Shown: in pieces, positions 1-64,000 of the stretch | Layout of the letters: the number at the start of each line of letters is the position of its first letter | Numbering within the stretch: the stretch's first letter is position 1 | NCBI GenBank assembly: GCA_026397405.1 | Contig: JAPLUW010000001.1 | Coordinates: forward strand, 339,977 to 403,976 | Origin: Candidatus Adlerbacteria bacterium | GTDB lineage: Bacteria > Patescibacteriota > Minisyncoccia > Phycocordibacterales > SBAW01 | Direction: 5' to 3' | Length of the DNA: 64,000 nt | The notes under the pieces: model-generated | Told to the model about the DNA's origin: nothing | Databases searched by the model: none | Seen by the model: the letters and a program-made list of their open reading frames with translations, nothing else | Program-made: the position numbers and the translations under genes

Positions 1-86
1 GAAGACCAGCCTTATCACCCTTACCCTGACTTCGATGCCTCACAAAGCACCTAAGGCAAAAAAGGTAGCCGCAGCCAAAAACTAAT

Positions 87-755
87 ATGTCTAAAATCGT
101 AAATCCATTTGCACATCGTTTGGGAATTATCCATGACTGGCGTCATCGCTGGTTTGCTATGGGTGCAAAATACCAGGAATATTTGAAGGCAGACATTTTG
201 CTCCGCGAGTTTTTGCAGAAGGACCTCCGCGGTATGCACATTGGTGGTATCGAACTTGAGCGCAACGACAAAAACCTCCGCATTTTGATAAAAACATCTC
301 GCCCGGGTCTTATCATTGGCCGCTCGGGAGAAGGCTCTGTAAAATTGAAGAACAAAATCGTCGCTTTCCTTAAAGCAAAAAAACTTGTCGCGCCAGAAAT
401 CAAACTCGATATTGAAGAAATCCGCTCGCCAGAGTCTAACGCAGCTATTGTTGCGTACTTGGTAGCCGAAGGTCTTGAAAAACGCCTCCCGTTCCGCCGT
501 GTGTTGAAGCAGACAATTGAAAAAGTAATGGCAAACCGCGACGTTAAAGGTGTGCGTATCGCGCTCGGCGGCATGCTCGGCGGCGGTTCTATGTCCCGCA
601 AGGAAGAGTTGAAGAAAGGCCGCATCCCACTGCAAACCTTCCGTTCTGACATCGACTACGCAAAGGAACGTGCAAACCTACCGCTCGGCGTGATTGGTGT
701 TAAAGTTTGGATCTACCGTGGCGAAGTCTTTGCGTCCAACGCAAAAGACAAATAA
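87..755 (+). CDS. rpsC: 30S ribosomal protein S3
   Basis: 222-aa ORF with the S3 N-terminal KH-like motif (MSKIVNPFAHRLGI...WFA) and C-terminal domain. It sits first in the spc-like operon order. Confidence 0.9.
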   Translation: MSKIVNPFAHRLGIIHDWRHRWFAMGAKYQEYLKADILLREFLQKDLRGMHIGGIELERNDKNLRILIKTSRPGLIIGRSGEGSVKLKNKIVAFLKAKKLVAPEIKLDIEEIRSPESNAAIVAYLVAEGLEKRLPFRRVLKQTIEKVMANRDVKGVRIALGGMLGGGSMSRKEELKKGRIPLQTFRSDIDYAKERANLPLGVIGVKVWIYRGEVFASNAKDK

Positions 756-776
756 AACACATCCTCTGAAATTTTT

Positions 777-1202
777 ATGTTATTCCCAAAGAAAGTAAAA
801 TTTAGAAAGTCGCACACGATGCGCCGCAACACCAAGCGCGACATGGTTGCGTCACGTGGTGTCACCATTGCGTTTGGTAGCCATGGTTTGAAGGCGACAA
901 CATCTGCTCGGGTACGTTCAAACCAAATTGAAAGCGCTCGCAAGGTTATCGCACGCTCACTCGGCAAAACAGGGAAGTCGTGGGTGCGCATTTTCCCTGA
1001 CAAGCCATTTACGCAAAAGCCGCCGGAAGTGAAGCTCGGTAAAGGTAAGGGCGACCCAGTTGGATACGAAGTCCAAATTTGGCCGGGACGCATTTTGTTT
1101 GAAGTGGACGGTGTTGACGCAAAGCTTGCAACCGCAGCACTTGTCAGTGCATCAAAAAAGCTTCCGCTTAAGGCAAAAGTAGTATCGCGTGTCGCACACT
1201 AA
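777..1202 (+). CDS. rplP: 50S ribosomal protein L16
   Basis: N-terminus MLFPKKVKFRK is typical of L16. It follows rpsC as in the canonical operon. Confidence 0.9.
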   Translation: MLFPKKVKFRKSHTMRRNTKRDMVASRGVTIAFGSHGLKATTSARVRSNQIESARKVIARSLGKTGKSWVRIFPDKPFTQKPPEVKLGKGKGDPVGYEVQIWPGRILFEVDGVDAKLATAALVSASKKLPLKAKVVSRVAH

Positions 1203-1206
1203 TTTT

Positions 1207-1401
1207 ATGTCAAAGAAAACATCACTCACAAAACACTCTGTCGAAGATTTGAACCGCCTTGTTGCAGACAAGCAGGAAGAACTGCGCACCTTGCGTTTTT
1301 CGGTCGCAGGGAGTAAAAATCGTAATGTAAAGCTGGGCCGTACCTTGCGCAAAACCATTGCCCGCGGCCTGACAGAGCTGAACGCCCGCAGAAACGCATA
1401 A
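1207..1401 (+). CDS. rpmC: 50S ribosomal protein L29
   Basis: About 64 aa and basic. Coiled-coil L29-like sequence (LRTLRF...KNRNVKL), in operon position after rplP. Start taken at the internal ATG at 1207. Confidence 0.8.
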   Translation: MSKKTSLTKHSVEDLNRLVADKQEELRTLRFSVAGSKNRNVKLGRTLRKTIARGLTELNARRNA

Positions 1402-1406
1402 CCACC

Positions 1407-1658
1407 ATGGAAACAACACTTACAACAAATAGAAAACTCCTCCGCGGCGTCGTGACCTCGGACAAAATGCAGGACACTGCAGTGGTTTCTGTGCAGCGTT
1501 ATGTAAAGCACCCAAAGTACAAAAAGTACATGAAGCAGAACAAGAAGTACCACGTACACAACCCAGGCAACCGCGCGAAGGAAGGCGACCAGGTTACTAT
1601 CCGTTCGTGCCGTCCACTTTCCAAAACCAAATCGTTCGAAATCGTATTTGAGAATTAA
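1407..1658 (+). CDS. rpsQ: 30S ribosomal protein S17
   Basis: 83 aa. Motif LRGVVTSDKMQDTAVVSV...KYHVHNP is typical of S17, and the operon position fits. Confidence 0.85.
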   Translation: METTLTTNRKLLRGVVTSDKMQDTAVVSVQRYVKHPKYKKYMKQNKKYHVHNPGNRAKEGDQVTIRSCRPLSKTKSFEIVFEN

Positions 1659-1661
1659 TTT

Positions 1662-2042
1662 ATGATCCAAGACCGCTCACTCGTTGTTGTTGCAGATAAT
1701 TCCGGCGCCAAAATCGGCCGCATTTTCAAGATTCCCGGATCTTCAAAAAAGCGCTATGCAGAAATTGGCGAAATTGTTGTCCTTTCAGTACAAACTGCAG
1801 AGCCTCGCAAAGCAGTAAAAAAGAAAGATATTTTGAAGGCCGTCGTGGTACGTCAGCGCAAACCGTTTCGTCGCAAAGACGGTTCGTACCTCCGCTTTGA
1901 CGAAAATGCAGTAGTCATTTTGGAAACGTCCGGCAAGGACAAAAAGGAGCCAAAGGCAGGACGCATCTTCGGCCCTATACCACGCGAGCTCCAGGAGCTT
2001 GGCTACCAGACAATTATTTCCCGCGCACCTGAAGTCGTATAA
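1662..2042 (+). CDS. rplN: 50S ribosomal protein L14
   Basis: MIQDRSLVVVADNSGAK is the L14 N-terminal signature. 126 aa. Confidence 0.9.
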   Translation: MIQDRSLVVVADNSGAKIGRIFKIPGSSKKRYAEIGEIVVLSVQTAEPRKAVKKKDILKAVVVRQRKPFRRKDGSYLRFDENAVVILETSGKDKKEPKAGRIFGPIPRELQELGYQTIISRAPEVV

Positions 2043-2047
2043 CTTGT

Positions 2048-2341
2048 ATGAATACTCTCCACATTAAAAAAGGCGACAATGTCCGCGTGTTGTCGGGAAA
2101 CGAAAAAGGTAAGACCGGCAAAGTGGTTGGCGTGTTCCCAAAGACAAACCTGGTCCTTGTTGAAGGTGTCGGCATGCGCAAGAAGCACCAAAAGGCGCGT
2201 CGCGAAGGTCAGAAAGGCCAAATCATCGACAAGCATCACCCAATTCACGCAAGCAAAGTTGTAAATACTGCCGCACCAAAAAAGACAGCTACTAAGGAAA
2301 AAGCTGCACCTGTAAAGAAAACTCGCGCAGCAAAAAAATAA
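2048..2341 (+). CDS. rplX: 50S ribosomal protein L24
   Basis: KOW motif IKKGDNVRVLSGNEKGKTGKV, with a Lys/Ala-rich tail. Confidence 0.85.
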   Translation: MNTLHIKKGDNVRVLSGNEKGKTGKVVGVFPKTNLVLVEGVGMRKKHQKARREGQKGQIIDKHHPIHASKVVNTAAPKKTATKEKAAPVKKTRAAKK

Positions 2342-2347
2342 ACCACC

Positions 2348-2890
2348 ATGCCTAACTTAATTCAAGAACAACAGAAGACAACGTTTAAAGACCTCAAGGG
2401 CGACTTTGGGTGGACAAACGTCATGCAAGTACCAAAGATCCAGAAGGTGGTAATTTCTGTAGGCGTTGGTTCTACTAAAGACAAAAACAAAGTAAAACTT
2501 ATCGAAGACCGTCTTGGTCGTGTCACCGGGCAGAAGCCTGCTGTGCGTGGTGCAAAGAAGTCTATCGCTACCTACAAAACCCGCATTGGTGACAAAATTG
2601 GTTACCAAGTAACCCTCCGCGGTAAGCGCATGCAGGATTTTTTGAACCGCATGATCCACATCGCGCTTCCTCGTACTAAAGACTTTAAAGGTATCCCAAC
2701 TACGTCAGTCGACGAGATGGGTAACTACACACTTGGTATTAAAGAACACTCAGTGTTCCCTGAAACTGCCGACGAAGAATTGAAAGATGTCTTTGGCATG
2801 GCGGTGACTGTTGTCACAACAGCAAAAGACAAAAAAGAGGCGCGTGCATATTTGGCCCACCTCGGCTTCCCATTCAAAAAAACAAATTAG
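2348..2890 (+). CDS. rplE: 50S ribosomal protein L5
   Basis: 180 aa. L5 motifs (VPKIQKVVISVGVG...) and operon position. Confidence 0.9.
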   Translation: MPNLIQEQQKTTFKDLKGDFGWTNVMQVPKIQKVVISVGVGSTKDKNKVKLIEDRLGRVTGQKPAVRGAKKSIATYKTRIGDKIGYQVTLRGKRMQDFLNRMIHIALPRTKDFKGIPTTSVDEMGNYTLGIKEHSVFPETADEELKDVFGMAVTVVTTAKDKKEARAYLAHLGFPFKKTN

Positions 2891-2912
2891 TTTAAAAACT
2901 ATTTTCCTCCTC

Positions 2913-2940
2913 AAAAACTCCCCACAGGGGGAGTTTTTGT
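2913..2940. terminator. Bidirectional intrinsic terminator hairpin (ACTCCCC-ACAG-GGGGAGT), with an A-tract on one side and a T-tract on the other
   Basis: Perfect inverted repeat AAAAACTCCCC / GGGGAGTTTTT seen directly, immediately after the rplE stop. Confidence 0.6.
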
Positions 2941-2949
2941 TTTGGTAAA

Positions 2950-2976
2950 AGAAAAACGGCGCTTTGTGTGCGCCGC
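2950..2976 (-). terminator. Intrinsic terminator for the minus-strand insertion gene (GGCGC-TTTGTGT-GCGCC, followed on the minus strand by a T run)
   Basis: Inverted repeat with AAAAAC on the plus strand. It lies just 3' of the minus ORF stop at 2983. Confidence 0.5.
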
Positions 2977-2982
2977 TTCGGA

Positions 2983-3332
2983 CTATTCCAAATCCAATTC
3001 CTGTTGGTTTGGATGTTCGTCACGTGTAGGTTCTTGAGAAACAAAGAGGGAATTGACGAAATAGAGAGGACAGATATGTTTGGCCGCTTCTGCGGGGGTT
3101 GCGTCCCCATAGTTGAAACACTCTATCAGGCCGCCATCGCTGGCCCAGCACGAGCATTTCCTAGGTGAATCCTCGCAGTAAGCTTCTTCAAACTTCCACC
3201 ATATAAATCTTTTTCTCCCTAGTGTCAGGTGGTCCCCGGTGTGGCCATGTTCGCGTAAGCACCCTTGGTCCGACTCCGTTTCGTCAAATAGGTCAACCTC
3301 TTTTCGAGGCATAACAATGCCGCAGCAGCTCA
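2983..3332 (-). CDS. Hypothetical Cys/His-rich small protein, convergent insertion inside the ribosomal protein operon
   Basis: The minus-strand ORF extends to 3393 with a TTG start. The best ATG is at 3332, preceded by a GGGAGAG Shine-Dalgarno. There are at least 8 Cys plus an HGHTGDH motif. It has its own terminator and occupies an atypical 665-bp gap between rplE and rpsN. Confidence 0.4.
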
Positions 3333-3555
3333 TGCAACTCTCCCGTGAAAAACTGTCTGCCAACGTTATACCACCTCTACAAAATCTGAACAATTTTATT
3401 CTAAAAGAAGGAGTTTGACTTCTAAAGTAGGTTCAAGTATATTGATGCCTAGCCCAACAGGGCTCCTTTTTTCTACTAGGTGCCGCTTAGTCGCAAGGCG
3501 AGGTAAACCGGTAGAATCATAACTCCCAAAGGTATATGGGGAGTAACCACGAATA

Positions 3556-3741
3556 ATGGCTAAAAAATCAACAGTCGCACGCTCAAACAAGGCTCCGAAG
3601 TTTGCTTCGAGGGTCGTTCGTCGTTGCTTCCGTTGTGGCCGCAAGCGTTCGTTTATGCGCGACTTCGGCATGTGCCGTGCGTGCTTCCGCGAAGCTGCAA
3701 ACGAAGGCCTTATCCCTGGCGTCCGCAAGTCATCTTGGTAA
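3556..3741 (+). CDS. rpsN: 30S ribosomal protein S14, type Z (zinc-binding)
   Basis: 61 aa with the CxxC...CxxC zinc ribbon ([25 protein letters not shown]). Confidence 0.85.
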
Positions 3742-3744
3742 TTT

Positions 3745-4134
3745 ATGGTAACTGACCCAATCTCAGATTTGATAATCCGCATTCAGAATGCGTCACGTGC
3801 TAAAAAGGAAAGCATGTCTTTGCCGTTTTCGCAGATGAAGCTTGCTATTGCAGAAGTCCTGCAGCAGGAAGGCTACATTGCTGCGGTCGACAAAAAGTCG
3901 AAGAAGGAAGGCAAGCTCACACTTTCGCTTGCGTACAAAAACGGTGCATCGGTTGTACAGGGTGTTAAGCGCATTTCTAAACCATCACGCCGCGTGTACT
4001 TTAGCGTCCACGATGTAAAGCCAGTTAAACGCGGCTACGGTCTCCTTGTCCTTTCAACCCCAGCTGGCGTTATGAGCGGCAAGCAGGCAAAGATTAAACA
4101 TGTCGGTGGGGAAGCACTGTTCGAAATTTGGTAA
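3745..4134 (+). CDS. rpsH: 30S ribosomal protein S8
   Basis: N-terminus MVTDPISDLIIRIQNA and C-terminus YGLLVLSTPAGVMSG are typical of S8. Confidence 0.9.
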   Translation: MVTDPISDLIIRIQNASRAKKESMSLPFSQMKLAIAEVLQQEGYIAAVDKKSKKEGKLTLSLAYKNGASVVQGVKRISKPSRRVYFSVHDVKPVKRGYGLLVLSTPAGVMSGKQAKIKHVGGEALFEIW

Positions 4135-4140
4135 AATATT

Positions 4141-4674
4141 ATGTCACGACTTGCTAAACGCCCCATTGCTATACCGTCTAAGGCCGAAATTACAGTTTCG
4201 GAAGGCATGATCCGTGTCAAAGGCCCAAAGGGTACGCTTGAAAAAGCTACTCACCGCCTTGTTTCTGTTGAAGTGGGCGCAGAGGGTGTGCAGGTTGCAG
4301 TACGCGGCGCTTCACTTGAAGGCCGTGCACTTGTTGGTACCTACGCGTCACATGTCCGCAACATGCTCGCAGGTGTGACAGAAGGCTATACAAAAAAACT
4401 CCTTGTTGAAGGTGTCGGCTACAAGTGGGATGTACAGGGCAACAAGTTGAACCTTTCACTTGGCTTTTCGCACCCGGTTGTTATGGAAATACCTGCAGGT
4501 TTGGCGGTAAAGTCAGAAAAGTCGGCACTTACTATTGAAGGTCATGATAAAGAAATGGTGGGCCAGTTTGCAGCAAACGTCCGCGCACTTAAAAAGCCAG
4601 AACCGTACAAAGGTAAAGGTATCCGCTACGATGGGGAAGTTATCCGCCGCAAGCAGGGTAAAAAGGCCGCATAA
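4141..4674 (+). CDS. rplF: 50S ribosomal protein L6
   Basis: 177 aa. MSRLAKRPIAIPSKAEITV... is typical of L6. Confidence 0.9.
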   Translation: MSRLAKRPIAIPSKAEITVSEGMIRVKGPKGTLEKATHRLVSVEVGAEGVQVAVRGASLEGRALVGTYASHVRNMLAGVTEGYTKKLLVEGVGYKWDVQGNKLNLSLGFSHPVVMEIPAGLAVKSEKSALTIEGHDKEMVGQFAANVRALKKPEPYKGKGIRYDGEVIRRKQGKKAA

Positions 4675-4680
4675 ACCTAT

Positions 4681-5034
4681 ATGTCTAACACTCTCAACAA
4701 ACAACTTACTCGTACACGTCGCCACAACCGCATCCGCAAGAGCGTTATCGGTACTGCTACACGCCCACGTTTGGCCGTCTACAAGTCTAACCGCTACTTG
4801 CACGCGCAGATTATCGACGACGGTAAGGGCGTAACGTTGGTTGCAGGTACTACTAAGGACATTGCAAAGAACGCAAAAAAGATGGACGCTGCAGAAAAGT
4901 TGGGAGCCCAGCTTGCAGAAAAAGCAAAAGCAGCTGGCATTACCGCAGTAGTGTTCGACCGCGGTGGTTTCCGCTATACTGGCCGCGTTGCCACCTTGGC
5001 AGCAGCAGCACGCAAAGGTGGTCTTGAATTTTAA
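4681..5034 (+). CDS. rplR: 50S ribosomal protein L18
   Basis: RPRLAVYKSNRYLHAQIIDD motif. 117 aa. Confidence 0.9.
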   Translation: MSNTLNKQLTRTRRHNRIRKSVIGTATRPRLAVYKSNRYLHAQIIDDGKGVTLVAGTTKDIAKNAKKMDAAEKLGAQLAEKAKAAGITAVVFDRGGFRYTGRVATLAAAARKGGLEF

Positions 5035-5037
5035 TAT

Positions 5038-5667
5038 ATGACTGATAACGAAAACGAAATTGTAGTTGCAGAGCCGACAGTGGCAGCAGTAGAAACTGCG
5101 GATGTTACTCCTGCACCTGTAGCAACAACTGCTGCTCCTGTGGGTGACCGCCGCAACAACCGCGCGCCTCGTGGTGCGGGGAGAGGAGGTGACAAAGGTG
5201 GCCGCCGCCCTTCCTCACGCCCGCCACGCGCAAAGAGCGAATACGACCAGAAGATGATCAACATCCGCCGTGTTGCCCGTGTTGTTGCCGGAGGTCGCCG
5301 CTTCTCGTTTAGCGTCGCACTTATCATTGGTAACAAAAAAGGCAAAGTTGGTGTGGGCTTGGGCAAAGCAGGGGACACAACCCTCGCTATCGACAAAGCA
5401 GTCCGTGATGCAAAAAAGCACATGATAACGGTTGCACTTACAAACGACAGCTCTATCGCACACGAAGTGTCGGCAAAATACTGCGCAGCGCGTGTGTCAT
5501 TTATGCCCGCACATGGTCGCGGTTTGGTTGCAGGTTCGTCAGTTCGCCCTGTGCTTGAACTTGCCGGCATCACCAACACCGTTGCAAAAATTCACTCTGG
5601 TTCAAAAAACGGTTTGAACAATGCCCGCGCCGCAATCGAAGCCCTAAAGCAGCTCAAAGTGAAATAA
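5038..5667 (+). CDS. rpsE: 30S ribosomal protein S5, with an Ala/Pro-rich N-terminal extension
   Basis: S5 dsRBD and C-terminal domain motifs (INIRRVARVVAGGRRFSFSVALIIGNKKGKVGVGLGKA). Confidence 0.9.
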   Translation: MTDNENEIVVAEPTVAAVETADVTPAPVATTAAPVGDRRNNRAPRGAGRGGDKGGRRPSSRPPRAKSEYDQKMINIRRVARVVAGGRRFSFSVALIIGNKKGKVGVGLGKAGDTTLAIDKAVRDAKKHMITVALTNDSSIAHEVSAKYCAARVSFMPAHGRGLVAGSSVRPVLELAGITNTVAKIHSGSKNGLNNARAAIEALKQLKVK

Positions 5668-5671
5668 TTTT

Positions 5672-6124
5672 ATGCAATTAAACGAACTCAAACGCGCAAC
5701 CGCGCAAAAAGCACCAAAGAGAGTCGGCCGTGGAGGCGGGCGCGGCAAGACATCTGGCCGTGGTACTAAAGGTCAGAACGCTCGTTCCGGCCACAAGAAA
5801 CGCCCAGACATCCGCGAGATCCTCAAGAAACTTCCAAAGATGCGCGGTCGCGGTATTGGTGGCCTCATGTCTATCCAAGCAAAACCTCTGGTGGTGAACG
5901 TTGCGTCACTCGAAATGGCATTTGCTGCAGGCGACACTATCACACCAGCAGTACTTGTTGAACGCGGTCTCGTGCGCACACGTAAAAATGCATCGAAGGC
6001 TCCTGTTGTTAAGATCTTGGGTGACGGTGAGCTTACAAAGAAATTTATACTCTCCGGGTGCGTAGTCTCTGCATCCGCAAAAGAAAAGATAGAAAAAGCC
6101 GGAGGTTCAGTAGCAATTAAATAA
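5672..6124 (+). CDS. rplO: 50S ribosomal protein L15
   Basis: Gly/Arg-rich N-terminus RVGRGGGRGKTSGRGTKGQ. It starts 4 nt after the rpsE stop, so no rpmD (L30) lies between them. Confidence 0.9.
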   Translation: MQLNELKRATAQKAPKRVGRGGGRGKTSGRGTKGQNARSGHKKRPDIREILKKLPKMRGRGIGGLMSIQAKPLVVNVASLEMAFAAGDTITPAVLVERGLVRTRKNASKAPVVKILGDGELTKKFILSGCVVSASAKEKIEKAGGSVAIK

Positions 6125-6136
6125 ACCAAAATCTAT

Positions 6137-7408
6137 ATGAGCGGATTTGCTGAAAAACTCACACTCCTCCTCCGCGACAAGATGTTGAGGAACCGTTTAC
6201 TGTTTGTGCTTGGCGCACTTGCAGTTTTTCGGTTGCTCGCGTCTGTTCCAATTCCTGGCATCAACGCGGCACAGCTCCAGCAATTTTTTAATAACAACCA
6301 ATTCTTTGGGCTCTTGAACCTGTTTTCAGGTGGTGGGCTTTCTAACCTTTCGCTCGTGTTGCTCGGCGTTGGGCCGTATATCACCGCGTCAATTATCTTG
6401 CAGTTGTTGACCATGATGGTCCCTGCCTTGAAGCAGCTTTACCAGGAAGAAGGCGAAGCAGGTCGCCAGCGTTTTAGCCAATACACGCGACTGCTCACGC
6501 TGCCCGTAGCCGTACTCCAGGGCATTAGCTTTTTGCTTATCTTGCAGCGCGAAGGTGTGATGCCAGGCTTAACCTCGTTCCAGTTTGCAGTAAACTTGCT
6601 CGTGATTGTTGCAGGCTCGCTATTGCTGATGTGGATAGGTGAGCTCATTTCTGAATTTGGCCTTGGTAACGGTGTGTCAGTTTTGATTTTTGCCGGCATT
6701 GTTGCGCGCCTCCCGCGTGACGCATCCCAGGCACTCTTTTCCTTTACGCCAGCACAGTTGCCGGTCTACTTGGCATTTGCCGCAGCTGCCGTTGCTGTTG
6801 TTGCAGCGGTTGTTGTTATTACGGAAGCAGAACGTCCAGTCCCGGTTACCTACGCAAAACGTGTCCGTGGTATGAAGTTTTTCGGCGGTGCGTCGACCTA
6901 CTTGCCACTGCGCCTAAACCAGGCAGGTGTTATCCCTATTATCTTCGCACTTTCTCTGCTGCTTATCCCACAGATGGTTGCAACATTCTTTGCAACTTCT
7001 ACACATGCGTGGCTCGCGACTGCATCAAACGCGGTGTTGCACGCACTCCAGAACTTGGGGCTGTACGGCACGCTCTACTTCCTGCTCGTGTTCCTCTTTA
7101 CCTATTTCTATACAGCCGTTACGTTTGACCCACACCAAATTGCAGAAAACTTGCAGAAGAACGGTGCGTTTATCCCCGGCGTTCGCCCAGGTCCGTCCAC
7201 TATGGAATATTTGGGTCGCGTTATCACACGCATTACGTTTGTTGGTGCGCTCTTCCTCGGGCTTATCGCAGTTATGCCTATCGCTATGCAGTCGGTCACT
7301 GGTATCACGACGCTCACCTTGGGCGGCACCGCACTGCTTATCGTCGTCTCTGTAATTCTCGACCTTGCGCGCCGCATTGACGCGCAGATCTCTATCCGCG
7401 AGTATTAA
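6137..7408 (+). CDS. secY: Preprotein translocase subunit SecY
   Basis: 423 aa and polytopic. SecY motifs (GIMPGL-like, ten TM helices), located after rplO. Confidence 0.9.
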   Translation: MSGFAEKLTLLLRDKMLRNRLLFVLGALAVFRLLASVPIPGINAAQLQQFFNNNQFFGLLNLFSGGGLSNLSLVLLGVGPYITASIILQLLTMMVPALKQLYQEEGEAGRQRFSQYTRLLTLPVAVLQGISFLLILQREGVMPGLTSFQFAVNLLVIVAGSLLLMWIGELISEFGLGNGVSVLIFAGIVARLPRDASQALFSFTPAQLPVYLAFAAAAVAVVAAVVVITEAERPVPVTYAKRVRGMKFFGGASTYLPLRLNQAGVIPIIFALSLLLIPQMVATFFATSTHAWLATASNAVLHALQNLGLYGTLYFLLVFLFTYFYTAVTFDPHQIAENLQKNGAFIPGVRPGPSTMEYLGRVITRITFVGALFLGLIAVMPIAMQSVTGITTLTLGGTALLIVVSVILDLARRIDAQISIREY

Positions 7409-7412
7409 GAAA

Positions 7413-7985
7413 ATGGAAGGGAAACTCATACTCGTTGTCAGTCCTGCAGGCGGCGGAAAGAGTACCTTGCTCAAATATCTGCGGGAACAGATGCCCGAGA
7501 TCGTCTTCCCAGTTTCGTGCACAACAAGGCCGATGCGTCCAGGCGAAGTAGATGGCGCGGTGTATCATTTTATTAGTGACGAAGACTTTCAGGCACGTGC
7601 TGCTCGAGATGAATTTTTGGAATGGGTATATACCGACGGCAAACGCTACGGGACCCTTATATCCGAAATTGTCCCTGCGGTAGAAGCTGGCAAGACAGTG
7701 GTGCGAGAAATTGATATAAAAGGTTTTTACAAAATCCAAGACATTTTGCCTAAAGAAAATGTTCGCACTATTTATATAGACGCCGGCACGTGGGACGACT
7801 TAGAAAAACGCATCGTTGCGCGCGCACCGATAGAGCAAACAGAACTTGCCTCGCGTCGCGCACGTTTTGAAGCTGAAGCGCCGTTTAAAGACCACGCAGA
7901 CATCGTAGTAAAAAACCCGGACGGCGGCTTGGAAGTGGCTAAACACGACTTTGTTGCGGCAGTGCAAACACTTTCTGCGAAGTAA
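7413..7985 (+). CDS. gmk: Guanylate kinase
   Basis: P-loop SPAGGGKST, and the SCTTRPMRPGEVDGAVYHFIS motif that is diagnostic for guanylate kinase. Confidence 0.8.
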   Translation: MEGKLILVVSPAGGGKSTLLKYLREQMPEIVFPVSCTTRPMRPGEVDGAVYHFISDEDFQARAARDEFLEWVYTDGKRYGTLISEIVPAVEAGKTVVREIDIKGFYKIQDILPKENVRTIYIDAGTWDDLEKRIVARAPIEQTELASRRARFEAEAPFKDHADIVVKNPDGGLEVAKHDFVAAVQTLSAK

Positions 7986-7991
7986 TGTACA

Positions 7992-8594
7992 ATGCAAAGC
8001 GTGAATAAACAGACACTTATATTTTTAGGACCGCAAGGATGCGGGAAGGGGACGCAAATTGCACTCTTAAAAGAGCTTTTAAAAACAAAGGATGCGGGGC
8101 GGGAAATTGTCCATTTTGAAATGGGCAAATGTTTGCGTGAACTTGGCGCGCAGGAAACATTTACCGGCACAAAAACAGCACATATTTTGCACGAAGGTGG
8201 GCTTATCCCATACGCGATAAGCTGCTCGGTGTTTGTGCAATATTTGATGCAACACGCGTCGCAGGCAGAGGAACATATTATTATCGACGGCTTTCCTCGT
8301 ACAAAAGACCAGGTGCCTATGCTCGACTCCGCACTCGACTTTTTTAATGCAAAGCCAGCTGTGGTGGTGTGTATAAATATTTCAGACGAAGAGGCAGTAA
8401 AACGCCTCCTGTTGCGTGGTCGCCATGATGACACAGAAGAAAGTATCCGCACACGGCTCGAGTGGTCGCGCAATGACACCATGCCAAACATCGCGTGGTT
8501 CCGTGCTAACCCGTCTTACACCGTGCTCGACATTGAAGGTGAGCGAACAGTAGAGGAAATTCATGCTGACATTGTGCAAAAGTTAGGATTGTAA
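7992..8594 (+). CDS. adk: Adenylate kinase (short form without a zinc lid)
   Basis: GPQGCGKGTQ P-loop, IIDGFPRT NMP-binding motif and RxDD LID residues. Confidence 0.8.
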   Translation: MQSVNKQTLIFLGPQGCGKGTQIALLKELLKTKDAGREIVHFEMGKCLRELGAQETFTGTKTAHILHEGGLIPYAISCSVFVQYLMQHASQAEEHIIIDGFPRTKDQVPMLDSALDFFNAKPAVVVCINISDEEAVKRLLLRGRHDDTEESIRTRLEWSRNDTMPNIAWFRANPSYTVLDIEGERTVEEIHADIVQKLGL

Positions 8595-8597
8595 TTC

Positions 8598-9362
8598 ATG
8601 CTAGCTAAAACACAGGAAGACATAGAAGGTCTGCGCATGTCGGGCAAAATACTTTCAGACGTGCTGAAAGAGCTTATACCGCTTGTACAAGTTGGAGTGA
8701 CAACTGCCGAGCTCGACTTGGCCGCAGAAAAGGGAATCCGCGAGCAGGGGGGAGTGCCGGCATTTTTAAATTACAAACCCTCTGGCGCATCATTTCCATA
8801 CCCGGCAGCACTATGTGTCACGATAAATGACGAAGTTGCGCATGGTATACCGAGCGAACATCGTGCTATTGCCGACGGTGACATCGTGTCTCTCGACTTA
8901 GGTGTTTCATATAACGGGTACGTTACCGACGCAGCGCTTGCCTGCATTGTGGGCGCGGGCGACGCAGACGCGCAGCGCTTGCTTGTTGCTGCCCGCGAAT
9001 CACTCGACGCGGCAGTAGCCACATTGAAAGCAGGTGCACGCACAGGCGACGCAGGTGCTGCAGTAGAAGTTGTTGCAAAAAAATATAACGTCGCAATTGT
9101 CGAAGACTTGGGCGGGCACGGAGTAGGAAAAAGTGTCCACGAAAAACCATACATTTCGAACGTGGGTAAAAAAGGCACTGGCGACGTGCTACCTCTGGGC
9201 AGCGTGCTTGCACTTGAACCTCATCTCACACTTGGGAAAGGTGACATAGTTCTTGAAGACGACGAGTGGACGTATGCAACACATGACGGTTCGCGCGCAG
9301 CGCATTTTGAACAAACTGTGATGGTCACTGAAGCAGGAGTAGAAATTCTGACCCCGTTTTAG
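8598..9362 (+). CDS. map: Methionine aminopeptidase type I
   Basis: 254 aa. Pita-bread fold metal ligands (D...D...H...E...E pattern, GHGVG motif) and operon position after adk. Confidence 0.85.
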   Translation: MLAKTQEDIEGLRMSGKILSDVLKELIPLVQVGVTTAELDLAAEKGIREQGGVPAFLNYKPSGASFPYPAALCVTINDEVAHGIPSEHRAIADGDIVSLDLGVSYNGYVTDAALACIVGAGDADAQRLLVAARESLDAAVATLKAGARTGDAGAAVEVVAKKYNVAIVEDLGGHGVGKSVHEKPYISNVGKKGTGDVLPLGSVLALEPHLTLGKGDIVLEDDEWTYATHDGSRAAHFEQTVMVTEAGVEILTPF

Positions 9363-9389
9363 TAGAAGCAATTGTACGGAAAGGGTATA

Positions 9390-9418
9390 TTGCGAAAATT
9401 TACATACTGTTGTATAGT
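9390..9418 (+). promoter_or_regulatory. Sigma70-like promoter TTGCGA-17nt-TATAGT; the ndk ATG lies 7 nt downstream, so the mRNA is probably leaderless
   Basis: Hexamers and spacing seen directly in the sequence. There is no SD before the ATG at 9425. Confidence 0.4.
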
Positions 9419-9424
9419 AGCGCC

Positions 9425-10009
9425 ATGATAAATCCGAAGGAGGAAAAAACGTTTGTGCTTATTAAGCCCGACGGTGTTCGTAAAGGGCTGATAGGGGAGA
9501 TAATCAAACGCTTTGAACAGCGCGACATTAAAGTTGTGGCCCTTGAGATGTTCCAGGCAACCAAGGCGGAGATGGATAAACACTATCCTAAAGACGAAAA
9601 GTGGATACGCCGCCTCGGCGAAAAAACGTCTGCCACCTACCAAAAGTACGGCTACGATGTAAAAAAAGACTTCGGTACCGACGACTTGCTCAAAATTGGT
9701 AAGACGGTGCGCGGCTGGCTTATCGACTTTATGATAAGCGCGCCTATGGCAAAAATGGTTGTACAAGGCGTGCACGCTATAGACATGGTGCGCAAAATTG
9801 TAGGGCCGACCTTGCCGTACTTGGCCGAGATGGGCACCATACGCGGCGACTATTCCACCGACTCTCCGCTGTTGGCCAACATGGAACGCCGCCCGGTACT
9901 TAACCTTATCCATGCGTCGGAAACTCCCGAAGAAGCTAAGCATGAAATCGCGCACTGGTTTGGCAAAAAAACAATTTTCAAATACAAGCGTTTTGGTATT
10001 GACGAGTAG
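9425..10009 (+). CDS. ndk: Nucleoside diphosphate kinase
   Basis: FVLIKPDGVRKGLIGEIIKRFE N-terminus and the NLIHASE active-site His region. Start taken at ATG 9425; the longer ORF from 9410 begins with TTG. Confidence 0.8.
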   Translation: MINPKEEKTFVLIKPDGVRKGLIGEIIKRFEQRDIKVVALEMFQATKAEMDKHYPKDEKWIRRLGEKTSATYQKYGYDVKKDFGTDDLLKIGKTVRGWLIDFMISAPMAKMVVQGVHAIDMVRKIVGPTLPYLAEMGTIRGDYSTDSPLLANMERRPVLNLIHASETPEEAKHEIAHWFGKKTIFKYKRFGIDE

Positions 10010-10103
10010 AGAGCGTAAGGGCAAATACTTAAGGAAAAGTCTGGCCTGCTGGGAGCAGGAGATCCGAGGACTTTTTCGAAAGTATTTGCCCTTTAGCGTT
10101 TGT

Positions 10104-10111
10104 GATATAAT
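10104..10111 (+). promoter_or_regulatory. Extended -10 element TGaTATAAT upstream of the ribonuclease gene
   Basis: The sequence tgtgatataat is seen directly. It would give a leader of about 165 nt. Confidence 0.3.
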
Positions 10112-10284
10112 TGGCGCAGGACCCTGGAAGCAAATGTCCTTAAGTGATCTACCGGGAGTTCGCTGTCGGGCAGCACCGTGGTGTGGCTCGTAGAACACCC
10201 ACTTTACACAAAAGTAGACACTTGCTTCCCTGGTCCCACAGAGCACCCCGCGTCCGGCGCGGGATTTTCTGTAAAAAACTTTCA

Positions 10285-11667
10285 ATGGAGAATAAATCAA
10301 CCATATTTTTTTACGGTGGGGCAGGCACGGTTACGGGCTCAAATTTTTTGCTAGATGGAGGACATTCTAAAATTTTAATAGACTGCGGTTTGTTCCAAGG
10401 CGAACATTCCTTTGACGACACCAACTGGTTGCCGTTCCCCTTTAACCCTGGCGAGATTTCATATTTAATAAATACACACGCACACATCGACCACATTGGA
10501 CGTATTCCAAAGTTGGTTAAAGACGGCTACACGGGGAGGATACTTTCAACCGAAGCAACTAAAGCGCTTGCAGAGCCGATGCTCTTGGACGCCATGGAAC
10601 TTTCCCGCCGTACAGCCGAACATATTGGCAAAGAGCCGTTGTATGACGAAGTGGATATTAGACAGGCGCTTTCGCAGTGGGACACGGTGCCGTACCACAA
10701 GGTAGTGGAGCTGCCCGACGGTTTTAGTGTTGAGTTTTTCGACAGCGGGCACATTTTAGGTTCGGCACTAGCGAAATTTACCCGAGCAGGGAAGTCGGTC
10801 GTGTTTACGGGTGACTTGGGCGGAGGCAATTCGCCCCTACTTTCACTCTGCGAAATACCAGAAGGTGTCGACTATTTAGTGATGGAAAGCGTATACGGCG
10901 ACCGTGTGCAAAAAGACCGCACCAACCGCCTTGAGGATCTTGGGAAATATATTACAGACAATGCAGAGCGCGGCGGCACGTTACTTATCCCTGCATTTTC
11001 AACCGAACGCACACAGGACTTGCTGTATGAAATCCGCGCACTTATGACAGAAAAAAAAGTTCCGAGTGTGCCGGTGTACCTAGACTCGCCTCTCGCAGAG
11101 AAAATTACCGCCAGCTACCTGGCCTACCCGCAGTATTTTAGTAAGGCAATGCAACAGCGCGTGCAGGGTGGAGAGCATATTTTTGAATTCGCCGAACTGC
11201 AGTATGTGCACGACGCAGGGGAGTCTCGCGCAATTGCAGCACGCCCTGGCCCTAAAATTATTTTGGCGGGTTCGGGTATGAGCAACGGTGGCCGCGTTGT
11301 TGGCCACGAAGCCGAGATATTGCCCGACCAAAAGTCGACCGTGCTTATTGTTGGCTACCAAGCTGCGGGGAGTTTAGGTCGCAAACTCGCAGAAGGCGCC
11401 AAACAAGTGTCGATAAAAGGCCAAAAAATTACTGTCCGTGCACATGTCGACACTATGTACGGGTATTCGGCGCATATGGACAGCGAACAGCTGTTGGCAT
11501 TTGCACAACAGGTGGGTGAGGCAAACACAGGTGGCGGTTTACGGGAAGTGTTTGTCGTGATGGGCGAACCTGCAGCGGCAAGTTTTTTAGTACAGCGCCT
11601 ACGCGACTACGTAGGACTACATGCCACAGCACCCACTGCAGGTGAAAAAGCAGAAGTGGCGGTATAA
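10285..11667 (+). CDS. MBL-fold beta-CASP ribonuclease (RNase J / CPSF-like)
   Basis: HxHxDH motif (NTHAHIDHIG), beta-CASP D and H motifs, and an RMMBL-like C-terminus. Start at ATG 10285 (MENKSTIFFYGGAGTV). Confidence 0.75.
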   Translation: MENKSTIFFYGGAGTVTGSNFLLDGGHSKILIDCGLFQGEHSFDDTNWLPFPFNPGEISYLINTHAHIDHIGRIPKLVKDGYTGRILSTEATKALAEPMLLDAMELSRRTAEHIGKEPLYDEVDIRQALSQWDTVPYHKVVELPDGFSVEFFDSGHILGSALAKFTRAGKSVVFTGDLGGGNSPLLSLCEIPEGVDYLVMESVYGDRVQKDRTNRLEDLGKYITDNAERGGTLLIPAFSTERTQDLLYEIRALMTEKKVPSVPVYLDSPLAEKITASYLAYPQYFSKAMQQRVQGGEHIFEFAELQYVHDAGESRAIAARPGPKIILAGSGMSNGGRVVGHEAEILPDQKSTVLIVGYQAAGSLGRKLAEGAKQVSIKGQKITVRAHVDTMYGYSAHMDSEQLLAFAQQVGEANTGGGLREVFVVMGEPAAASFLVQRLRDYVGLHATAPTAGEKAEVAV

Positions 11668-11678
11668 TCTCTACAGAT

Positions 11679-12272
11679 ATGGAACAGACGTATATGCCGG
11701 GGCAGATAAAAATTGGAGTGGCGGGTGCAGCCGAGACTGGCCACTGTGGCATTGATGCAGAAGAAAAGGGAAAGGAGCTTGGCCGCCAAATCGCACAACA
11801 AGGCGCGATACTTTTGACTGGCGCTACAACCGGCTTCCCCATGTGGAGTGCGATGGGTGCCAAAGAAGCAGGAGGACTTTCTGTGGGGCTTTCGCCTGCG
11901 ACAGGCGAGAAAGAGCATATCGAGACATACAACCTACCGCTCGAGTATATGGACATGATAGTTTACACCGGTTTTGGGTACCCGGGGCGTGATATTATTT
12001 TTACCCACTCCACAGACGGCATGCTCTTTGGCTGCGGGCGCATTGGCACTATACACGAATTTACCGTCGCGTTTGAAGACGGTAAACCAATAGGCATTTT
12101 AGAAGGCGCGTGGGAAACAGACGAAGTGTTGCATGACATCATTAACAACGGCCACCGCCCAAGTGACATGATTATTTTTGACAGCGACCCTAAGGCGTTG
12201 GTGGAGAGGGTCGTAGAGATGGTTAAAAAAGACAGAGTTAAACGTGCGGGTTTCCACGTGGCTGCGCTCTAA
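11679..12272 (+). CDS. LOG / TIGR00725-family Rossmann-fold protein (possible lysine-decarboxylase-like nucleotide-binding protein)
   Basis: IGVAGAA...LLTGATTG glycine-rich motifs of the LOG/SLOG fold. Assigned on family resemblance only. Confidence 0.5.
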   Translation: MEQTYMPGQIKIGVAGAAETGHCGIDAEEKGKELGRQIAQQGAILLTGATTGFPMWSAMGAKEAGGLSVGLSPATGEKEHIETYNLPLEYMDMIVYTGFGYPGRDIIFTHSTDGMLFGCGRIGTIHEFTVAFEDGKPIGILEGAWETDEVLHDIINNGHRPSDMIIFDSDPKALVERVVEMVKKDRVKRAGFHVAAL

Positions 12273-12338
12273 AGAGTAGCCCGATTATACCCAGCAGGTG
12301 CCTTTTGTTTGAGGGGTATGTACCGTATCTTTATATAT

Positions 12339-14321
12339 ATGCAACAATTTTTACGTACAAAAACTCTTCTCTCTTTTGTATTCGCTCTTTCTTTTCTATG
12401 TGTACCGACGTTAGCCCTTGCCCAAGAAGACGGCGAACAGCAGGGTCCGGCGCCAGAACAACAGCAACAATATGACGAACCTACGCAGTCTGCACAAACA
12501 AGTAGCGACGACAATAGTTTATACGGCGGCAGCACGGAAGGTGCCAGCACCGCATCCTTTAGTTTCTTCGACACACCTGCACTTGAAACCTCCGGCTGGG
12601 GTGGGGAGGGAAGTCTGGGCGAACCTCAAGTCGGTGGAGGTAGTACTGGCTTTAGCGAACTTCAGCGGCAACTTACCCAAAGTGCTGAACAGACTTATAA
12701 CGGTCCAACAGAAGTACCGATCGAATACAGTAACAGAGACCAACAGGACTTGCTCAATAGCCAACTTCCTAACAAATACGACTACATCAACCAAAGTTTA
12801 ACCAACACTAACAATGTTGGAACCTACGATTTCTTCCCTGAAGGTACTGTGTCACCAGAATTTAATACTCTTGAAAACAGCCTTACCCGCAATGAACTAA
12901 ACGATCCATATTTGCTTAACAAAGACGTTCCTCCTGTTTCGGCTCTTGACTATCAACGGCTGGACCAAGCTCAAGCGCGTGCAGAGCAAGATGCGTTGAA
13001 TGCGCAGCTGAACGAAAATGCGGCAAATAATCCCAATTTGACAGGCCCAGACACGCCGACCCTTTTACAAAATTTGGAAACATGGGCGTTTGGTGGGCCA
13101 AATGAGGGCGGCGACGAAAAAGGCGTTAACGCCGGAGGTAAACCTTTGCCTTCAGAAGAACTTGGAACCACCCTTGAGTCGGGTATCAAAGAGCTTAGGA
13201 CTAGCCCCGAAACGGGAAGCAAGGAAGACTATATTTTCAGTGAAAAAAATGGCGGTTCCTGGATACCGCTTCCTCTCAGTGGGCAGGAGCGTACAGATGT
13301 GGTGAATAGACTACAGGCCGAAGGATATCTTGCAGAAGGGCAAAATGCCAAAATTGTAGAAGTGCGCGACGGCGCAATAAATGCGGAACCAATTGGGTTT
13401 GGTCTGCCCGGCATGTCCCCTACGTCTCCCAGCTCTTCTGCGGGGCCCGATGTGAACATACCTCCTGGTTCTAGCGCTGGCGGCAAACCGTTACCATACG
13501 ACGAGAAAGAAAGTACTATGGTTCCAGCCGGACAGACGCTGGGCGTCGCAGATGGAAAAGGTTCGCGGCTCCTACTGGCAACTCCTGGAGTGGGCGGTTC
13601 TAGTCCAGCACCCGAACAGGCGTCTACCCCTGCCCCAAGCACACAAAGTGGGGGAGGGCTACAAAACTTTGTAGGGAATATTGGTTCGGCTGTGGGTGAA
13701 TTTGGCGCGAAGGTCGGAGATGTTGTAGGTAAGGGAATTACTTCAGTTGCAGACACTCTTTCCGGTTGGGGGAGCTCTATTGGAGGTTTGTTTAGTAGCA
13801 CACCACCTGCGGCATCAAGTGGTTCAAAATATCTCGATTCAACGCCGTCTGTGGGAGACTCTCCAGTAAACCAGGCCGGGGCTCCTACGACCCTGCCGGT
13901 CACGCCAGTTTCTGCTCCTACCGAACCTACCCCTGCCCCTGCTCCATCATCTCCTGCTCCGGCAGAGCAAAAAGTGGGTGGTCCAAGCACTACCCAAATA
14001 CCTCCTTGGAAAGAGGAAGAAGAAACCGTGTTTGTGCCGCCTGCAGCAATTCAAGAAAAATTAACCCCTCCACCTCCAGGTACGCCCTTAGACAGTCCAG
14101 CATCCAAGGCGTATGACGCGCAACTGACAAGAGTTTACGAAGCGATAAACGGACTGGCCCCTGATGAGAAGCAGGCTCTTGTGGAGCAGAAAAAACAATT
14201 GGAAGTCGAAAACAAGCCAGTTCCTCCATGGATGCAAAGCGCAGTCAACCAGATAAATCTTCAAAATGCAATTTTGGAGCAACAGAAGGATTTCTTGAAA
14301 AGAAAAGGGCTTACTAATTAG
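12339..14321 (+). CDS. Large secreted low-complexity (Pro/Ser/Gly/Gln-rich) protein, paralog 1
   Basis: Signal-peptide-like N-terminus (MQQFLRTKTLLSFVFALSFLCVPTLALAQE). About 660 aa with biased composition. Shares motifs with the downstream gene (AQEDGEQQGP..., SFFDTPALETSGWGG). Confidence 0.6.
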   Translation: MQQFLRTKTLLSFVFALSFLCVPTLALAQEDGEQQGPAPEQQQQYDEPTQSAQTSSDDNSLYGGSTEGASTASFSFFDTPALETSGWGGEGSLGEPQVGGGSTGFSELQRQLTQSAEQTYNGPTEVPIEYSNRDQQDLLNSQLPNKYDYINQSLTNTNNVGTYDFFPEGTVSPEFNTLENSLTRNELNDPYLLNKDVPPVSALDYQRLDQAQARAEQDALNAQLNENAANNPNLTGPDTPTLLQNLETWAFGGPNEGGDEKGVNAGGKPLPSEELGTTLESGIKELRTSPETGSKEDYIFSEKNGGSWIPLPLSGQERTDVVNRLQAEGYLAEGQNAKIVEVRDGAINAEPIGFGLPGMSPTSPSSSAGPDVNIPPGSSAGGKPLPYDEKESTMVPAGQTLGVADGKGSRLLLATPGVGGSSPAPEQASTPAPSTQSGGGLQNFVGNIGSAVGEFGAKVGDVVGKGITSVADTLSGWGSSIGGLFSSTPPAASSGSKYLDSTPSVGDSPVNQAGAPTTLPVTPVSAPTEPTPAPAPSSPAPAEQKVGGPSTTQIPPWKEEEETVFVPPAAIQEKLTPPPPGTPLDSPASKAYDAQLTRVYEAINGLAPDEKQALVEQKKQLEVENKPVPPWMQSAVNQINLQNAILEQQKDFLKRKGLTN

Positions 14322-14392
14322 CCGGTCTTCTGTAAGTTATACCCACCCCCTTCTTCTGCCTATGGGGAATATCAGCTATTGTTAGGGGACAT

Positions 14393-16882
14393 ATGCAATT
14401 TTTTATAGGCAAAAAAGTCGCCACTATTAGTTTTGTTGTAGCGTCGGCAGTGTTGTGTGCGCCGCTTGTTGCGCTCGCTCAAGATACTGCGCCGCAGCCC
14501 CAACAATCATTTCTTGGTTTTATAGTACAAAACATATTTTTGTCACCGTTGTCGTTTGCCGCGCCGTCGCTTGAAGCTGCGTCGGCTATGCGTGCGGTAC
14601 TTGCCCAAGAAGGCGGCGAACAGTCAGGGCCCGAACCAGAGGCCCAGCCCATGCAAAACGAAGAGCCCACACAACCTGCACCCGTCGACTCTTCGTTTGG
14701 CGGTAATACAGAAGTCGGTGGCGGCGGTGGAGGTTCTGGTAGTACGGGAGATCCAACTTCTGTCCCAATTAGTTTTTTCGACCCACCAGCACTCAAAACA
14801 TTTGGGTGGGGAGGAGGGCCGCTTCAACCGGAAACATCAGAACCCATTAAATATGAAGTAACAGAAAGTCGATATACAGAGCAAGGAGGACAAGAGTATA
14901 CACCGCTTAACCAAGCTCAGAAGCCCCAACAACAGGGGCCAGAGCCGGAGCAGCAGATTGGTGCAAATGGAGTGGCACAAAACGGACCAGTTGATCCTTC
15001 GTTTGGTGGTAATGCGGAAGTTGCTGTCGGGGGCGGATTCAGTCTTTTTAAAAAACCCCAACAGGAAACACCAGAGTTAGGACAAGAACCTGTACAATAT
15101 AAAACACAAGACACTGCATATAAAGAACTAGACTATATGCCGCTTAACCAAGCTCAAGCGCCAGCACCAAAGCAACAAGATTCGCTGAATGCACAAAATG
15201 TACTCGCCACATCAAAATTTCTCGACGCAAACGGAGTGTCACCAGAGGAACAAAAAACTATTTTGGGTGGGCTCTATGACTTTGTAACTGGTGCAGATAC
15301 AAAAGATGGCCCGATGGTTTCTAACTCTGGATGTAAAACTCCAGATGGGTCCTCATGTACTCTAGAAAGCAAATATCTAGGAGGTTCACGTCCCCAGCTA
15401 GGGAATGATTATGATACAGGCATACGCGCCCTGCCAAATGTGTATGTAAACACTGCCCCTTTTACTTTTGCATATGTTGAGAAAGGCGGTGTCGGATATT
15501 GGTACAGTCTTGGATATAATAGTGAACCAGAGGGAATCGCTAAAGGAGTAGCAGCTTTAAAGGAAGAAGGTTATGAGAATATTCGAGGAGTCGTGCTAAC
15601 AGCGGGGGGAGCAGAGACTAAAGAGGTAAATTTGATGCCGGCGGGTGGTTTGCAGCAAATCGAAACATACACTGTTCCTGGTGCAACTGCTGATAAGCTT
15701 GCTCCTACGCTTCCGCCCGGTTTTGATCCTAATACTAGTCTTGAGGAGGGCAAGAAAGATTTAATATCTCGCAGTGCGGATGCTGTTTTTGTGGATAATA
15801 AATGGTATCCATCGCCAGTAGATCTCAATGAGAGAAAAGCTTTGATAGAACAACTACAGGCAAAAGGAGATGTAACAGAGATACGGAGTGGCGGAATATA
15901 TGAGTTTAAAAGTCAGCCTGGAGGAGCCCCTTCAGGACCGCAAGGGAATGAAAATCCATCACCAAACACTGGTCCTCGTAACGAAGTACCGCCAGGTCTG
16001 GGCCCCCGCGCAGTTGCTGGACTTGAAACTACAGTAGGTCTTCCGGGTTCAAAGCTCCCACCATTTAATCTCACTCCAGGCTCTAATGTGTTGCCTACAT
16101 TTAGCAACCCTACTCCTAATAAGCCATATGACCCTTTATATGGTACTGATAATATTGTCCCAGCTGGCGCTAAGATGCCAGTAGTTGGTGGTGGCACAGG
16201 CTCTAACACCCCAGGGTCTGCTGTCACAGGCGGGGGCAGCGCAGGAGTTGAATCTTCATATTATGTAAATCTCAAAGGGGAAGGTACCGGCTTGGTTACC
16301 TTGCGTGAAGGTCAAGCACCACCAGCCGGGTACACTCGTGTGTGGTCCACAGGGGACGGTGGTTTTACACCTACTGCACCAACCCGTGAAGGAGGGCAGA
16401 GCTTCGCTGAAACGGCTCTGGTAAATAGAATACAGGCAAGTGCTAATGCTCCTGTCCCTGTCGAGCCTCCCGGTTTCTTCGAACGGGCATGGAATTTTAT
16501 TACAGGACGTTCCTCTAGTGCTCCTGCTCCAACTTCACAAACCCCATATTCTTCAGTAGATGACCTGTTGCGTACCGACCGACCGGCTACTCCCGCCGCT
16601 ACCACACCGACAAGTGCTAATAACTTCACGATTGACCCGGCTACAGGGCGTGTTACAGCAGTTGATCCTATTACAGGGCGTACTTCCGCAGTAGATGTTC
16701 CAGTTTCTCGCTCTGCTACTTCGCCAGCGCCCGCTACTGAATCTCCGTCTTTTTGGAGTGATCCTATTGGTTATTTAAGCAGCAAGGGGATCATTGGACC
16801 ACCACCAAAAGTTTTGCAAGCACCGCCACCACAAAAGCAACCTGAAGGGTTTCTCATTGGCGGTGGTATTAGAATAAGGTAA
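14393..16882 (+). CDS. Large secreted low-complexity protein, paralog 2, with internal repeats
   Basis: Signal peptide plus AQEGGEQSGPEPE and SFFDPPALKTFGWGG motifs paralogous to the upstream gene. Internal duplications (VDSSFGGNTEV / VDPSFGGNAEV, Y[TM]PLNQAQ). 829 aa. Confidence 0.6.
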   Translation: MQFFIGKKVATISFVVASAVLCAPLVALAQDTAPQPQQSFLGFIVQNIFLSPLSFAAPSLEAASAMRAVLAQEGGEQSGPEPEAQPMQNEEPTQPAPVDSSFGGNTEVGGGGGGSGSTGDPTSVPISFFDPPALKTFGWGGGPLQPETSEPIKYEVTESRYTEQGGQEYTPLNQAQKPQQQGPEPEQQIGANGVAQNGPVDPSFGGNAEVAVGGGFSLFKKPQQETPELGQEPVQYKTQDTAYKELDYMPLNQAQAPAPKQQDSLNAQNVLATSKFLDANGVSPEEQKTILGGLYDFVTGADTKDGPMVSNSGCKTPDGSSCTLESKYLGGSRPQLGNDYDTGIRALPNVYVNTAPFTFAYVEKGGVGYWYSLGYNSEPEGIAKGVAALKEEGYENIRGVVLTAGGAETKEVNLMPAGGLQQIETYTVPGATADKLAPTLPPGFDPNTSLEEGKKDLISRSADAVFVDNKWYPSPVDLNERKALIEQLQAKGDVTEIRSGGIYEFKSQPGGAPSGPQGNENPSPNTGPRNEVPPGLGPRAVAGLETTVGLPGSKLPPFNLTPGSNVLPTFSNPTPNKPYDPLYGTDNIVPAGAKMPVVGGGTGSNTPGSAVTGGGSAGVESSYYVNLKGEGTGLVTLREGQAPPAGYTRVWSTGDGGFTPTAPTREGGQSFAETALVNRIQASANAPVPVEPPGFFERAWNFITGRSSSAPAPTSQTPYSSVDDLLRTDRPATPAATTPTSANNFTIDPATGRVTAVDPITGRTSAVDVPVSRSATSPAPATESPSFWSDPIGYLSSKGIIGPPPKVLQAPPPQKQPEGFLIGGGIRIR

Positions 16883-16894
16883 AACGTAAAACGG

Positions 16895-16930
16895 TAAAAA
16901 ATCCCTCTAGGTTAGAGGGATTTTTTATTT
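16895..16930. terminator. Bidirectional intrinsic terminator (TCCCTCT-AGGTT-AGAGGGA, followed by a T run)
   Basis: Inverted repeat with flanking A and T tracts, lying between the convergent gene at 16882 and rplT. Confidence 0.65.
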
Positions 16931-16940
16931 GGAGCGTTTA

Positions 16941-17291
16941 TTATTTTACTTTGGCTACTATCTTTGCAAATATTTCCGGAGACTGTTCTGCAAGGAGAGA
17001 AAGCATTTTGCGGTTTATCGCAATCTCGGCCTTCTTAAGTGCACCTATAAACTTGCTGTATGAAAACTTTTCGTCAATTTGGTCGAGGCCGGCGTTGATG
17101 CGCACGTTCCAGAGTTTGCGGTAGTCGTTCTTTTTGTCGCGGCGGTGGGCAAACGCGTACTTACCCGCGTGGAAGATAGCTTCGCGAGCCTGCTTCTTTT
17201 TTGTTGAGCGGCCAAAGCGGTAGCCTTTGGTCATCGCAAGCATGTTCTTGCGGCGCTTCAATGAATTTACTCCTCCTTTTACGCGTGACAT
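16941..17291 (-). CDS. rplT: 50S ribosomal protein L20
   Basis: 116 aa. MSRVKGGVNSLKRRK... is typical of L20. Canonical infC-rpmI-rplT order. Confidence 0.9.
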   Translation of the reverse strand: MSRVKGGVNSLKRRKNMLAMTKGYRFGRSTKKKQAREAIFHAGKYAFAHRRDKKNDYRKLWNVRINAGLDQIDEKFSYSKFIGALKKAEIAINRKMLSLLAEQSPEIFAKIVAKVK

Positions 17292-17301
17292 AGTAGTGTA
17301 A

Positions 17302-17502
17302 TTAGTTCTTATTCTTAGACGCAGTACCGACGTACATCTGCGACACCTTTGGGCTTACGGTCAACTGCTGTGAGCGGTTACCGTCCATCTGGGTCGAACG
17401 GCCTTCCTTTGCATTAAAGTGGTTCTGGCCTGGCTTGCGCGCAATAAGCTTACCGTTTTTGGTAATTTTAATGCGCTTGGTAAATGCTTTGTTTGTTTTC
17501 AT
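17302..17502 (-). CDS. rpmI: 50S ribosomal protein L35
   Basis: 66 aa and basic. MKTNKAFTKRIKITKNGKL... is typical of L35. Confidence 0.85.
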   Translation of the reverse strand: MKTNKAFTKRIKITKNGKLIARKPGQNHFNAKEGRSTQMDGNRSQQLTVSPKVSQMYVGTASKNKN

Positions 17503-17517
17503 GGAAATTTCTCTAAT

Positions 17518-18081
17518 CTATGCTTTCTTGCCGGCTCTCTCGATTACTGTTGTCAGGCCTTTAGGGCTTTTGGTTATGGGGTCGCTTATCTTGTACTCCT
17601 CGGGGATGATTTTTAAAAATCGCTCGAGGCGTTCCTTCAAAAAGGCAAACTCCATATACTTGTAGCGCCCCCACAAAAAGAGGTCTACTTTGACCCGGTG
17701 GCCTTCCTTAAGCCACTCTGCAGCCCTTTTGGCCTTTAATTGCAGGTCATTTTCGCCGGTCCCTATTTTCACCTGGACGCTCTTCGTCTCCGTGGTGTGC
17801 GACTTCGCCTTCATTTCCCGGCGTTTCTTCTCCTGTTCGTATTGGAATTTACCATATTCCATGATTTTTGCAACAGGTGGGACGGCCCCGGCCGAGATCT
17901 CTATAAGGTCCAAACCGACCTCTTCGGCACGACGGATAGCTTCAGAAAGCGCCAAAACACCAAAGTTCTCGCCTTCGGGGCCTATGACGCGTACCTCTGC
18001 CGCGCGTATGTGGTGGTTGATGCGTGTATCCAAAGTAGTTGTGTTGGGAAACAGTATACCAGAAAAGGTGTTTTTTACCAC
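17518..18081 (-). CDS. infC: Translation initiation factor IF-3
   Basis: RINHHIRAAEVRVIGPEGENFGVL N-domain and the C-domain. The true start is probably a non-ATG codon downstream of 18081, since IF-3 genes often use AUU/UUG; the start is uncertain. Confidence 0.8.
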   Translation of the reverse strand: MVKNTFSGILFPNTTTLDTRINHHIRAAEVRVIGPEGENFGVLALSEAIRRAEEVGLDLIEISAGAVPPVAKIMEYGKFQYEQEKKRREMKAKSHTTETKSVQVKIGTGENDLQLKAKRAAEWLKEGHRVKVDLFLWGRYKYMEFAFLKERLERFLKIIPEEYKISDPITKSPKGLTTVIERAGKKA

Positions 18082-18174
18082 TGGGAGTCCTCACGAGAGC
18101 TTCATTAAGAATAGGGGACAATGTGGGTGCAGTTTCAAACAGCAGTCTATTATTTACTACGCGAATTTATTTGT

Positions 18175-19251
18175 ATGAACAGAACAACAGCAATAGTGGG
18201 CGGCATTGTGGTTCTTATAGCACTCGGGGGTTTATTTGTATACGCAAACCAGGGTGGGTTTAGTCCGCAAGGGGTAGCGACGACTACTCCGGACACTACG
18301 GGGGTTCCTGGGGCAAACACTGCAGGTACGGCAAGCGCAGTAACTAGTTCAAATGTTACAACAACCGACGCAACAGCCATTGTTACCGGCAGTATTGTGC
18401 CAAACGGCGCCCTCACTAGTTATTGGTACGAATATGGTTTGACCGCGGCTTTGGGCGCTAAAACAGCAGCGCAAATAGTTGGCTCGGGATACTCATCATT
18501 TTCGGCACCGGGGTATATTGTAGGTCTAAGCAGAGACACCACATACTACTTCCGTCTTGTTGCGGAAAATCAGTATGGCAGGACCTATGGCGCAGCCCAC
18601 ACATTGTTGACCACGCACAGCACACCTGCGCCGCAGGGAGGCGTGCCAACAAGCACTACAGTCAGTGCAGACGGTATAACAAAAACTGCCGTAAATTTGC
18701 ACGGTCAGGTAATACCAAACGGAGCATCTACCCAGTTCTGGTTTGAATATGGGACAACGGTAGCGCTCGGCAACACAACATCACTCCAGTCTGTTGGTAG
18801 TGGCACTGCGGTGGTACCTGCAGCAACGTCCCTTTCGGGCTTGCAACCCCTTACCACGTACTACTTCCGCTTGAATGCACAAAACCAATTTGGCACCGTA
18901 AACGGTGGGACACTAAGCTTTACAACGGCTGGGCCTGCGGCAACACCAGCACCCGCTGTGCAGACCAGCAATGCCACTGCGGTGGGCAACACCAGCGCTA
19001 CCTTGCGCGGTTCAATTAACCCACAAGGCGAACAGACAACCTACTGGTTTGAATATAGTACAGACTCACTTCTTGGTGCAGTCTTGTTAAAGACAACACC
19101 ACAAGCAAGTGCGGGTTCTGGAACTGCTGCAAGGTCGCTTAGTGCAAATGTTACAGGGCTTGCCCGCAACACGACATACTACGCGCGCATCGTGGCACAA
19201 AACAGCAAAGGTCAGTTTCGCGGAGACAACGTAACCTTTAAGACAAAGTAA
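18175..19251 (+). CDS. Membrane-anchored surface protein with three tandem Fn3-like repeats of about 90 aa
   Basis: N-terminal TM (MNRTTAIVGGIVVLIALGGLFVYA). Three repeats each carry T.YW[YF]EYG...TTYY[FA]R[LI][VN]A.N..G. Confidence 0.6.
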   Translation: MNRTTAIVGGIVVLIALGGLFVYANQGGFSPQGVATTTPDTTGVPGANTAGTASAVTSSNVTTTDATAIVTGSIVPNGALTSYWYEYGLTAALGAKTAAQIVGSGYSSFSAPGYIVGLSRDTTYYFRLVAENQYGRTYGAAHTLLTTHSTPAPQGGVPTSTTVSADGITKTAVNLHGQVIPNGASTQFWFEYGTTVALGNTTSLQSVGSGTAVVPAATSLSGLQPLTTYYFRLNAQNQFGTVNGGTLSFTTAGPAATPAPAVQTSNATAVGNTSATLRGSINPQGEQTTYWFEYSTDSLLGAVLLKTTPQASAGSGTAARSLSANVTGLARNTTYYARIVAQNSKGQFRGDNVTFKTK

Positions 19252-19294
19252 CAATCACACTCTTTGGTTGCTCGCGCATAGGCGTGGAGCAGTC

Positions 19295-19340
19295 TACAAT
19301 AGACGGATGAAAGGTATACGCCTTTCATCCGTCTATTGTA
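19295..19340 (+). promoter_or_regulatory. Perfect 20-bp inverted repeat (TACAATAGACGGATGAAAGG-tatacg-CCTTTCATCCGTCTATTGTA) ending 1 nt before the sigma-factor ATG
   Basis: Seen directly. The arms are exact reverse complements. No T-tract follows, so it is not a typical terminator. Confidence 0.5.
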
Positions 19341-19341
19341 T

Positions 19342-19878
19342 ATGGAGGATACTGCACAACAATTTGCCGAAATATTCGAGAAACATTCGGACGAGCTCTT
19401 TCGGCACGCGGTTATGCGCCTGTCCGACCGCGAACGCGCGGTTGAACTGACGCAAGAGACCTTCCTTAAGGCATGGAACTATATGTCAAAAGGCGGTGAA
19501 GAAGTTCGCCAGTACCGTTCGTTCCTGTATCGTATTTTGAACAACCTCATCATAGACGAGTACAGAAAACACAAAACCCAGTCGCTAGACGCCATGCTCG
19601 AACATGAGACGACCGAACAAGCGGTTGAAGGCACATTGCTTCGCGATGAAACGGACAATATGGAAGAGGCGATGATCCGGTTTGAAAGCGCCGCCGCAGT
19701 TAAAGCGCTCACGCAGCTTACAGAGCAGCACCGTACCGTACTCGTGATGCGCTACATTGACGGCCTGTCCCCAAAAGAGATTGCAGAAACGATGCAAGAG
19801 AGCGAAAATACGATATCAGTACGCATCCATCGGGGCATAAAAAAGTTACGCGAACTGCTCGAGGAAAACCCTATATGA
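19342..19878 (+). CDS. ECF-type RNA polymerase sigma factor (sigma-70 regions 2 and 4)
   Basis: Region 2 (LFRHAVMRLSDRERAVELTQETFLKAW) and region 4 HTH (LSPKEIAETMQESENTISVRIHRGIKKLRE). Confidence 0.75.
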   Translation: MEDTAQQFAEIFEKHSDELFRHAVMRLSDRERAVELTQETFLKAWNYMSKGGEEVRQYRSFLYRILNNLIIDEYRKHKTQSLDAMLEHETTEQAVEGTLLRDETDNMEEAMIRFESAAAVKALTQLTEQHRTVLVMRYIDGLSPKEIAETMQESENTISVRIHRGIKKLRELLEENPI

Positions 19879-20687
19879 ACAAACTACACACCCACCTACA
19901 AAACGAAACTACGCACATCCGCCTAAGCGATGCGGAAAAGAGCGCCATGCGCGCGAGGTTAGAAGAGGTAATGCGTGCTATGCCTGCACAACCTATGCCC
20001 GCGTACACACCCAGCCCCTATGCGTGGATATTGTTGCCGCGCTCACTCGCGCTTTCGGCATTTGCACTGCTACTTATCATTTCTACCAGTACGGCATATG
20101 CCGCAGAAGGCTCGCTACCTGGGGGCACACTCTACCCGGTAAAAGTAAGCGTTATCGAACCACTTAAAGTTGCACTTGCAACCAGCCCTGCAGCAAAAGC
20201 ACAAGTTAATGCCGACATCGCCACCGTGCGTGTGCGGGAAGCACAAATATTGGCAGTGCAGGGCAAACTAACACCACAAACGGCACAAGAAATTTCTGAA
20301 AACTACAGCAGACATGCCGCAGAGGCACTTGCCCTTGCAGAAGACTCCGATGCTGCGCTCGGCATAGTGGCTTCGACTACAGTTCTTGCTGTAGCGCCCC
20401 AAGTCGCGCCAGTTCCTGAGGAGGACGATACTTATAGTAAGGACGAGGAAGCCCCAGCATTGTCTATGCGGGTTAATACTATGCAAGCCATAGTAGCTAC
20501 AAAAAAAGCTGCACTAGCTGCTCCTACAACAACAATGCCAGTACCGCAGGCTACATCGACCCACTCCAAAGTAGATACAAGAGAAAGTTTTTCCAAGAGA
20601 ATGCATGCGTCGCTTGAAGAGCAGGCCGACATTTTGCACAGTTTACATATAGACGTGCGCGCCCAAAACAAAAACCGCCGAGACTAG
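19875..20687 (+). CDS. Putative anti-sigma factor (single-pass membrane protein co-transcribed with the ECF sigma)
   Basis: ATGA start/stop overlap with the sigma gene. A cytoplasmic N-terminus, one TM helix (LALSAFALLLIISTSTAYA) and an extracytoplasmic Ala-rich domain. The role is inferred from context. Confidence 0.45.
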   Translation: MNKLHTHLQNETTHIRLSDAEKSAMRARLEEVMRAMPAQPMPAYTPSPYAWILLPRSLALSAFALLLIISTSTAYAAEGSLPGGTLYPVKVSVIEPLKVALATSPAAKAQVNADIATVRVREAQILAVQGKLTPQTAQEISENYSRHAAEALALAEDSDAALGIVASTTVLAVAPQVAPVPEEDDTYSKDEEAPALSMRVNTMQAIVATKKAALAAPTTTMPVPQATSTHSKVDTRESFSKRMHASLEEQADILHSLHIDVRAQNKNRRD

Positions 20688-20705
20688 TCTCGGCGGTTTT
20701 TTCTA
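20668..20705. terminator. Bidirectional intrinsic terminator (CCGCCGAGAC-TA-GTCTCGGCGG, followed by TTTTTT)
   Basis: 10-bp perfect stem, flanked by an A-tract upstream and a T-tract downstream. Confidence 0.7.
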
Positions 20706-20720
20706 CTCCTCTACTAACTG

Positions 20721-21371
20721 TTAGTTAGTCGTAAAGGTCGAAGGCAACGTGATGCTTACATTGCCCGATGTGTCGGTCGCTACAACTACATAGTAGTACG
20801 TAGTGTGTGACGAGAGGTTGCTCAACTGTACCGAGTTAGAGCTGTTGAGCGATGCGCTCATGCTCAACACGTTGTTGCCAGTGACGCCTGGTGCGCCGCT
20901 CATAACTTCGTGGAGTGTCAATGGAGATGTGCTGTAGTACACAATGCTTGTTACCGGTTCATTGCTGTTCCACAAGAGAGTTGTACCGCTGTTTGTTGGC
21001 GCTACCGCTACGCTTGAGAGAAACGGAGCCATGTCGTCTGCTGAAGTACCTGAACCATATACCGCGTTGAACTTCGCGATGGTTGAAGGACCCACACGAC
21101 CGTAGCCAGTACTTGCTGCTGAACCGCTCGAGACAATACCGTTGTTTGCCTGGAAACGTTTTACTGCGGCTGCAGAAAGCGAACCGAAGTAGCCAGTTAC
21201 CAAACCTTCAGGATACAAAGATGCATCGCCTGCAAATGTTTGCTGGAGTGTTGTCACATCTGAACCGCGTGAGCCGATGTCCATCTGTGTGGAAATCGTT
21301 GCTGCAAGTGCAGGTGCAGCTAATGCAAGCATCGAGATGCTTGCCGCGAGAACCGTAAGTTTGTTTTTCAT
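20721..21371 (-). CDS. Secreted protein with a peptidoglycan-binding domain (PG_binding_1-like) and a C-terminal Fn3-like domain
   Basis: Signal peptide MKNKLTVLAASISMLALAAPALA. LQQTFAGDASLYPEGLVTGYFGSLSAAAVKRFQANNGI matches the PGBD consensus. The C-terminus has a TTYYYVVVATDTSGN motif. Confidence 0.6.
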   Translation of the reverse strand: MKNKLTVLAASISMLALAAPALAATISTQMDIGSRGSDVTTLQQTFAGDASLYPEGLVTGYFGSLSAAAVKRFQANNGIVSSGSAASTGYGRVGPSTIAKFNAVYGSGTSADDMAPFLSSVAVAPTNSGTTLLWNSNEPVTSIVYYSTSPLTLHEVMSGAPGVTGNNVLSMSASLNSSNSVQLSNLSSHTTYYYVVVATDTSGNVSITLPSTFTTN

Positions 21372-21547
21372 ATACTAAATGAGTTAAATAAATAATTGAT
21401 AATAGTTTCTACGCACACACAAGATGACGCATGAGTGAGGTGTTCATTACCCGGGTGTATGAAAAAACTTCATAAAAAATTCATCTAGAGATTGTTACTG
21501 TTGGTTTGCAGAGCAACATATTTATTAACCTGCGAATATAATTTTTT

Positions 21548-21760
21548 ATGACAACAGTAGTTAACAACCCGACCCCGAGCGACAGCACAGACGGAAGTGC
21601 AGGGTGGGCGGTAGCAGTTATTATCCTCATCGCGGTCATTATTGCAGGCGGGTACTGGTATACACATCGCCGTGCTGCAGCAGCGCCGAGCGGTGGGACA
21701 AATATAAATGTCACCCTTCCAGCGACGGGTGGGAACACAAACCCCCAGCCTGCTCAATAA
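21548..21760 (+). CDS. Small single-TM membrane protein (hypothetical)
   Basis: 70 aa with a central hydrophobic helix (WAVAVIILIAVIIAGGYWY). A hairpin terminator follows at 21783-21812. Confidence 0.35.
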   Translation: MTTVVNNPTPSDSTDGSAGWAVAVIILIAVIIAGGYWYTHRRAAAAPSGGTNINVTLPATGGNTNPQPAQ

Positions 21761-21782
21761 AATAAAAGCTATAGCCGTAGCA

Positions 21783-21812
21783 AAACCCCTCACATGCGAG
21801 GGGTTTTGTGAT
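21783..21812 (+). terminator. Hairpin CCCCTC-ACATGC-GAGGGG followed by a T run
   Basis: Inverted repeat seen directly downstream of the small membrane ORF. Confidence 0.45.
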
Positions 21813-21824
21813 ATTGTAGGAGCC

Positions 21825-22184
21825 ATGAAAGTACGCACACTGCGAACTCCCGAGATGGAGGCGAAATATCAAGCAATGAAAGACAGCGGGGTGATGTCCC
21901 ACGAGTGCCGTCTGTGCGAAGAGGATATCTCCATGACCTTTACTTATTGGCGGCTCATACCAAACCGCTTTCCGTACAACAAAGTGTTTGAACCGTGCGA
22001 CATGTTAATACCTATCCGCCATACTGCCGAACTTAACGAAGAAGAAAAGGCGGAGTTTGAGGAAATAAAAAAGTCGTACATCAACTCCCATTACAGGTAC
22101 ATTATGGAAGCAACGCACTCAACCAAGTCTATTCCGCAGCACTACCATGTGCATTTGGTCGAGATAAAAGAAGAAGAGAAATAA
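21825..22184 (+). CDS. HIT-family (histidine triad) protein with a CxxC motif
   Basis: Histidine triad HYHVHLV near the C-terminus, and HECRLCEE upstream. Start chosen at ATG 21825; the ORF extends to 21708. Confidence 0.5.
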   Translation: MKVRTLRTPEMEAKYQAMKDSGVMSHECRLCEEDISMTFTYWRLIPNRFPYNKVFEPCDMLIPIRHTAELNEEEKAEFEEIKKSYINSHYRYIMEATHSTKSIPQHYHVHLVEIKEEEK

Positions 22185-22232
22185 AAAGGGAATTATATAT
22201 TCCGAGTGGGGGGGGTGGTAAAGAAAAGAGCG

Positions 22233-22258
22233 TTGTCATATTTCAGACAACGCTCGAA
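22233..22258 (-). terminator. Hairpin GAGCGTTGTC-atatttcag-GACAACGCTC downstream of the minus-strand two-gene islet
   Basis: 10-bp inverted repeat, followed on the minus strand by a T-rich run. Confidence 0.4.
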
Positions 22259-22281
22259 GTTCAAGAGCAGGAAGCTGCCAG

Positions 22282-22731
22282 TCAGCTTGGGTAACAACCT
22301 GCAGGATAATCAGAACCCCAAGTGATTTCCTCCAATCCGTGAACGCAGTTAGAACCCAGGAGGAGTTCGTCATTGCGTTCACCGATACATGGAACCACCA
22401 AGCGTCGGTTGGAACTCCTGCCTACCGACCTCCACAAAAACAGAGTGGTTCGGCCGAACAGTCCGCGGAAGACCTCCAGACCTTTCTGTTGTATGGCGAG
22501 GCCGTCCGCGTAGCCCAGGCATCCTTCGAGCATGTTGTTGCGCGTGAGATGCCCGTAGAGTGTTTGTCCTTTCGCTCCCTCCTTCTGCTTCTCGTGCAGC
22601 CAGAGTTGGATAGCGGCGAGGTCGTACTCGGCAGGCCCAGTCGTTGCCAACTCAGGATGCAACGGTTTCTTCAGCCATTGGGGTTGGGTGGGTACTGTCG
22701 AACGGTCGATACGCACGATTGTGTCAACCAT
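22282..22731 (-). CDS. Hypothetical protein (GC-rich islet gene 2)
   Basis: 149-aa ORF with a GGGGG SD 6 nt before the ATG. GC content is clearly higher than the flanks. The opposite-strand ORF 22339-22956 looks like an Arg-rich antisense artefact. Confidence 0.4.
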   Translation of the reverse strand: MVDTIVRIDRSTVPTQPQWLKKPLHPELATTGPAEYDLAAIQLWLHEKQKEGAKGQTLYGHLTRNNMLEGCLGYADGLAIQQKGLEVFRGLFGRTTLFLWRSVGRSSNRRLVVPCIGERNDELLLGSNCVHGLEEITWGSDYPAGCYPS

Positions 22732-22743
22732 GTGCGCCCCCGG

Positions 22744-22974
22744 TTACTTCTTCTTGTTGAGCGTCGGACAGCCGGCATCACGCTCGGTGTTGATCTCGAC
22801 CCACGATGCCCGAGGATCAAGCTTCATGGCCTCTGCCATGTTCCGGCGCAGTCCGTCCATGGAACCACCACCGTCAATCAAGACCGGGCAGTCCTTCGGC
22901 CACACCGACTTCTTTTCCTGCGCCACAGCAGCAGTGCAGGGAAGAAGCAGAACTAGAATAACGATGACTCGCAT
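22744..22974 (-). CDS. Small secreted protein (GC-rich islet gene 1)
   Basis: Signal peptide MRVIVILVLLLPCTAAVAQE. 76 aa with 2 Cys in the mature part. Its stop lies 13 nt upstream of the next ORF. Confidence 0.45.
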   Translation of the reverse strand: MRVIVILVLLLPCTAAVAQEKKSVWPKDCPVLIDGGGSMDGLRRNMAEAMKLDPRASWVEINTERDAGCPTLNKKK

Positions 22975-23045
22975 TAATTACCCGATACCCATTCAAGGGG
23001 TCCTTTCAGGACATATAATGCCTATTTTAATAGAAAAGTCAATAG

Positions 23046-23425
23046 TTGTGGAGATGGGCGGAATTGAACCGCCGTGCAATGAAGTGCTACTGGAGCTTCT
23101 ACGGAGTCTAGTTCGCTTTTTGTTTCTTTAGCGTGTCATGGGCTAAGCGAACGAAATCATGACACCCTGCAGCTCCTTAGTTTCAGCTTCAGACCGAAGC
23201 GGTTTCTGAAGTAATACCTTTGCTATATAACATCCGGTCTCAACCCGCAAAGTGGGGAAGAGTGAATGCGACTAGGCCTTGGCGTAAGCGAAAGCGAAAT
23301 CGTTCGCCGAAAAATACGGCGAGGCAACTGTTTTTGCAGTTATGTTTTCCAGATTTTTAGAGAGGTCTGGGCTCTCACTACGCGCATCCGAATAGATGGC
23401 TTCATTGTCTAGGCCTGGCATCCCC
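23046..23425 (-). ncRNA. ssrA: tmRNA (SsrA)
   Basis: The minus strand shows the tRNA-like 3' end GGCGGTTCAATTCCGCCCATCTCCAC and a 5' GGGGATGCC that pair as an acceptor stem with G3:U70. Internal tag ORF GCG AAC GAT TTC GCT TTC GCT TAC GCC AAG GCC TAG at 23272-23307. Adjacent to smpB. Confidence 0.85.
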
Positions 23426-23478
23426 AAAGAAATAATTTCTCCTCAGGAAACGAACTCTTTACGAATGCCAGCTGACGT

Positions 23479-23922
23479 TTATTGATTTTTCAAAGTTCTG
23501 CTGATGTCGCGCTTGGTGTCCCTTTCTTTTAAGACGGCACGCTTGTCGTACTTCTTACGGCCGCGCGCGACAGCGATTTTTACCTTCAACTTAGAGCCTT
23601 TATTATACACCGAAAGTGGCACCAATGTCAAGCCTTTCTGACCCTCAAATTCGGCCAATATTCCTAGCTCTTTTTTAGTCAACAAGAGTTTGCGGCTGCG
23701 TTCCGGGTCATAGTCGTCAGGGGTATTTGCCACTTGAAACGGCGGCACGCTCATTCCCACAATGTACGCCTCGCCTGCACGTACTACTATATGCGCACCT
23801 TCAAGCTTGCCGTGTTTCGCGCGGATACTTTTAACTTCGTGGCCGAGCAATTCCAAGCCTGCCTCAAATTCTTCGAGTAGGTCGTAGTTCATTCGCGCCT
23901 TTTTGTGTTCCAGTAAGTTCAC
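23479..23922 (-). CDS. smpB: SsrA-binding protein SmpB
   Basis: 147 aa. SmpB motifs (KARMNYDLLEEFEAGLELLGHEVKSIR...) and a basic C-terminal tail. Adjacent to ssrA. Confidence 0.85.
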   Translation of the reverse strand: MNLLEHKKARMNYDLLEEFEAGLELLGHEVKSIRAKHGKLEGAHIVVRAGEAYIVGMSVPPFQVANTPDDYDPERSRKLLLTKKELGILAEFEGQKGLTLVPLSVYNKGSKLKVKIAVARGRKKYDKRAVLKERDTKRDISRTLKNQ

Positions 23923-23978
23923 AAAATGAATATACCATTTTTTGCCAAAAAAGATCGAAATGGTACAATGTAGTATTC

Positions 23979-25916
23979 ATGCCTGAACAAAAGAATAAAA
24001 ACAAAAAGCGCGGGCTTAAAGTCCCCAAGATGCCACGCAGCGACTCGTTCTGGGTCAACGCAGCAACAAGCCTGTTGCTGCTCTTTTTGCTCGCAAGCGC
24101 CTACACCTATTTTGCAGCAGACAAAACAACTGCGCCTGTAGACATCGCCATTTCTGAACTTGCGAGTGACGTCCAGGGCGGCCGCGTGAGTGCAATTACT
24201 GTTGACGGCGATGACCTGCAAATTACCTACGCCGACAAGACTGAAAAAATTTCTAAAAAGGAAACTGGTACCGCACTTTCCCAAACACTCTTTAACTACG
24301 GTGTGCCAGCCGCGTCGCTCGACAAAATTTCTATCAATATCAAGCGCGAAAGTGGATGGAGTTTTTGGCTCACAACTCTCGCACCGTTTTTGGCACCACT
24401 CCTGTTGATTGCATTTTTTGTTTGGTATCTCTCACGTCAGGTTAAAGGCGCCGGCATGCAAGCGTTTTCGTTTGGGCAGTCTAAACACCGCGTCATTGAC
24501 CCTAACGACAAGTCACAAAAAGTTACGTTTAAAGATGTTGCAGGCGCTAAAGAAGCAAAGATAGAACTGCTCGAAATTGTCGATTTTTTGAAAAACCCAA
24601 AAAAGTTTTTGGACATTGGCGCACGTATCCCTAAAGGTATTTTGTTGATGGGCTCTGCCGGTACCGGCAAGACCTTGCTTGCACGTGCAGTAGCAGGGGA
24701 GGCAGGTGTGCCGTTCTACTCTATTTCAGGTTCGGAATTTGTTGAAATGTTTGTCGGCGTTGGTGCATCGCGCGTGCGCGATCTCTTCCATATGGCAAAG
24801 CATTCGGCACCGTCTATTATCTTTGTTGACGAAATTGACGCAGTCGGCCGCGTGCGCGGCACCGGTGTTGGCGGCGGCAACGACGAACGTGAACAAACAC
24901 TGAACCAAATTTTGGTTGAAATGGACGGTTTCGAGCCAAACGAAAAAGTTATCGTTATGGCAGCTACTAACCGCCCCGACGTGCTCGACCCAGCACTGGT
25001 GCGCCCGGGCCGCTTTGACCGCCGCGTTGTTATCGAACTTCCGGACCGCCAAGACCGAAACGAAATTTTGCATATCCATGCCCGCAAAAAACCACTCGCC
25101 GAAGATGTAAACCTTTCAGTCATTGCAGAGCGTACACCGGGCTTTTCTGGTGCCGACTTAGCAAACCTGATGAACGAAGGTGCGATTTTGGCTGCACGTG
25201 AAGCGCGCAAAACAGTTGCGCAATTCGACCTTATCCGTTCAATTGAGAAAGTGATGCTTGGCCCCGAGCGCAAGTCGCACGTGATGAACGCCAAAGAAAA
25301 AGAAATAACCGCCTACCACGAAGCGGGCCACGCACTTGTTGCATCACTCTTGCCGCATGCCGACCCAGTGCACAAAATCTCTATCATCTCCCGCGGCCGC
25401 GCTGCAGGGTATACGTTGAAGTTGCCGTTTGAAGACAAGCGCATGCAAAGCAAAAAAGAATTTTTGGACGACATCGCGATGTCGCTCGGCGGCTACATTG
25501 CCGAAAAAGAAGTGTTTAGCGACGTGACAACCGGGCCGTCCAACGACCTCCAGGTTTCAAGTGCGCTTGCGCGCGACATGGTTACTAAGTTTGGTATGTC
25601 AGAGAAAATCGGCACCGTGGCACTTGAAGGTAGCGACGGCCGCGCATTGTTTGGCTCGGGCGTATCTGGTAAAGAATATTCTGAAAAAGTTTCTGGCGAT
25701 ATCGACTCTGAAGTAAAGCGCATTATGGACGAAGCATACGCAAAAGCGCTGAACATAATTACCGAACACCGAAAAGTTTTGAACGCTATTGCCGGCCGCC
25801 TTGTCGAAGTAGAAACTCTCGAGCGCGAAGAGTTTGAAGGTATTTTGGTCGCGCACGGCATCCCTCTCAAAAAGAAACAAGAAATTACTACCGAGCCCGT
25901 TACCGTTAATTTTTAA
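23979..25916 (+). CDS. ftsH: ATP-dependent zinc metalloprotease FtsH
   Basis: N-terminal TMs, AAA+ Walker [12 protein letters not shown], and the HEAGHA zinc-binding motif. Confidence 0.9.
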
Positions 25917-25960
25917 AAAGAAAAGCCCGCGTTTCCGCAGGCTCGGGTTGGAGGGGTTGG

Positions 25961-26140
25961 TCAGTCTCCGTAGTCGACCATTGAAGTTCCGCAGGAACAG
26001 ATGCGCCCGTGCCTTTTGAAGCTGTAATGCTTGTGGTCGCAGGTCAGGTTTTCGGGCGGATGGCCTGCGCGCAGGAACGCCTGCTCGATACGCTCCTGTT
26101 CAGGAGTGCGCGTCCGCGGCGTGGGCTTTTGGTCGGTCAT
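25961..26140 (-). CDS. Small (59 aa) Cys/His-rich putative metal-binding protein, absent from the ORF track because it falls below the length cutoff
   Basis: AAGGAGAG Shine-Dalgarno 7 nt upstream of the ATG. Sequence MTDQKPTPRTRTPEQERIEQAFLRAGHPPENLTCDHKHYSFKRHGRICSCGTSMVDYGD. Confidence 0.4.
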   Translation of the reverse strand: MTDQKPTPRTRTPEQERIEQAFLRAGHPPENLTCDHKHYSFKRHGRICSCGTSMVDYGD

Positions 26141-26418
26141 GAAGAACTCTCCTTGGTGGTTGTGTATTGGCAGCGTAGCACCATTGAAGAAAAAAGAAAA
26201 ACGCCGTCCCTGAGGGGCGGCGCTTACGTTTCAAGCGGTAACTTTGCCATCGAGGTACATCAGAATATCGACGAAGACCTGTCCGCCAAACTCGCACGAT
26301 AGCACGGAATTATTTTTGTGGTCACAAATAGTTTCTCGCCGACGCTCGAAACTTTCGCGACCCCGGCTCGCGGTTTTGCAAGTGCAAAACATCGCTGTGC
26401 CTCACACAAAAGCAGAAA

Positions 26419-26437
26419 ACCTCCCGTAGGGGAGGTG
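26419..26437. terminator. Bidirectional hairpin CCTCCC-GTA-GGGAGG with T/A tracts, downstream of the minus-strand tRNA
   Basis: Inverted repeat seen directly. Confidence 0.4.
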
Positions 26438-26450
26438 TTTCTGTCTTTTG

Positions 26451-26524
26451 TGTGCCTGCCTGGACTCGAACCAGGGACCGCCGAGGTATAAGCTCGGAGC
26501 TCTAACCAACTGAGCTACAGGCAC
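26451..26524 (-). tRNA. tRNA with anticodon UAU (tRNA-Ile, AUA decoder)
   Basis: Manual cloverleaf: acceptor GTGCCTG/CAGGCAC, D-arm GCTC...GAGC, anticodon stem CCGAG/CTCGG with loop CTTATAC (anticodon TAT), T-arm CCTGG-TTCGAGT-CCAGG. Confidence 0.7.
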
Positions 26525-26556
26525 ATAGGTACTCGCTGCCAAATATACCTCGGTTA

Positions 26557-28794
26557 CTACTCAAAGTGTAGGGTCTGGGCTCGTGCAAAGAGTGCATGCT
26601 GCAGAAGTGGGTGTCTCAGTAAATTTTCGTCCTGCTCCACAAGGGCCAGCGCTTCGGTCCGAGCGGCTTCAACAAGTTTTAGATTCTTTAGTGCTTCCAT
26701 GCCGATGTCAGAGATGCCCCACTGTTTGCGGCCCGAAAGTTCACCGGGCCCGCGCTGCAGCAAGTCTTGTTCGGCAAGTTCAAAACCATTTTTTGCAGTG
26801 GCCAATGCCTTGAGCCGCGCAAGTGTATGTTCGCCGCGGGACTCTGGGCAGACAAAACAATAGGCCTGGTGGTTGCTGCGCACCACGCGCCCGCGTAGTT
26901 GGTGGAGCTGTGCCAAACCAAAGCGCTCGGCGCCCTCGATAAATATCATTGTGGCATTTGGCACGTTGACGCCCACTTCGACCACAGACGTTGCGACCAA
27001 AATGTCGATTTCGTGCGCAGCAAACTTTTGCATCGTTTCGTCTTTTTCCTTCGGCGTCATTTTGCTGTGCAAAATCGCAATCTCGTAGTTTTGGAAGACA
27101 TCTTTCTTAAGTCGTTTTGCTTCTGCGGTGACCGACTTTGCCATCAATGCAAAAGCTTTGTCGGGGTCGGGTTCGTCGATGCGGGGGCAGATAACATATG
27201 CTTGCCGGCCTTCTGCTAATTGCTCGTGGATTTTTGTATAGGCTTTTGGGCGCCCACTGGGGCTTACAATTTCTGTAATAATCCGCTTGCGGCCTGCCGG
27301 CATTTCGTCGAGCAGTGTTAAGTCTAAGTCTCCATATATAGTAAGCGCCAACGTGCGGGGAATGGGGGTAGCTGTCATCGACAACAGATGGGGGAGCCGC
27401 TTTTCTTTAGTCGCAAGTTTTTGTCGTTGTGCGGTACCAAAGCGATGTTGCTCGTCTATCACAACGAGTGCCAAGTGTTTAAACTGCACCGACTTTTGAA
27501 TAAGTGCGTGCGTGCCAATGACAACAGGGATCTCGCCCGCGGCTACCCACTTAAGCAGCTGCGTACGAGAGATAGTGGTCGACTTGCCGCGCCCTATTTT
27601 TGATGGAAATTTATAACATCCCGAGCCCGTAATAAGCCCAATGTTAATAGGGAACGTTTCAAAATATTTTATAAACGACTCAAAATGCTGCTTTGCTAAA
27701 ATTTCGGTCGGGGCCATGTACGCAACCTGCAGCGTGCCAAATTTCTGGTTCTCTGGGCGCGTACGAACAGTCGCATAGGCGGCAGTTGCTGCAACGGCAG
27801 TTTTGCCCGAACCTACATCGCCTTCAAGTAAGCGCGACATCGGGTGGCCGCTGCGCATGTCATGCAAAATTGCCTCAATTGCTTTTTCTTGTGCACCCGT
27901 TGCGGTAAAGGGGAATGTGCCTATAAAGTCGTCGACCGCTTGTTTAGGAGCGTCGACGGCAAAACTTTTTTCGTGTGATTGTTTTTTACGCTCGAGCCCA
28001 CGTTCGAGTTGGATCATAAATACTTCTTCAAACGCAAAACGTTTACGCGCAGCGTCGGCGTCTTTTAATTTTTCAGGTATGTGCATCCACACAAGCGCGC
28101 TGCCAAGCGTTGGTAAGTTGTAGCGCTTTAACATGTCGGGAGGCAGCGGGTCTTCGGTCTGTTCGATAATTCCTGTTGCAAGTACTTTTTGTATCGCATG
28201 GCGGAACCAAAGTGACGTAACTCCGCGGCTTTCGGGGTATTGGGCGAACAGGCCTTCGGCAACAGCTGCCGATTCTGGGTACACAATTTCCTTGCTAGGA
28301 AATTGCTCAGTCCTCGGGCCGTCGCCCTGTGGAGCCCCTCCATCGGCACTATTGCCTCCGGTCTGTACGAATAACCCCTCCTCCGTTGCAGAAATTTTTT
28401 CAAGCTGTGGGTTTGCTAAGTAGAGTTTGCCGGGGGAGCCGGTAACTTTGCCGGTTGCTTTTACACGTGTGCCGTCGGCATACATTTTGGCAATGTAGGG
28501 TTGGTTAAACCACATCAACTTTACGCGGCCGCCTTGGTCGCGCAGGTAGCCGTCGGAAATGGGGATACGCCGCTTCCACGACTTTTTTGTTGTGAGTTTT
28601 TCCAAGATCCCTACAACCGTAACTTCCTGGCCGACCTGCAACTCGCCCGTACTCGCTTCGCTCCCGGCCTGTTCGTAACGAAAGGGGAAGTGGTACAGCA
28701 GGTCGCGTAGTGTTTTTATGCCTAGTTTCCCCAAGGCAGTTTTTTGAATGTTTGTTAGCCGGAAGTGCTCGGAAATGGGTTCGCGTAGATCCAT
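26557..28794 (-). CDS. recG: ATP-dependent DNA helicase RecG
   Basis: Wedge domain, helicase motif I GDVGSGKT, DEQH box (VVIDEQHRFG) and the C-terminal helicase domain. Start chosen at ATG 28794 (MDLREPISEHF...) to avoid the long upstream extension. Confidence 0.85.
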   Translation of the reverse strand: MDLREPISEHFRLTNIQKTALGKLGIKTLRDLLYHFPFRYEQAGSEASTGELQVGQEVTVVGILEKLTTKKSWKRRIPISDGYLRDQGGRVKLMWFNQPYIAKMYADGTRVKATGKVTGSPGKLYLANPQLEKISATEEGLFVQTGGNSADGGAPQGDGPRTEQFPSKEIVYPESAAVAEGLFAQYPESRGVTSLWFRHAIQKVLATGIIEQTEDPLPPDMLKRYNLPTLGSALVWMHIPEKLKDADAARKRFAFEEVFMIQLERGLERKKQSHEKSFAVDAPKQAVDDFIGTFPFTATGAQEKAIEAILHDMRSGHPMSRLLEGDVGSGKTAVAATAAYATVRTRPENQKFGTLQVAYMAPTEILAKQHFESFIKYFETFPINIGLITGSGCYKFPSKIGRGKSTTISRTQLLKWVAAGEIPVVIGTHALIQKSVQFKHLALVVIDEQHRFGTAQRQKLATKEKRLPHLLSMTATPIPRTLALTIYGDLDLTLLDEMPAGRKRIITEIVSPSGRPKAYTKIHEQLAEGRQAYVICPRIDEPDPDKAFALMAKSVTAEAKRLKKDVFQNYEIAILHSKMTPKEKDETMQKFAAHEIDILVATSVVEVGVNVPNATMIFIEGAERFGLAQLHQLRGRVVRSNHQAYCFVCPESRGEHTLARLKALATAKNGFELAEQDLLQRGPGELSGRKQWGISDIGMEALKNLKLVEAARTEALALVEQDENLLRHPLLQHALFARAQTLHFE

Positions 28795-28832
28795 ACATCT
28801 AGTATATAAGCCCTGTGATATACTCGCGAGAT

Positions 28833-29975
28833 ATGAAGAAAAACGACACTGCAGCACGTGCCATTGCATTACACAAAAAACTGGGTGGGAAAATTCGCAT
28901 TACGCCGGCCGTAGCTATTAAAAGCCGGGCCGACATGTCGCTTGTGTACACGCCAGGGGTTGCGGCGGTTTCTATGCTTGTTGCAAAAAACAACAAACTC
29001 GCGCGCGACTACACTATTAAAGGAAAGATGATAGCCGTAATCTCCGACGGCTCGGCAGTGCTTGGGCTCGGTAATATTGGCGCACTCGGGGCGCTTCCAG
29101 TAATGGAAGGGAAGGCCGCGTTGTTTAAAGCGTTTGCAAATGTCGACGCATTCCCAATTGTTTTGGATACACAAAACGTCGACGAAATAGTAAAAACTAT
29201 TGTAAACATTGCACCTGCATTTGGCGGTATTAACCTAGAAGACTTTAAAGCACCCGAATGTTTTGAAATTGAAGACCGCGTCAAAGCCGCGCTCGACATC
29301 CCCGTGATGCACGACGACCAGCATGGCACTGCAATTGCGGTACTCGCAGCACTTATGAATGCATCAAAAGTTGTTGGCAAAAAATTTAATTCTCTCCGCG
29401 TCGTTGTTGCAGGGGCGGGCGCTGCAGGTACTGCAGTTACCAAATTGCTTTTGAAGGCAGGCGTTACAGACGTTATTATGCTCGACCGCAAAGGCACACT
29501 TTCTAAGGACCGCACTGACCTTTCTGGTCACAAAAAAGAACTTGCTGGAATGACAAACCCGCGGAATATAAACGGCACACTACAAGACGCTCTCAAAGAT
29601 GCCGACGTTGTGCTTGGCGTGTCAGGCCCCGGTTTAATGACTGTAAAAGATGTGCAGTTGATGGCAAAAAAAGCGATTGTATTTGCGATGGCAAACCCGA
29701 CGCCGGAAATTATGCCCGAAGACGCAAAAAAGGGCGGTGCGGCAGTTATAGGTACCGGCCGCAGCGACTATCCGAACCAGATAAACAATTCACTCGTCTT
29801 CCCAGGCGTCTTCCGCGGCGCACTCGACAACCGTGTGACAAAAATCACCGACGACATGAAGTTGAAAGCGGCCAAAAACTTGGCAGCATTGGTTAAAAAA
29901 CCAACCGCCGACAAAATTGTCCCTGGGCCGTTTGATAAAGGAGTAGTGCAAGCAGTTGCGAAAGCAATAAAGTAA
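28833..29975 (+). CDS. NAD(P)-dependent malic enzyme (short MaeB-type)
   Basis: ISDGSAVLGLGNIG and VVAGAGAAG dinucleotide motifs, and a FANPTPEI-like motif (AMANPTPEI). Confidence 0.75.
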   Translation: MKKNDTAARAIALHKKLGGKIRITPAVAIKSRADMSLVYTPGVAAVSMLVAKNNKLARDYTIKGKMIAVISDGSAVLGLGNIGALGALPVMEGKAALFKAFANVDAFPIVLDTQNVDEIVKTIVNIAPAFGGINLEDFKAPECFEIEDRVKAALDIPVMHDDQHGTAIAVLAALMNASKVVGKKFNSLRVVVAGAGAAGTAVTKLLLKAGVTDVIMLDRKGTLSKDRTDLSGHKKELAGMTNPRNINGTLQDALKDADVVLGVSGPGLMTVKDVQLMAKKAIVFAMANPTPEIMPEDAKKGGAAVIGTGRSDYPNQINNSLVFPGVFRGALDNRVTKITDDMKLKAAKNLAALVKKPTADKIVPGPFDKGVVQAVAKAIK

Positions 29976-29982
29976 AGATTAT

Positions 29983-30009
29983 CCGCTCGAAAGAGCGGTT
30001 TTTCTTTTT
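29983..30009 (+). terminator. Intrinsic terminator CCGCTC-GAAA-GAGCGG followed by a T run
   Basis: GNRA-looped hairpin followed by TTTTTCTTTTT. Confidence 0.65.
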
Positions 30010-30074
30010 CTTGCACAATGTTGGGAGTTTGGTAGTTTCAAACTAGTTCAACGCTCTTTTTGGAGGAGAAAGCC

Positions 30075-31409
30075 GTGAGCGACATCATAGTAAAAAAGTT
30101 CGGCGGGAGTTCCCTTGCTGACGTAGGCCAATTCGAGAAAGTGTTGCGTATTTTGGAAGTCGATCCACGACGCATGTACATCGTGGCGTCGGCACCCGGC
30201 AAGCGCAAAGGCATGGAGGGCGACCATAAAGTCACCGACCTGCTGCTCGCACTCTACGGCAAGTACGACCGGGCCAAAAACACTCCGAAGACAGTCATTG
30301 TCGGGATGATTCGGGACCGGTTCCTCGGTATCGCGCAAGGGCTTGGACTCGAGGTGTTCGAGGAAGACGAGTTCGACATCCTGCATACCGCGTCCGATAC
30401 CTTCCACGACATGGACTCAATTGTGGCATTGGGCGAATACTGGAACGGCCGCATTCTTGCAAAAGCGCGACATGTTCCATTCGTAGACGCAAAAGATGTC
30501 GTCAAGCTGAACAAAGACGGAATGCTCGACATGAATGCAACGCTGCAAAGTCGTGAACTTTTGTTGAACTACAAGGACGGCTGCGTCATCCCAGGGTTTT
30601 ACGGAGTAATGCCTAACGGTACCGTTAAAACATTTACCCGGGGCGGGTCAGACCTTTCGGGTACCGTAGTCGCGAGGGTTGTCGGAGCTGCGGAGTGTCA
30701 GCTATGGAGCGATGTGTCGGGTATGTTGATGACCGACCCGCGTATCGTTCCTCATGCCAAACCTATTCGCTTCCTCACCTATGCAGAGGCTGGTGAAATG
30801 GCATACGGGGGCGCAAACGTCTTGCATCCGGAAACAACTTTTCCGGTGGAAGAGGTGGATATTCCCATTCGGCTGCTCAACACAAACCAGCCTGATGACG
30901 AAGGGACGCGTATTGTCCCCGACCATTTGGCTCCCGAGAGAGTGCCGGGTTCCATCGTTGGTATTGCGGGTCGCCAACCGTTTGCGGTCATCGGAGTCAA
31001 AAAACCCTCGATGAACTCCGAAGTCGGTTTCATCCATCGTGTTTCTGGCGCGTTCGTTCGCCATGATGTCAACATAGAACATATGCCGGGTGGTATTCGT
31101 ACGTTAAACATCATTGCCTCAAAGGAGCAGCTTAACGGCAAGCTTTCGGCAGTGATATCGGACATCGAATGGGACTGTGCGCCTGTCGAAGTTCTTCTCC
31201 ACACTGACATGGCACTTATTTGCATAGTCGGCAGAGGTATGTCGCACACTCCCGGAGTCGCTCTGCTTCCTTTGCAGGCTCTGGCATCCGTAGACGTTAG
31301 TGTGCGAATGATAGATCAAGACTCCAACGAATTGAACATCATCATCGGTGTCAACGTGGGCGACTATGAGACGGCGGTCCGCGCTATCTATGCGGCATTC
31401 GTTACGTAA
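30075..31409 (+). CDS. lysC: Aspartate kinase (with C-terminal ACT domains)
   Basis: IVKKFGGSSL amino-acid-kinase N-terminus and C-terminal ACT repeats. GTG start at 30075 follows a GGAGGAG SD. The gene is markedly GC-rich (about 57%) compared with neighbours. Confidence 0.75.
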   Translation: MSDIIVKKFGGSSLADVGQFEKVLRILEVDPRRMYIVASAPGKRKGMEGDHKVTDLLLALYGKYDRAKNTPKTVIVGMIRDRFLGIAQGLGLEVFEEDEFDILHTASDTFHDMDSIVALGEYWNGRILAKARHVPFVDAKDVVKLNKDGMLDMNATLQSRELLLNYKDGCVIPGFYGVMPNGTVKTFTRGGSDLSGTVVARVVGAAECQLWSDVSGMLMTDPRIVPHAKPIRFLTYAEAGEMAYGGANVLHPETTFPVEEVDIPIRLLNTNQPDDEGTRIVPDHLAPERVPGSIVGIAGRQPFAVIGVKKPSMNSEVGFIHRVSGAFVRHDVNIEHMPGGIRTLNIIASKEQLNGKLSAVISDIEWDCAPVEVLLHTDMALICIVGRGMSHTPGVALLPLQALASVDVSVRMIDQDSNELNIIIGVNVGDYETAVRAIYAAFVT

Positions 31410-31518
31410 CCAATATACGGCACTGCTCCAGTAATGGGGCAGTTTTCTTTTTTATTCCTGTTTCCGTTTTTGCTCCAAAAATGCTAAGGTGTTTCTGTTC
31501 GGCTCTGCATATATAAAA

Positions 31519-31607
31519 GGAGAGGTGTCAGAGTGGTCGATTGTGCCTCCTTGCTAAGGAGGTAGAGGGTAAACCTCTCGAGGGTTCGAATCCCTCCCTC
31601 TCCGCCA
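31519..31607 (+). tRNA. tRNA-Ser (anticodon GCU), with CCA encoded
   Basis: Acceptor GGAGAGG, anticodon loop TTGCTAA, long variable arm, T-arm GGTTCGAATCC, 3' CCA. Confidence 0.85.
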
Positions 31608-31612
31608 AATGA

Positions 31613-31642
31613 AAAACAGATGCTTTTGCATCTGATTTTTTA
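31613..31642 (+). terminator. Intrinsic terminator CAGATGC-TTTT-GCATCTG followed by ATTTTTTATTT
   Basis: Perfect 7-bp stem plus a T-tract, directly after tRNA-Ser. Confidence 0.7.
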
Positions 31643-31808
31643 TTTCTGCGGAATAGCGGTCGGGATTCGAAAGGCGGAAAAATTCATTCGGGGAATGAAT
31701 TTTGAGCCGGGGTCGCGAGATTTTTCAGCAGAAAAATACTTGTGACCGAATCCCTCTCTCACATCCTCAATCCCTCCAATTTCACCTCAAATAGTGTATA
31801 TTCTATAA

Positions 31809-33422
31809 ATGCATATAGTAAAAAAGGTTATCTCATACATACGACACCTTCCTCTGAAGTATTCCCTAGGTGGGGGAGCGGCTATTGCTGTCGCACTTGT
31901 CTTGGGTGTGCATATGCTCACACGCCCAGATGCTGGTGCAACACTGGCGCCACAAGTGTCCCACGTGCGCATTGCTTCGGTCGCGAGCCTTTCATCCCAA
32001 ACAGCGGGGCCATTGCCGGTTACTGGTACCGTTACCTCGCTTAACGAAGCAGTTATTCTTGCACAAAGCTCGGGCGAAGTTGTGGTACTTAACCGCGAAC
32101 TAGGTGACTACGTATCCGCGGGCACCATTATTGCCCAGCTCGAAAACAGCAGCCAGCGTGCGGCGGTGCTCCAAGCGCAGGGTGCGTACGACGCTGCGCA
32201 GGCAACATTTGCAAACACAAGTGGCACCAATGCGACAAACTCGGGCATTAGTGCTGCGCAGGCAAAACAAAATGTAATTAATGCACAAAACGCTGCCGAC
32301 ACGTCACTTCAAAGTCTCTACAGTGCGCTCGACGATGCAGTGCACACCAAAGCAGACCTTTTGTTTGTTGATCCACATACAAACCCAAAACTTATATTGA
32401 CCGTCTCTGACAGCCAGCTGCTTATTACTTTGCAAAACGAACGCGGACAGCTTGACCTGACACTTGCAAATGCAAGCACTCTCGCAAATAAAACATCTCG
32501 CACTGACACCGATGCAGACATTGCTGCCATGAATGCACACGCACGTCTCATTTCGACCTTCCTTAACAACTTGGTTGATGCGGTCAACAAGTCTATACCA
32601 AGCCAGACTGTCTCTGCGTCGCAAATTGCGGCGTTTCAGGCATCGGTTGGTGTTGCGCGCACATCTGTCACGAGCGCTGTCGCTGCGCTTGCGGGAGCCA
32701 AGGTCTCGTACGACAACGCAGTTGCAAGTGCGGCGGCAGCAACAAATACTGCAGGGACGGGAACGTCAAACAGTATCAGCATTGCAGAAGCAAATGTGAC
32801 ACAAGCACAAGGTGCATTAAATGCAGCGCGTGCAACACTTGAAAAAACAATTATCCGTTCGCCAATTTCAGGCACTATTGTGAGTCTCCCCCTCACGCGC
32901 GGCGGGTTTGTGTCCATGGCGACTCAAGTTGCACAAGTGTCGAACCCTAGCGCACTCGAAGTAAAAGCGTATGTGACTCCAAATGACGCAAAAACTCTTG
33001 CAGTCGGAGGCGCTGCGGTTATAGGTGAAGGGACACAAGGAGTAATTGTCTCAATTGCGCCAGCACTCGACCCAACAACAGGCAAGATTTTGGTCACGGT
33101 GGGTATTGTCGGGAGTCAAAGTGCACTGACCGACGGCGAAACAACCACCGTTTCTATTGCCCGTGCTACTGCTGCACAAAAACCAAAAATAAAAAATGCA
33201 TCAACAGATATTCTTATTCCTATTATTGCGGCAAAAATTACTCCCGAAGGCCCGATAGCATTTACGGTCAGCTCCTCTACGTTGCAGCAAATTCCTATTA
33301 CGCTCGGGACCATACTCGGTAGCCAAGTAACAGTATTAACAGGTCTTACAGGGGAGTCGGTAATCGTCACAGACGCTCGCGGCCTTTCAAACGGCCAAAC
33401 AGTGGTTGTCGACACACACTAA
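31809..33422 (+). CDS. Efflux RND transporter periplasmic adaptor (membrane fusion protein, HlyD family)
   Basis: N-terminal TM, a long Ala/Gln-rich coiled coil, a lipoyl-like domain (IIRSPISGTIVSLP) and a beta-barrel domain. Translationally coupled to the downstream RND permease. Confidence 0.7.
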   Translation: MHIVKKVISYIRHLPLKYSLGGGAAIAVALVLGVHMLTRPDAGATLAPQVSHVRIASVASLSSQTAGPLPVTGTVTSLNEAVILAQSSGEVVVLNRELGDYVSAGTIIAQLENSSQRAAVLQAQGAYDAAQATFANTSGTNATNSGISAAQAKQNVINAQNAADTSLQSLYSALDDAVHTKADLLFVDPHTNPKLILTVSDSQLLITLQNERGQLDLTLANASTLANKTSRTDTDADIAAMNAHARLISTFLNNLVDAVNKSIPSQTVSASQIAAFQASVGVARTSVTSAVAALAGAKVSYDNAVASAAAATNTAGTGTSNSISIAEANVTQAQGALNAARATLEKTIIRSPISGTIVSLPLTRGGFVSMATQVAQVSNPSALEVKAYVTPNDAKTLAVGGAAVIGEGTQGVIVSIAPALDPTTGKILVTVGIVGSQSALTDGETTTVSIARATAAQKPKIKNASTDILIPIIAAKITPEGPIAFTVSSSTLQQIPITLGTILGSQVTVLTGLTGESVIVTDARGLSNGQTVVVDTH

Positions 33423-33425
33423 CGT

Positions 33426-36400
33426 ATGCTTTGGCTTTGGAACTTTTTTCTTGAACGGAAACAGTTTAGCTACGTACTTATTGGTACGCTGGTTATTGCA
33501 GGGTTCTACTCGTTACTCCAGATCCCAAAGGAAAATTCGCCATCTATTGTTATACCCGACGGCATTGTGTCGGTTGCACTGCCAGGTGCGTCGGCTGCCG
33601 ACATGGAGACGCTTGTTACCGACAAACTCGAAAACAAAATTTCGGGGTTGAGCAACGTACACAAAGTTACTTCCAATTCGAGCGACGGCGTGTCTGTTGT
33701 AACAGTCGAATTTGATGCAAGCGCCGACGTTACTCAGTCGATACAGGAACTGCGTGATGTTGTCGCAAAAGCAGTGCCGGAACTTCCTACAGATGCTACG
33801 ACACCGCAGGTAAGTAAAGTCGATATCAGTAACCAGCCGGTGCTTGTTGTTTCTATTTCGGGAGACTTACCACTTACAGAATTTTCTGCACTCGGCACTA
33901 CCATTTCTGACGAGATAAAAAGTGTTACAGGGGTGTCTGACATTTCTATTGCCGGCGTACCCGACCGGCAAGTCACAGTTGTTGTCAGTAAGGAGCAACT
34001 TCAACAGTACGGCCTGCGGCTTATCGATGTTATTGCGGCTATTCGTGCGGCAAATGTTGCGGCACCTGCCGGAAGTATTTCTATGGATGGTGTTAACTAC
34101 AACGTTAACTTTAAAGGTGGCATTACCGACCCAAAGGAAATACAAGACATTGCCGTCGGGTCAAAAAATAATATTCCTATATATGTGCGCGATATTGCAG
34201 TAGTTTCAGACGCGCTTGCTCCTGCAACAACATACTCGCGCCTCTCCCTTGGCGGCAAACCGAGCAACCAGGCAATGACGCTGCTTATTTCAAAACAAGC
34301 AGGTGCAAGTGTGCAGGGCGTTGCCGATGCAGTCAAAGCAAAAGTAGCAAGCATGCAGCAAGGGACGTTGAAAGGGCTCGATGTATTTATCTCTCCGTCG
34401 ACCGACCAAGGTGTCCAGGTGCGTAAACAGCTGGGTGACTTAACCAAAACAGGGTTGGAAACAGTGGGGCTCGTTATTATTGTGCTGCTTCTGACCATCG
34501 GATGGCGCGAGTCAATTGTAGCCGCCCTCGCCATACCGCTGTCGTTCCTCATTGCGTTTATTGGGCTGTACTTCACCGGCAATACACTTAACTTCATAAG
34601 CCTCTTTGCACTTATTTTGGCGGTAGGTATTTTGGTGGACTCCGGCATTGTGGTGACAGAAGCTATTCACGCCCGCATGAAGGTGCACGGCAACCCCATG
34701 GATGCTGCACGTGCGGCGCTACACGACTATGCGTGGCCGCTTATTGCGGGAACTATGGCAACGGTCGCAGTGTTCGCTCCACTCTTTTTTATCTCCGGCA
34801 TCATAGGTAAATTTATTGCGGGTATTCCATACACACTTATCTTTGTGCTTATGGCGTCGATTTTTGTGGCGCTCGGCATTGTCCCACTTATTGCAGTGTT
34901 GTTTACCAAGCAATCAGGACAGAGCCGGTTTGAAGAGTGGCAGGAAATGTATACCGACAAGGCAACGCATTGGTACAAAAATAATCTACACAAAATCCTG
35001 GCGAGTGCGCGTTTGCAACGCCGTTTTTTGTGGACGCTCGGTATATTGTTTACCCTCTCGCTCGCGCTGCCATTTACGGGCCTGGTGCAGACAACATTCT
35101 TTCCACAAGACGACCAAGACTTTGTGTATATCAACATCCAAAAACCCCAAGGCACAACATTGTCCACAACTGACCTTACGGTCCGCGAAATCGAAGAATT
35201 GCTCTATGCGGACCCGGACATTTCATCACTACAAACAACAGTAGGACAAAGCTCTGGTGTGGCAGGGGGCGGGGGCTCTGCGGGCAGCAACCAAGCAAAT
35301 ATTACGGTCAACTTGCCGCTTGGTCATAAAAAAACCAGTACCGAAATTGCAAACGAATTGGGGCAGCGCCTTGCAGTTGTAACAGATGCGTCGGTCCAAG
35401 TACTGCAAGCAAACAACGGCCCGTCTGCGGGTGCGCCTATCCAAATTCAGTTTAAAGGAGACAACCTTAACGACTTGGTCAAAGCAGCAGAAGCAGGGAA
35501 GCAACTGCTCGCTACTATTCCGCACGTCACCAACGTTACGGCAACAACACAAAACAATGGAACCGAGTTTGACTTGACCGTTAACAGAGGTAAGGCCACA
35601 GCGCTAGGTTTGAGCACGCAAGTTGTCGCACAAACATTGCGTGCTGCTATACAAGGCACCAAGGCAACCAGCATCACACAGCCATCTAAAGACATCGACG
35701 TCGTGGTTAAGCTCAACTTAAATGCCAACTACACCGACCCGTCTGACACATCCCGCACGACAATTGATACGATAAAAAACCTCACCATACAGGGTGCTGC
35801 AGGGCCGGTGCTGCTTGGTACGGTCCTCGACGACACGCTGGGCCCAAGCAATGCAAACATTGCCCATATAGAAAAAACTCGAGTCGAAACAATTTCTGCC
35901 TACCCCGACGACAAAACAACCGCAACTGCAGTGGTCGCAGAATTTCAAAAACGTGTAACAGAGTTGCGGTTGCCGGCAGGTGTTGCCGTCGCATACGGTG
36001 GTGAGACAGAAGACATCACGCGTTCGTTTATAGAAATGTTTGTTGCACTTATTGCAGGGCTCGTGCTGATGTTCATGATTCTTATTTTGTGTTTTAACTC
36101 CATTCGCTACACCTTCCAGTTGCTGCTTATTGTGCCACTCTCGCTTATTGGTGTGCTCGACGGTTTGGCACTTACCGGGCAGCCGGTGTCGTTTACGTCG
36201 CTGCTTGGCATCATTGCGCTTGGTGGCGTGATTATTAACCACGCGATTATTTTGATGGACTCGATGATCCATCAGCTCCACGCCGCGCCGAACATGGCAC
36301 TTATTGACTCGGTCGTAGAATCTTCTGCAACACGCCTACGTCCTATTTTCCTCACCACCGTTACAACCATTGTTGGTATGATCCCGCTTGCAGAGTCCAA

Positions 36401-36521
36401 CCCTACGTGGGGGCCGCTCGCATTTTCAGTTATGTTTGGACTTGGGTTTGCTATCTGCCTTACGCTCGTACTCGTTCCCGTATTATTTTTCCGCACACAA
36501 CAAAAGAAGGGACTAAAATAA
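33426..36521 (+). CDS. RND efflux transporter permease (AcrB/HAE1-like)
   Basis: 1031 aa with the 12-TM pseudo-repeat architecture. Conserved RND TM4/TM10 regions (GILVDSGIVVTEAI..., GVIINHAIILMD). Confidence 0.8.
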   Translation: MLWLWNFFLERKQFSYVLIGTLVIAGFYSLLQIPKENSPSIVIPDGIVSVALPGASAADMETLVTDKLENKISGLSNVHKVTSNSSDGVSVVTVEFDASADVTQSIQELRDVVAKAVPELPTDATTPQVSKVDISNQPVLVVSISGDLPLTEFSALGTTISDEIKSVTGVSDISIAGVPDRQVTVVVSKEQLQQYGLRLIDVIAAIRAANVAAPAGSISMDGVNYNVNFKGGITDPKEIQDIAVGSKNNIPIYVRDIAVVSDALAPATTYSRLSLGGKPSNQAMTLLISKQAGASVQGVADAVKAKVASMQQGTLKGLDVFISPSTDQGVQVRKQLGDLTKTGLETVGLVIIVLLLTIGWRESIVAALAIPLSFLIAFIGLYFTGNTLNFISLFALILAVGILVDSGIVVTEAIHARMKVHGNPMDAARAALHDYAWPLIAGTMATVAVFAPLFFISGIIGKFIAGIPYTLIFVLMASIFVALGIVPLIAVLFTKQSGQSRFEEWQEMYTDKATHWYKNNLHKILASARLQRRFLWTLGILFTLSLALPFTGLVQTTFFPQDDQDFVYINIQKPQGTTLSTTDLTVREIEELLYADPDISSLQTTVGQSSGVAGGGGSAGSNQANITVNLPLGHKKTSTEIANELGQRLAVVTDASVQVLQANNGPSAGAPIQIQFKGDNLNDLVKAAEAGKQLLATIPHVTNVTATTQNNGTEFDLTVNRGKATALGLSTQVVAQTLRAAIQGTKATSITQPSKDIDVVVKLNLNANYTDPSDTSRTTIDTIKNLTIQGAAGPVLLGTVLDDTLGPSNANIAHIEKTRVETISAYPDDKTTATAVVAEFQKRVTELRLPAGVAVAYGGETEDITRSFIEMFVALIAGLVLMFMILILCFNSIRYTFQLLLIVPLSLIGVLDGLALTGQPVSFTSLLGIIALGGVIINHAIILMDSMIHQLHAAPNMALIDSVVESSATRLRPIFLTTVTTIVGMIPLAESNPTWGPLAFSVMFGLGFAICLTLVLVPVLFFRTQQKKGLK

Positions 36522-36528
36522 CGTCCTG

Positions 36529-37149
36529 TTAGGAATACGCTAAGGCAACACACTCAACACGCGCAGCACCTGCCTTTTTTAATGCACGTGTGGCTTCGGC
36601 AAACGTAGCGCCCGTTGTTGAAACGTCGTCTACAACTACGCACACACGGCCCGCAATTTTTTTTGGGTCTTGTGCGTGCATCGAACCTTCTATGTTTGTA
36701 AGCCGTAGATGTTTGTGTAGGCCTTGTTGTGGAGGAGTGGCACGGGTTCGCGTAAGTGCGTACGGTACGTAGTCAAAAAAACTACTCGCATGTACGAGCG
36801 CGGCTCTGCACAACACCTCTGTTTGGTTGTGTCCGCGCTGGCGCCTTCTGGCTGCATGTATCGGTATGGGTACAAGTACAGGCTTTCCTAATTCTTCTGA
36901 GGCTATTCCAATGAGCACTTCAGAAAGTATTGCGCCGGCAAGTACTGCAGCACGGGGATGTGCATAATATTTTAGTTCCCACACAAGTGCCGTCACGCGT
37001 TTGTCATGATAGGGAAGGCTGCCTGCTCGGTCGCCGCGTAACACGAGTAGTTGCAACTGCTGCAAAGTTAATGCGCGGACAATGTTTTCTGTTCTGCGTG
37101 GAGGAGCTACAATGTCGATAAGTGTAGAGAAAAAAGAGTAGAGAGACAT
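36529..37149 (-). CDS. comFC: ComF family protein (ComFC, phosphoribosyltransferase domain)
   Basis: PRTase motif VCVVVDDVSTTGATFAE and an N-terminal zinc-finger-like region. It lies divergent from pilM. Confidence 0.7.
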   Translation of the reverse strand: MSLYSFFSTLIDIVAPPRRTENIVRALTLQQLQLLVLRGDRAGSLPYHDKRVTALVWELKYYAHPRAAVLAGAILSEVLIGIASEELGKPVLVPIPIHAARRRQRGHNQTEVLCRAALVHASSFFDYVPYALTRTRATPPQQGLHKHLRLTNIEGSMHAQDPKKIAGRVCVVVDDVSTTGATFAEATRALKKAGAARVECVALAYS

Positions 37150-37190
37150 ACTACTAATGATATACTAGCAAGTGTTCATCTCACCTCATT

Positions 37191-38288
37191 ATGGCATTTT
37201 CCTTTTCATCACTCTTCTCTAAGGAAGTAAAAAGTGTGCTTGGTGTTGACATCGGCACGTCGTCGATAAAAATAGTACAGCTGCGGCGCGAAAAGGGTCG
37301 TGTGGTACTTGAAACATATGGTGCTATTGCGCTCGGGCCGTATGCAGACATTGAAGTTGGTCGTGCGACGGCCTTGCCGGCCGAAAAAATCGCCGAAGCT
37401 CTTAAAGATGTGATACGAGAAGCAAATGTCACCACGGCCGACGCTGCAATTTCTATTCCGTACTCGTCGAGCCTGGTGTCGATCGTTACCCTACCTGCAT
37501 CGGTTGAAAAACAGCTCGCAACGGTCATGCCACTTGAGGCGCGTAAATATATCCCTGTCCCGATTAACGAAGTACTGCTCGACTGGTTTGTTATAAGTGG
37601 TGGCGAAGGCGAAAAAAACGCCAGCCCTACCGGCAAAATTGAAGTACTGCTGGTGGCTATACACAACGACACAATTACAAAGTTTCGCTCCATTGCGAGC
37701 ACTGCAAACTTGGAGTTAGGTTTTTTTGAGATAGAAGTCTTTAGTGCAGCACGCGCCGCGCTCGACCACGGCATTGCACCAGTTGCAGTGGTCGACATGG
37801 GTGCGGCAACAACTAAATTTTATGTTGTCGAGCGCGGCGTAATACACGAAAGCCATATTATCAGCCACGGCAGCCAAGACTTAACCTTGGCAGCGGGCAG
37901 AGCGCTTGGTATCACCGTAGCAGAAGCCGAACAGCGCAAGCGTAAGTTTGGTCTGACAGGAGATATAGCGACCGCAGGCATTGCAAACCTAAAACAATCG
38001 CTAGAACTTTCCCTAGGCATAGTGCTGTCCGAACTCTCGCGGACTATTGCAGCGTATGAGGCGGCTAAAAACCAGTCACTCGGCGCACTTGTGTTAACCG
38101 GCGGCGGCGCAACGTTGAAAGGCATGAAAGAATTTGCGCAAAAGTCGATACAGACAGAAATCCGTCTTGCCGACCCGTTTAGCAAAACGCAGGCCCCTGC
38201 CTTTTTGGAAGAAATTCTGCGAGAAGCCGGACCGGAGTTTTCGGTTGCGGTGGGGTTGGCGCTGCGGCGCTTGCAGGAAATTGGATAA
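37191..38288 (+). CDS. pilM: Type IV pilus assembly protein PilM
   Basis: Actin-like ATPase fold motifs (VLGVDIGTSSIKIVQL..., GGGATLKG). Confidence 0.8.
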   Translation: MAFSFSSLFSKEVKSVLGVDIGTSSIKIVQLRREKGRVVLETYGAIALGPYADIEVGRATALPAEKIAEALKDVIREANVTTADAAISIPYSSSLVSIVTLPASVEKQLATVMPLEARKYIPVPINEVLLDWFVISGGEGEKNASPTGKIEVLLVAIHNDTITKFRSIASTANLELGFFEIEVFSAARAALDHGIAPVAVVDMGAATTKFYVVERGVIHESHIISHGSQDLTLAAGRALGITVAEAEQRKRKFGLTGDIATAGIANLKQSLELSLGIVLSELSRTIAAYEAAKNQSLGALVLTGGGATLKGMKEFAQKSIQTEIRLADPFSKTQAPAFLEEILREAGPEFSVAVGLALRRLQEIG

Positions 38289-38363
38289 CACACCAACCGG
38301 TCGGCAGGCGCATGTGTTGATAGAGTTCTCCTTGTTTTTATTTGCACGGTATACTTACAAAGA

Positions 38364-39011
38364 ATGGATTCTCAAATTTCTGCATCGTTCATACCAAAAA
38401 AACCACTCGACAGTGGAAAGCCGTACCGCGAAGGTGGGGGGTTTGGCCTCTTCTTTTTTATTGCGCTGTTCATATTTATTGTTTCGTTGGTTGCTGCCGG
38501 AGGTGTGTTTGGCTACCAGACCTTGCTCGCGTCGTCACTGGCGTCAAAGTCCGACTCTCTCGCAAAGGCCGAAGGCGCGTTCGACATCTCGACCATACAA
38601 GACCTTGTGCGTATGGACTCTCGTATCAACAATGCACAATTACTTCTGCAAAACCACGTTGCTCCGTCTGCTATTTTTAATTTCCTCGGCAGCCAAACTC
38701 TCCAGGCAGTTCAATTTGTAAGCCTTACGTACAACTTACAGGGCGGCAATTCGGCAACGGTTGTGCTTGCAGGGCAGGCCGACTCGTTTGCAACCGTTGC
38801 GCTGCAAAGCGACCAATTTAGTGCAAGCAAGGTTCTTAAAAATGTTGTGTTTTCGGACATAAAGGTGGGACTTGTGGGCAAAGTGACGTTTAATGTTACT
38901 GCCACAGTCGACCCGTCGCTTATTAACTACACCAAAAATTTAGGTGTTGCACAGACTCTGCCGCAGCAGAGCGCCCCCGCATCAGGAACCACGCCAAATT
39001 TTGTACCCTAG
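38364..39011 (+). CDS. pilN: Type IV pilus assembly protein PilN-like
   Basis: Single N-terminal TM helix followed by a periplasmic domain. Position after pilM. Confidence 0.55.
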   Translation: MDSQISASFIPKKPLDSGKPYREGGGFGLFFFIALFIFIVSLVAAGGVFGYQTLLASSLASKSDSLAKAEGAFDISTIQDLVRMDSRINNAQLLLQNHVAPSAIFNFLGSQTLQAVQFVSLTYNLQGGNSATVVLAGQADSFATVALQSDQFSASKVLKNVVFSDIKVGLVGKVTFNVTATVDPSLINYTKNLGVAQTLPQQSAPASGTTPNFVP

Positions 39012-39014
39012 TAT

Positions 39015-39566
39015 ATGAAACGAATTATCCTTCCAGTATTTTTGTTTGCGGCGGCACTTGGGTTGTTTGTGCTGTATACCAACCCTGCGTATCAAACGAT
39101 AAAAAATCTTTCAGTTCAAAATGCATCGTATGACGACGCTCTCACTAAGTCGGCAGAACTACACAGTTTGCGTGACAGACTACTTGCAACCCGCGCATCA
39201 TTTTCGAACGACAATGTGATAAAGCTAAGTCATGTGCTCCCCGACAACGTCGACAACATCCGCTTAATAATAGATATCAACAATATTGCTGCCAGACATG
39301 GGTTAGCACTTTCAACCGTAGAGCTTGGCAGTGTCTCCGACAGCGACCAAAAAAGGAGCGCCTTGGCAGTAGGCTCCTCGGGAGCGGCGGTGGGTTCGGT
39401 ACAGGTTGGGTTTTCGGTTGCGGCAAAATACGACGACTTCCTAGTATTTTTGCAAGACCTCGAACACAGTTTGCGCATTGTAGATATAGACAAGATATCG
39501 TTTAACACCGGGCCCGGTGACCTTAATGTGTACTCTGTCGACATACGGACGTACTGGCTTCATTAA
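39015..39566 (+). CDS. pilO: Type IV pilus assembly protein PilO-like
   Basis: N-terminal TM and a coiled-coil region. Position in the pilMNO order. Confidence 0.5.
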   Translation: MKRIILPVFLFAAALGLFVLYTNPAYQTIKNLSVQNASYDDALTKSAELHSLRDRLLATRASFSNDNVIKLSHVLPDNVDNIRLIIDINNIAARHGLALSTVELGSVSDSDQKRSALAVGSSGAAVGSVQVGFSVAAKYDDFLVFLQDLEHSLRIVDIDKISFNTGPGDLNVYSVDIRTYWLH

Positions 39567-39574
39567 TATCTTCT

Positions 39575-39961
39575 ATGGATTTTCTTAAAAAAAATAAAAT
39601 GGTAACCGGGGGAGTTATACTCGCTGTTGTTTTGTTACTCGGGGTGTTGTTTTTTTCGGGTAACACGAACACACCGACATTGTCGTCGTCAGCTGACCCG
39701 AGTGAGCCGTCAGTTTCGAGAGACTTACTTGTAACACTTTCAAATTTGCATACGCTTCGCCTCGACGGCAGCATCTTTTCAAATCCTGCATTTATTTCGT
39801 TGACCGACTACGGCGTCATTATCCCGCCTCAGCCTGTCGGGCGCCGTAACCCATTTTTGTCGCTCACTGCTCCAACCCCAGTACCTCCGGCGCCCGCAGC
39901 TTCAACCCCTGCAAGTACGAAAACAAAAACCCCAACAAAAACTCCTACTACGACGCACTAG
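39575..39961 (+). CDS. Small membrane protein of the pilus assembly locus (PilP-like, Pro/Thr-rich C-terminus)
   Basis: TM helix plus a low-complexity tail. Assigned by context only. Confidence 0.35.
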   Translation: MDFLKKNKMVTGGVILAVVLLLGVLFFSGNTNTPTLSSSADPSEPSVSRDLLVTLSNLHTLRLDGSIFSNPAFISLTDYGVIIPPQPVGRRNPFLSLTAPTPVPPAPAASTPASTKTKTPTKTPTTTH

Positions 39962-39977
39962 TGCGCTGTCATTTGCT

Positions 39978-41822
39978 ATGGACCTACTCACGCTTCTTTT
40001 ACAAACTGGAGCTATAGACGCTACGCTCGTGCCTGCTCTCCGGCTAGAGCTCGGCAAACCTGGCGCAAACGCAGAGGAGGTGTTTCTTGCTGCAGGTGTT
40101 CCGGCCGAAGAAATTCTTAAAGCTAAGGGTGCGTATTACGGCACCCCTGTGCGCGAGCTTGGGTCCGAACCTGTGCCGTTTAGCACACTTAGCTATATTC
40201 CCGAAGAATCTGCGAGGCACTACCACTTTGTCCCGCTTGGGGTAGAAGACGGCGCGCTGCTTGTTGGTGTAACCGACCCCGACAATCTTGAGGCACGCGA
40301 TGCACTGACGTTTATTTCGGCAAAAGTGGGGATGCCGTACAAAGTATTTCTTATAAGTGAGGCTGACTTTGCAAAACTCCTTCTCGAATATAAAGGACTC
40401 TCCGGTGAAGTGGGAAAAGCGTTGAATGACCTCGAAACTGAAAGTACTACAGACATTCACGCCGAAGAAACAAAGCGCAATATTTCTATCGAAGACGAAG
40501 AGGTGACAGACACAGCAGAGGCGGTGAGCGAAGGTGCGCCTGTGACAAAAATTGTTGCGACGGTGCTGCAGCATGCCTCCGAGCAGCGCGCGTCTGACAT
40601 CCATATCGAACCTATGGCCGAACAAACTCGTGTGCGGTTTCGTATCGATGGTGTGCTTATCACCAACTTAACACTACCTTCCAAAGTACACACGTCGGTT
40701 GTGGCGCGTATCAAAGTGCTGTCTAACATGCGTCTGGACGAAAAGCGCAAACCTCAAGACGGCCGTTTTTCTGCACGGGTTGGTACTGACAAAATAGACT
40801 TTCGTGTTTCGACATTTCCAACCTACTATGGCGAAAAGGTAGTGATGCGTATTTTGGGCTCTGCTGCGCAAGACTTACGGCTGGAAAGTTTGGGCATGTC
40901 CGAGCGCGACATTGCACTTATCCGTACCGCGATAAAAAAACCCTACGGTCTGGTGTTGGTGTCGGGCCCAACAGGTTCGGGTAAGTCGACCACCTTGTAT
41001 GCGCTGTTAAATGAAATTGATCGCGAAGGACAGAATGTACTTTCGCTCGAGGACCCGGTTGAATATACGATCCCTGGTGTATCGCAAAGCCAAATTCGCC
41101 CTGAAATCGGATACACGTTTGCAACAGGCTTGCGCACCACACTGCGCCAGGACCCAAATATTATTATGGTCGGCGAAATCCGCGACGCAGAAACTGCAAA
41201 CTTGGCCGTGCAAGCAGCACTTACGGGCCACTTGGTGCTTTCAACCATACACACCAACAACTCTATTGGTATTATCCCGCGCCTCCTCGATATGGGTGTC
41301 GAGCCCTACCTTATACCACCAGTGCTTATTTTAGGTATGGCACAACGCCTTGTTCGTACGTTATGCAAAAACGGCGGCAAAGTAGTTACTGCAGAACAAA
41401 GTATGCAGGAAATGTTTACAAAAGAGTTTGAAGACTTACCTGAAGAATATAGAAAAAAATTACCCCCGCTCAACACCGTGCACCGGCTGCAAGTCACGCC
41501 CGAATGTCCGTCGGGTACACAGGGACGTATTGCAGTAGTTGAAGTGTTCGATATGAATCCAGAACTTGAAAAAGCGATACTCGAACACAAACCCGAAGAA
41601 GAAATGTTTGCAACGGTGCGTAGACACGGCATGTTGACCATGAAAGAAGATGCTATTATTAAATCTGTAAAAGGTATTATTCCGTTCGAAGAAGTAAACA
41701 CACTCGGAGGTCAGTATGAACTGGAAGACGATGTAGAAGCAGCCCCCATGCCGCCTCCAGCTCCCGAAGCGCTTGCTGCAGATGGAGATAACGATGCACC
41801 AGGAAAAGAAGTACAAATTTAA
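39978..41822 (+). CDS. pilB: Type IV pilus assembly ATPase PilB (GspE family)
   Basis: N-terminal GSPII-like domain, Walker A GPTGSGKSTT, Asp box, Walker B, His box, and a C-terminal Cys cluster. Confidence 0.85.
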   Translation: MDLLTLLLQTGAIDATLVPALRLELGKPGANAEEVFLAAGVPAEEILKAKGAYYGTPVRELGSEPVPFSTLSYIPEESARHYHFVPLGVEDGALLVGVTDPDNLEARDALTFISAKVGMPYKVFLISEADFAKLLLEYKGLSGEVGKALNDLETESTTDIHAEETKRNISIEDEEVTDTAEAVSEGAPVTKIVATVLQHASEQRASDIHIEPMAEQTRVRFRIDGVLITNLTLPSKVHTSVVARIKVLSNMRLDEKRKPQDGRFSARVGTDKIDFRVSTFPTYYGEKVVMRILGSAAQDLRLESLGMSERDIALIRTAIKKPYGLVLVSGPTGSGKSTTLYALLNEIDREGQNVLSLEDPVEYTIPGVSQSQIRPEIGYTFATGLRTTLRQDPNIIMVGEIRDAETANLAVQAALTGHLVLSTIHTNNSIGIIPRLLDMGVEPYLIPPVLILGMAQRLVRTLCKNGGKVVTAEQSMQEMFTKEFEDLPEEYRKKLPPLNTVHRLQVTPECPSGTQGRIAVVEVFDMNPELEKAILEHKPEEEMFATVRRHGMLTMKEDAIIKSVKGIIPFEEVNTLGGQYELEDDVEAAPMPPPAPEALAADGDNDAPGKEVQI

Positions 41823-41831
41823 GAACATTCC

Positions 41832-42893
41832 ATGGACTACAAAAAGAAACTAGCTGAACTTATCGCACTCCTTATTGCGCAAGGCGCCTCGGACTTGCAC
41901 TTGGGTGCAGGTATCCAGCCGGTTATCCGTGTATCGCACACACTCACGCCGCTTTTGTCTGAGCCGGTACTTTCAAACGACGACGTCATGGGCCTCCTTG
42001 CAGAAATGTTGAGCCCCGAACATAAAAAACGCTTTTTAGAAACACAAGAAGTAGACTTTTCGTATGCCTACGAAGACAAGGCGCGGTTCCGCGGGAACGG
42101 CTACTTCGAACGTGGACATGTGGGTGTGGCACTCCGCTTAATTCCTAAAGTTATCAAGACACTCGCCGAGTTGAACTTGCCGCCGTCTATAGAAACGTTC
42201 GCTGCGCGCCAGCAAGGGTTCTTTTTGGTGGTGGGTCCGGTAGGGCAGGGAAAGACAACCACGCTTGCGGCACTCATAGACAAAATAAATTCTGAGCGCA
42301 CCGAACACATTGTCACGATTGAAGACCCGATAGAATATTTGTTCGAAAATAAAAAATCGCTCATTGACCAGCGCGAAGTCCATATAGACACGGCGGACTT
42401 CGAGTCGGGTCTGCGTTCGGTATTTCGCCAAGATGCAAACGTGCTTATGATAGGCGAAATGCGCACGCCAGAAACTATGGCCGCAGCGGTAACAGCTGCC
42501 GAGACTGGACACTTGGTGTTTTCGACATTGCACACCAACAACGCAGCGCAAACAATAGACCGCATCATCGACTCGTTTCCCGGGGGCCAGCAAGACCAAA
42601 TCCGCACGCAGCTTGCGGCCTCTCTTGCAGGTATTTTCTCTCAGCGGCTTATCCCGCGCGTTTCAGGTGGCCTTGTCCCTGCATGCGAGCTACTTATAAA
42701 TACTGGTGCTGTCGCAAACTTAATACGCGAAAAACGCACACACGAAATACAGACCGTCATAGAAACTGGTTCCGACGAAGGCATGATAGACATGAACCGT
42801 TCGTTAGCCGAAATGGTCCGCATGGGGGAGATAACAATAGAAAGTGCCTATGCCCGTTCGTGGAGCCCAAAAACCCTGGAGCGTTTGTTGTAA
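41832..42893 (+). CDS. pilT: Twitching motility ATPase PilT
   Basis: Walker A GPVGQGKTTT, AIRNLIRE-like motif (AVANLIREKRTHEI). About 350 aa. Confidence 0.85.
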   Translation: MDYKKKLAELIALLIAQGASDLHLGAGIQPVIRVSHTLTPLLSEPVLSNDDVMGLLAEMLSPEHKKRFLETQEVDFSYAYEDKARFRGNGYFERGHVGVALRLIPKVIKTLAELNLPPSIETFAARQQGFFLVVGPVGQGKTTTLAALIDKINSERTEHIVTIEDPIEYLFENKKSLIDQREVHIDTADFESGLRSVFRQDANVLMIGEMRTPETMAAAVTAAETGHLVFSTLHTNNAAQTIDRIIDSFPGGQQDQIRTQLAASLAGIFSQRLIPRVSGGLVPACELLINTGAVANLIREKRTHEIQTVIETGSDEGMIDMNRSLAEMVRMGEITIESAYARSWSPKTLERLL

Positions 42894-42899
42894 TATTGT

Positions 42900-44120
42900 A
42901 TGTCAGAATTTAAGTACGAAGGACTCGACCAAACAGGTAAGCCGCAGAGCGGCACAGCCAATGCGCCTACCCAGGACGCTGCGGTGGAAGCTCTGCAGCG
43001 CCGCGGGCTCACGCTTACCTCCATTTCTCCTATAAACCAAGACAACAACGTACGCGCGCTTTTAAACAACACATCTTTTTTTGGAGGAGTATCTAACCGC
43101 GATGTGGTGCTGTTGTCGCGCCAACTTGCAACGCTGTTTGAAGCGCAAGTATCAGCCCTGCGCGTATTTCGCTTGCTTGCAGAGCAGGCCGAAAAACCAT
43201 TTTTGCGCAAAGCACTTACCGACGTAGGGGACGACCTCCAGAGCGGTGACTCAATTTCCAAAGCACTCGCAAAACATCCAAAAGTCTTTTCGGACTTTTA
43301 CGTCAACATGGTTCGTGCGGGCGAAGAGTCGGGCAAGCTCGACCAAACCTTTTTGTTTTTGGCAGACTATATAGACCGCTCGTACGAATTAACCGGCAAG
43401 GCACGCAACGCGCTTATATACCCGGCGTTTATTATGGTCACCTTTGTTGCGGTGATGACGCTCATGCTTACCGTTGTTATCCCAAAAATTGGCTCGATTT
43501 TGGAAGGGGACGGCCAGCAGTTGCCACTCTTTACACAAATAATACTTAGCTTCAGCGCGTTCTTAACCGACTACGGTATTTTTATACTTATTGCACTTAT
43601 TGTTGGTGGGTACTTTCTCTACCGATATGCACAAACGCCCACAGGTAAACTTGCCATGAGCCGTTTCAAACTTTCTATTCCCTACGTTGGCGAGTTGTAC
43701 CGCAAGCTCTACTTGTCGCGGTTTGCAGACAACATGCACGTGATGCTTACGTCGGGCATTAGCGCCGTCCGTTCGCTTGAAGTAACGTCGAGCGTTATCG
43801 AAAACCAAATATACGAAGGGATAATCCTCGAAGCTCTCGAAGGCGTAAAAGCCGGCCGTTCGATTTCAGAAACATTTAGCCATTACCCGCAGGAAATCCC
43901 GTCTATTATGGTGCAAATGCTCAAAATAGGTGAAGAAACGGGGGAACTCGGGAATATTTTGCAGCGCATGGCCAAGTTTTATAACCGCGAAGTAAACGCC
44001 GCGGTCGACACCCTCGTGTCGCTCATAGAGCCGGCCCTTATTGTTGCACTGGCGCTCGGTGTCGGCTTCCTTCTTGCTGCGGTATTGCTCCCAATTTACA
44101 ACAGCACGGCAAATATTTAG
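42900..44120 (+). CDS. pilC: Type IV pilus inner-membrane platform protein PilC (GspF family)
   Basis: 406 aa with duplicated T2SSF domains and three TM segments. Confidence 0.8.
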
Positions 44121-44182
44121 GCCTATATAGGCTTATCCCCACCGCATACAGGCATAGAAGCTCTGTGCGCTATACTGTACCT

Positions 44183-44710
44183 ATGCACACATTTTTCAAA
44201 AAAACGTCCACCCGAGGTTTTACCCTTATCGAACTCCTCGTTGTTATCGCTATCATCGGCATTCTGGCCGCAATTGTGCTCGTGTCTTTGACGGGTGCTC
44301 GTACGAAGGCGCGCGATGCAGCACGCGTAGCATCACTTCAAGAAATGGGTAAGGCAATTGCAGTTGCTGACACCGACCCTGCACTACCTCTGACTGGGTG
44401 CACCGGTGGCGGCAGTTCTGCAACACCAAATTCAACTACCAACAAGGCAAGTGCCTGCACAGGGCCTGCTCCTATAAGCTTTGCAAGTTACATTGACCCT
44501 GCAGTTACATCGTCAGGTGCTCCATGCACCAGTAGCCCAACCGCAGCTTGTAACTACCTCATTGCTAAACAAGACGGCTCTTCCGGAAACCCGACAACTC
44601 AAAATTACGAAATCTGTTCATATTTGGAAGTTGGGTCGGGCGCAATACCTGCTGGAAAAGTAATGATAAACAGCAACAGTGGTGGTACCGTAACGACCGG
44701 TTGTAACTAA
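44183..44710 (+). CDS. Type IV pilin (major pilin candidate 1)
   Basis: Class III signal peptide: [21 protein letters not shown], with the G/F cleavage site and Glu5. Confidence 0.8.
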
Positions 44711-45273
44711 TGAAAAAAAGAGGTCTCACCCATAGGGCTATAACCGAGGGTTTTACTCTCATAGAGCTCCTTGTTGTCATAGCCATCATTGGTATTTTGG
44801 CATCTATTGTCATGGTTAACTTGGCGAGCGCAAGGAAAAAGACCCGCGACGCAAAACGCATATCCGATATTAAAAACCTCCAACTTTCGCTCGAGGAATA
44901 TTACAACGACAATTTAAAATATCCGACCGTACTGGGTTCCCTTATACCAAATTATTTACCGAACATTCCCTATGACCCAAACGGTACTGTTGTCTGCAAC
45001 ATAGGTTCGGAAGCGAGCTGTTATGCATATGCGGCACTCAATGTTACGGGCGGCACTGCCGACTGCTACGCGGTCCCTGCAAGCAAGTACCACCTTGGCG
45101 CTGCGCTTGAAGCAAACAACGCCATAACGCAAGATGCAGACCTGGCCGCGGCGCCGGCGGGGTTTCAAAAATGTGCAACGAGCAACGCCAACTTTAACGG
45201 TGTAGCAACAGACTGTGTGGGTGCTACGGCAGGTTTTGGTGGTGCCGACAACTGTTACGACGTCACTAACTAA
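44710..45273 (+). CDS. Type IV pilin (candidate 2)
   Basis: [21 protein letters not shown] prepilin motif. Confidence 0.8.
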   Translation: MKKRGLTHRAITEGFTLIELLVVIAIIGILASIVMVNLASARKKTRDAKRISDIKNLQLSLEEYYNDNLKYPTVLGSLIPNYLPNIPYDPNGTVVCNIGSEASCYAYAALNVTGGTADCYAVPASKYHLGAALEANNAITQDADLAAAPAGFQKCATSNANFNGVATDCVGATAGFGGADNCYDVTN

Positions 45274-46029
45274 TGTACGAACTTTCTGCTCTTGGGCTTT
45301 GGAGTATAGGTCTTGGGCTCATCGCCGGTAGTTTTTTAAATGCACTTTCGTTCCGGCCGTTCTATGTGTATGCGGTGTGGGCATACGCTCCGCGCGCTTG
45401 ACCTTATTCCACTTTTTTCATACGTGTTTCTTTTGGGTACATGTCGCTATTGTGGCACACGTATTTCAATGCAATATCCGCTGGTTGAACTTGCCGCTGC
45501 CATGCTTTCGTTTGGAGTCTTCACTGCAGTGCAGACACCACTCATGTATGCATTTTGGTTTTTTGTGTGGATGGTTATTTTGTTTATCGTTATATACGAC
45601 ATACGCCACACTGTTATTCCGTGGAGTTGTTCGCTGTTGCTTATAGGGTTGTCCCTCGTGTCTCTTTTTTTGTCAGGTATGCCATCTTTTGCCGCGCTTC
45701 TTTCGGGGCCACTTTTGGCGCTGCCACTTTTAGCATTGTCATTTTTTTCTCGTGGTCGGTGGATGGGGTGGGGCGACGGGGTCTTCCAACTTTCACTCGG
45801 GTGGTTCCTCGGGCTCGTGCCAGCTCTGAGTGCACTCGCACTTTCGGTTTGGACAGGCGCCTTCGTTGGCGTCGGGCTTGTTCTGGTCTCACAACTTCCA
45901 TGGAAATACCGCTCGCGTGGGTTTACAATACAAAGTGAGCTTCCCTTTGCGCCGTTCTTAGCGCTTGGGGCCCTGCTCGTGTACTTCTTTCATGTCGATC
46001 TTTTTTCAACATATTTTCTCCTCTGGTAA
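45273..46029 (+). pseudogene. pilD: Prepilin peptidase PilD (A24 family) split by a +1 frameshift
   Basis: Frame 0 (45273-45401) encodes the canonical N-terminus MYELSALGLWSIGLGLIAGSFLNALSFR..., then reaches a stop. Frame +1 (45340-46029) encodes the rest, including CMRCGH...CRYCG and WMGWGDG. The shift must fall between about 45340 and 45366. Confidence 0.6.
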
Positions 46030-46651
46030 GAGCAAGTTCGCGCTGGGTAGGAGCCGCGGTTTTACACTTATCGAATTGCTCGTAGTATCGGCAATTATTG
46101 TCATCATTACGATGGTGCTGTTGTTGCGGCAGTCGCGGTTCGACAGCTCAACTATTTTGCGTAGCCTCGCGTACAGCGTGGCACTCTCGGTGCGGCAAAC
46201 CCAGGTGTACGGTACCAGCGTGCTCGGCAGTAATAATTCGGGTGCCGTGAGTTATGCATCTGCATACGGACTTTATTTTTCTGCTACAACACCTTCTTCC
46301 TATGTCTTGTTTGCCGACTTTAATAACAACGGTGTGTACGACTCCGCAGAGGAAACAGTTAAAATATTTTCATTAAACACCGGCTACGTCATAAGCGAAG
46401 TCTGTACAAAACTCTCGGGCGGCTCGAACCGCTGCACCGGTGCAGACGACTCTTCGGGCATGCGCACCATTACGTCGCTCAACATTTTGTTTAAACGTCC
46501 AAACCCCGATGCGGTTTTTACAACCGACATTAACGGCGAGTCCTATATCAGTGGGTATATTCAAGTGCGCTCGGGTGACGGCACTACGCGTAGCGTTGTG
46601 ATAACATCCCCCGGGCAAATAAGCGTCCAAGCGCCAGGAACACTGCCATGA
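45992..46651 (+). CDS. Minor pilin / pseudopilin
   Basis: [18 protein letters not shown] prepilin motif. Start uncertain (long leader). Confidence 0.65.
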   Translation: MSIFFQHIFSSGKSKFALGRSRGFTLIELLVVSAIIVIITMVLLLRQSRFDSSTILRSLAYSVALSVRQTQVYGTSVLGSNNSGAVSYASAYGLYFSATTPSSYVLFADFNNNGVYDSAEETVKIFSLNTGYVISEVCTKLSGGSNRCTGADDSSGMRTITSLNILFKRPNPDAVFTTDINGESYISGYIQVRSGDGTTRSVVITSPGQISVQAPGTLP

Positions 46652-47229
46652 ACAACCGAGTCTCACCCATAGGACTACGACCGAGGGGTTTTACACTTAT
46701 AGAAATGCTCGTGTCGGTTGCTATATTTAGCACGGTGATGGTTGTTGCACTTGGTGCGCTCCTTTCGCTTTCGGAAGCGAACCGCAGAGCAGAATTGTTG
46801 TCATCGGCAACTAACAACTTTGACTCGGCAATAGACAGCATGTCGCGCGCTATTCGCACCGGCATAAATTACCATTGCGGCGCAGGGACACTTACGGCAA
46901 CGCTCGACTGCACCAGCGCTGGTGCCACACAGTTTGCGTTTTTGGCAGCAACTGGCAACGAAACAGTCTACCAGTTTGGCACTATTGGCTGCCCAAACAA
47001 TGTCGGGTGTATTTTGCGCTCAACGGACGGAGGAGCATCGTATGCAAGCATTACCTCGCCGGAGATTTTTGTCACATCCCTTAAATTTTTTGGCCTCGGT
47101 GCATTTAACACAGACAACATACAGCCCCGCGTTGTCATGCTTATTTCTGGCTATGTCGTGGTTAAGGGTGCGCAAAAATCAGTATTTAACTTTCAAACGT
47201 CCGTAACACAACGCTTTTATGACAGGTAA
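46648..47229 (+). CDS. Minor pilin / pseudopilin
   Basis: PRGFTLIEMLVSVAIFSTV motif. Confidence 0.7.
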   Translation: MNNRVSPIGLRPRGFTLIEMLVSVAIFSTVMVVALGALLSLSEANRRAELLSSATNNFDSAIDSMSRAIRTGINYHCGAGTLTATLDCTSAGATQFAFLAATGNETVYQFGTIGCPNNVGCILRSTDGGASYASITSPEIFVTSLKFFGLGAFNTDNIQPRVVMLISGYVVVKGAQKSVFNFQTSVTQRFYDR

Positions 47230-47833
47230 AAAACCACATATGCGTGCACGAGGGTCTGTTCGCCGGCAGGCAGGGTTTACACTTGTTGAAACTCTGCTCG
47301 CTATCCTTATTTTGACAACTGCAATTGCGGGGCCACTTACTATCGCTGCAAAAGGTTTAAGTTTGGCGCTCATCGCAAAAGACCAAGTGGCCGCAACATT
47401 TTTAGCGCAAGACGCTGTAGAGTATGTCCGGTTTATCCGCGACACAAACAGGCTTTCAAACAACAGCGACTGGCTGGCAGGGCTCGACGGTGGTAACAAC
47501 GGCCACACGACAAGCAACAGCGGCGCGCAGCCAAATTGTACAAATGGTAATGCGTGTGTGGTCGACTCGTTACAAGACCTCGTTTCAAACTGTGGCTTGG
47601 TTACTACTGGGTGTGCGTCTACGCCACTCTACTTTGACCCTACAAACCAATACTACACATATGTCACGGCTGGAAATACGCAAACTATTTTTTCGCGGAC
47701 GATAAGTATAGAAACACCTTCACAGGGCGGCAACACCAGCGAAGCAGAACTGACCGTCCTCGTGCAGTGGAAGGACGTTGGCGGAGTTGTGCGTTCTGTT
47801 GTACTGCGCGAAAACTTGCTTAACTGGCAGTAA
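47219..47833 (+). CDS. Minor pilin / pseudopilin (PilV-like)
   Basis: QAGFTLVETLLAILIL motif. Confidence 0.65.
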   Translation: MTGKKPHMRARGSVRRQAGFTLVETLLAILILTTAIAGPLTIAAKGLSLALIAKDQVAATFLAQDAVEYVRFIRDTNRLSNNSDWLAGLDGGNNGHTTSNSGAQPNCTNGNACVVDSLQDLVSNCGLVTTGCASTPLYFDPTNQYYTYVTAGNTQTIFSRTISIETPSQGGNTSEAELTVLVQWKDVGGVVRSVVLRENLLNWQ

Positions 47834-47839
47834 CTATAT

Positions 47840-48376
47840 ATGAAAAAAAATTCCAAAGGCTTTACTATATTTTTTGCAACATTGGTTGCGTCTTTGGCGC
47901 TGGCCATTGGTCTTGCTATCTACGACATAACCGTGCGCCAGCTTGACCTTGCAACCACGGTGATACAGTCGCAGTACGCAATTTACGCTGCCGACAGCGG
48001 TGCCGAATGCGCACTCTACTGGGACTCAAAATTTATTGGGGCAGGAAGTGCGTTTGCTACCTCGAGCGCTTCGACGTACCCAACATCAGGTGTTGTGTGT
48101 GGTGCATACGACATTGCCGCAAAAGGGACTCCGCCGACCCCGTTTGGTCCAGAACCTGGCGGGTGGGGTACATGGAATGTTGGATCTACCGACACTGCCG
48201 CGACTACTACATTTACATTAACCTTCCCGTCGTACTCGTACTGTGCACGCGTAGAGGTGGGGAAGGCGGTCAACAATTTGGGTATCGTGTCGACCACGAT
48301 ACGTTCGCACGGGTACAACACCTGTGCCAAAAACGCGCAAAATCAGCTGGAACGCGAGTTGAAAGTGAGCTATTAA
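47840..48376 (+). CDS. Pilin-like protein with a degenerate prepilin motif (KGFTIFF, no Glu5)
   Basis: N-terminal hydrophobic pilin-like helix. Position in the pilin array. Confidence 0.5.
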   Translation: MKKNSKGFTIFFATLVASLALAIGLAIYDITVRQLDLATTVIQSQYAIYAADSGAECALYWDSKFIGAGSAFATSSASTYPTSGVVCGAYDIAAKGTPPTPFGPEPGGWGTWNVGSTDTAATTTFTLTFPSYSYCARVEVGKAVNNLGIVSTTIRSHGYNTCAKNAQNQLERELKVSY

Positions 48377-48390
48377 AGGAAACCGTGTAG

Positions 48391-50418
<2,028 letters not shown>

Positions 50419-50433
50419 TGTACTATTGTTTTT

Positions 50434-50736
50434 ATGATTTCTAAGGAAGAAATAGAAAAGCTCGCGGAGCTCTCACGCTTAAAGCTGGGGGAGGAGGAGA
50501 TTGCCGCCCTGCAAAAGGATATTTCCAGTATTCTCGACTATGTGGGGCAGATTAGTGCTTTAGAGGGTGGAGAGATAAAAAAGGAAGTTGGCCTCAACCA
50601 CAACGTCATGCGGGAGGATATTCCCTATGTAAAAGAAAACCCGCTGCTTGAGTCGCGCGACGCGGTGCTCGAAGCATTGCCTAAGCGCGAAGGCGACTAC
50701 GCTGTCGTGCGAAAAATCTTACATAAAAATGACTAA
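50434..50736 (+). CDS. gatC: Asp-tRNA(Asn)/Glu-tRNA(Gln) amidotransferase subunit C
   Basis: 100 aa. GatC-like sequence (EEIEKLAELSRLKL...), located upstream of gatA. Confidence 0.75.
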   Translation: MISKEEIEKLAELSRLKLGEEEIAALQKDISSILDYVGQISALEGGEIKKEVGLNHNVMREDIPYVKENPLLESRDAVLEALPKREGDYAVVRKILHKND

Positions 50737-52165
50737 ATTAAACGAACTTTCAATAATAGAAGCATCTGCGAAGTTGCAAGCAGGAGAAATCACTGCGGTC
50801 GACTTGGCTCGTGCGTGCCTAGCAGAAATTGAGCGGGACAGGCCTGAAGGAACAGTAGACCGTCTCAATGCATACTTGGAAGTGTTTACTGACGTGGAAG
50901 AGCAGGCGAAGCAAGCAGACGAGCGCCGCAAAGCAGGAGAGTCGCATCCACTGCTCGGTATCCCGCTTGCTATCAAAGACAATATTTTAATTAAAGGTAA
51001 AAAAGTTTCTGCAGCAAGTAAGATGCTCGAGCACTACAGCGCAACCTATGACGCAACAGTCATTCAAAAATTAAAAGACGCGGGGACTGTCTTTCTTGGT
51101 CGTACCAACATGGACGAGTTTGCGCTCGGTGGCTCGACGGAAAATTCGGCATTCGGGCCAACTAAAAACCCGCATGATCCTACACGTGTTGCCGGTGGTA
51201 CATCAGGGGGCTCAGCCGCAGCAGTGGCGGCGCATATGTGCCTCGGAGCTTTGGGCACTGACACGGGCGGCTCGGTACGTAACCCAGCAAGTTTTTGCGG
51301 CGTGGTTGGTTTAAAACCAACGTACGGCACGGTGTCGCGCTCGGGGTTAATTGCTGCGGTGTCGTCGTTTGACCAAGCAGGGCCTATAACTAAAACAGTT
51401 GAAGATGCGAAATTAATTTTTGACACTATCCGCGGCAAAGATATTCTTGACGCAACTTCTATCGATGAAGATCTATACCCGAAACACACACAGAAAAAAA
51501 TTATAGGGGTCATCAAATTAAACGTTGAGACAGCAAAAGAAAATATGGATGCTGTTAACTCTACGGTTCAGGTATTCTCTGCGGCTATCAAAAAACTCGA
51601 AAATGAAGGATTTAAGATTGTAGAAATTAACTTGCCTTCAATGCAGCCCGCACTTGCGGCGTACTACATCACCAACTTTGCTGAAGTGTCGTCCAACCTG
51701 TCGCGCTTTGACGGTGTGCGCTACGGACTTTCACTTTCGGGCGAGTCACTTTTTGATGACTATGCAAAAAGTAGAGGGGAGGGGTTTGGTGCAGAAACCA
51801 GGCGACGTATTATTTTAGGCACCTACGTGCTTTCTGCTGGGTACTACGACGCATATTACGGAAAGGCTGTGGCTGCACGCGAGCAACTACGTAAAGAATT
51901 TGAACAGACGTTTAAAGATGTTGATGTTATTGCGACGCCAACAATGCCGACACCCGCGTGGAAGATTGGGGAAAAATCTGACCCACTTTCTGCCTACTTG
52001 GCTGACATTTTTACTGTGACCGCAAACCTAACGGGCAACCCGGCAATTTCTGTGCCCATGGGCACAGTCGACGGCCTTCCCGTTGGCATACAGTTTACTG
52101 CGGCGCATGGAGACGAAGAAACTTTGTTTCGGGTGGGGAAGAATGTAGCAGGCGAAGAAAAATAG
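50729..52165 (+). CDS. gatA: Glu-tRNA(Gln) amidotransferase subunit A (amidase signature family)
   Basis: Amidase signature GGSSGGSAAAVAA with the Ser-cisSer-Lys triad. Start at ATG 50729, overlapping the gatC end. Confidence 0.85.
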   Translation: MTKLNELSIIEASAKLQAGEITAVDLARACLAEIERDRPEGTVDRLNAYLEVFTDVEEQAKQADERRKAGESHPLLGIPLAIKDNILIKGKKVSAASKMLEHYSATYDATVIQKLKDAGTVFLGRTNMDEFALGGSTENSAFGPTKNPHDPTRVAGGTSGGSAAAVAAHMCLGALGTDTGGSVRNPASFCGVVGLKPTYGTVSRSGLIAAVSSFDQAGPITKTVEDAKLIFDTIRGKDILDATSIDEDLYPKHTQKKIIGVIKLNVETAKENMDAVNSTVQVFSAAIKKLENEGFKIVEINLPSMQPALAAYYITNFAEVSSNLSRFDGVRYGLSLSGESLFDDYAKSRGEGFGAETRRRIILGTYVLSAGYYDAYYGKAVAAREQLRKEFEQTFKDVDVIATPTMPTPAWKIGEKSDPLSAYLADIFTVTANLTGNPAISVPMGTVDGLPVGIQFTAAHGDEETLFRVGKNVAGEEK

Positions 52166-52188
52166 GGCGTACAATAGGAAGGTAATCT

Positions 52189-52764
52189 ATGTTCACTATC
52201 GACTTTGCAGCTATATTTACGCGCATCTACGAACTCGTGCATGGCACGCATGTCGACGTACACAGCCTCCAAAGCCAACTGATAAGCACGGCTAGTATTA
52301 TTGCGGTCGTAGGTTTAAGTCTGGCGCTTGTGATGCTTGTGACCTTAGTGTTTGTAAATATTCGTTTGCATGAGTTGGAGCATCATGGATTCCATGCGAT
52401 GGAAGTACACGACCATGCAGAGCACGAGCATGAAGTGGTGCACGAAGCAAAAAACCCACGCTGGGAAGCCGTGTCGATGCTTGCAAGTTCTGGAAACGAA
52501 AGCGACTGGCGCCGTGCAATTATGGAAGCCGACATTATGCTGTCGGTGTTGCTTAACGAAAAAGGCTACAGCGGTGCGACCCTGGGCGACCAATTAAAAA
52601 TGGCAAATCCGCTGCAATTTACCACCGTGGACATTGCATGGGAGGCGCACCGTATGCGCAATGCCCTGGCGCACTTGGGTGAAGCGTTTCCGTTGAGTGA
52701 GCGTGACGCACGCGCAACCATAGACCAATATCGCCGTGTATTTGAAGAGTTCGACTATATTTGA
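52189..52764 (+). CDS. Membrane-anchored protein with a His-rich linker and a C-terminal DUF4145/HEPN-like domain
   Basis: TM helix (IIAVVGLSLALVMLVTLVFV), followed by HELEHHGFHAMEVHDHAEHEHEVVHE. The C-terminus AWEAHRMRNALAHLG fits the R-x(4-6)-H / N..AH motif of DUF4145-type HEPN domains. Family assignment is tentative. Confidence 0.45.
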   Translation: MFTIDFAAIFTRIYELVHGTHVDVHSLQSQLISTASIIAVVGLSLALVMLVTLVFVNIRLHELEHHGFHAMEVHDHAEHEHEVVHEAKNPRWEAVSMLASSGNESDWRRAIMEADIMLSVLLNEKGYSGATLGDQLKMANPLQFTTVDIAWEAHRMRNALAHLGEAFPLSERDARATIDQYRRVFEEFDYI

Positions 52765-52808
52765 TAGACTCCTTTTATACGGGCGCGTGGCTCTGTAGCA
52801 GTGCAAAA

Positions 52809-52879
52809 TACTACATATAGCGGGGTGGAGGAGTAGTACCTCACAAGGCTCATAACCTTGGGACCCGGGTGCAAATCCC
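52809..52879 (+). tRNA. tRNA-Met (anticodon CAU), initiator-like
   Basis: Anticodon loop CTCATAA, unpaired 1:72 (A:A), A11:U24 in the D-stem, and a TGCAAAT T-loop. All of these are initiator hallmarks. Confidence 0.75.
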
Positions 52880-52884
52880 GGCCC

Positions 52885-52920
52885 CGCAACAAGATACAAA
52901 ACAGCCCCGCTCCTGCGGGA
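52885..52920 (+). terminator. Hairpin CAGCCCCGC-TCCT-GCGGGACTG followed by TTTTGT
   Basis: Near-perfect inverted repeat after the initiator tRNA. Confidence 0.45.
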
Positions 52921-52964
52921 CTGTTTTGTATTAACGGTTGAAGCAAAGGAGATAAAATGCTAGC

Positions 52965-53038
52965 GTGTCTGTACGTCGGTGTAGCTCAGGTAGTTAGAGC
53001 ATGGCACTCATAAAGCCAAGGTCGAAGGTGCAAGTCCT
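52965..53038 (+). tRNA. tRNA with CAU anticodon (elongator Met or Ile2/LAU)
   Basis: Acceptor GTCGGTG/CATCGAC, D-arm GCTC-AGGTAGTTAG-AGC, anticodon loop CTCATAA, T-arm GAAGG-TGCAAGT-CCTTC. Confidence 0.75.
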
Positions 53039-53120
53039 TCCATCGACACAAGTGAAAAGGTGATTGGAAAAAGGCGCATTCTGCGCTAGAATCGCTTTGT
53101 TCGCTTAAGGTTCCTCATTT

Positions 53121-53195
53121 GCGGCCATAGCTCAATTTGGTTAGAGCGCTTCCCTGTCACGGAAGAGGTTGCCGGTTCGAGTCCGGTTGGCCGCG
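53121..53195 (+). tRNA. tRNA-Asp (GUC)
   Basis: Acceptor GCGGCCA/TGGCCGC, anticodon loop CTGTCAC, T-arm GCCGG-TTCGAGT-CCGGT. Confidence 0.85.
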
Positions 53196-53228
53196 CATCA
53201 CATTTGCTGTGTACAATGGTAGGTACAC

Positions 53229-54512
53229 ATGAGCCCTCTCGCACGTTTACCGTATTCTGTTTCAAAATGGGCTGACCCATTTATTTTGTGCGCAACCACC
53301 TTGGTTGCATACTGGGCTTTTTCGCGTGCGCCCATTTCTAACCTGGTACTTGCGGCAGCTATTGTTGGGGCTGCCTCCAGTGTCATGACGCTGCTCGAAT
53401 GGGTACGGTTGCCAGTAGTGGCACAGAGGCAACCGCTATCAAAAATATTTTCACATTCTGTAACAACCTGGTTAGGTACGCTTGCAGGTCTCGCCCTCAC
53501 CTGTGCTTTGTGGGGAACGTTGGCAATATATCGCGACGCCTACTACGCGCCTTTTTTCGACATACTTCCACTCATTCTTATTGCGACACCCGTATTGAGC
53601 GCGTTGTTTATTCTTGCTGCAGATAGTTTACTGGGGCCATCAGTGCAGGGCGGCTATCAGCTCGGGCTCGTGTTGCTTGGACGTACGCGCGAGGTCAACT
53701 GGCACCTTGTGCGCGACAACCTGCTGATGTGGTTGCTGCGAGGGTTTTTCCTGCCGATAAATTTTTGCGAACTGGTGCGCGCTATGGGAGTATTTCGCGG
53801 ACACGAGCTTTCCTTGCTACAAGGGTCGTGGGTTGCGGGGGAGTATTACGCGCTGATTATGATATATGCCCTCATTATTGCTGCGGTAACCCCCGGCTAC
53901 TTGTTTGGTGCACGGCTTATTGGTACCGAAACAAAGGCAATAAGTTCTACCTGGTTTGCGTGGGTCGTCACACTCGCGTGCTACGCACCGTTTGAAGTTG
54001 TTGTGTTTAAAAATTGGTTTAACTACAACCCCGTGGCTGCAAGTCCTGTGTGGTTCCAGCCATGGGTGCAGCATCTGCAACATCTTCCCGCGGTGCTTGA
54101 AACGGTAGGCGGGGCTATTATACTTTTTGCACTTATACACTTGTGGGCCGAAGCGCAGTTTGGACTACGTTCGTCCAACATAAGCAACCGTGGAATTATT
54201 ACCACTGGTGCATACCGATTTTGTAAACACCCGGTGTATGCAACTAAATGCGCTGTGTGGTTTTTACTATGGATGCCGTTTGTCTCGGGCACTACAGCCT
54301 TCGACAGTCTGCGGCTGACATTTTTATTTGCCTGTGTGTGCGGAATATATATACTCCGCGCGCTTGCCGAAGAAAAGTTGTTGAGTGCCGACCCAGACTA
54401 TGTTTCCTATGCACTGTGGATGGATGAACACGGCACATTCAAATTCCTTGGTTCTCTTTTTCCGCCGCTCCGGTTTGCCTGGCGCTTGGCATATTGGCAA
54501 AAATTGAGGTAA
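53229..54512 (+). CDS. Polytopic membrane protein with a C-terminal ICMT/phospholipid-methyltransferase-like domain
   Basis: About 10 TM helices. The C-terminal motif GIITTGAYRFCKHPVYA resembles the isoprenylcysteine/phospholipid methyltransferase family (RHPxY). Confidence 0.55.
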   Translation: MSPLARLPYSVSKWADPFILCATTLVAYWAFSRAPISNLVLAAAIVGAASSVMTLLEWVRLPVVAQRQPLSKIFSHSVTTWLGTLAGLALTCALWGTLAIYRDAYYAPFFDILPLILIATPVLSALFILAADSLLGPSVQGGYQLGLVLLGRTREVNWHLVRDNLLMWLLRGFFLPINFCELVRAMGVFRGHELSLLQGSWVAGEYYALIMIYALIIAAVTPGYLFGARLIGTETKAISSTWFAWVVTLACYAPFEVVVFKNWFNYNPVAASPVWFQPWVQHLQHLPAVLETVGGAIILFALIHLWAEAQFGLRSSNISNRGIITTGAYRFCKHPVYATKCAVWFLLWMPFVSGTTAFDSLRLTFLFACVCGIYILRALAEEKLLSADPDYVSYALWMDEHGTFKFLGSLFPPLRFAWRLAYWQKLR

Positions 54513-54539
54513 GTTATAGAGGTTATTGTTTGAAGCAGT

Positions 54540-54612
54540 GCCGTTGTAGCTCAGCTGGTAGAGCAACTCCATGGTAAGGAGTAGGTCCCCGGTTCGATTC
54601 CGGGCAACGGCT
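54540..54612 (+). tRNA. tRNA-Thr (GGU)
   Basis: Acceptor GCCGTTG/CAACGGC, anticodon loop ATGGTAA. Confidence 0.8.
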
Positions 54613-54648
54613 CCCGATTGTAGTATGTCGGAGCCAAGAGGTTTGTTC

Positions 54649-54724
54649 GCCGAGGTAGCTCAGCTGGTAGAGCAGCGGTATCGTAAACCGCAGGTCGGGA
54701 GTTCGATCCTCCCCCTCGGCTCCA
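54649..54724 (+). tRNA. tRNA-Thr (CGU), with CCA encoded
   Basis: Acceptor GCCGAGG/CCTCGGC, anticodon loop ATCGTAA, 3' TCCA. Confidence 0.8.
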
Positions 54725-54750
54725 ATTTTTTAGAAAAGAAAAACCGCTGG

Positions 54751-55245
54751 TCAGGCGGTCCTCAATAGTTCGCTGAATAGCGACAGGTGATGGGGAAGGA
54801 AGTCTTTCATATACGAGACATCGCGTATAGGGAACGCTCGTGTCTCGAACAGTTCATCCTTGTCGGCGCCGTCAAACCGCTTGCCAGAAAGGTCAAGCAA
54901 ACGTTCGTCAGGCATTTTTATTTGGTAAAAGTACTGCTCATAAAAATTACCTGTAAGGAAGTTATGTAGAGTTATCGGTGGTCTGACCGAACTAACCCAC
55001 AGTGAGCTGTCGCCGATATCAGTGATAACTCCTAGCTCGTCATAGACGGCCCGGATACATAAACCACCTTCTTCCCACACTCCGCGCACAAGTGTGTGAA
55101 GAGGAAGTTCTCCAACTTTGCTTGTCTCGCCAATAAATTTCCAGAACAAACTTGGGTCAAGAATATTTTGAATGAGAAGGAGAAAGTTTGGGCTTCTAAT
55201 TGCGGCCATGACCGCAAACGAGCCCTCCTCATGTGTTTTCATGAT
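54751..55245 (-). CDS. NUDIX hydrolase
   Basis: Nudix box GETSKVGELPLHTLVRGVWEEGGL (Gx5-6Ex7R.UxEExGU pattern). Start at ATG 55245 (MKTHEEGSF...). Confidence 0.65.
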   Translation of the reverse strand: MMKTHEEGSFAVMAAIRSPNFLLLIQNILDPSLFWKFIGETSKVGELPLHTLVRGVWEEGGLCIRAVYDELGVITDIGDSSLWVSSVRPPITLHNFLTGNFYEQYFYQIKMPDERLLDLSGKRFDGADKDELFETRAFPIRDVSYMKDFLPHHLSLFSELLRTA

Positions 55246-55312
55246 GCACCTCTGTTTGCAAAATAGCAGCAAATGCCAAAAAGTCAACGGTGTGCTAAAG
55301 TAATTTTTACAT

Positions 55313-56188
55313 ATGCAGTCCAAGGAAGATATTCAAAAACGAATTGTAGAAATTGAAGCGGCAATGGAGCTCTCTGATTTTTGGAGCGTACCTGCGAAGG
55401 CTCAGAGCTTGATAAAAGAACTACAAGACTTAAAAGAAGCAGCTGAGGGTGGCGGCAAGTATGACAAAGGTAATGCGATTATTATGATCGTTGCAGGAGC
55501 GGGTGGTGACGATGCCGAAGACTTCGCCCACATGCTTTTGGAAATGTACAGAAAGTATTCTGAAAAGCGCGGATGGGGCATGCGCGCGCTGCACGCAAAT
55601 GAAAACGACCACGGTGGCTACCGTAATGTCACCGTGGAAGTCGAGGGTAAAAATGCGTACGGTACTCTACAAAAAGAATATGGCGTGCACCGTTTGGTGC
55701 GTATCTCGCCCTTTAATGCATCTAAAAAACGTCAGACCTCATTTGTACTTGTGGAAGTGTTGCCGGTGATAGAAAAAATTGGGAGTTTTGAAATACCTGA
55801 AAGCGAGCTCGAAATTACGTTTGCACGTTCAAGCGGGCCGGGCGGGCAAAACGTCAACAAACGCGAAACTGCCGTCCGCGTGGTGCATGTCGCAACGGGT
55901 ATCTCGGCACATGCCGACGGCGAACGCACGCAAGGTGCCAACAAGGAAAAAGCGCTGGCGATTGTTAAAGCAAAACTCTTTCACCTACTGGAAGCTCAGC
56001 GCAAGGAAACAGTTGCCGAACTTTCCACCAACATGAGCAAAATAGAATGGGGGAGCCAAATTCGTTCGTATGTGTTGCACCCATACAAACTTGTCAAAGA
56101 CCACCGCACCGGGGTGGAAGCCCACGATGCCGAAAAAGTGCTAGACGGTAACATCGAGCCGTTTTTAGAAGTGGAAAAGAGTTTATAG
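55313..56188 (+). CDS. prfB: Peptide chain release factor 2, minimal form without the programmed-frameshift leader
   Basis: SPF tripeptide motif (RISPFNASKKRQTSF) and GGQ motif (SGPGGQNVNKRE). 291 aa. There are only 67 nt to the divergent upstream gene, so no space exists for the N-terminal frameshift exon. Confidence 0.8.
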   Translation: MQSKEDIQKRIVEIEAAMELSDFWSVPAKAQSLIKELQDLKEAAEGGGKYDKGNAIIMIVAGAGGDDAEDFAHMLLEMYRKYSEKRGWGMRALHANENDHGGYRNVTVEVEGKNAYGTLQKEYGVHRLVRISPFNASKKRQTSFVLVEVLPVIEKIGSFEIPESELEITFARSSGPGGQNVNKRETAVRVVHVATGISAHADGERTQGANKEKALAIVKAKLFHLLEAQRKETVAELSTNMSKIEWGSQIRSYVLHPYKLVKDHRTGVEAHDAEKVLDGNIEPFLEVEKSL

Positions 56189-56237
56189 GTAGTTTGCCGT
56201 GGCGCCAAATAAGGTACAATAGGAAGGTTACATTTCT

Positions 56238-56918
56238 ATGATCTACTACGACCGTGTCAGTAAGGTATATGCCGACAGCTCTATCGCTCTTGAAGACGTG
56301 AGTTTTTCTGTCGAGCCAGGCGAGTTTATTTCTATAGTTGGGCACTCGGGTGCGGGCAAAACTACACTTGTAAAAATGCTGCTCGCTGAAGAAAAGCCTT
56401 CCTCAGGTTCTGTCTTTTTTGAATCGATAAACGTGCACGAAGTGCCGATGAACCGTATCAATCGCCTGCGCCGCAAAATGGGCACGGTCTTTCAAGACTT
56501 TCGTTTGCTTCCGCAAAAAACTGCGTACGAAAATATCGCCTTCGCTATGGAAGTTGCCGGTCGCCACGAAGACGAGATACGCTCCGACGTCCCGCATGTG
56601 CTCGACTTGGTCGACCTGGGTGACAAGGCAAACAATTTTCCAGACGAACTTTCAGGTGGCGAACAGCAGCGGGTTGCTATTGCGCGCGCTATTGTAAACC
56701 AACCCGACGTTATTATCGCCGACGAGCCCACAGGCAACCTCGACCCCGTCAACACGTTTGAAATTGTCCAGATTTTAAAAAAAATCAACGACCTAGGGAC
56801 AACTATCATTTTGACCACACACAACAAATGGGTTATTGACAGCCTTAAAAAACGCGTTATTACCATGGACCGCGGACGCGTGATACGCGACGACAGGGAA
56901 GGCAAATACATCTTGTAA
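56238..56918 (+). CDS. ftsE: Cell division ATP-binding protein FtsE
   Basis: ABC ATPase motifs: Walker [10 protein letters not shown], signature LSGGEQQR and Walker B IIADEP. Confidence 0.85.
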
Positions 56919-56995
56919 CATAAGGAGCGCAGCGACTATATGTTGCTAGATGCCGCTTCCTAAGCGGCGATTATAATTGTAGTATACTAGAGAAC

Positions 56996-57928
56996 ATGAG
57001 CTGGGTCACAACTAAAAGAATTTTCCGTGCAGGGTTCCTCGACTTTTGGAGGAACGGCTTCGTCTCCCTCGCATCAATTCTTGTTATGACCGTCACACTT
57101 TTTGTGTTGGGGATGACGCTCTTTGCAGGTGTGATTTTAAATTCGGCACTTTCTGAACTGCGCAACAAGGCCGACGTCAATGTGTACTTTACAACGAGCG
57201 CACCTGAAGAGCAGATTTTACAATTGCAAAAGTCGCTGCAGGCACTGCCTGAAGTGCAGACAGTCGAATATGTCTCCGCAGGTGACGCGCTCGCAGCCTT
57301 CCGCGAGAGGCATCAAAACGACCAACTTACCCTGCAGGCTCTACAAGAGCTGGGCGACAACCCGCTTGGGGCTGTACTTAACATTCGCGCAAAAGATATT
57401 TCGCAATACGACGTTATAGCTAAATTTTTGCAACAACAACAAGCGCTTTCAAGCAGCCAAGCCGGCATTATAGACAAAGTAAATTACTTCGACGAACAAC
57501 ATCGCCAGGCCTTAAACCGTTTGCAACACATTAGCGACTCGGCAGCACGCTTGGGGCTCATAATTATACTTATCCTTGTGCTGACAACCGTCGCGATTTC
57601 CTTTAACACACTGCGGCTCGCTATTTACACATCGCGGGATGAGATCCAAGTGATGCGCTTGGTGGGTGCCGGGCAGTTTTATATTCGCGCACCGTTTATG
57701 GTCGAAGGCGTGCTGTACGGGCTTATCTCTGGTGTTATAACGCTCGTTATGTTTTACCCGCTGACATATTGGCTGGGGGAAGCAACCGCAAATTTCTTTG
57801 GCGGCGTTAATGTATTTTCCTACTACATCGGTAACTTCCTACTCTTCTTTGGTGTGCTTATTGGCACGGGGGTGGTCTTGGGTGCAGTGTCCAGCTACTT
57901 GGCGGTGCGTAGATATTTAAAGATTTAA
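56996..57928 (+). CDS. ftsX: Cell division permease FtsX
   Basis: Four-TM FtsX topology with a large extracellular loop. Located downstream of ftsE. Confidence 0.8.
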   Translation: MSWVTTKRIFRAGFLDFWRNGFVSLASILVMTVTLFVLGMTLFAGVILNSALSELRNKADVNVYFTTSAPEEQILQLQKSLQALPEVQTVEYVSAGDALAAFRERHQNDQLTLQALQELGDNPLGAVLNIRAKDISQYDVIAKFLQQQQALSSSQAGIIDKVNYFDEQHRQALNRLQHISDSAARLGLIIILILVLTTVAISFNTLRLAIYTSRDEIQVMRLVGAGQFYIRAPFMVEGVLYGLISGVITLVMFYPLTYWLGEATANFFGGVNVFSYYIGNFLLFFGVLIGTGVVLGAVSSYLAVRRYLKI

Positions 57929-57937
57929 TATTTTTGT

Positions 57938-59572
57938 ATGGCAGCAACTCCTAAATATATTTTTGTGGTGGGCGGGGTGATGTCGGGTGTTGGTAAGGGC
58001 GTTGCAACGTCGTCTATTGGGAAAATACTTAAAGCAAAAGGTTTTAAAGTTACTGCAATAAAAATTGACCCCTACATTAACGTCGACGCGGGCACGATGA
58101 ACCCGACCGAACACGGCGAATGTTTTGTGTTAAACGACGGCTACGAAACCGACCAAGACATGGGCAACTACGAGCGCTTTTTAGATGAGTCTCTGCCAGA
58201 AGTTAACTACATGACAACCGGCCGCGTATATTTAGAAGTTATACGCCGTGAACGCAATTTGGAATATGGGGGCAAAAATGTCGAAGTGGTTCCTGACGTA
58301 CCGCTTGAAGTTATTCGCCGTATTACCGCAGCGCAGGCAAATGCAAAAGCTGACGTAACGATAATTGAAGTGGGCGGCACCATTGGCGAGTACCAAAATA
58401 TTATATTTTTGGAAGCGGCCCGCATGCTCAAGCAAAAATTCCCACGCGATGTGGCTATTGTGATGGTTTCCTACGTGCCAATACCTGGCAACATAGGCGA
58501 GATGAAGACAAAGCCCACACAGTACGCGGCGCGCTCGCTTAACTCAGTGGGTTTGCAAGCCGACGTTATTTTGGCGCGGGCCAGTGTGCCGCTCGACGAA
58601 AAGCGGAAGGAAAAAATTGCAGTCTTTTGCAACATCCCTAACGACCGGGTTATCTCGGCGCCCGATGTGGAAAGTATCTACGACGTCCCCGGTAATTACG
58701 AAAAAGACGGTCTCGGCACTATTTTGACCGATGTGCTGTCGCTTGAAGCGCGCCCAACCGACTTGAGCGACTGGGAAGCATTTGTACAAAAATCTAAAAG
58801 TGCGACAGAAGAGGTGAACATTGCCGTTGTCGGTAAATATTTTTCATCTGGAGAGTTTGTATTGTCCGATGTATACATTTCAGTATTGGAGGCAATTAAG
58901 ACAGCAGCGTATCATCTAGGCCTTAAGCCAAAAATTACCTATATAAGTTCGCAAGACTTCCAGTCGGGCAAATTGCCACTGAGTGAACTAGACAAGTTTG
59001 CGGGTGTTGTGGTGCCTGGCGGCTTTGGCGAAACAGGTGTCGAGGGTTTGATTATGACTGTGCAGTATTGTCGCGAAAATAAAATACCATACTTTGGCCT
59101 GTGCTACGGTATGCAGTTGGCGGTGATAGAATATGCGCGCAACGTTGCAGGCCTTGCAGGTGCACACACAACCGAAATTAAAAAAGATGCGCCATACCCA
59201 GTTATTGACATCATGGCGACGCAAAAAGACATTGTCGAAAAAGGGAACTACGGCGGCACCATGCGCTTGGGTGCGTACCCGTGTGTTGTGGCGTCTGGCA
59301 CGACTGCAGCCGATGCGTATGGGAAAGGAGAAATTTCTGAACGTCATCGCCACCGGTTTGAAGTAAACCCAGCCTATGTGGCGCAGCTCGAAAAAGCAGG
59401 GTTAGTATTTTCCGGCAAGTCGCCAAGCGGAGTGCTCATGGAAATTGCCGAACTCCCTAAAGACAAACACCCATTTTTCCTTGGGACTCAGTTCCATCCC
59501 GAACTTCTCTCGCGACCGCTTACTCCGCACCCACTCTTTTTGGCATTTTTGAAAGTTGCCGGTAAAAAGTAG
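57938..59572 (+). CDS. pyrG: CTP synthase
   Basis: N-terminal synthetase domain (KYIFVVGGVMSGVGKG) and C-terminal GATase with the GLCYGMQ catalytic Cys. Confidence 0.9.
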   Translation: MAATPKYIFVVGGVMSGVGKGVATSSIGKILKAKGFKVTAIKIDPYINVDAGTMNPTEHGECFVLNDGYETDQDMGNYERFLDESLPEVNYMTTGRVYLEVIRRERNLEYGGKNVEVVPDVPLEVIRRITAAQANAKADVTIIEVGGTIGEYQNIIFLEAARMLKQKFPRDVAIVMVSYVPIPGNIGEMKTKPTQYAARSLNSVGLQADVILARASVPLDEKRKEKIAVFCNIPNDRVISAPDVESIYDVPGNYEKDGLGTILTDVLSLEARPTDLSDWEAFVQKSKSATEEVNIAVVGKYFSSGEFVLSDVYISVLEAIKTAAYHLGLKPKITYISSQDFQSGKLPLSELDKFAGVVVPGGFGETGVEGLIMTVQYCRENKIPYFGLCYGMQLAVIEYARNVAGLAGAHTTEIKKDAPYPVIDIMATQKDIVEKGNYGGTMRLGAYPCVVASGTTAADAYGKGEISERHRHRFEVNPAYVAQLEKAGLVFSGKSPSGVLMEIAELPKDKHPFFLGTQFHPELLSRPLTPHPLFLAFLKVAGKK

Positions 59573-59579
59573 AACGTAT

Positions 59580-60641
59580 ATGAAATTGCGCCGAACACAT
59601 GCCCTAGTTGTTTTGGGGGCGTTGCTGGGCGGTGTTGTTCTTGGTTGGTATATACGTGCTTTCGCCGTGCCGGCAGGTGTGTATCGAGGCGCAATTATCC
59701 GCGACGACAACAGCGGCTATTCTCTTATCGACCCCATACTTGCGTGTGACATTGGCCCGGAGGACGCATTTCCAGAATTAAATCCCGTAAAACAGGCAAT
59801 TACTAATACTATTGCTGACGACATACGTGCAAAAAATGCAGGGGCAATATCTGTGTATGTACGCTTGCTCAAGAGTGGGAAGTGGTTTGTCATAAACCCC
59901 GACAGTACGTATGCTCCGGCGAGTTTGCTCAAGGTGTTTATTATGACCTCATACTATAAAGAAAATGAGGACTACCCTGGTGTGCTAAACAAGCAACTTG
60001 TGTATCAAGGTTCAGAAAATCCAACCGACGACAACCCAGGCGAAGTCATACCACATTTGACCTCCGGACAGTCATACAGTGTCCGAGATATCATCCGACA
60101 GATGATAGTCTATTCCGACAACGATGCGTTCAATACACTTGTAAATAACTTCGATGCAAAAACACTCGCTGCGTTTAATGATATTTTTACAGACTTAAAC
60201 ATTCCTTCGCCCGCAACACAAAGCGAAGACAAACTCCAGTTTATGACCGTAAGCGCCTACGCCACCATCTTCCGTGTGTTGTTTGGGGCAACGTACCTAA
60301 CGCGCGACGACTCCGAACGAGCACTTTCACTCCTTACACAAGCGCAGTATAAAGACGGGATCGTGTCGGGGGTACCCGCGTCACTTGCGGTTGCTCATAA
60401 GTTTGGTGTGCGGAGCATTCCTGCAACTACAACTATGCCTGCGGCAAGTGAACTCCACGACTGTGGCGTGGTGTACTACCCAGGCCACCCATACTTGTTG
60501 TGTGTCATGACGCACGGTACAGATTTTGCAGACTTGCAAAAAGACGTAGCGGACATTTCAAAAGTTACCTATCAACAAATGGACGCGTACTACGCCAGCC
60601 GCCCTACTGCTGCAACGTCTACGCCTGTGGTGGGGAAGTAG
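59580..60641 (+). CDS. Class A beta-lactamase-family serine hydrolase (membrane-anchored)
   Basis: N-terminal TM/signal, SxxK (PASLLK), SDN (YSDNDAFN) and a K[FT]G-like motif (HKFGV). Confidence 0.6.
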   Translation: MKLRRTHALVVLGALLGGVVLGWYIRAFAVPAGVYRGAIIRDDNSGYSLIDPILACDIGPEDAFPELNPVKQAITNTIADDIRAKNAGAISVYVRLLKSGKWFVINPDSTYAPASLLKVFIMTSYYKENEDYPGVLNKQLVYQGSENPTDDNPGEVIPHLTSGQSYSVRDIIRQMIVYSDNDAFNTLVNNFDAKTLAAFNDIFTDLNIPSPATQSEDKLQFMTVSAYATIFRVLFGATYLTRDDSERALSLLTQAQYKDGIVSGVPASLAVAHKFGVRSIPATTTMPAASELHDCGVVYYPGHPYLLCVMTHGTDFADLQKDVADISKVTYQQMDAYYASRPTAATSTPVVGK

Positions 60642-60817
60642 TGGTAAGATCTATTTCTTCCGTAATTCAAAAATCATAAACGCAGGAATTTTTTGATGTA
60701 TCTCCCTTCAGTAAACTCTCTTAAGTTTGCTGCTTGAGTTAGATATGTTTAGAACTATTGGTTGGAAGTTGGCTGGGTAGTAATAAATATACAACCCTCG
60801 TGGGTATTGCTCTTACT

Positions 60818-61147
60818 CTAGCAATCACAAGGTTTTTCTTTGAGAATAGCTTTTTGTTCCTTAAGCGTATTGATAAACACGCTCTGGCTGCCTGACCCCG
60901 TTGCAAGTTTTTTATCAAGCGGCGTGTGATGCCGGTACCCTCTGCGGGCAAATTCTTTTACTAGCGCTTCGTGCCGCAGATACAGAGCTTTCTGCTTGCC
61001 TACCCAGCGCAAGGTTTCCGGATGGTGCGAATAACCGCCCTTCCCTTTATGTTTCGTCAAAATATTCCACAAACCGTGGAGCTCACGATGCTCTGCGAGC
61101 AAATGCTTTCGGCACAAATGTTTAGGATGTATATCCCATACACGCAT
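60818..61147 (-). CDS. Pyrimidine dimer DNA glycosylase (T4 endonuclease V / DenV-like)
   Basis: N-terminus MRVWDIHPKHLCRKHLLAEHRELHGLW parallels T4 endoV ([28 protein letters not shown]). 109 aa. Confidence 0.6.
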   Translation of the reverse strand: MRVWDIHPKHLCRKHLLAEHRELHGLWNILTKHKGKGGYSHHPETLRWVGKQKALYLRHEALVKEFARRGYRHHTPLDKKLATGSGSQSVFINTLKEQKAILKEKPCDC

Positions 61148-61148
61148 A

Positions 61149-61546
61149 CTATTTTAGTGCTGTGATGATGAAATACGCAATGATGCTCGTCAAAGCCGTA
61201 AGGACGGCGCCCCACGTCATGTCTACCAGAGTCATGGTTGTTGGCCAGCGTGCAATAGTCGCCTGGTTGGTAAGATCATACGCACCGTAGGCAACGAGCC
61301 CCAAGAGTGCACCGCGCCAAAGCGCCTCAAACCACGAGACTGAAGAAACTGCCGGCACTACTGCAAGCATAAGCACACCAACTGCGTAGAGTGGATAAAA
61401 AATGCAACAGGCGCGAGATTAATAGTTTTGCTAAACAAGAATCCCATCTGTTCAGCGTAAAATTTCTTTGCAAGCAACAAAATCCACACCATGTCTAATG
61501 CGGTAAGGGGAACGAGGGTTGCGATATATGCGATAAATATGTTCAT
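61149..61546 (-). pseudogene. DUF2177-like small membrane protein interrupted by a 1-nt homopolymer frameshift
   Basis: Two overlapping ORFs (61358-61546 and 61149-61376) in different frames. Adding one base to the A6/T6 run at 61395-61400 joins them into one protein of about 130 aa (..NLAPVAFFYPLYAVGVLMLAVVPAV..AYGAYDLTN..). Confidence 0.55.
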
Positions 61547-61555
61547 ACAAGTATG

Positions 61556-62230
61556 CTAGCGTATTTCAACCATTACTTCATTACGTGTCATCCAAGGTGG
61601 AGTCCATGGCGCATTGTACCCGGCATACTGCGGCACTCCGATAGAAGCGACCTTATCGCGAGCAAGGTCAGCCACCAACTGTTTCTCCATGAGCTGTACT
61701 CGAGCATCGGTGGCATACCAAGAGAAGGTGAGGACTGCCATTTTTTGAGCAGAAACTTCAACTAACTTGACTCTTGGGTCGGTGGGCGTTGGCAGAGTCT
61801 CCAGTGTGTATGAGCGAGGCATGCCAAAAGAAATGGTGTGGGAGTTGCCATCCACATTTGCTGTTACTGGGGCGGTCATGGCTATCGTCTGCGACGTATC
61901 TTTAGAAGTCACTGGGGCCGTCATTGCAATACTTTCTTTTTTCGTATTGCCTCCAAATATATATGCAGCAACGATCCGAAAGCCTTGATTTAAGGAATCC
62001 TGATACGACCCCTCTACAGTGGTCTGTGCGACAATATGGGCTGGATAATTCCGGACCTCATAGCCATCGGCTTTTTGTATGACCGTATATTCTGCCTGCT
62101 CCACCCGGGAAGAAAAATAGCCAACCAAGGACCATAGGACAAGAATGAGGATACCCGCGATAAAAAACCATAAGAGTACTTTCACTACTCTATTGTAGCA
62201 TTTTGGTACTACTGATATACATACAGACAT
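61556..62230 (-). CDS. SOUL heme-binding family protein with an N-terminal membrane anchor
   Basis: HBP/SOUL motifs (YEVRNYPAHIVAQTTVEG..., GGNTKKESIAMTAPV). The start is uncertain: ATG 62230 lies back-to-back with the divergent gene start, and an internal GTG is possible. Confidence 0.6.
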   Translation of the reverse strand: MSVCISVVPKCYNRVVKVLLWFFIAGILILVLWSLVGYFSSRVEQAEYTVIQKADGYEVRNYPAHIVAQTTVEGSYQDSLNQGFRIVAAYIFGGNTKKESIAMTAPVTSKDTSQTIAMTAPVTANVDGNSHTISFGMPRSYTLETLPTPTDPRVKLVEVSAQKMAVLTFSWYATDARVQLMEKQLVADLARDKVASIGVPQYAGYNAPWTPPWMTRNEVMVEIR

Positions 62231-62956
62231 ATGGCAAAAAAGAAGCCCGTAGAAATACCGGAGGAACCCAAGTTTCCTATGCGCATCAACAAATATCTGG
62301 CGTTTAAGAAACAAACAACCAGGCGTGAGGCCGATGTGCTGATTGGACGAATGTTTGTAACCATAAACGGGACAGCAGCGAAGCTGGGCGACAAGGTGTC
62401 ACAGACCGATATTGTAAAGATAGGTGGGCCGCAGCGAAAATATAGATACTACGCCTACAATAAACCGCAGGGCATTATTACCCATTCGCCACAAGGTGAT
62501 GAAGTATCTATTGCTGACAGCATCAATATGCCGGGGATATTCCCTATGGGCAGGCTCGATAAAGATTCGGACGGCCTGATACTCCTAACAGATGACGGCC
62601 GCGTGACTGACGCCCTACTTAATCCAAAACATGAACATGAAAAGGAATATGTCGTCACAACGCTACACATGCTGCCAAAAGATTTTAAACGAAATATGGA
62701 ACGAGGTGTCGACATTGGTGACTACATTACAAAAAAATGTACGGTGGAGATACTGAGCGAACGTAGCTTTTCAATTATTTTGACCGAAGGCAAAAAACAT
62801 CAAATCCGCCGTATGTGCGGCGTGTTTGGCCAAAGTGTCGTCCAGCTTACGCGAGTGCGAATTATGGACATACATCTTGGCAGCCTCGCGGAAGGTGCGT
62901 ACCGAGAAATGAAAAAAACGGAACTCAGTACTTTTTTACAGGCAATTGGATTATAA
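62231..62956 (+). CDS. Pseudouridine synthase, RsuA/RluF family (S4 domain plus catalytic domain)
   Basis: S4-like N-terminus and the catalytic Asp motif GRLDKDSDGLILLTDDG. Confidence 0.8.
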   Translation: MAKKKPVEIPEEPKFPMRINKYLAFKKQTTRREADVLIGRMFVTINGTAAKLGDKVSQTDIVKIGGPQRKYRYYAYNKPQGIITHSPQGDEVSIADSINMPGIFPMGRLDKDSDGLILLTDDGRVTDALLNPKHEHEKEYVVTTLHMLPKDFKRNMERGVDIGDYITKKCTVEILSERSFSIILTEGKKHQIRRMCGVFGQSVVQLTRVRIMDIHLGSLAEGAYREMKKTELSTFLQAIGL

Positions 62957-63028
62957 ATTTTAAGAATCTGTTTTGGCTTAAAAATCAGCTGCAGGGGTTG
63001 GATGCGTTCAAAACGGTTGATTGGGAGA

Positions 63029-63427
63029 CTACAGCGACTTTAGAACTTCTTTCACAAAATCTATGACCTTTTCGTTCTGTAATGCTTCCTCCAGAGTTAG
63101 CTCAACGATAGACCTTCCTTCATGGAGTTCCAATTTGGACGGATCTATTCTTTTTGCGAGAAACATCTGGCAGTAGTCACCAGGCATATTAGGTTCTGGA
63201 AAAGCCCCAATTTCCTCTAAATCTTCTTTTTCCAGATATAGGCTGAGTTCTTCTCTCATCTCTCGTACTGCACATTGAATGATAGTTTCGCCCTGTTCTA
63301 GCCCGCCACCAAAATTTGCGATTCTGTCTGGAAATATCTTTGTATTATTATCACGTTCTTGAAACAAGAATGTGCCTTTTACAGTTTGTAAAATAACACC
63401 TGCTCCAGTTACATTCTTCTCTGTCAT
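63029..63427 (-). CDS. NUDIX hydrolase (low-GC gene abutting tRNA-Gln)
   Basis: Nudix box GGGLEQGETIIQCAVREMREELSL. Local GC is about 40%, compared with roughly 50% for the window. Confidence 0.65.
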   Translation of the reverse strand: MTEKNVTGAGVILQTVKGTFLFQERDNNTKIFPDRIANFGGGLEQGETIIQCAVREMREELSLYLEKEDLEEIGAFPEPNMPGDYCQMFLAKRIDPSKLELHEGRSIVELTLEEALQNEKVIDFVKEVLKSL

Positions 63428-63435
63428 ATTAATTG

Positions 63436-63506
63436 CTGCCAGACTTGGACTCGAACCAAGATAAACGGATTCAGAGTCCGTTGTCCTACCATTAGACGAT
63501 CTGGCA
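63436..63506 (-). tRNA. tRNA-Gln (CUG)
   Basis: Acceptor TGCCAGA/TCTGGCA, discriminator G, anticodon loop CTCTGAA, T-arm CTTGG-TTCGAGT-CCAAG. Confidence 0.8.
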
Positions 63507-63677
63507 ATACAGCTCCAAAATACACCGAAACAGCCTTCTTTTCAATCCTCTCCTCTTTTGTTATAACCAAGACGCCGAACTTGTGGGGCAGCACGATGGG
63601 CGGGCATCTTAGAAGCGGATGCCCGTTATTGAAACCGTAACAGGTCACCATCGGCGCAAGCCTTACGAGTTCGGCAC

Positions 63678-63710
63678 CCCCCCCCGCACAGTGCGGGGTT
63701 ATTTAATTCT
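63678..63710 (+). terminator. Hairpin CCCCGCA-CAG-TGCGGGG followed by TTATTTAATT
   Basis: Inverted repeat plus a T-rich tract, lying at the end of a roughly 200-nt ORF-free structured region. Confidence 0.45.
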
Positions 63711-63756
63711 CGGGTAGAATGAAATTATAAAAATTTGTAAAGAGCAGTACGCGCAC

Positions 63757-64000
63757 ATGTATTTTTTGTATATTCTCCAGTGCAAAGACGGCTCGTTGTA
63801 CACGGGCATTACGACCGATGTTGCGAGGCGTTTTGCTGAACACAAACAGGGGATTGGTAGCCACTATACGCGCGCACGAAAAGCCAAAAAAATAGTATAT
63901 ACCGAAGAATGTGCAAACCGCAGTGTGGCTTCAAAACGTGAAGCAGAAGTAAAAAAGATGCCGCGCGCGCAAAAACTCATGTTAGTGAAGTCTGCTATAG
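63757..64000 (+). CDS. GIY-YIG nuclease superfamily protein (YhbQ/UPF0213-like), truncated by the window end
   Basis: MYFLYILQCKDGSLYTGITTDVARRFAEHKQG...YTRARKAKKIVYTEE. This carries the GIY-YIG beta-hairpin and the conserved Arg/Glu of the family. No stop is reached before the window ends. Confidence 0.6.
   Translation, partial: MYFLYILQCKDGSLYTGITTDVARRFAEHKQGIGSHYTRARKAKKIVYTEECANRSVASKREAEVKKMPRAQKLMLVKSAI

Follow-up and report, generated by a model that had tools for sequence, protein, structure and literature searches.

Tandem paralogous genes of Candidatus Adlerbacteria encode rapidly diverging, lineage-restricted proteins with export-type N-termini

RESULTS

Two adjacent coding genes of unusual composition

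The window analyzed here is the whole 64,000-nucleotide stretch of a Candidatus Adlerbacteria MAG, in which two adjacent genes, A and B, lie between an LDcluster4 gene and a convergent L20 gene (Table 1). The initial annotation placed both ORFs correctly, in agreement with the ORF calls and with the lengths in the NCBI annotation, which lists both as hypothetical proteins, while its term "giant" is overstated for products of 660 and 829 aa. The ORF of gene A opens with TTG at 12309 and offers a further in-frame ATG at 12318 as an alternative start. The A+B pair was recovered again in a separate Logan assembly. The upstream neighbor, originally called LOG-like, is an SLOG/LOG-like LDcluster4 protein (Pfam, E = 4e-32). 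The proposal that strong terminators frame the pair holds downstream of B, where the hairpin has a z-score of −5.1 and none of 200 shuffles was as stable, but not elsewhere, as folding of the LDcluster4-A spacer (z = 0.08) and of the A-B spacer (z = 1.14) is no more stable than that of shuffled sequences.

A and B are genuine coding genes, since the conserved islands show a pN much lower than pS, 20 of the 22 indels between B and its ortholog are multiples of three, and frame +1 alone is open in both genes, with 12–66 stop codons in each of the other five frames. Codon-position periodicity (GC1 > GC2 > GC3) was also seen, and the reading frames of 660–829 codons stay open in three assemblies. 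The view that the ORFs are partly non-coding, or are pseudogenes or spurious frames within compositionally biased DNA, is effectively refuted by these observations and by the orthologous ORFs in independent assemblies, even though both proteins lack a database family and long antisense ORFs also arise in low-complexity DNA (for example, 13229–13990, minus strand, 253 aa).

Analysis of the composition indicated that Gly, Pro, Ser, Ala, Thr, and Gln make up about 53% of A and 54% of B, and that A and B are acidic (pI 4.2–4.6), the mature proteins having a pI of 4.05–4.6. Disorder propensity was scored in segments of 21 aa, and 36% of those in A and 28% of those in B exceed the 95th percentile of the housekeeping proteins encoded in the same 64,000 nucleotides, in line with the low-complexity, disordered-looking bulk described initially.

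Table 1. Positions of the genes and sequence features in the window
Feature	Position	Strand	Description
Gene A	12339..14321	+	660 aa from ATG; NT019_01890, MCX6820019.1; acidic, low-complexity, exported-type protein
A signal peptide, aa 1-28	12339..12422	+	MQQFLRTK / hydrophobic core / ALA↓QE; by inspection
A N-terminal shared block	12411..12605	+	LALAQEDGEQQGPAPE ... SFFDTPALETSGWGG; BLASTP match to B
A small alpha-bb-alpha-bb domain, aa 269-358	13143..13412	+	ER..L...LQA.G segment of the initial annotation
Gene B	14393..16882	+	829 aa; NT019_01895, MCX6820020.1; paralog of A, longer N-terminus, different C-terminal half
B first signal-like segment, aa 1-29	14393..14479	+	..LVALA↓QD; homologous to A signal peptide
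B second hydrophobic segment, aa 39-71	14507..14605	+	ends MRAVLA↓QEGGEQ
B N-terminal shared block	14594..14815	+	AVLAQEGGEQSGPEPE ... SFFDPPALKTFGWGG; BLASTP match to A
B aromatic/Gly module, two copies	14666..15163	+	PVD.SFGGN.EV..GGG.S.F ... EP.QY...Y.PLNQAQ.P; direct repeats D1, D2
B conserved Cys segment, C314-X7-C322	15197..15358	+	mature protein has no other Cys; 93% conserved; AF2 confidence low
Probable alpha-bb-alpha-bb domain, B copy 1, aa 331-419	15383..15649	+	predicted secondary-structure order; weak sequence link
alpha-bb-alpha-bb domain, B copy 2, aa 441-511	15713..15925	+	hhalign match to A domain
B most conserved island, aa 621-716	16253..16540	+	YVNL..GTGL..GQ.PP.GYTRVW.T.DGG + FAETALVNRIQ...PPGFFERAWNFITGR
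B conserved C-terminal tail	16802..16879	+	..LQAP.PQK..EGF.I.GGIRI[RK]; alignment
Bidirectional intrinsic terminator	16893..16927	.	common to B and convergent L20 gene; 17-bp stem, -24.8 kcal/mol

Paralogy and modular architecture

A and B are true, collinear paralogs. BLASTP with compositional adjustment confirmed that the motifs first noticed by eye are shared beyond chance, both in the N-terminal block (AQE[DG]GEQ...SFFD.PAL.T.GWGG, E = 2e-9) and in the ER..L..LQA.G block (E = 4e-4). Profile-profile comparison with hhalign matched the domain of A to copy 2 in B (95.6% probability, E = 1.2e-8), and the profile of A and its ortholog A' matched that of B and its ortholog B' with an E-value of 2e-35. 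The internal duplications reported initially are borne out in B, where the aromatic/Gly module occurs at 14666–14926 and again at 14975–15163, with duplicated segments at 14670–14731/14976–15037 and 14891–14929/15128–15166, and where a 30-nt tandem duplication lies at 16632–16691. This module is of the type copied between paralogs in the sister genome.

The shared segment presumed to be globular corresponds to a small domain. Structure prediction for the domain of A (AF2 with a six-copy alignment) gave a small two-layer alpha/beta unit with a mean pLDDT of 71 and a pTM of 0.58, and this segment is 85–95% conserved in the ortholog (pN 0.03–0.08 versus pS 0.56–0.69). Copy 1 in B is probably a further copy, as suggested by the same predicted order of secondary-structure elements (pLDDT 52–72) and an hhalign match to the domain of A (E = 1.2e-3); copies 1 and 2 of B gave no hhalign match to each other. 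The island at aa 621–716 of B is 90–95% identical to the ortholog. The conserved C-terminal tail of B has no match among the NCBIfam sorting-signal models and is not a known sorting signal.

Homologs and distribution

No known domain was found in A or B among Pfam, NCBIfam, PHROGs, PADLOC, and PDB sequences, consistent with the first reading of the locus. An exhaustive HMMER search over 1.84 billion representatives retrieved only P0002 and P0003, both from one sister population, and a cluster look-up returned five proteins in all, four named "hypothetical protein" at NCBI and one unnamed at ENA. The ortholog of A is P0003 (554 aa, E = 7e-142), and that of B is located at L001:3335-5578 (747 aa). 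In L024, a more distant relative than the sister genome, the LDcluster4-L20 slot is occupied by a single gene for a secreted low-complexity protein that has a 38-aa motif (YVNL..GYTRV) in common with B (63% identity, BLASTP E = 5e-12). The motif also occurs in the protein of L007, where the homolog lies about 4 kb from the slot. Comparison of the motif in B with the L024 and L007 proteins by hhalign gave E = 2.9e-10. In about a dozen other relatives, that is, most of them, the slot is empty, and in L002 a deletion may have fused A and B. The loci of A/B type fall in one clade of the neighbor-protein tree. Among the relatives searched, parts of both proteins are kept and copy number varies, and the family is restricted to a few close relatives. 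A and B represent an orphan family and not a new kind of system.

Relative to most relatives, the pair appears as a 4.6-kb insertion, and B has an atypical GC3, the lowest among the 61 ORFs of the window, which could point to a foreign origin; the pair might then be phage or mobile-element cargo acquired horizontally and inserted between LDcluster4 and L20. We consider this very unlikely, given that A and B have no PHROG match, no tblastn match in 50,697 phage records, and no IMG/VR relative, that the junctions contain no integrase, tRNA, or flanking repeat, and that the homolog in the same slot of L024 fits vertical descent with losses.

Export-type N-termini and the topology of B

Judged by inspection, both proteins carry Sec-type export signals and look exported, each having a hydrophobic N-terminal segment with an AxA↓Q site. 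In A, the basic n-region, hydrophobic core, and ALA↓QE site constitute the sole hydrophobic window of the protein, which is 93% conserved with low pN. The first segment of B has the invariant columns M1, F4, K8, SFV, C, P, and A.AQ (alignment A1). In BLASTP, the second segment of B aligns with the A signal peptide, and it shows a weak alignment to the signal region of the L024 protein. This second segment is 88% conserved (pN 0.06 versus pS 0.45) and could be a signal-peptide relic or a stretch that associates with the membrane. The signal peptides assigned initially thus stand as export-type N-termini in both proteins, but the two successive segments make the topology of B less certain. Every cysteine is one of a closely spaced pair, of CX7C type in B and B' and of CX4-5C type in the proteins of L024 and L007, which fits the expectation for extracytoplasmic disulfide loops. 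Searches of A and B for anchors and adhesin features found no LPXTG, lipobox, C-terminal TM, wall-binding domain, beta-rich repeat array, or known binding domain.

If both segments of B (aa 3–32 and 39–57, Kyte-Doolittle 1.47–1.73), which B' also keeps, spanned the membrane, most of B would lie in the cytoplasm; an N-terminal hairpin of two helices would make B an integral membrane protein, and the pair would not both be secreted. This topology seems improbable, because the second segment is marginally hydrophobic, containing Gln, Asn, and Pro, and aligns well with A's cleavable signal peptide but only weakly with the signal region of a protein that has a single segment (L024), and because the CX7C pair and the acidic low-complexity body, like that of A, are conserved.

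Mosaic evolutionary rates and gene conversion

Comparison of two genomes, this one and the sister genome, revealed that the neighbor proteins are 93–99% identical (dN 0.003–0.05), while A is 60% identical (dN 0.35) and B 67% identical (dN 0.25), with overall dN/dS values of 0.37 and 0.39, respectively. These rates are mosaic: pN is 0.02–0.08 versus a pS of 0.2–0.7 in the conserved islands and about equal to pS in the spacers. In the sister genome, 5' modules have been swapped between the paralogs by gene conversion, and a 300-nt repeat with 98% identity links A' and B' in L001. For the variable parts, neutral drift fits the near equality of pN and pS as well as an arms race does.

Dispensable exported proteins under mostly relaxed constraint would show long stretches of this kind, and the hypervariability, indels, and losses, including the empty slots and the possible deletion in L002, would then reflect neutral decay of an accessory gene; weak selection together with AT-biased mutation could also produce the low GC3. 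We regard this explanation as unlikely, although it deserves some weight, because several islands are clearly under purifying selection, the long frames remain open, and the 38-aa motif survives between genomes whose neighboring proteins are just 75–93% identical.

DISCUSSION

On balance, we lean toward the reading that A and B are tandem-duplicated, lineage-restricted, fast-diversifying exported envelope or surface proteins that present small binding modules on disordered spacers. A and B derive from tandem duplication of one Candidatus Adlerbacteria gene, whose product would be strongly acidic, largely disordered, and exported by Sec to the envelope or the extracellular space. Short conserved elements are strung between Pro/Gly/Ser/Thr/Gln-rich spacers, namely an acidic N-terminal AQ[ED][ED]G motif, aromatic/Gly modules, and one to three alpha-bb-alpha-bb domains of approximately 80 aa, with the YVNL..GYTRV motif and an amphipathic segment additionally in B. 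The spacers drift nearly neutrally and change length through in-frame indels, and the locus diversifies by duplication, gene conversion of 5' modules between paralogs, and loss or relocation, next to nearly identical housekeeping neighbors. We infer that flexible spacers hold the conserved islands away from the cell, where these would act as binding modules on an outside target, most likely a partner or host cell surface, or else the organism's own wall. Relaxed spacer constraint together with pressure on an exposed surface may account for the fast turnover. The proteins probably act at the cell surface, and adhesion to a partner cell would be a plausible role.

The proteins could instead be self-directed structural components of the envelope (an S-layer, a wall-spanning matrix, or a hydrated acidic "brush") that bind no partner. 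Their export-type N-termini fit such a role, their acidic Pro/Gly/Ser/Thr-rich composition resembles wall-associated spacers, and other envelope genes lie nearby (a PG_binding_1 protein, an FN3-repeat protein, and an ECF sigma/DUF5667 pair). The S-layer suggestion of the initial annotation is unlikely to be correct, since both proteins are largely disordered rather than composed of lattice-forming folds, the GC3 of B, lowest among the 61 ORFs, is unlike that of structural genes expressed at very high levels, and the genes are missing from the slot in most relatives. The accompanying argument from a 4.5-kb investment in a reduced genome is weakened by a locus that is dispensable and fast-changing. 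With copy number also changing and no SLH domain found, a purely structural role has, in our judgment, a small but appreciable chance of being right.

The variable surface lipoproteins of Mollicutes (Vlp/Vsp/Vsa) are tandem paralogs of small-genome, host-dependent bacteria, exported, low-complexity, and size-variable, with exchange between paralogs. A and B share the small-genome setting, tandem paralogy, exported-type low-complexity sequence, size variation, and sequence exchange, but differ in lacking a lipobox, homopolymer tracts, and arrays of tandem DNA repeats, in giving no hint of a phase-variable or invertible promoter, and in having no sequence similarity to them. Sortase-anchored Gram-positive adhesins and "periscope" stalk proteins combine a signal peptide with a long spacer that projects modules and varies in length by in-frame indels. 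A and B likewise have a signal-type N-terminus and long, length-variable spacers that would project small modules, but their spacers are disordered instead of arrays of folded repeats, and they have neither a C-terminal LPXTG/TM/basic tail nor a known adhesin domain. The motif YVNL..G..P..GYT.VW..DGG presumably resembles the Listeria-Bacteroides repeat (Pfam Flg_new) in its beta-strand start, Gly turn, Pro, and GY.F/W spacing, a resemblance left unsupported by a Pfam scan at E ≤ 1, which assigned no family to the B, L007, or L024 proteins.

For Parcubacteria, an ectosymbiotic lifestyle that requires contact proteins has been proposed, and only about 3% of their genes encode signal peptides (PMC4508563). 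The "adhesin-like" proteins described there come from the same phylum-level group as A and B and have the same proposed role in partner contact, but they exceed 1500 aa and contain beta-sheet domains and internal repeats, whereas A and B, of 660–829 aa, are mostly disordered with small alpha/beta units only. In Nanoarchaeota, another ultrasmall episymbiont group, hypothetical surface proteins have the highest non-synonymous diversity (PMC6142677). That case belongs to another domain of life, has no sequence relation to A and B, and concerns population SNPs rather than two genomes, but in both systems the fastest-changing genes in a purifying background encode unannotated proteins with a predicted surface location.

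Gene position and coding status

Genes A and B are two adjoining forward-strand ORFs whose positions had been given exactly in the initial annotation (see table); at 660 aa (counted from an ATG) and 829 aa, the products do not merit the label "giant". Exact matches in public data identified both as hypothetical proteins of a Candidatus Adlerbacteria (CPR/Parcubacteria) MAG, located on a 495,613-bp contig, and the pair is also present in an independent Logan assembly of run SRR20698644. The 5' neighbours of A are a beta-CASP RNase J-like gene and a SLOG/LOG-like LDcluster4 gene, while L20 and then IF3 lie 3' of B on the opposite strand, with L35 in between at the syntenic locus of the sister genome (L001). 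The strong terminators thought to frame the genes were found only 3' of B, as a hairpin; the spacer on the 5' side of A and the one separating A from B folded no better than shuffled sequence, and a consensus terminator scan of them was also empty. The true start of A may lie seven codons earlier (MYRIFIYMQQ...) than annotated, since an SD-like GAGGGG directly precedes an upstream in-frame ATG, which is also found in the sister genome, and the annotated start is without such a sequence at the usual distance.

The possibility that part of the ORFs is non-coding, raised together with a test in the initial annotation, failed that test. It is ruled out because only frame +1 is open (the remaining five hold 12–66 stop codons), because 20 of the 22 gap runs in B relative to the sister genome have a length divisible by three, which also holds for the net change in length of either gene, and because conserved islands are under strong purifying selection, with pN of 0.02–0.08 against pS of 0.2–0.7.

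Positions of genes, protein segments and further features of the window and of related loci
Feature	Position	Strand	Details
Gene A	window 12339–14321	+	NT019_01890 (MCX6820019.1)
Opening of the gene A ORF	window 12309	+	TTG
Upstream in-frame ATG of gene A	window 12318	+	
Gene B	window 14393–16882	+	NT019_01895 (MCX6820020.1)
Islands under purifying selection, A	aa 273–352, 377–416		pN/pS
Islands under purifying selection, B	aa 1–60, 274–313, 419–458, 622–727		pN/pS
Predicted elements of A 269–358	H11–20, E28–33, E39–43, H47–60, E69–75, E78–83		AF2 model
Second hydrophobic segment of B	aa 39–71		marginal, aa 39–57 KD 1.47
Near-identical tract in B	window 16401–16530		130 nt, B codons ~670–713
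Antisense ORF	window 16312–16629		overlaps the near-identical tract
Terminator	window 16893–16927		common to B and convergent L20 gene; -24.8 kcal/mol, z=-5.1
FN3-repeat protein gene	window 18121–19251	+	376 aa
tRNA-Ile	window 26450–26524	-	anticodon TAT (UAU), ARAGORN
HlyD-like adaptor and AcrB/RND transporter	window 31809–36521	+	full-length transporter, E=5e-180
T2SSE/PilB-type ATPase	window 39978–41822	+	MshEN domain, E=5e-115
GC3 outlier ORF	window 63029–63427	-	GC3 0.34
Single 702-aa gene of L002	L002 915–3023		vs L001 1590–5578
460-aa protein and 721-aa homologue	L007 13276–16795		
748-aa and 1059-aa signal-peptide proteins	L008 13665–19268	-	

Export signals and composition

Inspection and hydropathy analysis indicated that A begins with MQQFLRTK, TLLSFVFALSFLCVPTL and ALA↓QE, comprising a basic n-region, an h-region and an AxA motif, and that B begins with a homologous segment of MQFFIGKK, VATISFVVASAVLCAPLV and ALA↓QD. 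The signal peptides proposed earlier are thus borne out as Sec/SPase I-type features in both proteins, with the N-terminus of B being more complex than had been assumed. A has no further hydrophobic window beyond its classic n-h-c signal. B has a second, marginally hydrophobic segment ending in MRAVLA↓QEGGEQ, and because this segment aligns with the signal peptide of A, B looks like an A-type signal peptide set ahead of an older N-terminus. As a feature of the family, A, B, their sister-genome orthologues A' and B', and a homologue in a related locus (L007) have AQ[ED] at the end of the signal peptide and then an acidic start rich in Gly, Gln and Pro; in the homologue from a further locus (L024), the acidic start follows only after a short spacer.

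The lipoprotein and LPXTG-protein readings are both rejected. No match to the lipobox [LVI][ASTVI][GAS]C was found, and the conserved cysteine of the h-region, which the L024 and L007 homologues do not have, is preceded by Leu or Val at position -1 (SFLC, AVLC). A regular-expression search returned no LPXTG motif near either C-terminus, where there is also no hydrophobic window or transmembrane segment, and the NCBIfam sorting-signal models matched neither A nor B. Mature B has two cysteines only, in a CX7C arrangement that its orthologue has kept.

Gly, Pro, Ser, Ala, Thr and Gln make up about 53–54% of residues in A and B, and the mature proteins are strongly acidic (pI 4.2–4.6). Disorder-propensity windows above the 95th percentile of a reference of twelve housekeeping proteins from the same window amount to 36% in A and 28% in B. 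TRF returned no repeat arrays, only two trivial rows scoring below 40, so the low complexity is compositional and not a matter of repetitive DNA. A phase-variable contingency locus is rejected, as TRF found no simple-sequence or homopolymer tracts or tandem arrays. A DGR target is likewise rejected: positions 12200–16950 contain no TR/VR-type repeat pair, and the ORFs beside the locus, checked for a reverse transcriptase, encode RNase J, LDcluster4, L20, IF3 and an FN3-repeat protein.

Paralogy and conserved modules

A and B are paralogues, and their relatedness, as the initial annotation had proposed, goes beyond composition. In BLASTP with compositional adjustment, A 2–89 aligned with B 38–141 (39% identity, E=2e-9) and A 277–406 with B 448–600 (E=4e-4), the latter including the ER..L...LQA.G segment. 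Profile-profile comparison of this segment between A plus its orthologue and copy 2 of B plus its orthologue gave 95.6% probability and E=1.2e-8. The short element KP.PYD....VPAG is also common to both proteins, which stay collinear. Internal duplication was confirmed as well, with an aromatic/Gly module doubled in B and a 30-nt tandem duplication.

The segment belongs to an alpha-bb-alpha-bb domain of ~80 aa (W.P.P....[EQ]R..[LV]...LQA.G), present in A, A', B and B'; searches of the L024 and L007 proteins did not reveal it. An AF2 model of A 269–358 from a six-copy alignment was usable (pLDDT 71, pTM 0.58), and predicts a small alpha/beta domain of two layers, which could be assigned to no fold family. 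For B 262–510, an alignment of two sequences gave a poor AF2 model (mean pLDDT 44) containing two units, each of helix, hairpin, helix and hairpin. The first of the two matched the A domain at E=1.2e-3 and did not match copy 2 of B, so the case for a true third copy of the domain is weak. A second motif, YVNL..GTG[LM]..L..GQ.PP.GYT[RK]V..[TS].DGG, occurs in B, B', the L007 and L024 proteins and a 702-aa protein on an ENA contig (L002), and was not found in A or A'.

Divergence from the sister genome

The sister genome carries the same pair, likewise between LDcluster4 and L20. Comparison of the two loci revealed that the neighbouring proteins are 93–99% identical (dN 0.003–0.05, dN/dS 0.01–0.10), and that identity to the orthologues over alignable columns is 60% for A and 67% for B, with dN of 0.35 and 0.25, dN/dS of 0.37–0.39, many indels and long stretches in which pN is about equal to pS.

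In the sister genome, the 5' parts of A' and B' share a 300-nt direct repeat of 98% identity, which indicates recent gene conversion between them. A' consequently has B-type modules at the place where A of the window has unrelated sequence. The ENA contig, 3.4 kb from a different strain with 98–99.5% identity to the sister genome, bears a single gene joining the A' 5' end to the B' body, with the junction inside the 300-nt repeat common to the paralogues; it may stem from a genuine deletion by recombination or from a collapse in the MEGAHIT assembly (k141 contig).

One tract in B differs from the sister genome at a single position, while the equally conserved codons just 5' of it have about 12 synonymous changes in 33, and the gene-wide pS is 0.43. 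RNA structure is rejected as the cause (folding z-scores of 0.36 and 0.10), and the tract is probably the product of a short recent recombination event.

Family distribution and turnover of the locus

The statement that no domain is recognisable held throughout, as Pfam, NCBIfam, PHROGs, PADLOC and PDB sequences gave no credible match. Pfam and NCBIfam scans at E<=1 returned nothing for A or B, and two PDB matches (E=0.009 and 0.07) are low-complexity noise. A prophage cargo, phage or defence-system protein is rejected, with no match to A/B in phage genomes (tblastn), an IMG/VR motif scan, PHROGs or PADLOC.

The recognisable family in a cluster look-up consists of five sequences, namely A, B, the two orthologues MEI6864176.1 (554 aa) and MEI6864175.1 (747 aa) of assembly GCA_037135035.1, and the 702-aa ENA protein. 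When 1.84 billion cluster representatives were searched exhaustively with HMMER profiles, two proteins only were returned, both known relatives. A whole-protein word-index search, in which only the 8000 candidates with most words in common were scored, returned the query and two relatives and missed the 747-aa orthologue, a member of the 90% cluster of the 702-aa protein. A motif-profile search of a set of 5.8e9 proteins was empty, which says little because it also missed the query's own protein. A motif scan of JGI metagenomes yielded one locus, L024, and the literature searched provided context only and nothing on the A/B family.

With LDcluster4 as anchor, 20 further loci were fetched from species-representative genomes (a 21st, L003, was the sister-genome contig again). 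About a dozen Adlerbacteria/Paceibacterota relatives retain the order NDK, RNase J, LDcluster4, L20/L35/IF3, ECF sigma and DUF5667, with L20 directly after LDcluster4 and no A/B-type gene in the slot. A phmmer search of the fetched loci with A, B, A' and B' found nothing. L024 has a single 679-aa secreted low-complexity gene exactly in the LDcluster4–L20 slot, matching the B motif at 63% over 38 aa (E=5e-12; profile E=2.9e-10). L007 encodes, some 4 kb downstream, a secreted protein of 721 aa, also of low complexity, whose ITYVNLTQDGTGLLSLPAGQTPPPGYTRVYTTSDGGIT matches the most conserved island of B. The two proteins are clearly homologous to one another (E=3e-27). In a crude neighbour-joining tree of five flanking proteins, the window and its sister genome are sister to a clade of L024, L004–L006, L007 and L009. 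The simplest history would be one ancestral slot gene that was duplicated in tandem on the way to the window and was lost or moved in other lineages; a possible alternative is two independent insertions.

Further envelope-protein genes lie near the locus. Between IF3 and the ECF sigma gene, the window encodes a protein that starts with a hydrophobic segment and contains three FN3-like repeats (matching Pfam fn3 and Pur_ac_phosph_N at E about 1e-7). Because the sigma gene directly follows IF3 in the sister genome and L024, this gene is a second lineage-specific envelope-protein insertion in the neighbourhood of A/B. Pairs of large proteins are also found near the ECF sigma/DUF5667 genes in L007 and in another relative, L008. 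As the large secreted or membrane proteins there differ among relatives, the region is suggested to be a turnover hotspot for envelope-protein genes.

Elsewhere in the window lie a tRNA-Ile with a UAU anticodon, which is uncommon in bacteria for reading AUA (the alternative being a lysidine-modified CAU tRNA), and, neither of them adjacent to A/B, a PilB-type ATPase and an RND transporter with its adaptor; the organism would usually be assumed to have no outer membrane.

Possible roles

Codon usage bears on the S-layer role that had been proposed. When the 61 non-overlapping window ORFs of 120 aa or more are ranked by GC3, B comes last (0.33, z=-3.05) and A falls within the bottom five (0.41), whereas neighbouring ribosomal and housekeeping genes have 0.48–0.59; apart from B, one reverse-strand ORF distant from the pair is the sole strong outlier. 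These values would fit a gene that evolves fast, is probably expressed at a modest level and is under weak codon selection, and they also fit a foreign origin. They speak against a very abundant structural protein, as far as codon usage, an indirect proxy, can. An S-layer role is unlikely given the low GC3, the disorder-like composition, the pLDDT of 44 over B 262–510 and the lack of S-layer or wall-anchoring domains (no SLH or other such domain in Pfam/NCBIfam at E<=1).

The A/B family is limited to a few related genomes, and its acidic, mostly disordered proteins are a mosaic of constrained islands and nearly neutrally drifting spacers, diversified by duplication, gene conversion, in-frame indels and loss. 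The protein bodies would lie outside the cell, and the islands would serve as putative binding modules on flexible spacers, with the alpha-bb-alpha-bb domain, the YVNL motif plus the FAETALVNRIQ...PPGFFERAWNFITGR segment, and the conserved C-terminal tail of B as candidates. These modules would bind either the surface of a partner cell or the envelope of the organism itself, and an adhesin or host-attachment role, as first proposed, is possible. To our knowledge, there are no cultured Paceibacteria/Adlerbacteria, and we know of no partner-contact molecules in them apart from type IV pili. Published context on other genes makes binding modules plausible by analogy: Parcubacteria are thought to be ectosymbionts that require contact proteins and have few proteins with signal peptides (PMC4508563), and in another ultrasmall episymbiont, non-synonymous diversity is highest in the genes for hypothetical surface proteins (PMC6142677). 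The variability is no proof of an arms race: the near equality of pN and pS over long stretches is explained equally well if constraint on the disordered linkers is relaxed.

A more specific proposal, which we regard as unlikely, is that the pair forms a partner-recognition (or phage-evasion) system in which the paralogues are mutual sequence reservoirs and gene conversion varies exposed contact modules. Gene conversion and unequal recombination of the modular 5' regions would then re-assort exposed epitopes, which would amount to a minimal antigenic-variation-like mechanism in a CPR bacterium, with the alpha-bb-alpha-bb domain and the YVNL motif as previously undescribed cell-contact modules. 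If A and B are merely drifting accessory proteins, the value is that of annotation only, with two real genes and one new small domain.

The pair may reasonably be considered as a marker of interactions with hosts or phages at strain level, because it is apparently exported, taxonomically restricted, duplicated, exchanging sequence between paralogues and fastest-evolving in an otherwise frozen neighbourhood. The short conserved islands provide concrete targets for expression, antibody and pull-down work, and the pair illustrates how much of the CPR "hypothetical" proteome escapes even exhaustive profile searches.

A and B differ from the variable lipoproteins of Mollicutes, which have the lipobox that A and B do not. 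The A/B pair is not a new type of system; the family is new and very narrowly distributed, and its general kind is a familiar one, that of the fast-evolving exported proteins of host-dependent microbes.

What the first reader, a model, noticed from the sequence alone, without database searches (positions are those of the whole stretch)
22200..23045. GC-rich two-gene islet inserted exactly at the 3' end of ssrA
The roughly 800 bp immediately downstream of the tmRNA 3' end (minus strand) encode a small secreted protein (22744-22974) and a 149-aa unknown protein (22282-22731). GC content and codon usage are visibly higher than in the flanks, and the segment has its own terminator. The 3' end of ssrA is a classic integration hotspot. 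No integrase and no clear direct repeat were found, so it may be a decayed island remnant carrying a small secreted effector-like module.
Basis: partly seen in the sequence, partly recalled or inferred. Interest (0 to 1): 0.5.

Follow-up and report, generated by a model that had tools for sequence, protein, structure and literature searches.

The report
Orphaned DGR variable-protein gene beside ssrA
The GC-rich 860-bp insert after the tmRNA gene of this Candidatus Adlerbacteria genome carries a stranded, partly degenerated copy of a protein gene that related bacteria hypermutate with a diversity-generating retroelement; it is a relic of a known kind of system, not a new effector module.

Summary
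tmRNA lies at 23046-23425(-). Two ORFs and a terminator follow it. The segment is the most GC-rich 693-nt stretch of the window (0.566 vs 0.493, z=3.1).

The segment is lineage-specific. The closest relative found (L008, SmpB 97% identical) keeps the same gene order, but ssrA and the 158-aa gene there are about 40-100 nt apart. None of 65 related loci has either ORF.

The 149-aa ORF belongs to an uncurated Parcubacteria family (at least 657 proteins) of DGR variable proteins. Eight homologous loci carry VR/TR pairs whose 14-19 mismatches all or nearly all sit at TR adenines, plus bAvd and a reverse transcriptase.

The window copy is orphaned. The 64 kb hold no TR, Avd or RT. The copy lacks the N-terminal module. 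Its VR-bearing third breaks 14 of 24 family-conserved positions (others: median 1, maximum 4). Three other assemblies are identical.

High GC3 marks this gene family in all 10 loci tested, so it does not show foreign origin.

No integrase or att repeat remains, although three relatives carry a serine recombinase overlapping the ssrA 3' end. The 76-aa signal-peptide ORF has no homologues. It lies in frame with the 149-aa ORF, separated by a single TAA.

Verdict: a new member of a known kind, of modest interest.

The parts
23046..23425 (-). ssrA (tmRNA), tag AKTVASPYFSANDFAFAYAKA. It is intact. Its 3' end is the type typical of the lineage, not a chimera.
   Evidence: ARAGORN and Rfam RF00023, 87 bits, full length. 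An alignment with 11 relatives shows the window's 3' end matches L017, L015, L016 and L023. The 5' and 3' acceptor halves covary in L008.
22188..23045 (-). Lineage-specific insert (about 858 nt) between the ssrA 3' end and the stop codon of the conserved 158-aa gene. The right edge is ambiguous by a few T's.
   Evidence: Collinear alignment with L008 breaks exactly here. L008 has only about 40 nt, holding its own terminator, between the tmRNA 3' end and the shared sequence; blastn leaves about 97 nt unaligned. Neither ORF is present in 65 SmpB-anchored related loci.
23015..23042 (-). Promoter-like site, TTGACT-16-CATTAT, starting 4 nt after the tmRNA end. No terminator separates ssrA from the insert.
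   Evidence: Consensus scan, which is a weak kind of evidence. Relatives L008, L009, L022, L024, L025, L027 and L035 have a hairpin terminator at this position instead.
22744..22974 (-). 76-aa ORF with a signal-peptide-like N-terminus. It is an orphan, and it is in the same reading frame as the 149-aa ORF.
   Evidence: ORF list. A full HMMER scan of 1.84 billion representatives finds only itself plus weak hits to giant repetitive proteins. No Pfam, PHROGs or NCBIfam hit. No similarity to any family locus. GC3 is 0.68. The frame relation is shown.
22732..22746 (-). In-frame TAA stop (22744-22746) plus four codons (PGAH) that separate the two ORFs. A G-run (GGGGG) lies 7-11 nt before the ATG at 22731.
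   Evidence: Translation through the region and sequence. 22974-22731 = 243 = 81 codons.
22425..22731 (-). Conserved core of a DGR variable-protein family (IVRIDRS...GPAEYDL...WLH..QK..NNMLEGCLG...AIQQKG..FR). DNA homology to family loci begins abruptly at the ATG.
   Evidence: Homologues at 50-58% identity. Profile E-value 5.5e-71. blastn to 26 family loci starts at 22730-22735 and ends near 22424, with 66-68% identity to L005, L006 and L007. The core breaks 6 of 40 conserved columns, within the family range.
22285..22424 (-). Degenerate equivalent of the DGR variable region (VR). The scaffold W.W(L)...W / PALRF is replaced by GSNCVHGLEEITW / PAGCYPS, with a 4-aa insertion.
   Evidence: Alignments. 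14 of 24 conserved C-terminal columns are broken, against a median of 1 and a maximum of 4 in 47 other members. Identity to family TRs is 54-64% at non-A positions and 45-65% at A positions. Cognate VR/TR pairs give 98-100% at non-A positions in seven loci (0.91 and 0.81 in the degenerate L004 and L005 pairs) and about 50% at A positions. No repeat of this segment occurs in the window.
22228..22255 (-). Terminator hairpin GAGCGTTGTC-TGAAATAT-GACAACGCTC plus T-run. It is homologous to the hairpin that follows the target gene in the closest DGR cassettes.
   Evidence: Scan. L005, L007 and L080 have CCCCGCG(C)TTGTCTGAAATA(T/C)GGCAGCGCGGGG+TTTT at the same position after the stop codon.
21708..22184 (+). 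Conserved 158-aa neighbour gene (no family assignment), which marks the far edge of the insert.
   Evidence: 86% aa identity and the same position in L008; 54% in L009. No Pfam or NCBIfam hit above threshold.

Best explanation
The roughly 858-nt segment after ssrA was gained in this Adlerbacteria lineage. Its main gene (22282-22731, minus strand) is a stranded copy of a Parcubacteria DGR variable-protein gene.

In related loci the full-length gene (about 190-250 aa) consists of a variable N-terminal module, a conserved core and a C-terminal variable region (VR). It sits in a compact cassette: target(VR) - TR - bAvd (opposite strand) - reverse transcriptase. There the VR is rewritten from the TR with adenine-specific mutagenesis.

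The window copy retains only the core, the VR-equivalent and the gene's own terminator hairpin. It has lost, or never brought, the N-terminal module, TR, Avd and RT. Without a template to overwrite it, the VR-bearing third has drifted away from the family scaffold. The gene is therefore no longer being diversified.

Inference: it is either a slowly decaying relic or a 'frozen' C-type-lectin-like binding protein. Its open frame and in-frame indels argue that it stayed under some selection for much of its divergence.

The upstream 76-aa signal-peptide ORF is an orphan of unknown origin. It lies in the same frame, separated by one TAA. It may be a former N-terminal module cut off by a nonsense mutation, or an unrelated small gene.

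The elevated GC is a property of this gene family and does not signal recent transfer. How the segment arrived is not shown. The leading guess is the residue of an element integrated at the ssrA 3' end, a site used by serine-recombinase elements in relatives.
For: Shown by tools:
- Family identity. The 149-aa ORF has 50-58% identity to P0002-P0005, and the family profile finds at least 657 proteins in Parcubacteria.
- The family is a DGR target family. Eight metagenome loci have 125-128-nt VR/TR pairs with 17/17, 18/18, 17/17, 16/18, 16/18, 16/16, 19/19 and 14/14 mismatches at TR adenines. L004 and L005 show 22/31 and 19/36. bAvd and RVT_1 lie next to them.
- Orphan status. The 64 kb hold no TR-like repeat, no RT and no Avd. 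DNA homology starts at the ATG. The VR-equivalent matches no TR and shows no A-specific pattern. 14 of 24 conserved C-terminal columns are broken, against a median of 1 in other members. Three independent assemblies are 100% identical across the segment.
- Insertion. L008 keeps synteny without the segment, and it is absent from all 65 relatives.
- The terminator is homologous to the cassette terminator.
- GC3 is a family hallmark in 10 of 10 loci, while RT and avd are host-like.
- ssrA is an integration site in the clade: a serine recombinase overlaps the ssrA 3' end in L010, L043 and L016.

From the literature: Patescibacteria DGRs form their own clade, and their targets usually lack recognisable domains and are modular (PMC8144416).
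Against: - Only 64 kb of a contig of about 495 kb could be inspected, so a DGR elsewhere in the genome acting in trans is not excluded. A search with the nearest cassette RT listed no protein from this genome among its best 120, but that list is far from exhaustive.
- The ORF is intact over 149 codons, and its two indels are in frame. This fits poorly with long neutral decay, so 'relic' may understate the case.
- The three identical assemblies may sample one clonal population, so the lack of VR variation is weak evidence.
- No integrase remnant or att repeat supports the integration route.
- Core-only family members exist elsewhere (P0109, 148 aa; P0029, 155 aa), so the short form need not be a truncation.
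Confidence: 0.75

Rival explanations
1. The gene is still a live DGR target. A DGR cassette elsewhere in the genome (multi-target DGRs are common in CPR) rewrites 22285-22424 in trans, and the unusual VR scaffold simply mirrors an unusual TR.
For: Only 64 kb of about 495 kb were visible. Four of nine long family loci (L076, L085, L089, L093) also lack RT and Avd within 10 kb, so remote copies are frequent. The ORF is intact.
Against: The VR-equivalent has lost scaffold residues that are at least 96% conserved family-wide, including in the other remote copies (W.W, L, R of PALRF). It is only 54-64% identical to any family TR at non-A positions. It shows no variation among three other assemblies. 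No RT from this genome appears among the nearest 120 relatives of the closest cassette RT.
Confidence: 0.08
2. The two ORFs are one former gene: a secreted DGR variable protein of about 230 aa (signal-peptide N-terminal module plus core plus VR), split by a TAA nonsense mutation. The locus would be a pseudogene, or would be expressed by reinitiation at ATG 22731.
For: The ORFs are in the same frame, separated by TAA plus 4 codons. The combined length matches the family range of 190-256 aa. Family N-terminal modules are interchangeable and join the core exactly where homology starts in the window (PMC8144416). The 76-aa region shares the family's raised GC3 (0.68).
Against: A shared frame has a 1-in-3 chance expectation. 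None of 47 family members sampled has a signal peptide or any similarity to the 76-aa ORF. Core-only members exist (P0109, P0029).
Confidence: 0.3
3. One reading: a decayed ssrA-integrated genomic island whose surviving cargo is a small secreted effector-like two-gene module.
For: The insertion sits directly after ssrA and is absent from relatives. Serine-recombinase elements occupy the same site in L010, L043 and L016. The 76-aa ORF has a signal-peptide-like N-terminus.
Against: No integrase fragment, no att duplicate and no chimeric ssrA 3' end were found. The larger gene is a DGR variable-protein homologue, not an effector. The GC anomaly is explained by family composition. The 76-aa ORF has no homologues to support any function.
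Confidence: 0.25
4. The segment is ancestral to the group and was deleted in L008 and other relatives, rather than gained here.
For: The ssrA-downstream spacer is plastic. L009 and L012 carry a SET-domain gene there, and L011, L014 and L017 carry other genes.
Against: None of 65 relatives across the clade retains either ORF. The gene family is patchily spread over Parcubacteria. L008 has a clean ssrA terminator in place of the segment.
Confidence: 0.05

Closest known systems
Diversity-generating retroelement (DGR) variable proteins of Patescibacteria/CPR ('clade 2' DGRs of Roux et al. 2021, PMC8144416; CPR DGRs were first described by Paul et al. 2017, cited from my own knowledge)
   Same: There is clear sequence homology to a family whose members carry C-terminal VRs paired with TRs that differ only at adenines, next to bAvd and an RT. 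There is no recognisable Pfam domain and no transmembrane segment, and the N-termini are modular, as the paper reports for CPR targets.
   Different: The window copy has no TR, Avd or RT within 64 kb. It lacks an N-terminal module. Its VR scaffold is degenerate and shows no adenine-specific signature.
C-type-lectin-fold DGR variable proteins with solved structures: Mtd (1YU0), TvpA (2Y3C), TaqVP (5VF4)
Genomic islands integrated at the 3' end of ssrA (for example, the serine-recombinase elements seen here in L010, L043 and L016)
   Same: The position is the same, directly after the tmRNA 3' end. The segment is absent from the nearest relative and has anomalous composition.
   Different: There is no recombinase, no att direct repeat and no displaced ssrA 3' fragment. 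The segment is under 1 kb.

Membership tests
Complete DGR system | Reverse transcriptase of the DGR clade near the target | tested here: not met
   tblastn with the L074 RT against the 64-kb window gives no hit better than E=0.47. Homologous loci have the RT 0.8-1 kb downstream of the target. The rest of the genome could not be tested.
Complete DGR system | Template repeat (TR) matching the VR except at adenines | tested here: not met
   No repeat of 22200-22480 occurs in the window (best chance hits have E>=0.13). Identity to family TRs is 54-64% at non-A positions, with no A bias.
Complete DGR system | Accessory variability determinant (Avd) | tested here: not met
   tblastn with the L074 and L078 Avd against the window gives no hit better than E=0.34.
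Complete DGR system | Population-level hypervariation of the VR | tested here: inconclusive
   Three other assemblies from three SRA runs are 100% identical over the segment. These are consensus contigs and may derive from one population. Reads could not be examined.
Parcubacteria DGR variable-protein family (uncurated; no Pfam or NCBIfam model) | Sequence homology of the conserved core | tested here: met
   50-58% identity to P0002-P0005. Profile E=5.5e-71. 34 of 40 conserved core columns are kept.
Parcubacteria DGR variable-protein family (uncurated; no Pfam or NCBIfam model) | C-terminal VR scaffold (VVL.W.WL...W....PALRF) | tested here: not met
   14 of 24 conserved C-terminal columns are broken: W127S, W129C, L130V, R146C, F147Y and others. 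Other members show a median of 1 and a maximum of 4.
Parcubacteria DGR variable-protein family (uncurated; no Pfam or NCBIfam model) | N-terminal module of about 45-110 aa before the core | tested here: not met
   Homology starts at the ATG. Two of 47 other members sampled (P0109, P0029) are also core-only.
Parcubacteria DGR variable-protein family (uncurated; no Pfam or NCBIfam model) | GC3 well above that of host genes | tested here: met
   GC3 is 0.61, against 0.50 +/- 0.05 (maximum 0.60) in the window. The family shows z=2-33 in 10 of 10 loci.
C-type-lectin (CLec) fold of DGR variable proteins | Structural similarity to Mtd, TvpA or TaqVP | tested here: inconclusive
ssrA-integrated genomic island | Integrase or recombinase gene at the junction | tested here: not met
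   tblastn with the L010 serine recombinase against the window gives no hit at E<=0.1. ORFs in the segment have no Pfam hits.
ssrA-integrated genomic island | Direct repeat (att) of the ssrA 3' end at the distal border | tested here: not met
   Sensitive blastn with the last 71 nt of ssrA finds nothing above noise near 22180-22300 or elsewhere.
ssrA-integrated genomic island | Insertion directly after the ssrA 3' end, with an empty site in a close relative | tested here: met
   L008 is collinear on both sides and lacks the 858 nt.

The most novel reading that the evidence does not exclude
In all 10 family loci with flanks, the whole target gene (N-terminal module, core and VR) has GC3 of 0.50-0.82. 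The cognate RT and avd less than 1 kb away, and all host genes, sit at 0.26-0.60. A and T are depleted equally.

If a GC-biased process tied to repeated cDNA homing or repair, or selection on target transcripts, maintains this, then orphaned copies such as the window's would be datable 'fossils' of past DGR activity. A compositional scan could then find DGR targets without needing the TR or RT.
Probability: 0.15. Interest if true: 0.6.

Novelty: new member of a known kind. Interest (0 to 1): 0.3.

Why it matters
The result turns an anonymous 'hypothetical protein' islet into an interpretable object: a DGR variable-protein gene that has been separated from its mutagenic machinery. Such orphans show what happens to a hypervariable region once the template is gone. 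Here the scaffold decays while the core is kept.

The case also warns that GC or codon anomalies next to tRNA or tmRNA genes are not by themselves evidence of recent horizontal transfer. It documents that the ssrA 3' end is a used integration site in Parcubacteria (serine-recombinase elements in three relatives). It points to a large uncurated DGR-target family (at least 657 proteins) that deserves a Pfam or NCBIfam model.

Tried and rejected
- Structured-RNA reading of the GC-rich segment, prompted by long ORFs on both strands. Rfam at gathering threshold finds only tmRNA and tRNAs. The 205-aa plus-strand ORF (22339-22956) lies antisense to a gene with clear homologues and has no hits, so it was treated as spurious.
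- Chimeric ssrA, with the 3' end replaced by an integrating element. The window's 3' end looked diverged from L008, but it matches L017, L015, L016 and L023, and L008's 5' and 3' acceptor halves covary. Rejected.
- An att duplicate near 22200-22290: none found.
- TR, RT or Avd remnants in the window: none found.
- Homologues of the 76-aa ORF. The full HMMER scan returned only itself and weak hits to giant repetitive proteins. There was nothing in the family loci.
- Pfam, PHROGs, NCBIfam and PDB-sequence searches for the 149-aa protein or the family profile: all empty.
- Foldseek against PDB and BFVD: nothing significant. The afdb50 library was unavailable.
- A search for this genome's RT through relatives of the closest cassette RT was uninformative. 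The family exceeds 8000 proteins and only 120 were listed.
- An exact-match look-up of the 147-aa SmpB ORF failed because the called gene is 137 aa.
- An att repeat for the L010 island was not found within the 12-kb locus.
- A first VR/TR cross-table with free end gaps gave unreliable numbers for the window. It was redone with penalised ends.

Full report
**1. The observation**

ARAGORN and Rfam both place a full-length tmRNA on the minus strand at 23046/23048-23425. smpB (23479-23922, minus) and ftsH (23979-25916, plus) lie next to it.

GC of 22282-22974 is 0.566, against a window mean of 0.493 (z=3.1). No non-overlapping 693-nt window reaches that value. GC3 of both ORFs exceeds that of all 52 other long ORFs in the window.

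A 10-bp hairpin plus T-run at 22255-22228 follows the 149-aa ORF. A TTGACT-16-CATTAT site starts 4 nt after the tmRNA end.

**2. Is the segment acquired?**

The organism is a Candidatus Adlerbacteria bacterium (CPR/Parcubacteria), according to the NCBI name attached to the identical protein. I anchored on SmpB and fetched 65 related genomic loci.

The closest is L008 (SmpB 97% aa, DNA about 86%). It is collinear with the window on both sides: recG-ftsH-smpB-ssrA, then p158-p216-p270-sigma. In L008, only about 40 nt separate the tmRNA 3' end from the shared sequence at the p158 stop, and that stretch contains ssrA's own terminator. The window has about 858 nt there (22188-23045). None of the 65 loci encodes a relative of either ORF.

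The apparent divergence of the window's tmRNA 3' end from L008 is not a sign of a chimeric gene. The window's 3' end matches those of L017, L015, L016 and L023, and in L008 the 5' and 3' acceptor halves covary. There is no duplicate of the ssrA 3' end anywhere in the window.

Gain in this lineage is therefore the parsimonious reading. No molecular scar of site-specific integration remains.

**3. What the 149-aa gene is**

A first search found only four homologues (50-58% identity, 185-201 aa), all with about 45 extra N-terminal residues.

Their contigs gave the key. In L004 and L005 the last roughly 125 nt of the gene are repeated about 450 nt downstream, with mismatches mostly at adenines of the downstream copy, and a bAvd-like gene follows.

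A profile-guided scan of metagenome contigs returned 22 more loci. Eight of these contain 125-128-nt repeat pairs with 14-19 mismatches, of which 17/17, 18/18, 17/17, 16/18, 16/18, 16/16, 19/19 and 14/14 lie at adenines of the downstream copy. That is the defining signature of a DGR template repeat (TR) and variable region (VR).

Pfam identifies bAvd on the opposite strand and an RVT_1 reverse transcriptase immediately after. In L074, for example, the target is at 9797-10519, the TR at 10913-11040, avd at 11048-11473(-) and the RT at 11450-12460.

The family has at least 657 members, named only as hypothetical proteins of Nomura-, Giovannoni-, Taylor- and Adlerbacteria, and has no Pfam domain. 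NCBIfam, PHROGs and PDB-sequence searches are also empty.

This matches published descriptions. Patescibacteria DGRs form their own clade, and their targets typically lack recognisable domains and are modular fusions onto a C-terminal CLec-like region (PMC8144416).

**4. Why the window copy is an orphan**

- The 64 kb contain no TR-like repeat of the gene's 3' end, no RT and no Avd.
- DNA homology to 26 family loci begins abruptly at 22730-22735, which is the ATG, and runs to about 22424, so the N-terminal module is missing. tblastn with full-length homologues finds nothing for their first 45 residues.
- Homology resumes after the stop codon in the terminator hairpin. Compare GAGCGTTGTCTGAAATATGACAACGCTC in the window with CCCCGCGTTGTCTGAAATATGGCAGCGCGGGG in L080 (L005 and L007 are close variants). 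The transferred piece is therefore 'core + VR + terminator'.
- The VR-equivalent (22285-22424) is only 54-64% identical to family TRs at non-adenine positions and 45-65% at adenine positions, so there is no A-specific pattern. Cognate pairs are 98-100% identical at non-A positions in seven loci (0.91 and 0.81 in the degenerate L004 and L005 pairs) and about 50% at A positions. Even non-cognate VR x TR pairs reach 71-92%.
- In a leave-one-out test, the window protein breaks 14 of 24 family-conserved columns in the C-terminal third (other members: median 1, maximum 4). It breaks only 6 of 40 in the core (others: median 2, maximum 6). The lost residues include the W.W/L/W and PALRF scaffold that the TR encodes invariantly.
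- Three other assemblies from three SRA runs are 100% identical over 0.9-5.8 kb, including the VR-equivalent.

Together these results say that the region is not being rewritten from a family-type TR.

Two caveats apply. Only 64 kb of a roughly 495-kb contig were visible. The RT-based search for this genome's DGR was uninformative.

Orphan copies are not rare. L076, L085, L089 and L093 lack RT and Avd within 10 kb. Core-only members P0109 (next to rpsL-rpsG) and P0029 also have no DGR genes beside them. Unlike the window copy, the orphans whose sequences were examined keep the VR scaffold.

**5. Functional status (inference)**

The reading frame is open over all 149 codons, and the two indels relative to the family (-2 aa, +4 aa) are in frame. 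This would be unlikely after long neutral drift.

I therefore favour a history in which the gene stayed under selection on its core while the VR third, freed from TR overwriting, diverged. The outcome is either a 'frozen' ligand-binding protein or an early-stage pseudogene.

ssrA lacks the terminator that relatives have at this spot. Read-through from ssrA into the insert is therefore plausible, but untested.

**6. The 76-aa ORF**

The ORF has a convincing signal-peptide-like N-terminus, but a full HMMER scan of 1.84 billion representatives finds no homologue. It has no similarity to any family locus.

It is in the same frame as the 149-aa ORF, separated by a TAA and four codons, and it shares the raised GC3. 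A former single gene of about 230 aa split by a nonsense mutation is possible; I put this at about 0.3. However, none of 47 family members sampled has a signal peptide, and a shared frame is expected by chance one time in three.

**7. The GC anomaly**

In all 10 family loci with flanks, the target gene's GC3 (0.50-0.82) lies far above that of the other ORFs of the locus (z=2-33). The cognate RT and avd less than 1 kb away are host-like; in L082, for example, the target has GC3 0.82 and the RT 0.39.

The N-terminal module, core and VR are all enriched, and A and T are depleted equally. I have no explanation for the trait itself and flag it as the most novel lead.

**8. The integration route**

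In three relatives (L010, L043, L016) a large serine recombinase (Resolvase + Recombinase + Zn_ribbon_recom) lies antisense, overlapping the last roughly 100 nt of an intact ssrA. In L010 it is followed by an HTH gene, an AbiV/HEPN gene and a LOOT RNA.

The ssrA 3' end is thus a real attachment site in this clade, which makes 'remnant of an integrated element' a reasonable origin for the window's insert. But the window has no recombinase fragment or att repeat, and none of those islands carries a family member. The route remains inferred.

**9. Verdict**

The cargo is a stranded, partly degenerated DGR variable-protein gene plus an orphan signal-peptide ORF, not an effector module. It is a new member of a known kind. 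Interest is modest (0.3). There is a side lead, the GC3 hallmark of DGR targets, which would be more interesting if it proves general.

Noticed in passing
L074, L075, L076, L078, L080, L082, L085, L087, L089, L093 (target genes, e.g. L082 322-921; L087 9845-10441): In every family locus the DGR target gene has a GC3 of 0.50-0.82, far above the other ORFs of the locus (z=2-33). The adjacent cognate RT and avd are host-like, for example target 0.82 and RT 0.39 in L082. A and T are depleted equally, and the whole gene is affected, not only the VR. The cause is unexplained.
   Followed up: partly
L010 6755-8368(-), L043 ~6772-8373(-), L016 ~6870-8477(-): A homologous large serine recombinase (Resolvase + Recombinase + Zn_ribbon_recom) lies antisense to ssrA in three relatives and overlaps the last ~100 nt of an intact gene. 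This looks like an element family that targets ssrA in Parcubacteria. In L010 it is followed by an HTH gene and an AbiV/HEPN abortive-infection gene. No att repeat was found within the 12-kb locus.
   Followed up: partly
L010 10107-10227(+): There is a full-length match to Rfam LOOT RNA (RF03000, 86.8 bits) just beyond the AbiV gene of the putative ssrA-integrated element.
   Followed up: no
P0109 contig (ERZ1426832, gene 1248-1694); L095 176-643; L076, L085, L089, L093: Other family members also lack an adjacent RT or Avd, including a 148-aa core-only copy sitting ~200 nt upstream of rpsL-rpsG. Orphan or remote copies of this DGR target family therefore appear to be common.
   Followed up: partly
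window 22339-22956 (+): A 205-aa ORF runs antisense across both islet genes. It has no hits in any library and is most likely a by-product of the GC-rich, stop-poor antisense frame.
   Followed up: yes
window 20672 (ends of L001 and L002): Two independent Logan contigs from different runs both terminate at exactly window position 20672, just after the 270-aa gene (19875-20687) and before the 216-aa gene. A 37-nt stretch at 20665-20701 matches L008 in inverted orientation. This may be an assembly break at a repeat or a strain-variable point.
   Followed up: no
L009 6896-7336(-), L012 6812-7252(-): Two relatives carry a 146-aa SET-domain gene between ssrA and the conserved downstream genes. L011, L014 and L017 have yet other genes there, including ORFs of 69% GC in L017 (8362-9629) within a locus of 53% GC. 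The spacer downstream of ssrA is a plastic spot across the clade.
   Followed up: partly
window 26450-26524 (-): There is a tRNA-Ile with anticodon UAU between ftsH and recG. The same tRNA also lies near the tmRNA in L078 (18779-18853).
   Followed up: no
window 12417-15166: Several diverged direct repeats (families D2, D3, D5, D7; 33-62 nt, 74-85% identity, spacings of 306 and 2183 nt) suggest duplicated segments within or between large repetitive surface-protein genes.
   Followed up: no
L075 2303-2507 and 2888-3532: In one complete DGR cassette the target gene starts ~380 nt downstream of a tRNA-Pro/tRNA-Gly pair. In L078 the cassette lies ~3 kb from ssrA. No systematic link to tRNA or tmRNA genes was seen in the other loci.
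   Followed up: partly

Follow-up and report, generated by a model that had tools for sequence, protein, structure and literature searches.

The gene for an isoleucine tRNA bearing a UAU anticodon in the genome of a Candidatus Adlerbacteria bacterium raises the question of how this organism, and the lineage around it, reads the codon AUA. Canonically the task belongs to tRNA-Ile2(CAU), in which the CAU anticodon is made LAU by TilS; this lysidine formation is regarded as almost universal among bacteria and as essential to them, with a handful of species as natural exceptions. The locus was analysed within a stretch of 64,000 nucleotides of one contig (hereafter the window), together with the corresponding neighbourhoods of relatives. 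The gene in question is:

26451..26524, minus strand: tRNA-Ile(UAU) gene, 74 nt (ARAGORN and Rfam)

That these positions hold a genuine canonical tRNA gene with a UAU anticodon was confirmed by two programs. ARAGORN called nine RNA genes in the window, one of them a tRNA-Ile(tat) at 26450-26524 on the minus strand, and the Rfam model RF00005 was matched by 26524-26451 (minus) from end to end (model positions 1-71 of 71) with 70.5 bits and E 2.3e-13 at a gathering score of 29 and with no non-canonical pairs flagged. The gene, GUGCCUGUAGCUCAGUUGGUUAGAGCUCCGAGCUUAUACCUCGGCGGUCCCUGGUUCGAGUCCAGGCAGGCACA, runs from G1 at 26524 to the discriminator base A73 at 26451 and folds into a 7-bp acceptor stem (GUGCCUG/CAGGCAC), a D arm with a 4-bp stem and both G18 and G19, an anticodon arm with a 5-bp stem and the loop C32-U33-U34-A35-U36-A37-C38 (CTTATAC in DNA) in the standard 7-nt register, and a T arm with a 5-bp stem and the T-loop UUCGAGU. 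The bases after A73 are CAA, and therefore CCA is not encoded in the gene. The earlier note had described a clean cloverleaf with a TAT anticodon at 26451-26524, with the strand unstated, and had proposed a tRNAscan-SE or ARAGORN run, naming a different register of the anticodon loop as a result that would speak against it. Its coordinates are correct, the strand is minus, both programs agree on the cloverleaf and the TAT anticodon, and the loop is in the standard register.

The features that surround the gene are the following:

26557..28869, minus strand: recG, ATP-dependent DNA helicase (NCBIfam RecG models, E 1e-213)
26409..26436, minus strand: intrinsic-terminator-like hairpin ACCTCCCCTACGGGAGGT, then TTTCTGCTTT (consensus scan and sequence reading, pattern match only)
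26683..26711, minus strand: weak sigma-70-like promoter match CTGACA-17-AAGAAT (consensus scan, 9/12 matches)
23979-25916, plus strand: ftsH, a core gene beside the tRNA gene
23479-23922, minus strand: smpB, a core gene beside the tRNA gene
23046-23425, minus strand: tmRNA gene (ssrA), a core gene beside the tRNA gene

On the same strand, recG, which anchors the tRNA gene in conserved synteny, ends with its stop codon 32 nt upstream, and the hairpin with its T-tract, which would act as a terminator, begins 14 nt past the tRNA 3' end. The sigma-70-like match sits within the 3' end of recG and is a possible candidate for the tRNA's own promoter. The genome has a G+C content of ~50%. The remaining window consists of core bacterial genes (a ribosomal protein/secY cluster, type IV pilus genes, ligA, gatA, pyrG, ftsEX), and the annotation of the window ORFs revealed neither phage genes nor an integrase gene in the vicinity of the tRNA. 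A short RF2 gene in the window was also considered as a case of programmed frameshift and rejected, the sequence upstream of it being a minus-strand ORF.

The age of the UAU anticodon can be judged from 80 metagenomic loci encoding RecG relatives (RecG 55-88% identical), which were scanned for tRNAs. A tRNA-Ile(TAT) was found downstream of recG in 58/80 loci at a median distance of 480 nt; the share rises to 55/58 among the recG loci whose downstream flank spans 1 kb or more and to 34/35 where it spans 3.5 kb or more, and a tRNA with a CAT anticodon occupied this site in 0 of the 80 recG loci. Together with the window and the locus L001, the 60 occurrences represent 48 distinct tRNA sequences, with TAT in all. 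An exact copy of the tRNA is present in the Candidatus Adlerbacteria MAG ELA416, whose contig DNA is 86-91% identical to the window and whose RecG is 88% identical, and the RecG relatives at 71-82% identity are labelled as Adlerbacteria, Paceibacterota, Parcubacteria, Minisyncoccia or Patescibacteria group. The tRNA stands opposite to recG in 48/58 of the relatives and thus forms an independent transcription unit there, the co-orientation seen in the window being the minority arrangement.

In an alignment of 39 orthologous tRNA-Ile(TAT) sequences, pairing in the acceptor, anticodon and T stems amounts to 99.6-100%, both-sided changes occur in 17/21 stem pairs, and the covariation score reaches 0.71, where shuffles gave 0.17 and slid controls no more than 0.16; the D-stem figures of this alignment are to be disregarded, two pairs being misregistered by an insertion column of one sequence. 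The loop columns C33-A38 are invariant in the alignment (U38 replaces C38 in one of all 48 distinct sequences), as is A73, while G3-C70 is kept in 38/39 and C4-G69 in 35/39 sequences. Stems that covary around a loop and acceptor positions that are held constant point to purifying selection on the anticodon and the identity elements, a signature that rules out assembly error, recent mutation and pseudogene. The UAU anticodon has thus been shown to be kept invariant over a broad Adlerbacteria-like clade of the CPR.

The codon itself is in regular use. Over 31 window genes, AUA accounts for 15.3 of every 1000 codons and for 24% of the isoleucine codons, being as frequent as AUC, with few occurrences in the ribosomal protein and secY genes, so that the AUA frequency, which had been named earlier as a point to check, proved to be that of a frequently used isoleucine codon. 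Over 81 recG genes the values are 18.5 per 1000 and 29% of the isoleucine codons, with a range of 0 to 56% per gene, and the clade is a high-AUA group on the scale of PMC12514573. The alignment columns that contain ATA are filled by I at 0.64, V at 0.14, L at 0.10 and M at 0.02, a profile like that of ATT/ATC and unlike that of ATG. When the partner codons in these columns were counted across the 81 recG genes, with ATA itself left out to avoid circularity, ATT/ATC accounted for 54%, Val codons for 18%, Leu codons for 13% and ATG for 2.5%. The ATA columns thus behave like ATT/ATC and not like ATG, from which it follows that AUA means isoleucine, and, as AUA is also frequent, the lineage needs an efficient decoder for it.

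The body of the tRNA fits isoleucine identity, and it would be charged by IleRS. Its A73, G3-C70 and C4-G69 are acceptor-stem marks typical of bacterial tRNA-Ile; G3/A3 with C70/T70 points to tRNA-Ile and not to Met or fMet, and C4-G69 is very frequent in tRNA-Ile(CAT) (Silva et al., PMC1635315). The E. coli tRNA-Ile(GAU) likewise carries G3-C70 and C4-G69. In the anticodon arm, the tRNA has C38 and G29-C41. The identity elements of the E. coli IleRS reportedly include, according to Nureki et al. in 1994, A38 and C29-G41, so that the IleRS recognition rules must differ between the two organisms; no ileS gene was found in the window or in the loci fetched. The closest E. coli tRNAs are the Ile(CAU) types with 56-59/74 identities, the nearest being the prophage-type tRNA-Ile(CAU), and Met and Ile(GAU) tRNAs reach 51/74. 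Because the sequence is closest to genes of the tRNA-Ile2(CAU) type, it most likely arose from one of them by a C34-to-U change, and a C34-to-T origin from tRNA-Ile2(CAU) is the route proposed by Taniguchi et al. (PMC3575796).

Whether a canonical tRNA-Ile2(CAU) accompanies the UAU tRNA depends on the class of the CAU tRNAs in the genome, two of which are located in the window, in tandem with a tRNA-Asp and 26 kb from the tRNA-Ile(UAU):

52819-52890, plus strand: initiator tRNA-fMet(CAU), as assigned by ARAGORN and the discriminators of PMC1635315
52975-53049, plus strand: probable elongator tRNA-Met(CAU) (ARAGORN, acceptor-stem discriminators and orthologues)

The initiator is distinguished by a 1-72 mismatch, A11:U24, G12:C23 and R29-G30-G31/Y39-C40-Y41 (PMC1635315). 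In the tRNA at 52819-52890, positions 1 and 72 are mismatched as A1.A72 (with A1 instead of the usual C1), and A11:U24, G12:C23 and A29-G30-G31/C39-C40-U41 are present; judged by its sequence, which carries all of these discriminators, it is the initiator tRNA-fMet, and it belongs to the AUN-box decoding set. An elongator tRNA-Met is marked by the CAU anticodon, a paired 1-72, Y11:R24, C3-G70 and the lack of C4-G69/C5-G68 (PMC1635315). These marks are statistical and not absolute, and C3-G70 occurs in the E. coli ileX too. The acceptor stem of the tRNA at 52975-53049 (GUCGGUG/CAUCGAC) is fully paired, with G1-C72, C3-G70, G4-C69 and G5.U68, and the molecule further shows C11:G24, A73 and an A31.A39 mismatch and is devoid of the C4-G69/C5-G68 marks of tRNA-Ile2. 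Its pairs 3-70 and 4-69 are the reverse of those in the tRNA-Ile(UAU) of the clade and the same as in the initiator, and its orthologues in the loci L089 and L091 keep both C3-G70/G4-C69 and the 31.39 mismatch. Its best E. coli BLAST matches are marginally tRNA-Ile (47 vs 44 bits), and its global identity to E. coli tRNAs is 49-53/74 for all types; since the latter does not discriminate, the class was based on the acceptor-stem discriminators and the orthologues. On these few acceptor-stem positions and orthologues, the tRNA at 52975-53049 is most likely an elongator tRNA-Met. The suggestion that the CAU tRNA at 52965 would be an elongator Met therefore probably holds for 52975-53049, but not the notion of a single CAU tRNA, as two are present and the first is the initiator. 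In the ~80 kb of the genome inspected, neither of the two classifies as tRNA-Ile2(CAU).

TilS was sought by several routes. A PP-loop motif scan gave no TilS match in the 64-kb window, the NCBIfam/Pfam annotation of 49 window ORFs contained no TilS or PP-loop protein, and ~17 kb of additional flanking sequence, taken from assemblies of the same organism, contained no TilS either. The PP-loop motif scan and phmmer with the E. coli TilS likewise yielded no TilS in the 80 recG loci and 3 further loci of relatives, in all about 860 kb of related sequence, and the most sensitive search, with an HMM built from 120 TilS sequences, found nothing in 875 kb beyond the positive control (E 4e-110), the sequence searched comprising ~80 kb of this genome and the same few neighbourhoods in relatives. 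No CPR-labelled TilS was seen among the matches listed (120 of 6767) for a mosaic consensus query, and one protein on a long contig taken up as a candidate CPR TilS, P0095, was rejected because it has MreBCD and cytochrome c as neighbours and comes from a non-CPR organism. Many Gram-positive bacteria have tilS just upstream of hpt-ftsH; the corresponding position beside ftsH is here taken by smpB-ssrA.

Taken with the codon evidence, these observations leave several readings to be weighed. An error or a very recent change, by which the C34 of a tRNA-Ile2(CAU) or a tRNA-Met(CAU) was read as T or mutated in one strain, would require but one C-to-T difference in a source that is a metagenome-assembled genome; it is hardly credible given 60 independent occurrences from many samples and assemblies, in 48 distinct sequences that are all TAT with no CAT, and given the identical tRNA in a different species whose DNA is only 86-91% identical. 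An equally negligible chance is given to an accessory tRNA carried by a phage or an island, or to a decaying pseudogene, with no core role: the resemblance to the prophage-type tRNA-Ile(CAU) of E. coli would suit it, but the gene is set among core genes (ftsH, recG, smpB-ssrA) and no integrase or phage gene lies close by, its position is syntenic in 58 loci, and it combines a perfect cloverleaf with compensatory evolution. Changes of the genetic code are familiar from the CPR, where UGA is affected in Gracilibacteria and Absconditabacteria, and together with the unusual C38 of the anticodon loop they might suggest that the tRNA receives some amino acid besides isoleucine (e.g., Met, as in some mitochondria) and that AUA is reassigned. 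This is very improbable, as the ATA columns in 81 recG orthologues match the ATT/ATC profile with ATG at only 2.5%, and the tRNA bears G3-C70/C4-G69/A73 as a bacterial tRNA-Ile, the opposite of the Met tRNAs of the genome (C3-G70/G4-C69).

A far more serious contender is redundancy, i.e., TilS and tRNA-Ile2(CAU) encoded elsewhere in the genome, with AUA read by both the lysidine-bearing tRNA and the tRNA-Ile(UAU), a dual reading that has been proposed for Lactobacillus casei and L. plantarum, Cyanothece and Ferrimonas. The ~80 kb inspected belong to a genome whose main contig measures 495,613 bp, tilS and a UAU tRNA do co-occur in other bacteria (PMC3575796), and about 98% of the bacterial genomes with annotation contain tilS (PMC12514573). 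Set against this are the lack of TilS in about 860 kb of clade sequence from few neighbourhoods, the classification of both CAU tRNAs seen as fMet and Met, and an anticodon that is invariant over deep divergence (RecG down to 55%), which, by inference from PMC3575796, fits tilS-free lineages and not sporadic co-occurrence. On balance redundancy is a tentative reading, plainly less probable than the loss of the lysidine route but worth keeping in view.

The gene is accordingly read as a functional AUA-decoding tRNA-Ile(UAU), a minor isoleucine tRNA, with a probability of about 0.8. The clade very probably reads AUA directly and not via a lysidine-modified tRNA, TilS having been searched for in part of the genome, and the tRNA-Ile(UAU) is probably the main AUA decoder of the lineage. 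That it is the only one, TilS and tRNA-Ile2(CAU) both having been lost, is favoured with somewhat better than even odds.

The decoding route proposed on this reading begins with a transcript that would be made independently or, in this genome, together with recG, and that would end at the hairpin terminator; it would be trimmed, and CCA would be added post-transcriptionally by an enzyme. A37 would probably be t6A, as in other tRNAs that read ANN codons, IleRS would charge the tRNA, and U34 would pair directly with the A of AUA. U-G wobble at AUG poses an evident risk of misreading. By analogy with Mycoplasma mobile and the suppressor tRNA of B. subtilis, AUA would be read much better than AUG, a preference attributed to weak binding of AUG by an unmodified U34 here and to competition from tRNA-Met for AUG. 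In the M. mobile tRNA-Ile(UAU), U34 is unmodified; on its own ribosome this tRNA binds AUA but not AUG, and the M. mobile IleRS accepts U34 owing to a Trp-to-Arg change (Arg865, at the position of E. coli Trp905) (PMC3575796); the B. subtilis suppressor tRNA-Ile1(UAU) is unmodified, binds AUA far better than AUG and causes misincorporation at ~1 in 1000 (PMC3919564). As a speculation, the clade's own solution against AUG reading may include the invariant C32 and C38.

The bacterial tRNA-Ile(UAU) is already known as a kind; new are its host group and its scale, namely a syntenic, anticodon-invariant UAU tRNA across a deep, high-AUA clade of the CPR, and literature searches found no paper linking CPR/Patescibacteria with tRNA-Ile(UAU) or with tilS loss. 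It is slightly favoured that TilS and tRNA-Ile2(CAU) were lost throughout the Adlerbacteria-like branch of Parcubacteria (Paceibacteria/Minisyncoccia) and that AUA, heavily used there with 15-18 per 1000 codons and a share of the isoleucine codons that reaches about half in some members, is decoded solely by tRNA-Ile(UAU). If true, the branch would far exceed, in size and in richness of AUA, every other natural bacterial group that lives without lysidine. This reading would also imply a lineage-specific rejection of AUG via the loop context, a U34 modification or the unusual CPR ribosome. With TilS absent, lysidine-free AUA decoding would be the normal state for a sizeable share of bacterial diversity and not a curiosity of parasites, and the tools for annotation and completeness assessment that expect tilS or a tRNA-Ile2(CAU) would misjudge such genomes. 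The invariant CUUAUAC loop is a concrete object for testing how U34 may read A but not G.

The statement of the earlier note that a genomic UAU tRNA-Ile is rare and known in a few reduced genomes is in keeping with the described bacteria (PMC3575796, PMC8450103) but understates the case, as the gene is conserved over a broad CPR clade. A tRNA-Ile(UAU) without tilS was listed in nine species (PMC3575796) and a tRNA-Ile(UAU) in 17 genomes (PMC8450103), the described hosts being M. mobile, haemoplasmas and some Bifidobacterium and Neorickettsia (PMC3575796, PMC8450103), with deep-sea Spiroplasma in addition (PMC5861454); 371 unassigned metagenomic sequences are also among the described bacterial cases. 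The closest parallel is M. mobile (PMC3575796, PMC1635315), where a small bacterial genome likewise encodes UAU for AUA in a tRNA resembling tRNA-Ile2(CAU) with C34 changed to U, and where no tilS is seen (here, in the sequence searched). However, the absence of tilS, the unmodified U34, the Arg865 of IleRS and the ribosomal rejection of AUG are experimental in M. mobile, whereas the Adlerbacteria case is read from sequence; unlike M. mobile, it further combines ~50% G+C, a whole CPR clade instead of one species, and an invariant C38.

In Bifidobacterium and Neorickettsia (the 'tRNA-Ile3(UAU)' of tRNAscan-SE 2.0, PMC8450103), a UAU tRNA takes the place of tRNA-Ile2(CAU) at the lineage level, as is probable here, but these bacteria have a eukaryote-type IleRS (PMC3575796) and the phylum differs, being here Patescibacteria/CPR. 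Lactobacillus casei, L. plantarum, Cyanothece PCC 7424 and Ferrimonas balearica have a tRNA-Ile(UAU) gene, as here, plus tilS (PMC3575796); their co-occurrence is sporadic, at the level of species or strain, whereas here both the gene and its synteny are preserved over RecG identities of 55-88%. With the canonical tRNA-Ile2(CAU)/TilS system, the tRNA shares the decoding task and the acceptor marks (G3/A3-C70/U70, C4-G69), and it differs in that TAT stands in the gene itself and in all 60 occurrences, so that with UAU instead of CAU lysidine is not needed. That one change of the anticodon suffices for a viable AUA decoder is known from the suppressor tRNA-Ile1(UAU) of the B. subtilis tilS deletion (Fabret 2011; Kohrer 2014, PMC3919564), which is a laboratory mutant of tRNA-Ile1(GAU), whereas the natural gene described here is nearer to the Ile(CAU) types (59 vs 51/74).

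The methionine tRNAs of the window and their counterparts in the relatives (loci L091 and L089) are as follows:

52819-52890, plus strand, initiator tRNA-fMet(CAU), T loop UGCAAAU
52975-53049, plus strand, most likely elongator tRNA-Met(CAU), T loop UGCAAGU
L091 9770-9842, methionine tRNA counterpart in a relative
L089 7196-7267, methionine tRNA counterpart in a relative

Position 55 of the tRNA T loop is near-universally U (pseudouridine), and in both methionine tRNAs of the window it is G, with A-G in the D loops at the site of the expected G18-G19, unlike the remaining seven tRNAs of the window, which are canonical. The tertiary pair of the elbow looks to have undergone a coupled switch from G18:U55 to A18:G55. 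The elongator methionine tRNA of L091 likewise carries G55 and has no GG in the D loop, while that of L089 (7346-7422) is, in contrast, canonical. The initiator of the window recurs with 100% identity in a relative, although at the protein level the two share no more than about 61-80% identity. In the acceptor stem of the window initiator, A1 faces A72 as an A.A mismatch, where bacterial initiators usually have C1.A72, and the anticodon stem is AGG/CCU rather than GGG/CCC.

Another unusual tRNA, class II tRNA-Ser with the anticodon ACT, was found in three distant relatives, outside the window:

L060 3683-3772, tRNA-Ser(ACT)
L065 2414-2503, tRNA-Ser(ACT)
L076 250-339, tRNA-Ser(ACT)

All three have A34 in the anticodon loop UUACUAA and a clean cloverleaf, kept in three independent contigs, and each is adjoined by tRNA-Ser(GCT) in divergent orientation. 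The A-initial serine anticodons are extremely rare among bacteria, with three counted in the tRNADB-CE paper (PMC4013482).

With regard to AUA usage and tRNA-Ile(TAT), the share of ATA among the isoleucine codons per recG gene ranges clade-wide from 0 to 56%; the recG of the relative L059 contains zero ATA codons, and tRNA-Ile(TAT) was not found within the downstream sequence available for that locus, which spans 1 kb.

Several other genes of the window were also noted:

10144-11667, beta-CASP/metallo-beta-lactamase ribonuclease
23046-23425, minus strand, tmRNA gene, tag AKTVASPYFSANDFAFAYAKA
23479-23922, minus strand, smpB
53229-54512, membrane protein of 427 aa
55313-56188, release factor 2 homologue

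The release factor 2 homologue has only 291 aa and is matched by the prfB model from position 111 on, with about 110 N-terminal residues absent; the short form is common to the relatives (276-292 aa). The usual programmed +1 frameshift was ruled out, because a minus-strand ORF lies upstream. The smpB gene directly adjoins the tmRNA gene, both being divergent from ftsH, and the end of the tmRNA tag (FAYAKA/YALA) varies between relatives. The membrane protein, encoded directly after the tRNA-fMet/Met/Asp cluster, has only weak ICMT/DUF1295 (isoprenylcysteine methyltransferase-like) similarity and 72 homologues, mainly of CPR, plus a few labelled Proteobacteria. The ribonuclease adjoins the ribosomal protein-secY-adk-map cluster, and its top-scoring models were the archaeal aCPSF1 and 'Cas14 MBL-CASP' (E 6e-121, below cut-off).

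Follow-up and report, generated by a model that had tools for sequence, protein, structure and literature searches.

A probable recent 29-bp deletion splits the prepilin peptidase gene of a type IV pilus cluster in Candidatus Adlerbacteria

How does a bacterium with an otherwise intact type IV pilus cluster come to carry its prepilin peptidase gene, pilD, in two different reading frames? We addressed this question in a stretch of 64,000 nucleotides of a Candidatus Adlerbacteria bacterium (hereafter the window, to which all positions refer). The initial annotation of this DNA had described pilD as interrupted by a +1 frameshift, and had named a genuine pseudogene, an assembly error, and programmed recoding as possible explanations. 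Around the gene, Pfam matches and gene calls on matching contigs delimit a complete plus-strand cluster for type IV pili (37191-48376). The same pilus gene calls were obtained in L001, a 20.7-kb Logan contig of SRR20698643. The genes around pilD are as follows:

37191-38288, plus strand: pilM (Pfam PilM_2)
38364-39011, plus strand: pilN (Pfam PilN)
39015-39566, plus strand: pilO (Pfam PilO)
39575-39961, plus strand: small ORF (gene call)
39978-41822, plus strand: pilB (Pfam T2SSE+MshEN)
41832-42893, plus strand: pilT (Pfam T2SSE)
42900-44120, plus strand: pilC (Pfam T2SSF)
44165/44183-44710, plus strand: pilin gene, N_methyl motif, class III signal peptide G/FTLIELL
44710-45273, plus strand: pilin gene, N_methyl motif, class III signal peptide; its stop overlaps the pilD ATG
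45992-46651, plus strand: pilin-like gene, N_methyl; overlaps the 3′ end of pilD by 38 nt
46648-47229, plus strand: pilin-like gene (gene call)
47219-47833, plus strand: pilin-like gene (gene call)
47840-48376, plus strand: pilin-like gene (gene call)

Thus, pilus machinery and substrates with class III signal peptides flank pilD on both sides. The two pilins encoded upstream are PilD substrates, three of the four downstream pilin-like genes have N_methyl matches (L001/L003), and the pilins of the cluster carry G/FTLIE-type leaders that need PilD. Elsewhere in the window we observed a tmRNA gene on the minus strand (23046-23425, tag peptide AKTVASPYFSANDFAFAYAKA), two adjacent tRNA genes with anticodon CAT (52819-52890 and 52975-53049), and a minus-strand tRNA-Ile with anticodon TAT (26450-26524), which is an uncommon bacterial way to read AUA.

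The reading frames of the window leave pilD in two pieces. The start codon ATG 45273, which shares bases with the TAA of the upstream pilin gene (TAATG), opens a 42-aa ORF (MYELSALGLWSIGLGLIAGSFLNALSFRPFYVYAVWAYAPRA) that consists of MYELSALGLWSIGLGLIAGSFLNALSFR followed by 14 unrelated residues and ends at TGA 45399-45401. Meanwhile, the +1 frame contains a TAA at 45337-45339, directly followed by ATG 45340, from which a 229-aa ORF runs to TAA 46027-46029. The motifs CMRC...CRYC, YDIRH, and WMGWGDG are all found in this second ORF. The overlap between these frames spans 60 nt (45340-45399), and the window offers no single uninterrupted ORF from the first transmembrane helix (TM1) to the C-terminus. 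Pfam searches gave a consistent picture. The 229-aa ORF alone matched positions 25-82 of the A24_N_bact profile (PF06750, cut-off 23 bits) with 72 bits, while a conceptual fusion of both ORFs matched positions 2-82 with 79 bits. A single A24_N_bact domain is thus divided between the two pilD frames.

The point of division was located with an intact homologue of 261 aa, P0001, which is encoded by L001. When P0001 was compared with the window by tblastn, two matches of 100% identity were obtained: residues 1-28 fell on 45273-45356, and residues 38-261 on 45355-46026 in the other frame. The two halves meet at 45353-45356 and the frame therefore switches there, within the bracket of 45340-45366 proposed at the outset. 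The placement of the PilD N-terminus in frame 0 from ATG 45273 up to the TGA at 45399 was likewise borne out by reading the sequence, and that of the remainder of the enzyme in the +1 frame from 45340 by ORF reading, Pfam, and tblastn. The resulting parts are:

45273-45401, plus strand: 5′ remnant of pilD in frame 0, with codons 1-28 authentic (TM1, GSFLNALSFR), then 14 out-of-frame codons and TGA
45355-46029, plus strand: 3′ remainder of pilD, read in frame +1 and encoding residues 38-261 of the intact protein and the stop; it covers the zinc ribbon (CxxC...CxxC), the two motifs with the catalytic Asp residues (YDIRH, GWGDG), and every TM helix after TM1

Candidate internal starts for the 3′ part are ATG 45340 (229 aa), ATG 45364 (221 aa, the GenBank call), and ATG 45370.

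Alignment of the window with L001 revealed the nature of the lesion. Over 17.9 kb (window 35273-53166), the two sequences were 100% identical apart from a block of 29 nt, which is the only difference between them. The blastn segments pair L001 1-10083 with window 35273-45355, and L001 10111-17923 with window 45354-53166. The extra bases of L001 read CGTTTTAATACGGGACGTAGCATAGCGCA; they sit between window bases 45353 and 45356 and are flanked in L001 by ...CTTTCGTTC and CGGCCGTTCTATG... of the window (alignment A1). The feature that defines the deleted allele is:

45353-45356, plus strand: deletion junction at which the 29 nt CGTTTTAATACGGGACGTAGCATAGCGCA are absent; the breakpoint is ambiguous within CG 45354-45355

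The junction reads TTTCGTTCCGGCCGTTCTATG in the window and joins TTTCGTTCC to GGCCGTTCTATG. Once the 29 nt are restored, pilD is the single 261-aa ORF of P0001, which is identical to the two pieces of the window except for the stretch ...ALSFR-FNTGRSIAH-GRSMCMRCGH.... What has been lost are codons 29-37 and two bases of codon 38, i.e., residues F29-H37 (FNTGRSIAH). As the removal of 29 nt is equivalent to +1 modulo 3, the gene appears to carry a +1 frameshift. The initial description was therefore right about the frame and wrong about the lesion, which is a 29-nt deletion and not a change of a single base. A difference that restores one continuous frame does exist, in contigs of other samples; it comprises 29 bases rather than the single base that had been envisaged. 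The T6 run at 45332-45337 is not the switch site, and a homopolymer slip is as unlikely as had been argued.

The two blastn segments overlap by CG (45354-45355), and the edges of the deletion therefore share a microhomology of 2 nt. A replication or repair error across this CG would be the most likely origin of the 29-bp loss. The search for relevant direct, inverted, or tandem repeats at the site found none, any repeat at the edges being 2 nt at most, and no copy of the 29-mer was found elsewhere. We also considered a deletion mediated by a hairpin or by repeats; this was rejected, as the predicted DNA fold of the intact region was no stabler than that of shuffled sequences (z = -0.79) and repeats were absent. 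On either side of the gap the window matches the intact allele at 100% identity, and the deletion must therefore be very young. We postulate that its origin is probably very recent and lies in one lineage within a lake population of Candidatus Adlerbacteria, and that the metagenome-assembled genome (MAG) behind the window captured the deleted allele. With the frame lost past the junction, translation from the native ATG 45273 would end after 42 residues. Based on these findings, we consider an ordinary, recent 29-bp deletion the probable cause of the split pilD.

Which protein does the intact allele encode? Its domains, cysteines, catalytic aspartates, and genomic context fit a PilD/PulO-type prepilin peptidase of family A24A, as far as these features can tell. 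The reference for this group is PilD/XcpA (MEROPS A24A; Pfam A24_N_bact + Peptidase_A24; e.g., PilD of Pseudomonas aeruginosa), a bifunctional type IV prepilin peptidase and N-methyltransferase. In both, a TM helix at the N-terminus leads into a cytoplasmic domain with four cysteines (CxxC...CxxC), the aspartyl peptidase domain is polytopic and carries a D...GxGD pair, and the gene belongs to a pilMNO-pilB-pilT-pilC-pilin cluster whose pilins have G/FTLIE leaders. In contrast to PilD/XcpA, the window copy is interrupted by the 29-bp deletion, the protein is short even when intact (261 aa), and its Peptidase_A24 domain (PF01478) scores 23.7 bits, below the curated gathering cut-off of 26.5, although the profile is aligned end to end (positions 2-104 of 104). 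Many of the close homologues carry a precomputed PF01478 match. Searches of the intact PilD against the PDB returned no significant match with Foldseek and none by sequence.

A protein search returned more than 1,200 relatives, with P0001 as the top match. Among the best 120 of these, most are about 247-280 aa long, and none of the homologues examined from this set is interrupted at the deletion site. When 61 homologues were aligned (A2), every one of them proved to conserve TM1 and the linker. The deleted stretch includes the invariant T31 and G32 and is flanked by the invariant R28, G38, R39, S40, C42, and C45. All four cysteines (C42, C45, C67, C70) are invariant, and so are the catalytic D119 (YDIRH) and D178 (GWGDG), both retained in the +1 ORF. 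An AF2 model of the intact protein has a mean pLDDT of 89 and places TM1 in a helix at residues 2-28. Judging from this model, the deleted residues are predicted to be the conserved linker from TM1 to the first zinc knuckle (CxxC).

Recurrent disruption of pilD in other lineages was considered and rejected: both short homologues that were checked, P0029 and P0042, owe their length to miscalled start codons, and their DNA has a continuous frame in which TM1 is still encoded. The pilD genes of two relatives, L095 (positions 520-650, SRR22387939) and L016 (JAIEMM010000008.1), are annotated as only 227 and 239 aa, and their frames continue through TM1; in both, the start codon was miscalled and the gene is not truncated. 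Direct reading of L095 found no ATG at TM1, where a GTG is probably the start, and the continuity of L016 is given solely by a tblastn match from query residue 11.

Independent assemblies of the locus were gathered through a look-up of the neighboring pilin genes. The strain of the window, at 100% identity, was recovered from the following samples:

SRR20698643: 29 nt present
SRR25046532: 29 nt present
SRR25046533: 29 nt present
SRR20698644: contigs break at the site
SRR25046534: contig stops short of the site

A sister strain with 96-97% DNA identity was also found. All seven of its contigs are continuous through the site and carry their own version of the 29 nt; among them are GCA_037135035.1 (Candidatus Adlerbacteria bacterium isolate ELA416, the GTDB species representative), JGI 3300020167, SRR7053306, and three ENA assemblies. 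Through this representative, the window is assigned to Candidatus Adlerbacteria (Patescibacteria). The comparison with orthologous pilD genes that the initial annotation had suggested thus returned one continuous ORF in the identical strain, the sister strain, and the homologues examined.

The two strains diverge unevenly along the gene. The 5′ part of pilD (window about 45310-45480; L002 3601-3800 vs L003) is a divergence hotspot relative to ELA416, with 38 mismatches in 200 nt compared to about 3% elsewhere in the cluster. Across pilD, most changes between the window strain and ELA416 are synonymous (35 synonymous and 10 non-synonymous codons). From its divergence pattern, the hotspot over the deletion site looks like an imported recombination tract.

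The deleted allele is public in GenBank through the source MAG of the window. The entry MCX6820050.1 (221 aa, Candidatus Adlerbacteria bacterium, encoded on a contig of 495,613 nt) corresponds exactly to window 45364-46029, is a member of the P0001 cluster, and is annotated as "MAG: prepilin peptidase", an ordinary gene with no pseudogene flag. In other collections the deleted form did not surface. An exact look-up of its possible products (229, 221, 219, and 42 aa) in a gene-position index found none on record. A junction pattern that accommodates either allele (N{0,29}), which does match the window itself, had no match in GTDB representative genomes or JGI metagenome contigs. A literature search on the run and assembly accessions gave no papers.

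Is the deletion then present in cells, or was it made during assembly? The most informative sample is SRR20698644, in which the locus is broken into two contigs that are both 100% identical to the window. The left contig (7,478 nt) ends at window 45354 (...CTTTCGTTCC) and the right contig (7,657 nt) starts at the same position (CGGCCGTTC...). In a de Bruijn graph, this start is the exact point at which an intact (…GCA/CGG…) and a deleted (…TTC/CGG…) allele would merge. The left contig, with its terminal ...TTCC, falls 1 nt short of TTCCG, where an intact and a 29-nt-deleted allele are predicted to branch. Such a pair of contigs ending at the indel is the pattern that would be expected of an unresolved two-allele bubble, which suggests that both alleles occur in SRR20698644 and that the deletion is probably found in real cells and not merely in an assembly. 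A variant with a 28-nt deletion would fit both contig ends exactly.

Contigs of several independent assemblies (L004, L005, L006, L008, L010, L011, L014, L015) also end inside pilD. These ends, at 45457-45494 and 45703-45869, fall in runs that are identical between both strains. Their position supports the interpretation of contig ends as graph branch points, and implies that co-occurring strains fragment the locus in most samples.

The strongest rival explanation is that the intact 261-aa pilD is the sole version in the organism and that the gap was introduced into the MAG during assembly, scaffolding, or polishing. Every independent assembly that spans the site contains the 29 nt, the deleted allele is absent from the gene-position index, the GTDB representatives, and the JGI contigs, and a null allele is suspicious a priori in a gene that is expected to be essential in an episymbiont (PMC11623550). 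That the deleted form is known solely from the window, and that the left contig of SRR20698644 lies 1 nt off the predicted branch point, also speak against a real allele. However, assemblers seldom invent a 29-nt deletion where the sole repeat is of 2 nt, and the absence of any further difference from an independent assembly over the 17.9 kb argues that the window is not an error-prone assembly. In addition, both flanking contigs of SRR20698644 stop at the boundaries of the deletion, implying allele heterogeneity in the reads. We therefore regard an artefact as unlikely; in all likelihood the deleted form is a real allele, carried by a minority or by one strain. The pseudogene option of the initial annotation accordingly emerges as the best-supported one, in the form of a genuine and very recent disruption: the 29-nt gap as sole difference and the contig ends of SRR20698644 speak for it, while its presence in cells is deduced from those contig ends.

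What would a real deletion do to the enzyme? The native start ATG 45273 yields a peptide of 42 residues at most, and we infer that the allele is null or severely crippled. Cells with the deleted allele would fail to mature their pilins, barring compensation by an N-terminally truncated PilD that starts at an internal ATG or by another peptidase encoded elsewhere in the genome; a tblastn search for a second A24 peptidase found none within the 64-kb window. The closest experimental reference is the type IV pilus locus 1 of Nanosynbacter lyticus TM7x (Saccharibacteria), a member of the same phylum-level group, the Patescibacteria (PMC11623550). This locus likewise comprises a platform protein, two ATPases, PilMNO, PilD, and about five pilins, and is essential in cultured TM7x, in which the targeted pilin genes could not be deleted (PMC11623550). 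The TM7x locus is intact (PMC11623550), whereas here one population allele has a broken pilD. Adlerbacteria are uncultured, and essentiality in them is extrapolated from TM7x. By this extrapolation, a null pilD should be costly and strongly selected against, and a null allele at high frequency would be surprising.

A second rival explanation accepts the deletion as real and holds that the allele is not null: a PilD devoid of TM1, translated from ATG 45340 (229 aa) or ATG 45364 (221 aa), would still cleave prepilins. In the +1 ORF the CxxC...CxxC domain is complete, and neither of the catalytic Asp motifs nor any of the later helices is lost. Initiation at an internal ATG is also conceivable. 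The genes of the window show no Shine-Dalgarno enrichment and their start contexts are rich in A/T; TTTTTTAA precedes ATG 45340, a context no worse than that of real starts. Throughout the window, a Shine-Dalgarno-like 4-mer was found upstream of 7 of 51 long ORFs, compared to a background of 12%, and the upstream regions were rich in A/T; 28 of the 51 have a T at position -1. Start selection in the window thus appears to be independent of Shine-Dalgarno motifs, as far as these start contexts indicate.

A24 peptidases of the TadV/CpaA/FppA type function without any N-terminal domain, and the remainder of the protein may keep its topology after removal of a TM1 whose N-terminus is outside. In these peptidases the A24 core can act without TM1 and the methyltransferase domain, a precedent that is the sole reason why the truncated ORF might keep activity. 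Yet they are evolved, conserved short forms that lack the zinc-ribbon domain, whereas the ORF of the window is an accidental truncation in which the zinc ribbon is kept and TM1 is lost. Against a functional truncated form also stand the conservation of TM1 and linker in 61 of 61 aligned homologues and the fact that both short homologues followed up were start miscalls that still encode TM1. Moreover, ribosomes that translate the upstream 42-aa ORF would interfere with initiation at ATG 45340, which this ORF contains. On balance, we find an active PilD without TM1 quite improbable.

The deletion as a genuine, probably disruptive allele raises the question of how it could persist. A pilD-disrupted lineage might occur at appreciable frequency in a natural population of these ultrasmall, presumably episymbiotic Adlerbacteria, a scenario to which we give a low probability. 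Two routes of persistence can be envisaged. Pilins could still be processed by a PilD of 221-229 aa that starts at an internal ATG and lacks TM1, or pilus-less cells could be temporarily favored, for example through escape from pilus-dependent phages.

The weakest alternative is programmed +1 ribosomal frameshifting that would fuse both frames into a functional PilD. Geometry alone speaks for it: the downstream frame is +1 and the 60-nt overlap (45340-45399) ends at an in-frame TGA, an arrangement that resembles the +1 frameshift of prfB, where an in-frame UGA ends the upstream frame. Unlike in prfB, there is no conservation, no CUU UGA C site, and no Shine-Dalgarno stimulator, and the pilD stop lies beyond the point at which a productive shift must occur. 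The gene is continuous in the DNA of the identical strain, in the sister strain, and in the examined homologues from the best 120, and flanks 100% identical to the intact allele leave no time for a signal to evolve. A useful shift would be confined to 45354-45366, where UUC CGG CCG UUC UAU contains no known +1 slippery site; the stretch from 45340 to the codon of the first Cys (45367) contained neither a known +1 slippery motif nor a CUU UGA C-type site. A Shine-Dalgarno stimulator is likewise not visible, in a window with no enrichment of such motifs, and no Rfam element was found in or near pilD. If the ribosome shifted at GCU UGA C (45396-45402), it would miss the first CxxC, and even a perfectly shifted product would lack the invariant T31 and G32. 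Programmed frameshifting, which the initial annotation had kept as an option, is thus effectively excluded. An alternative genetic code in which TGA is a sense codon was rejected as well, for the body of the enzyme sits in another frame whatever TGA encodes.

These findings are mainly a correction: the split pilD is a deletion allele of a well-known enzyme, neither recoding nor a one-base sequencing slip, and represents no new mechanism. The correction has a practical side, since MCX6820050.1 is listed as a normal peptidase and an inventory of the metabolic and pilus functions of this MAG would overstate its competence. If both alleles coexist, the locus would be a small, concrete case of loss-of-function microdiversity affecting the pilus system within an uncultured population of Patescibacteria, a system that has been essential in the cultured relatives tested so far. 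Were a disrupted lineage to prove true, it would constitute a natural experiment on the dispensability of PilD TM1 or of type IV pili in Patescibacteria.
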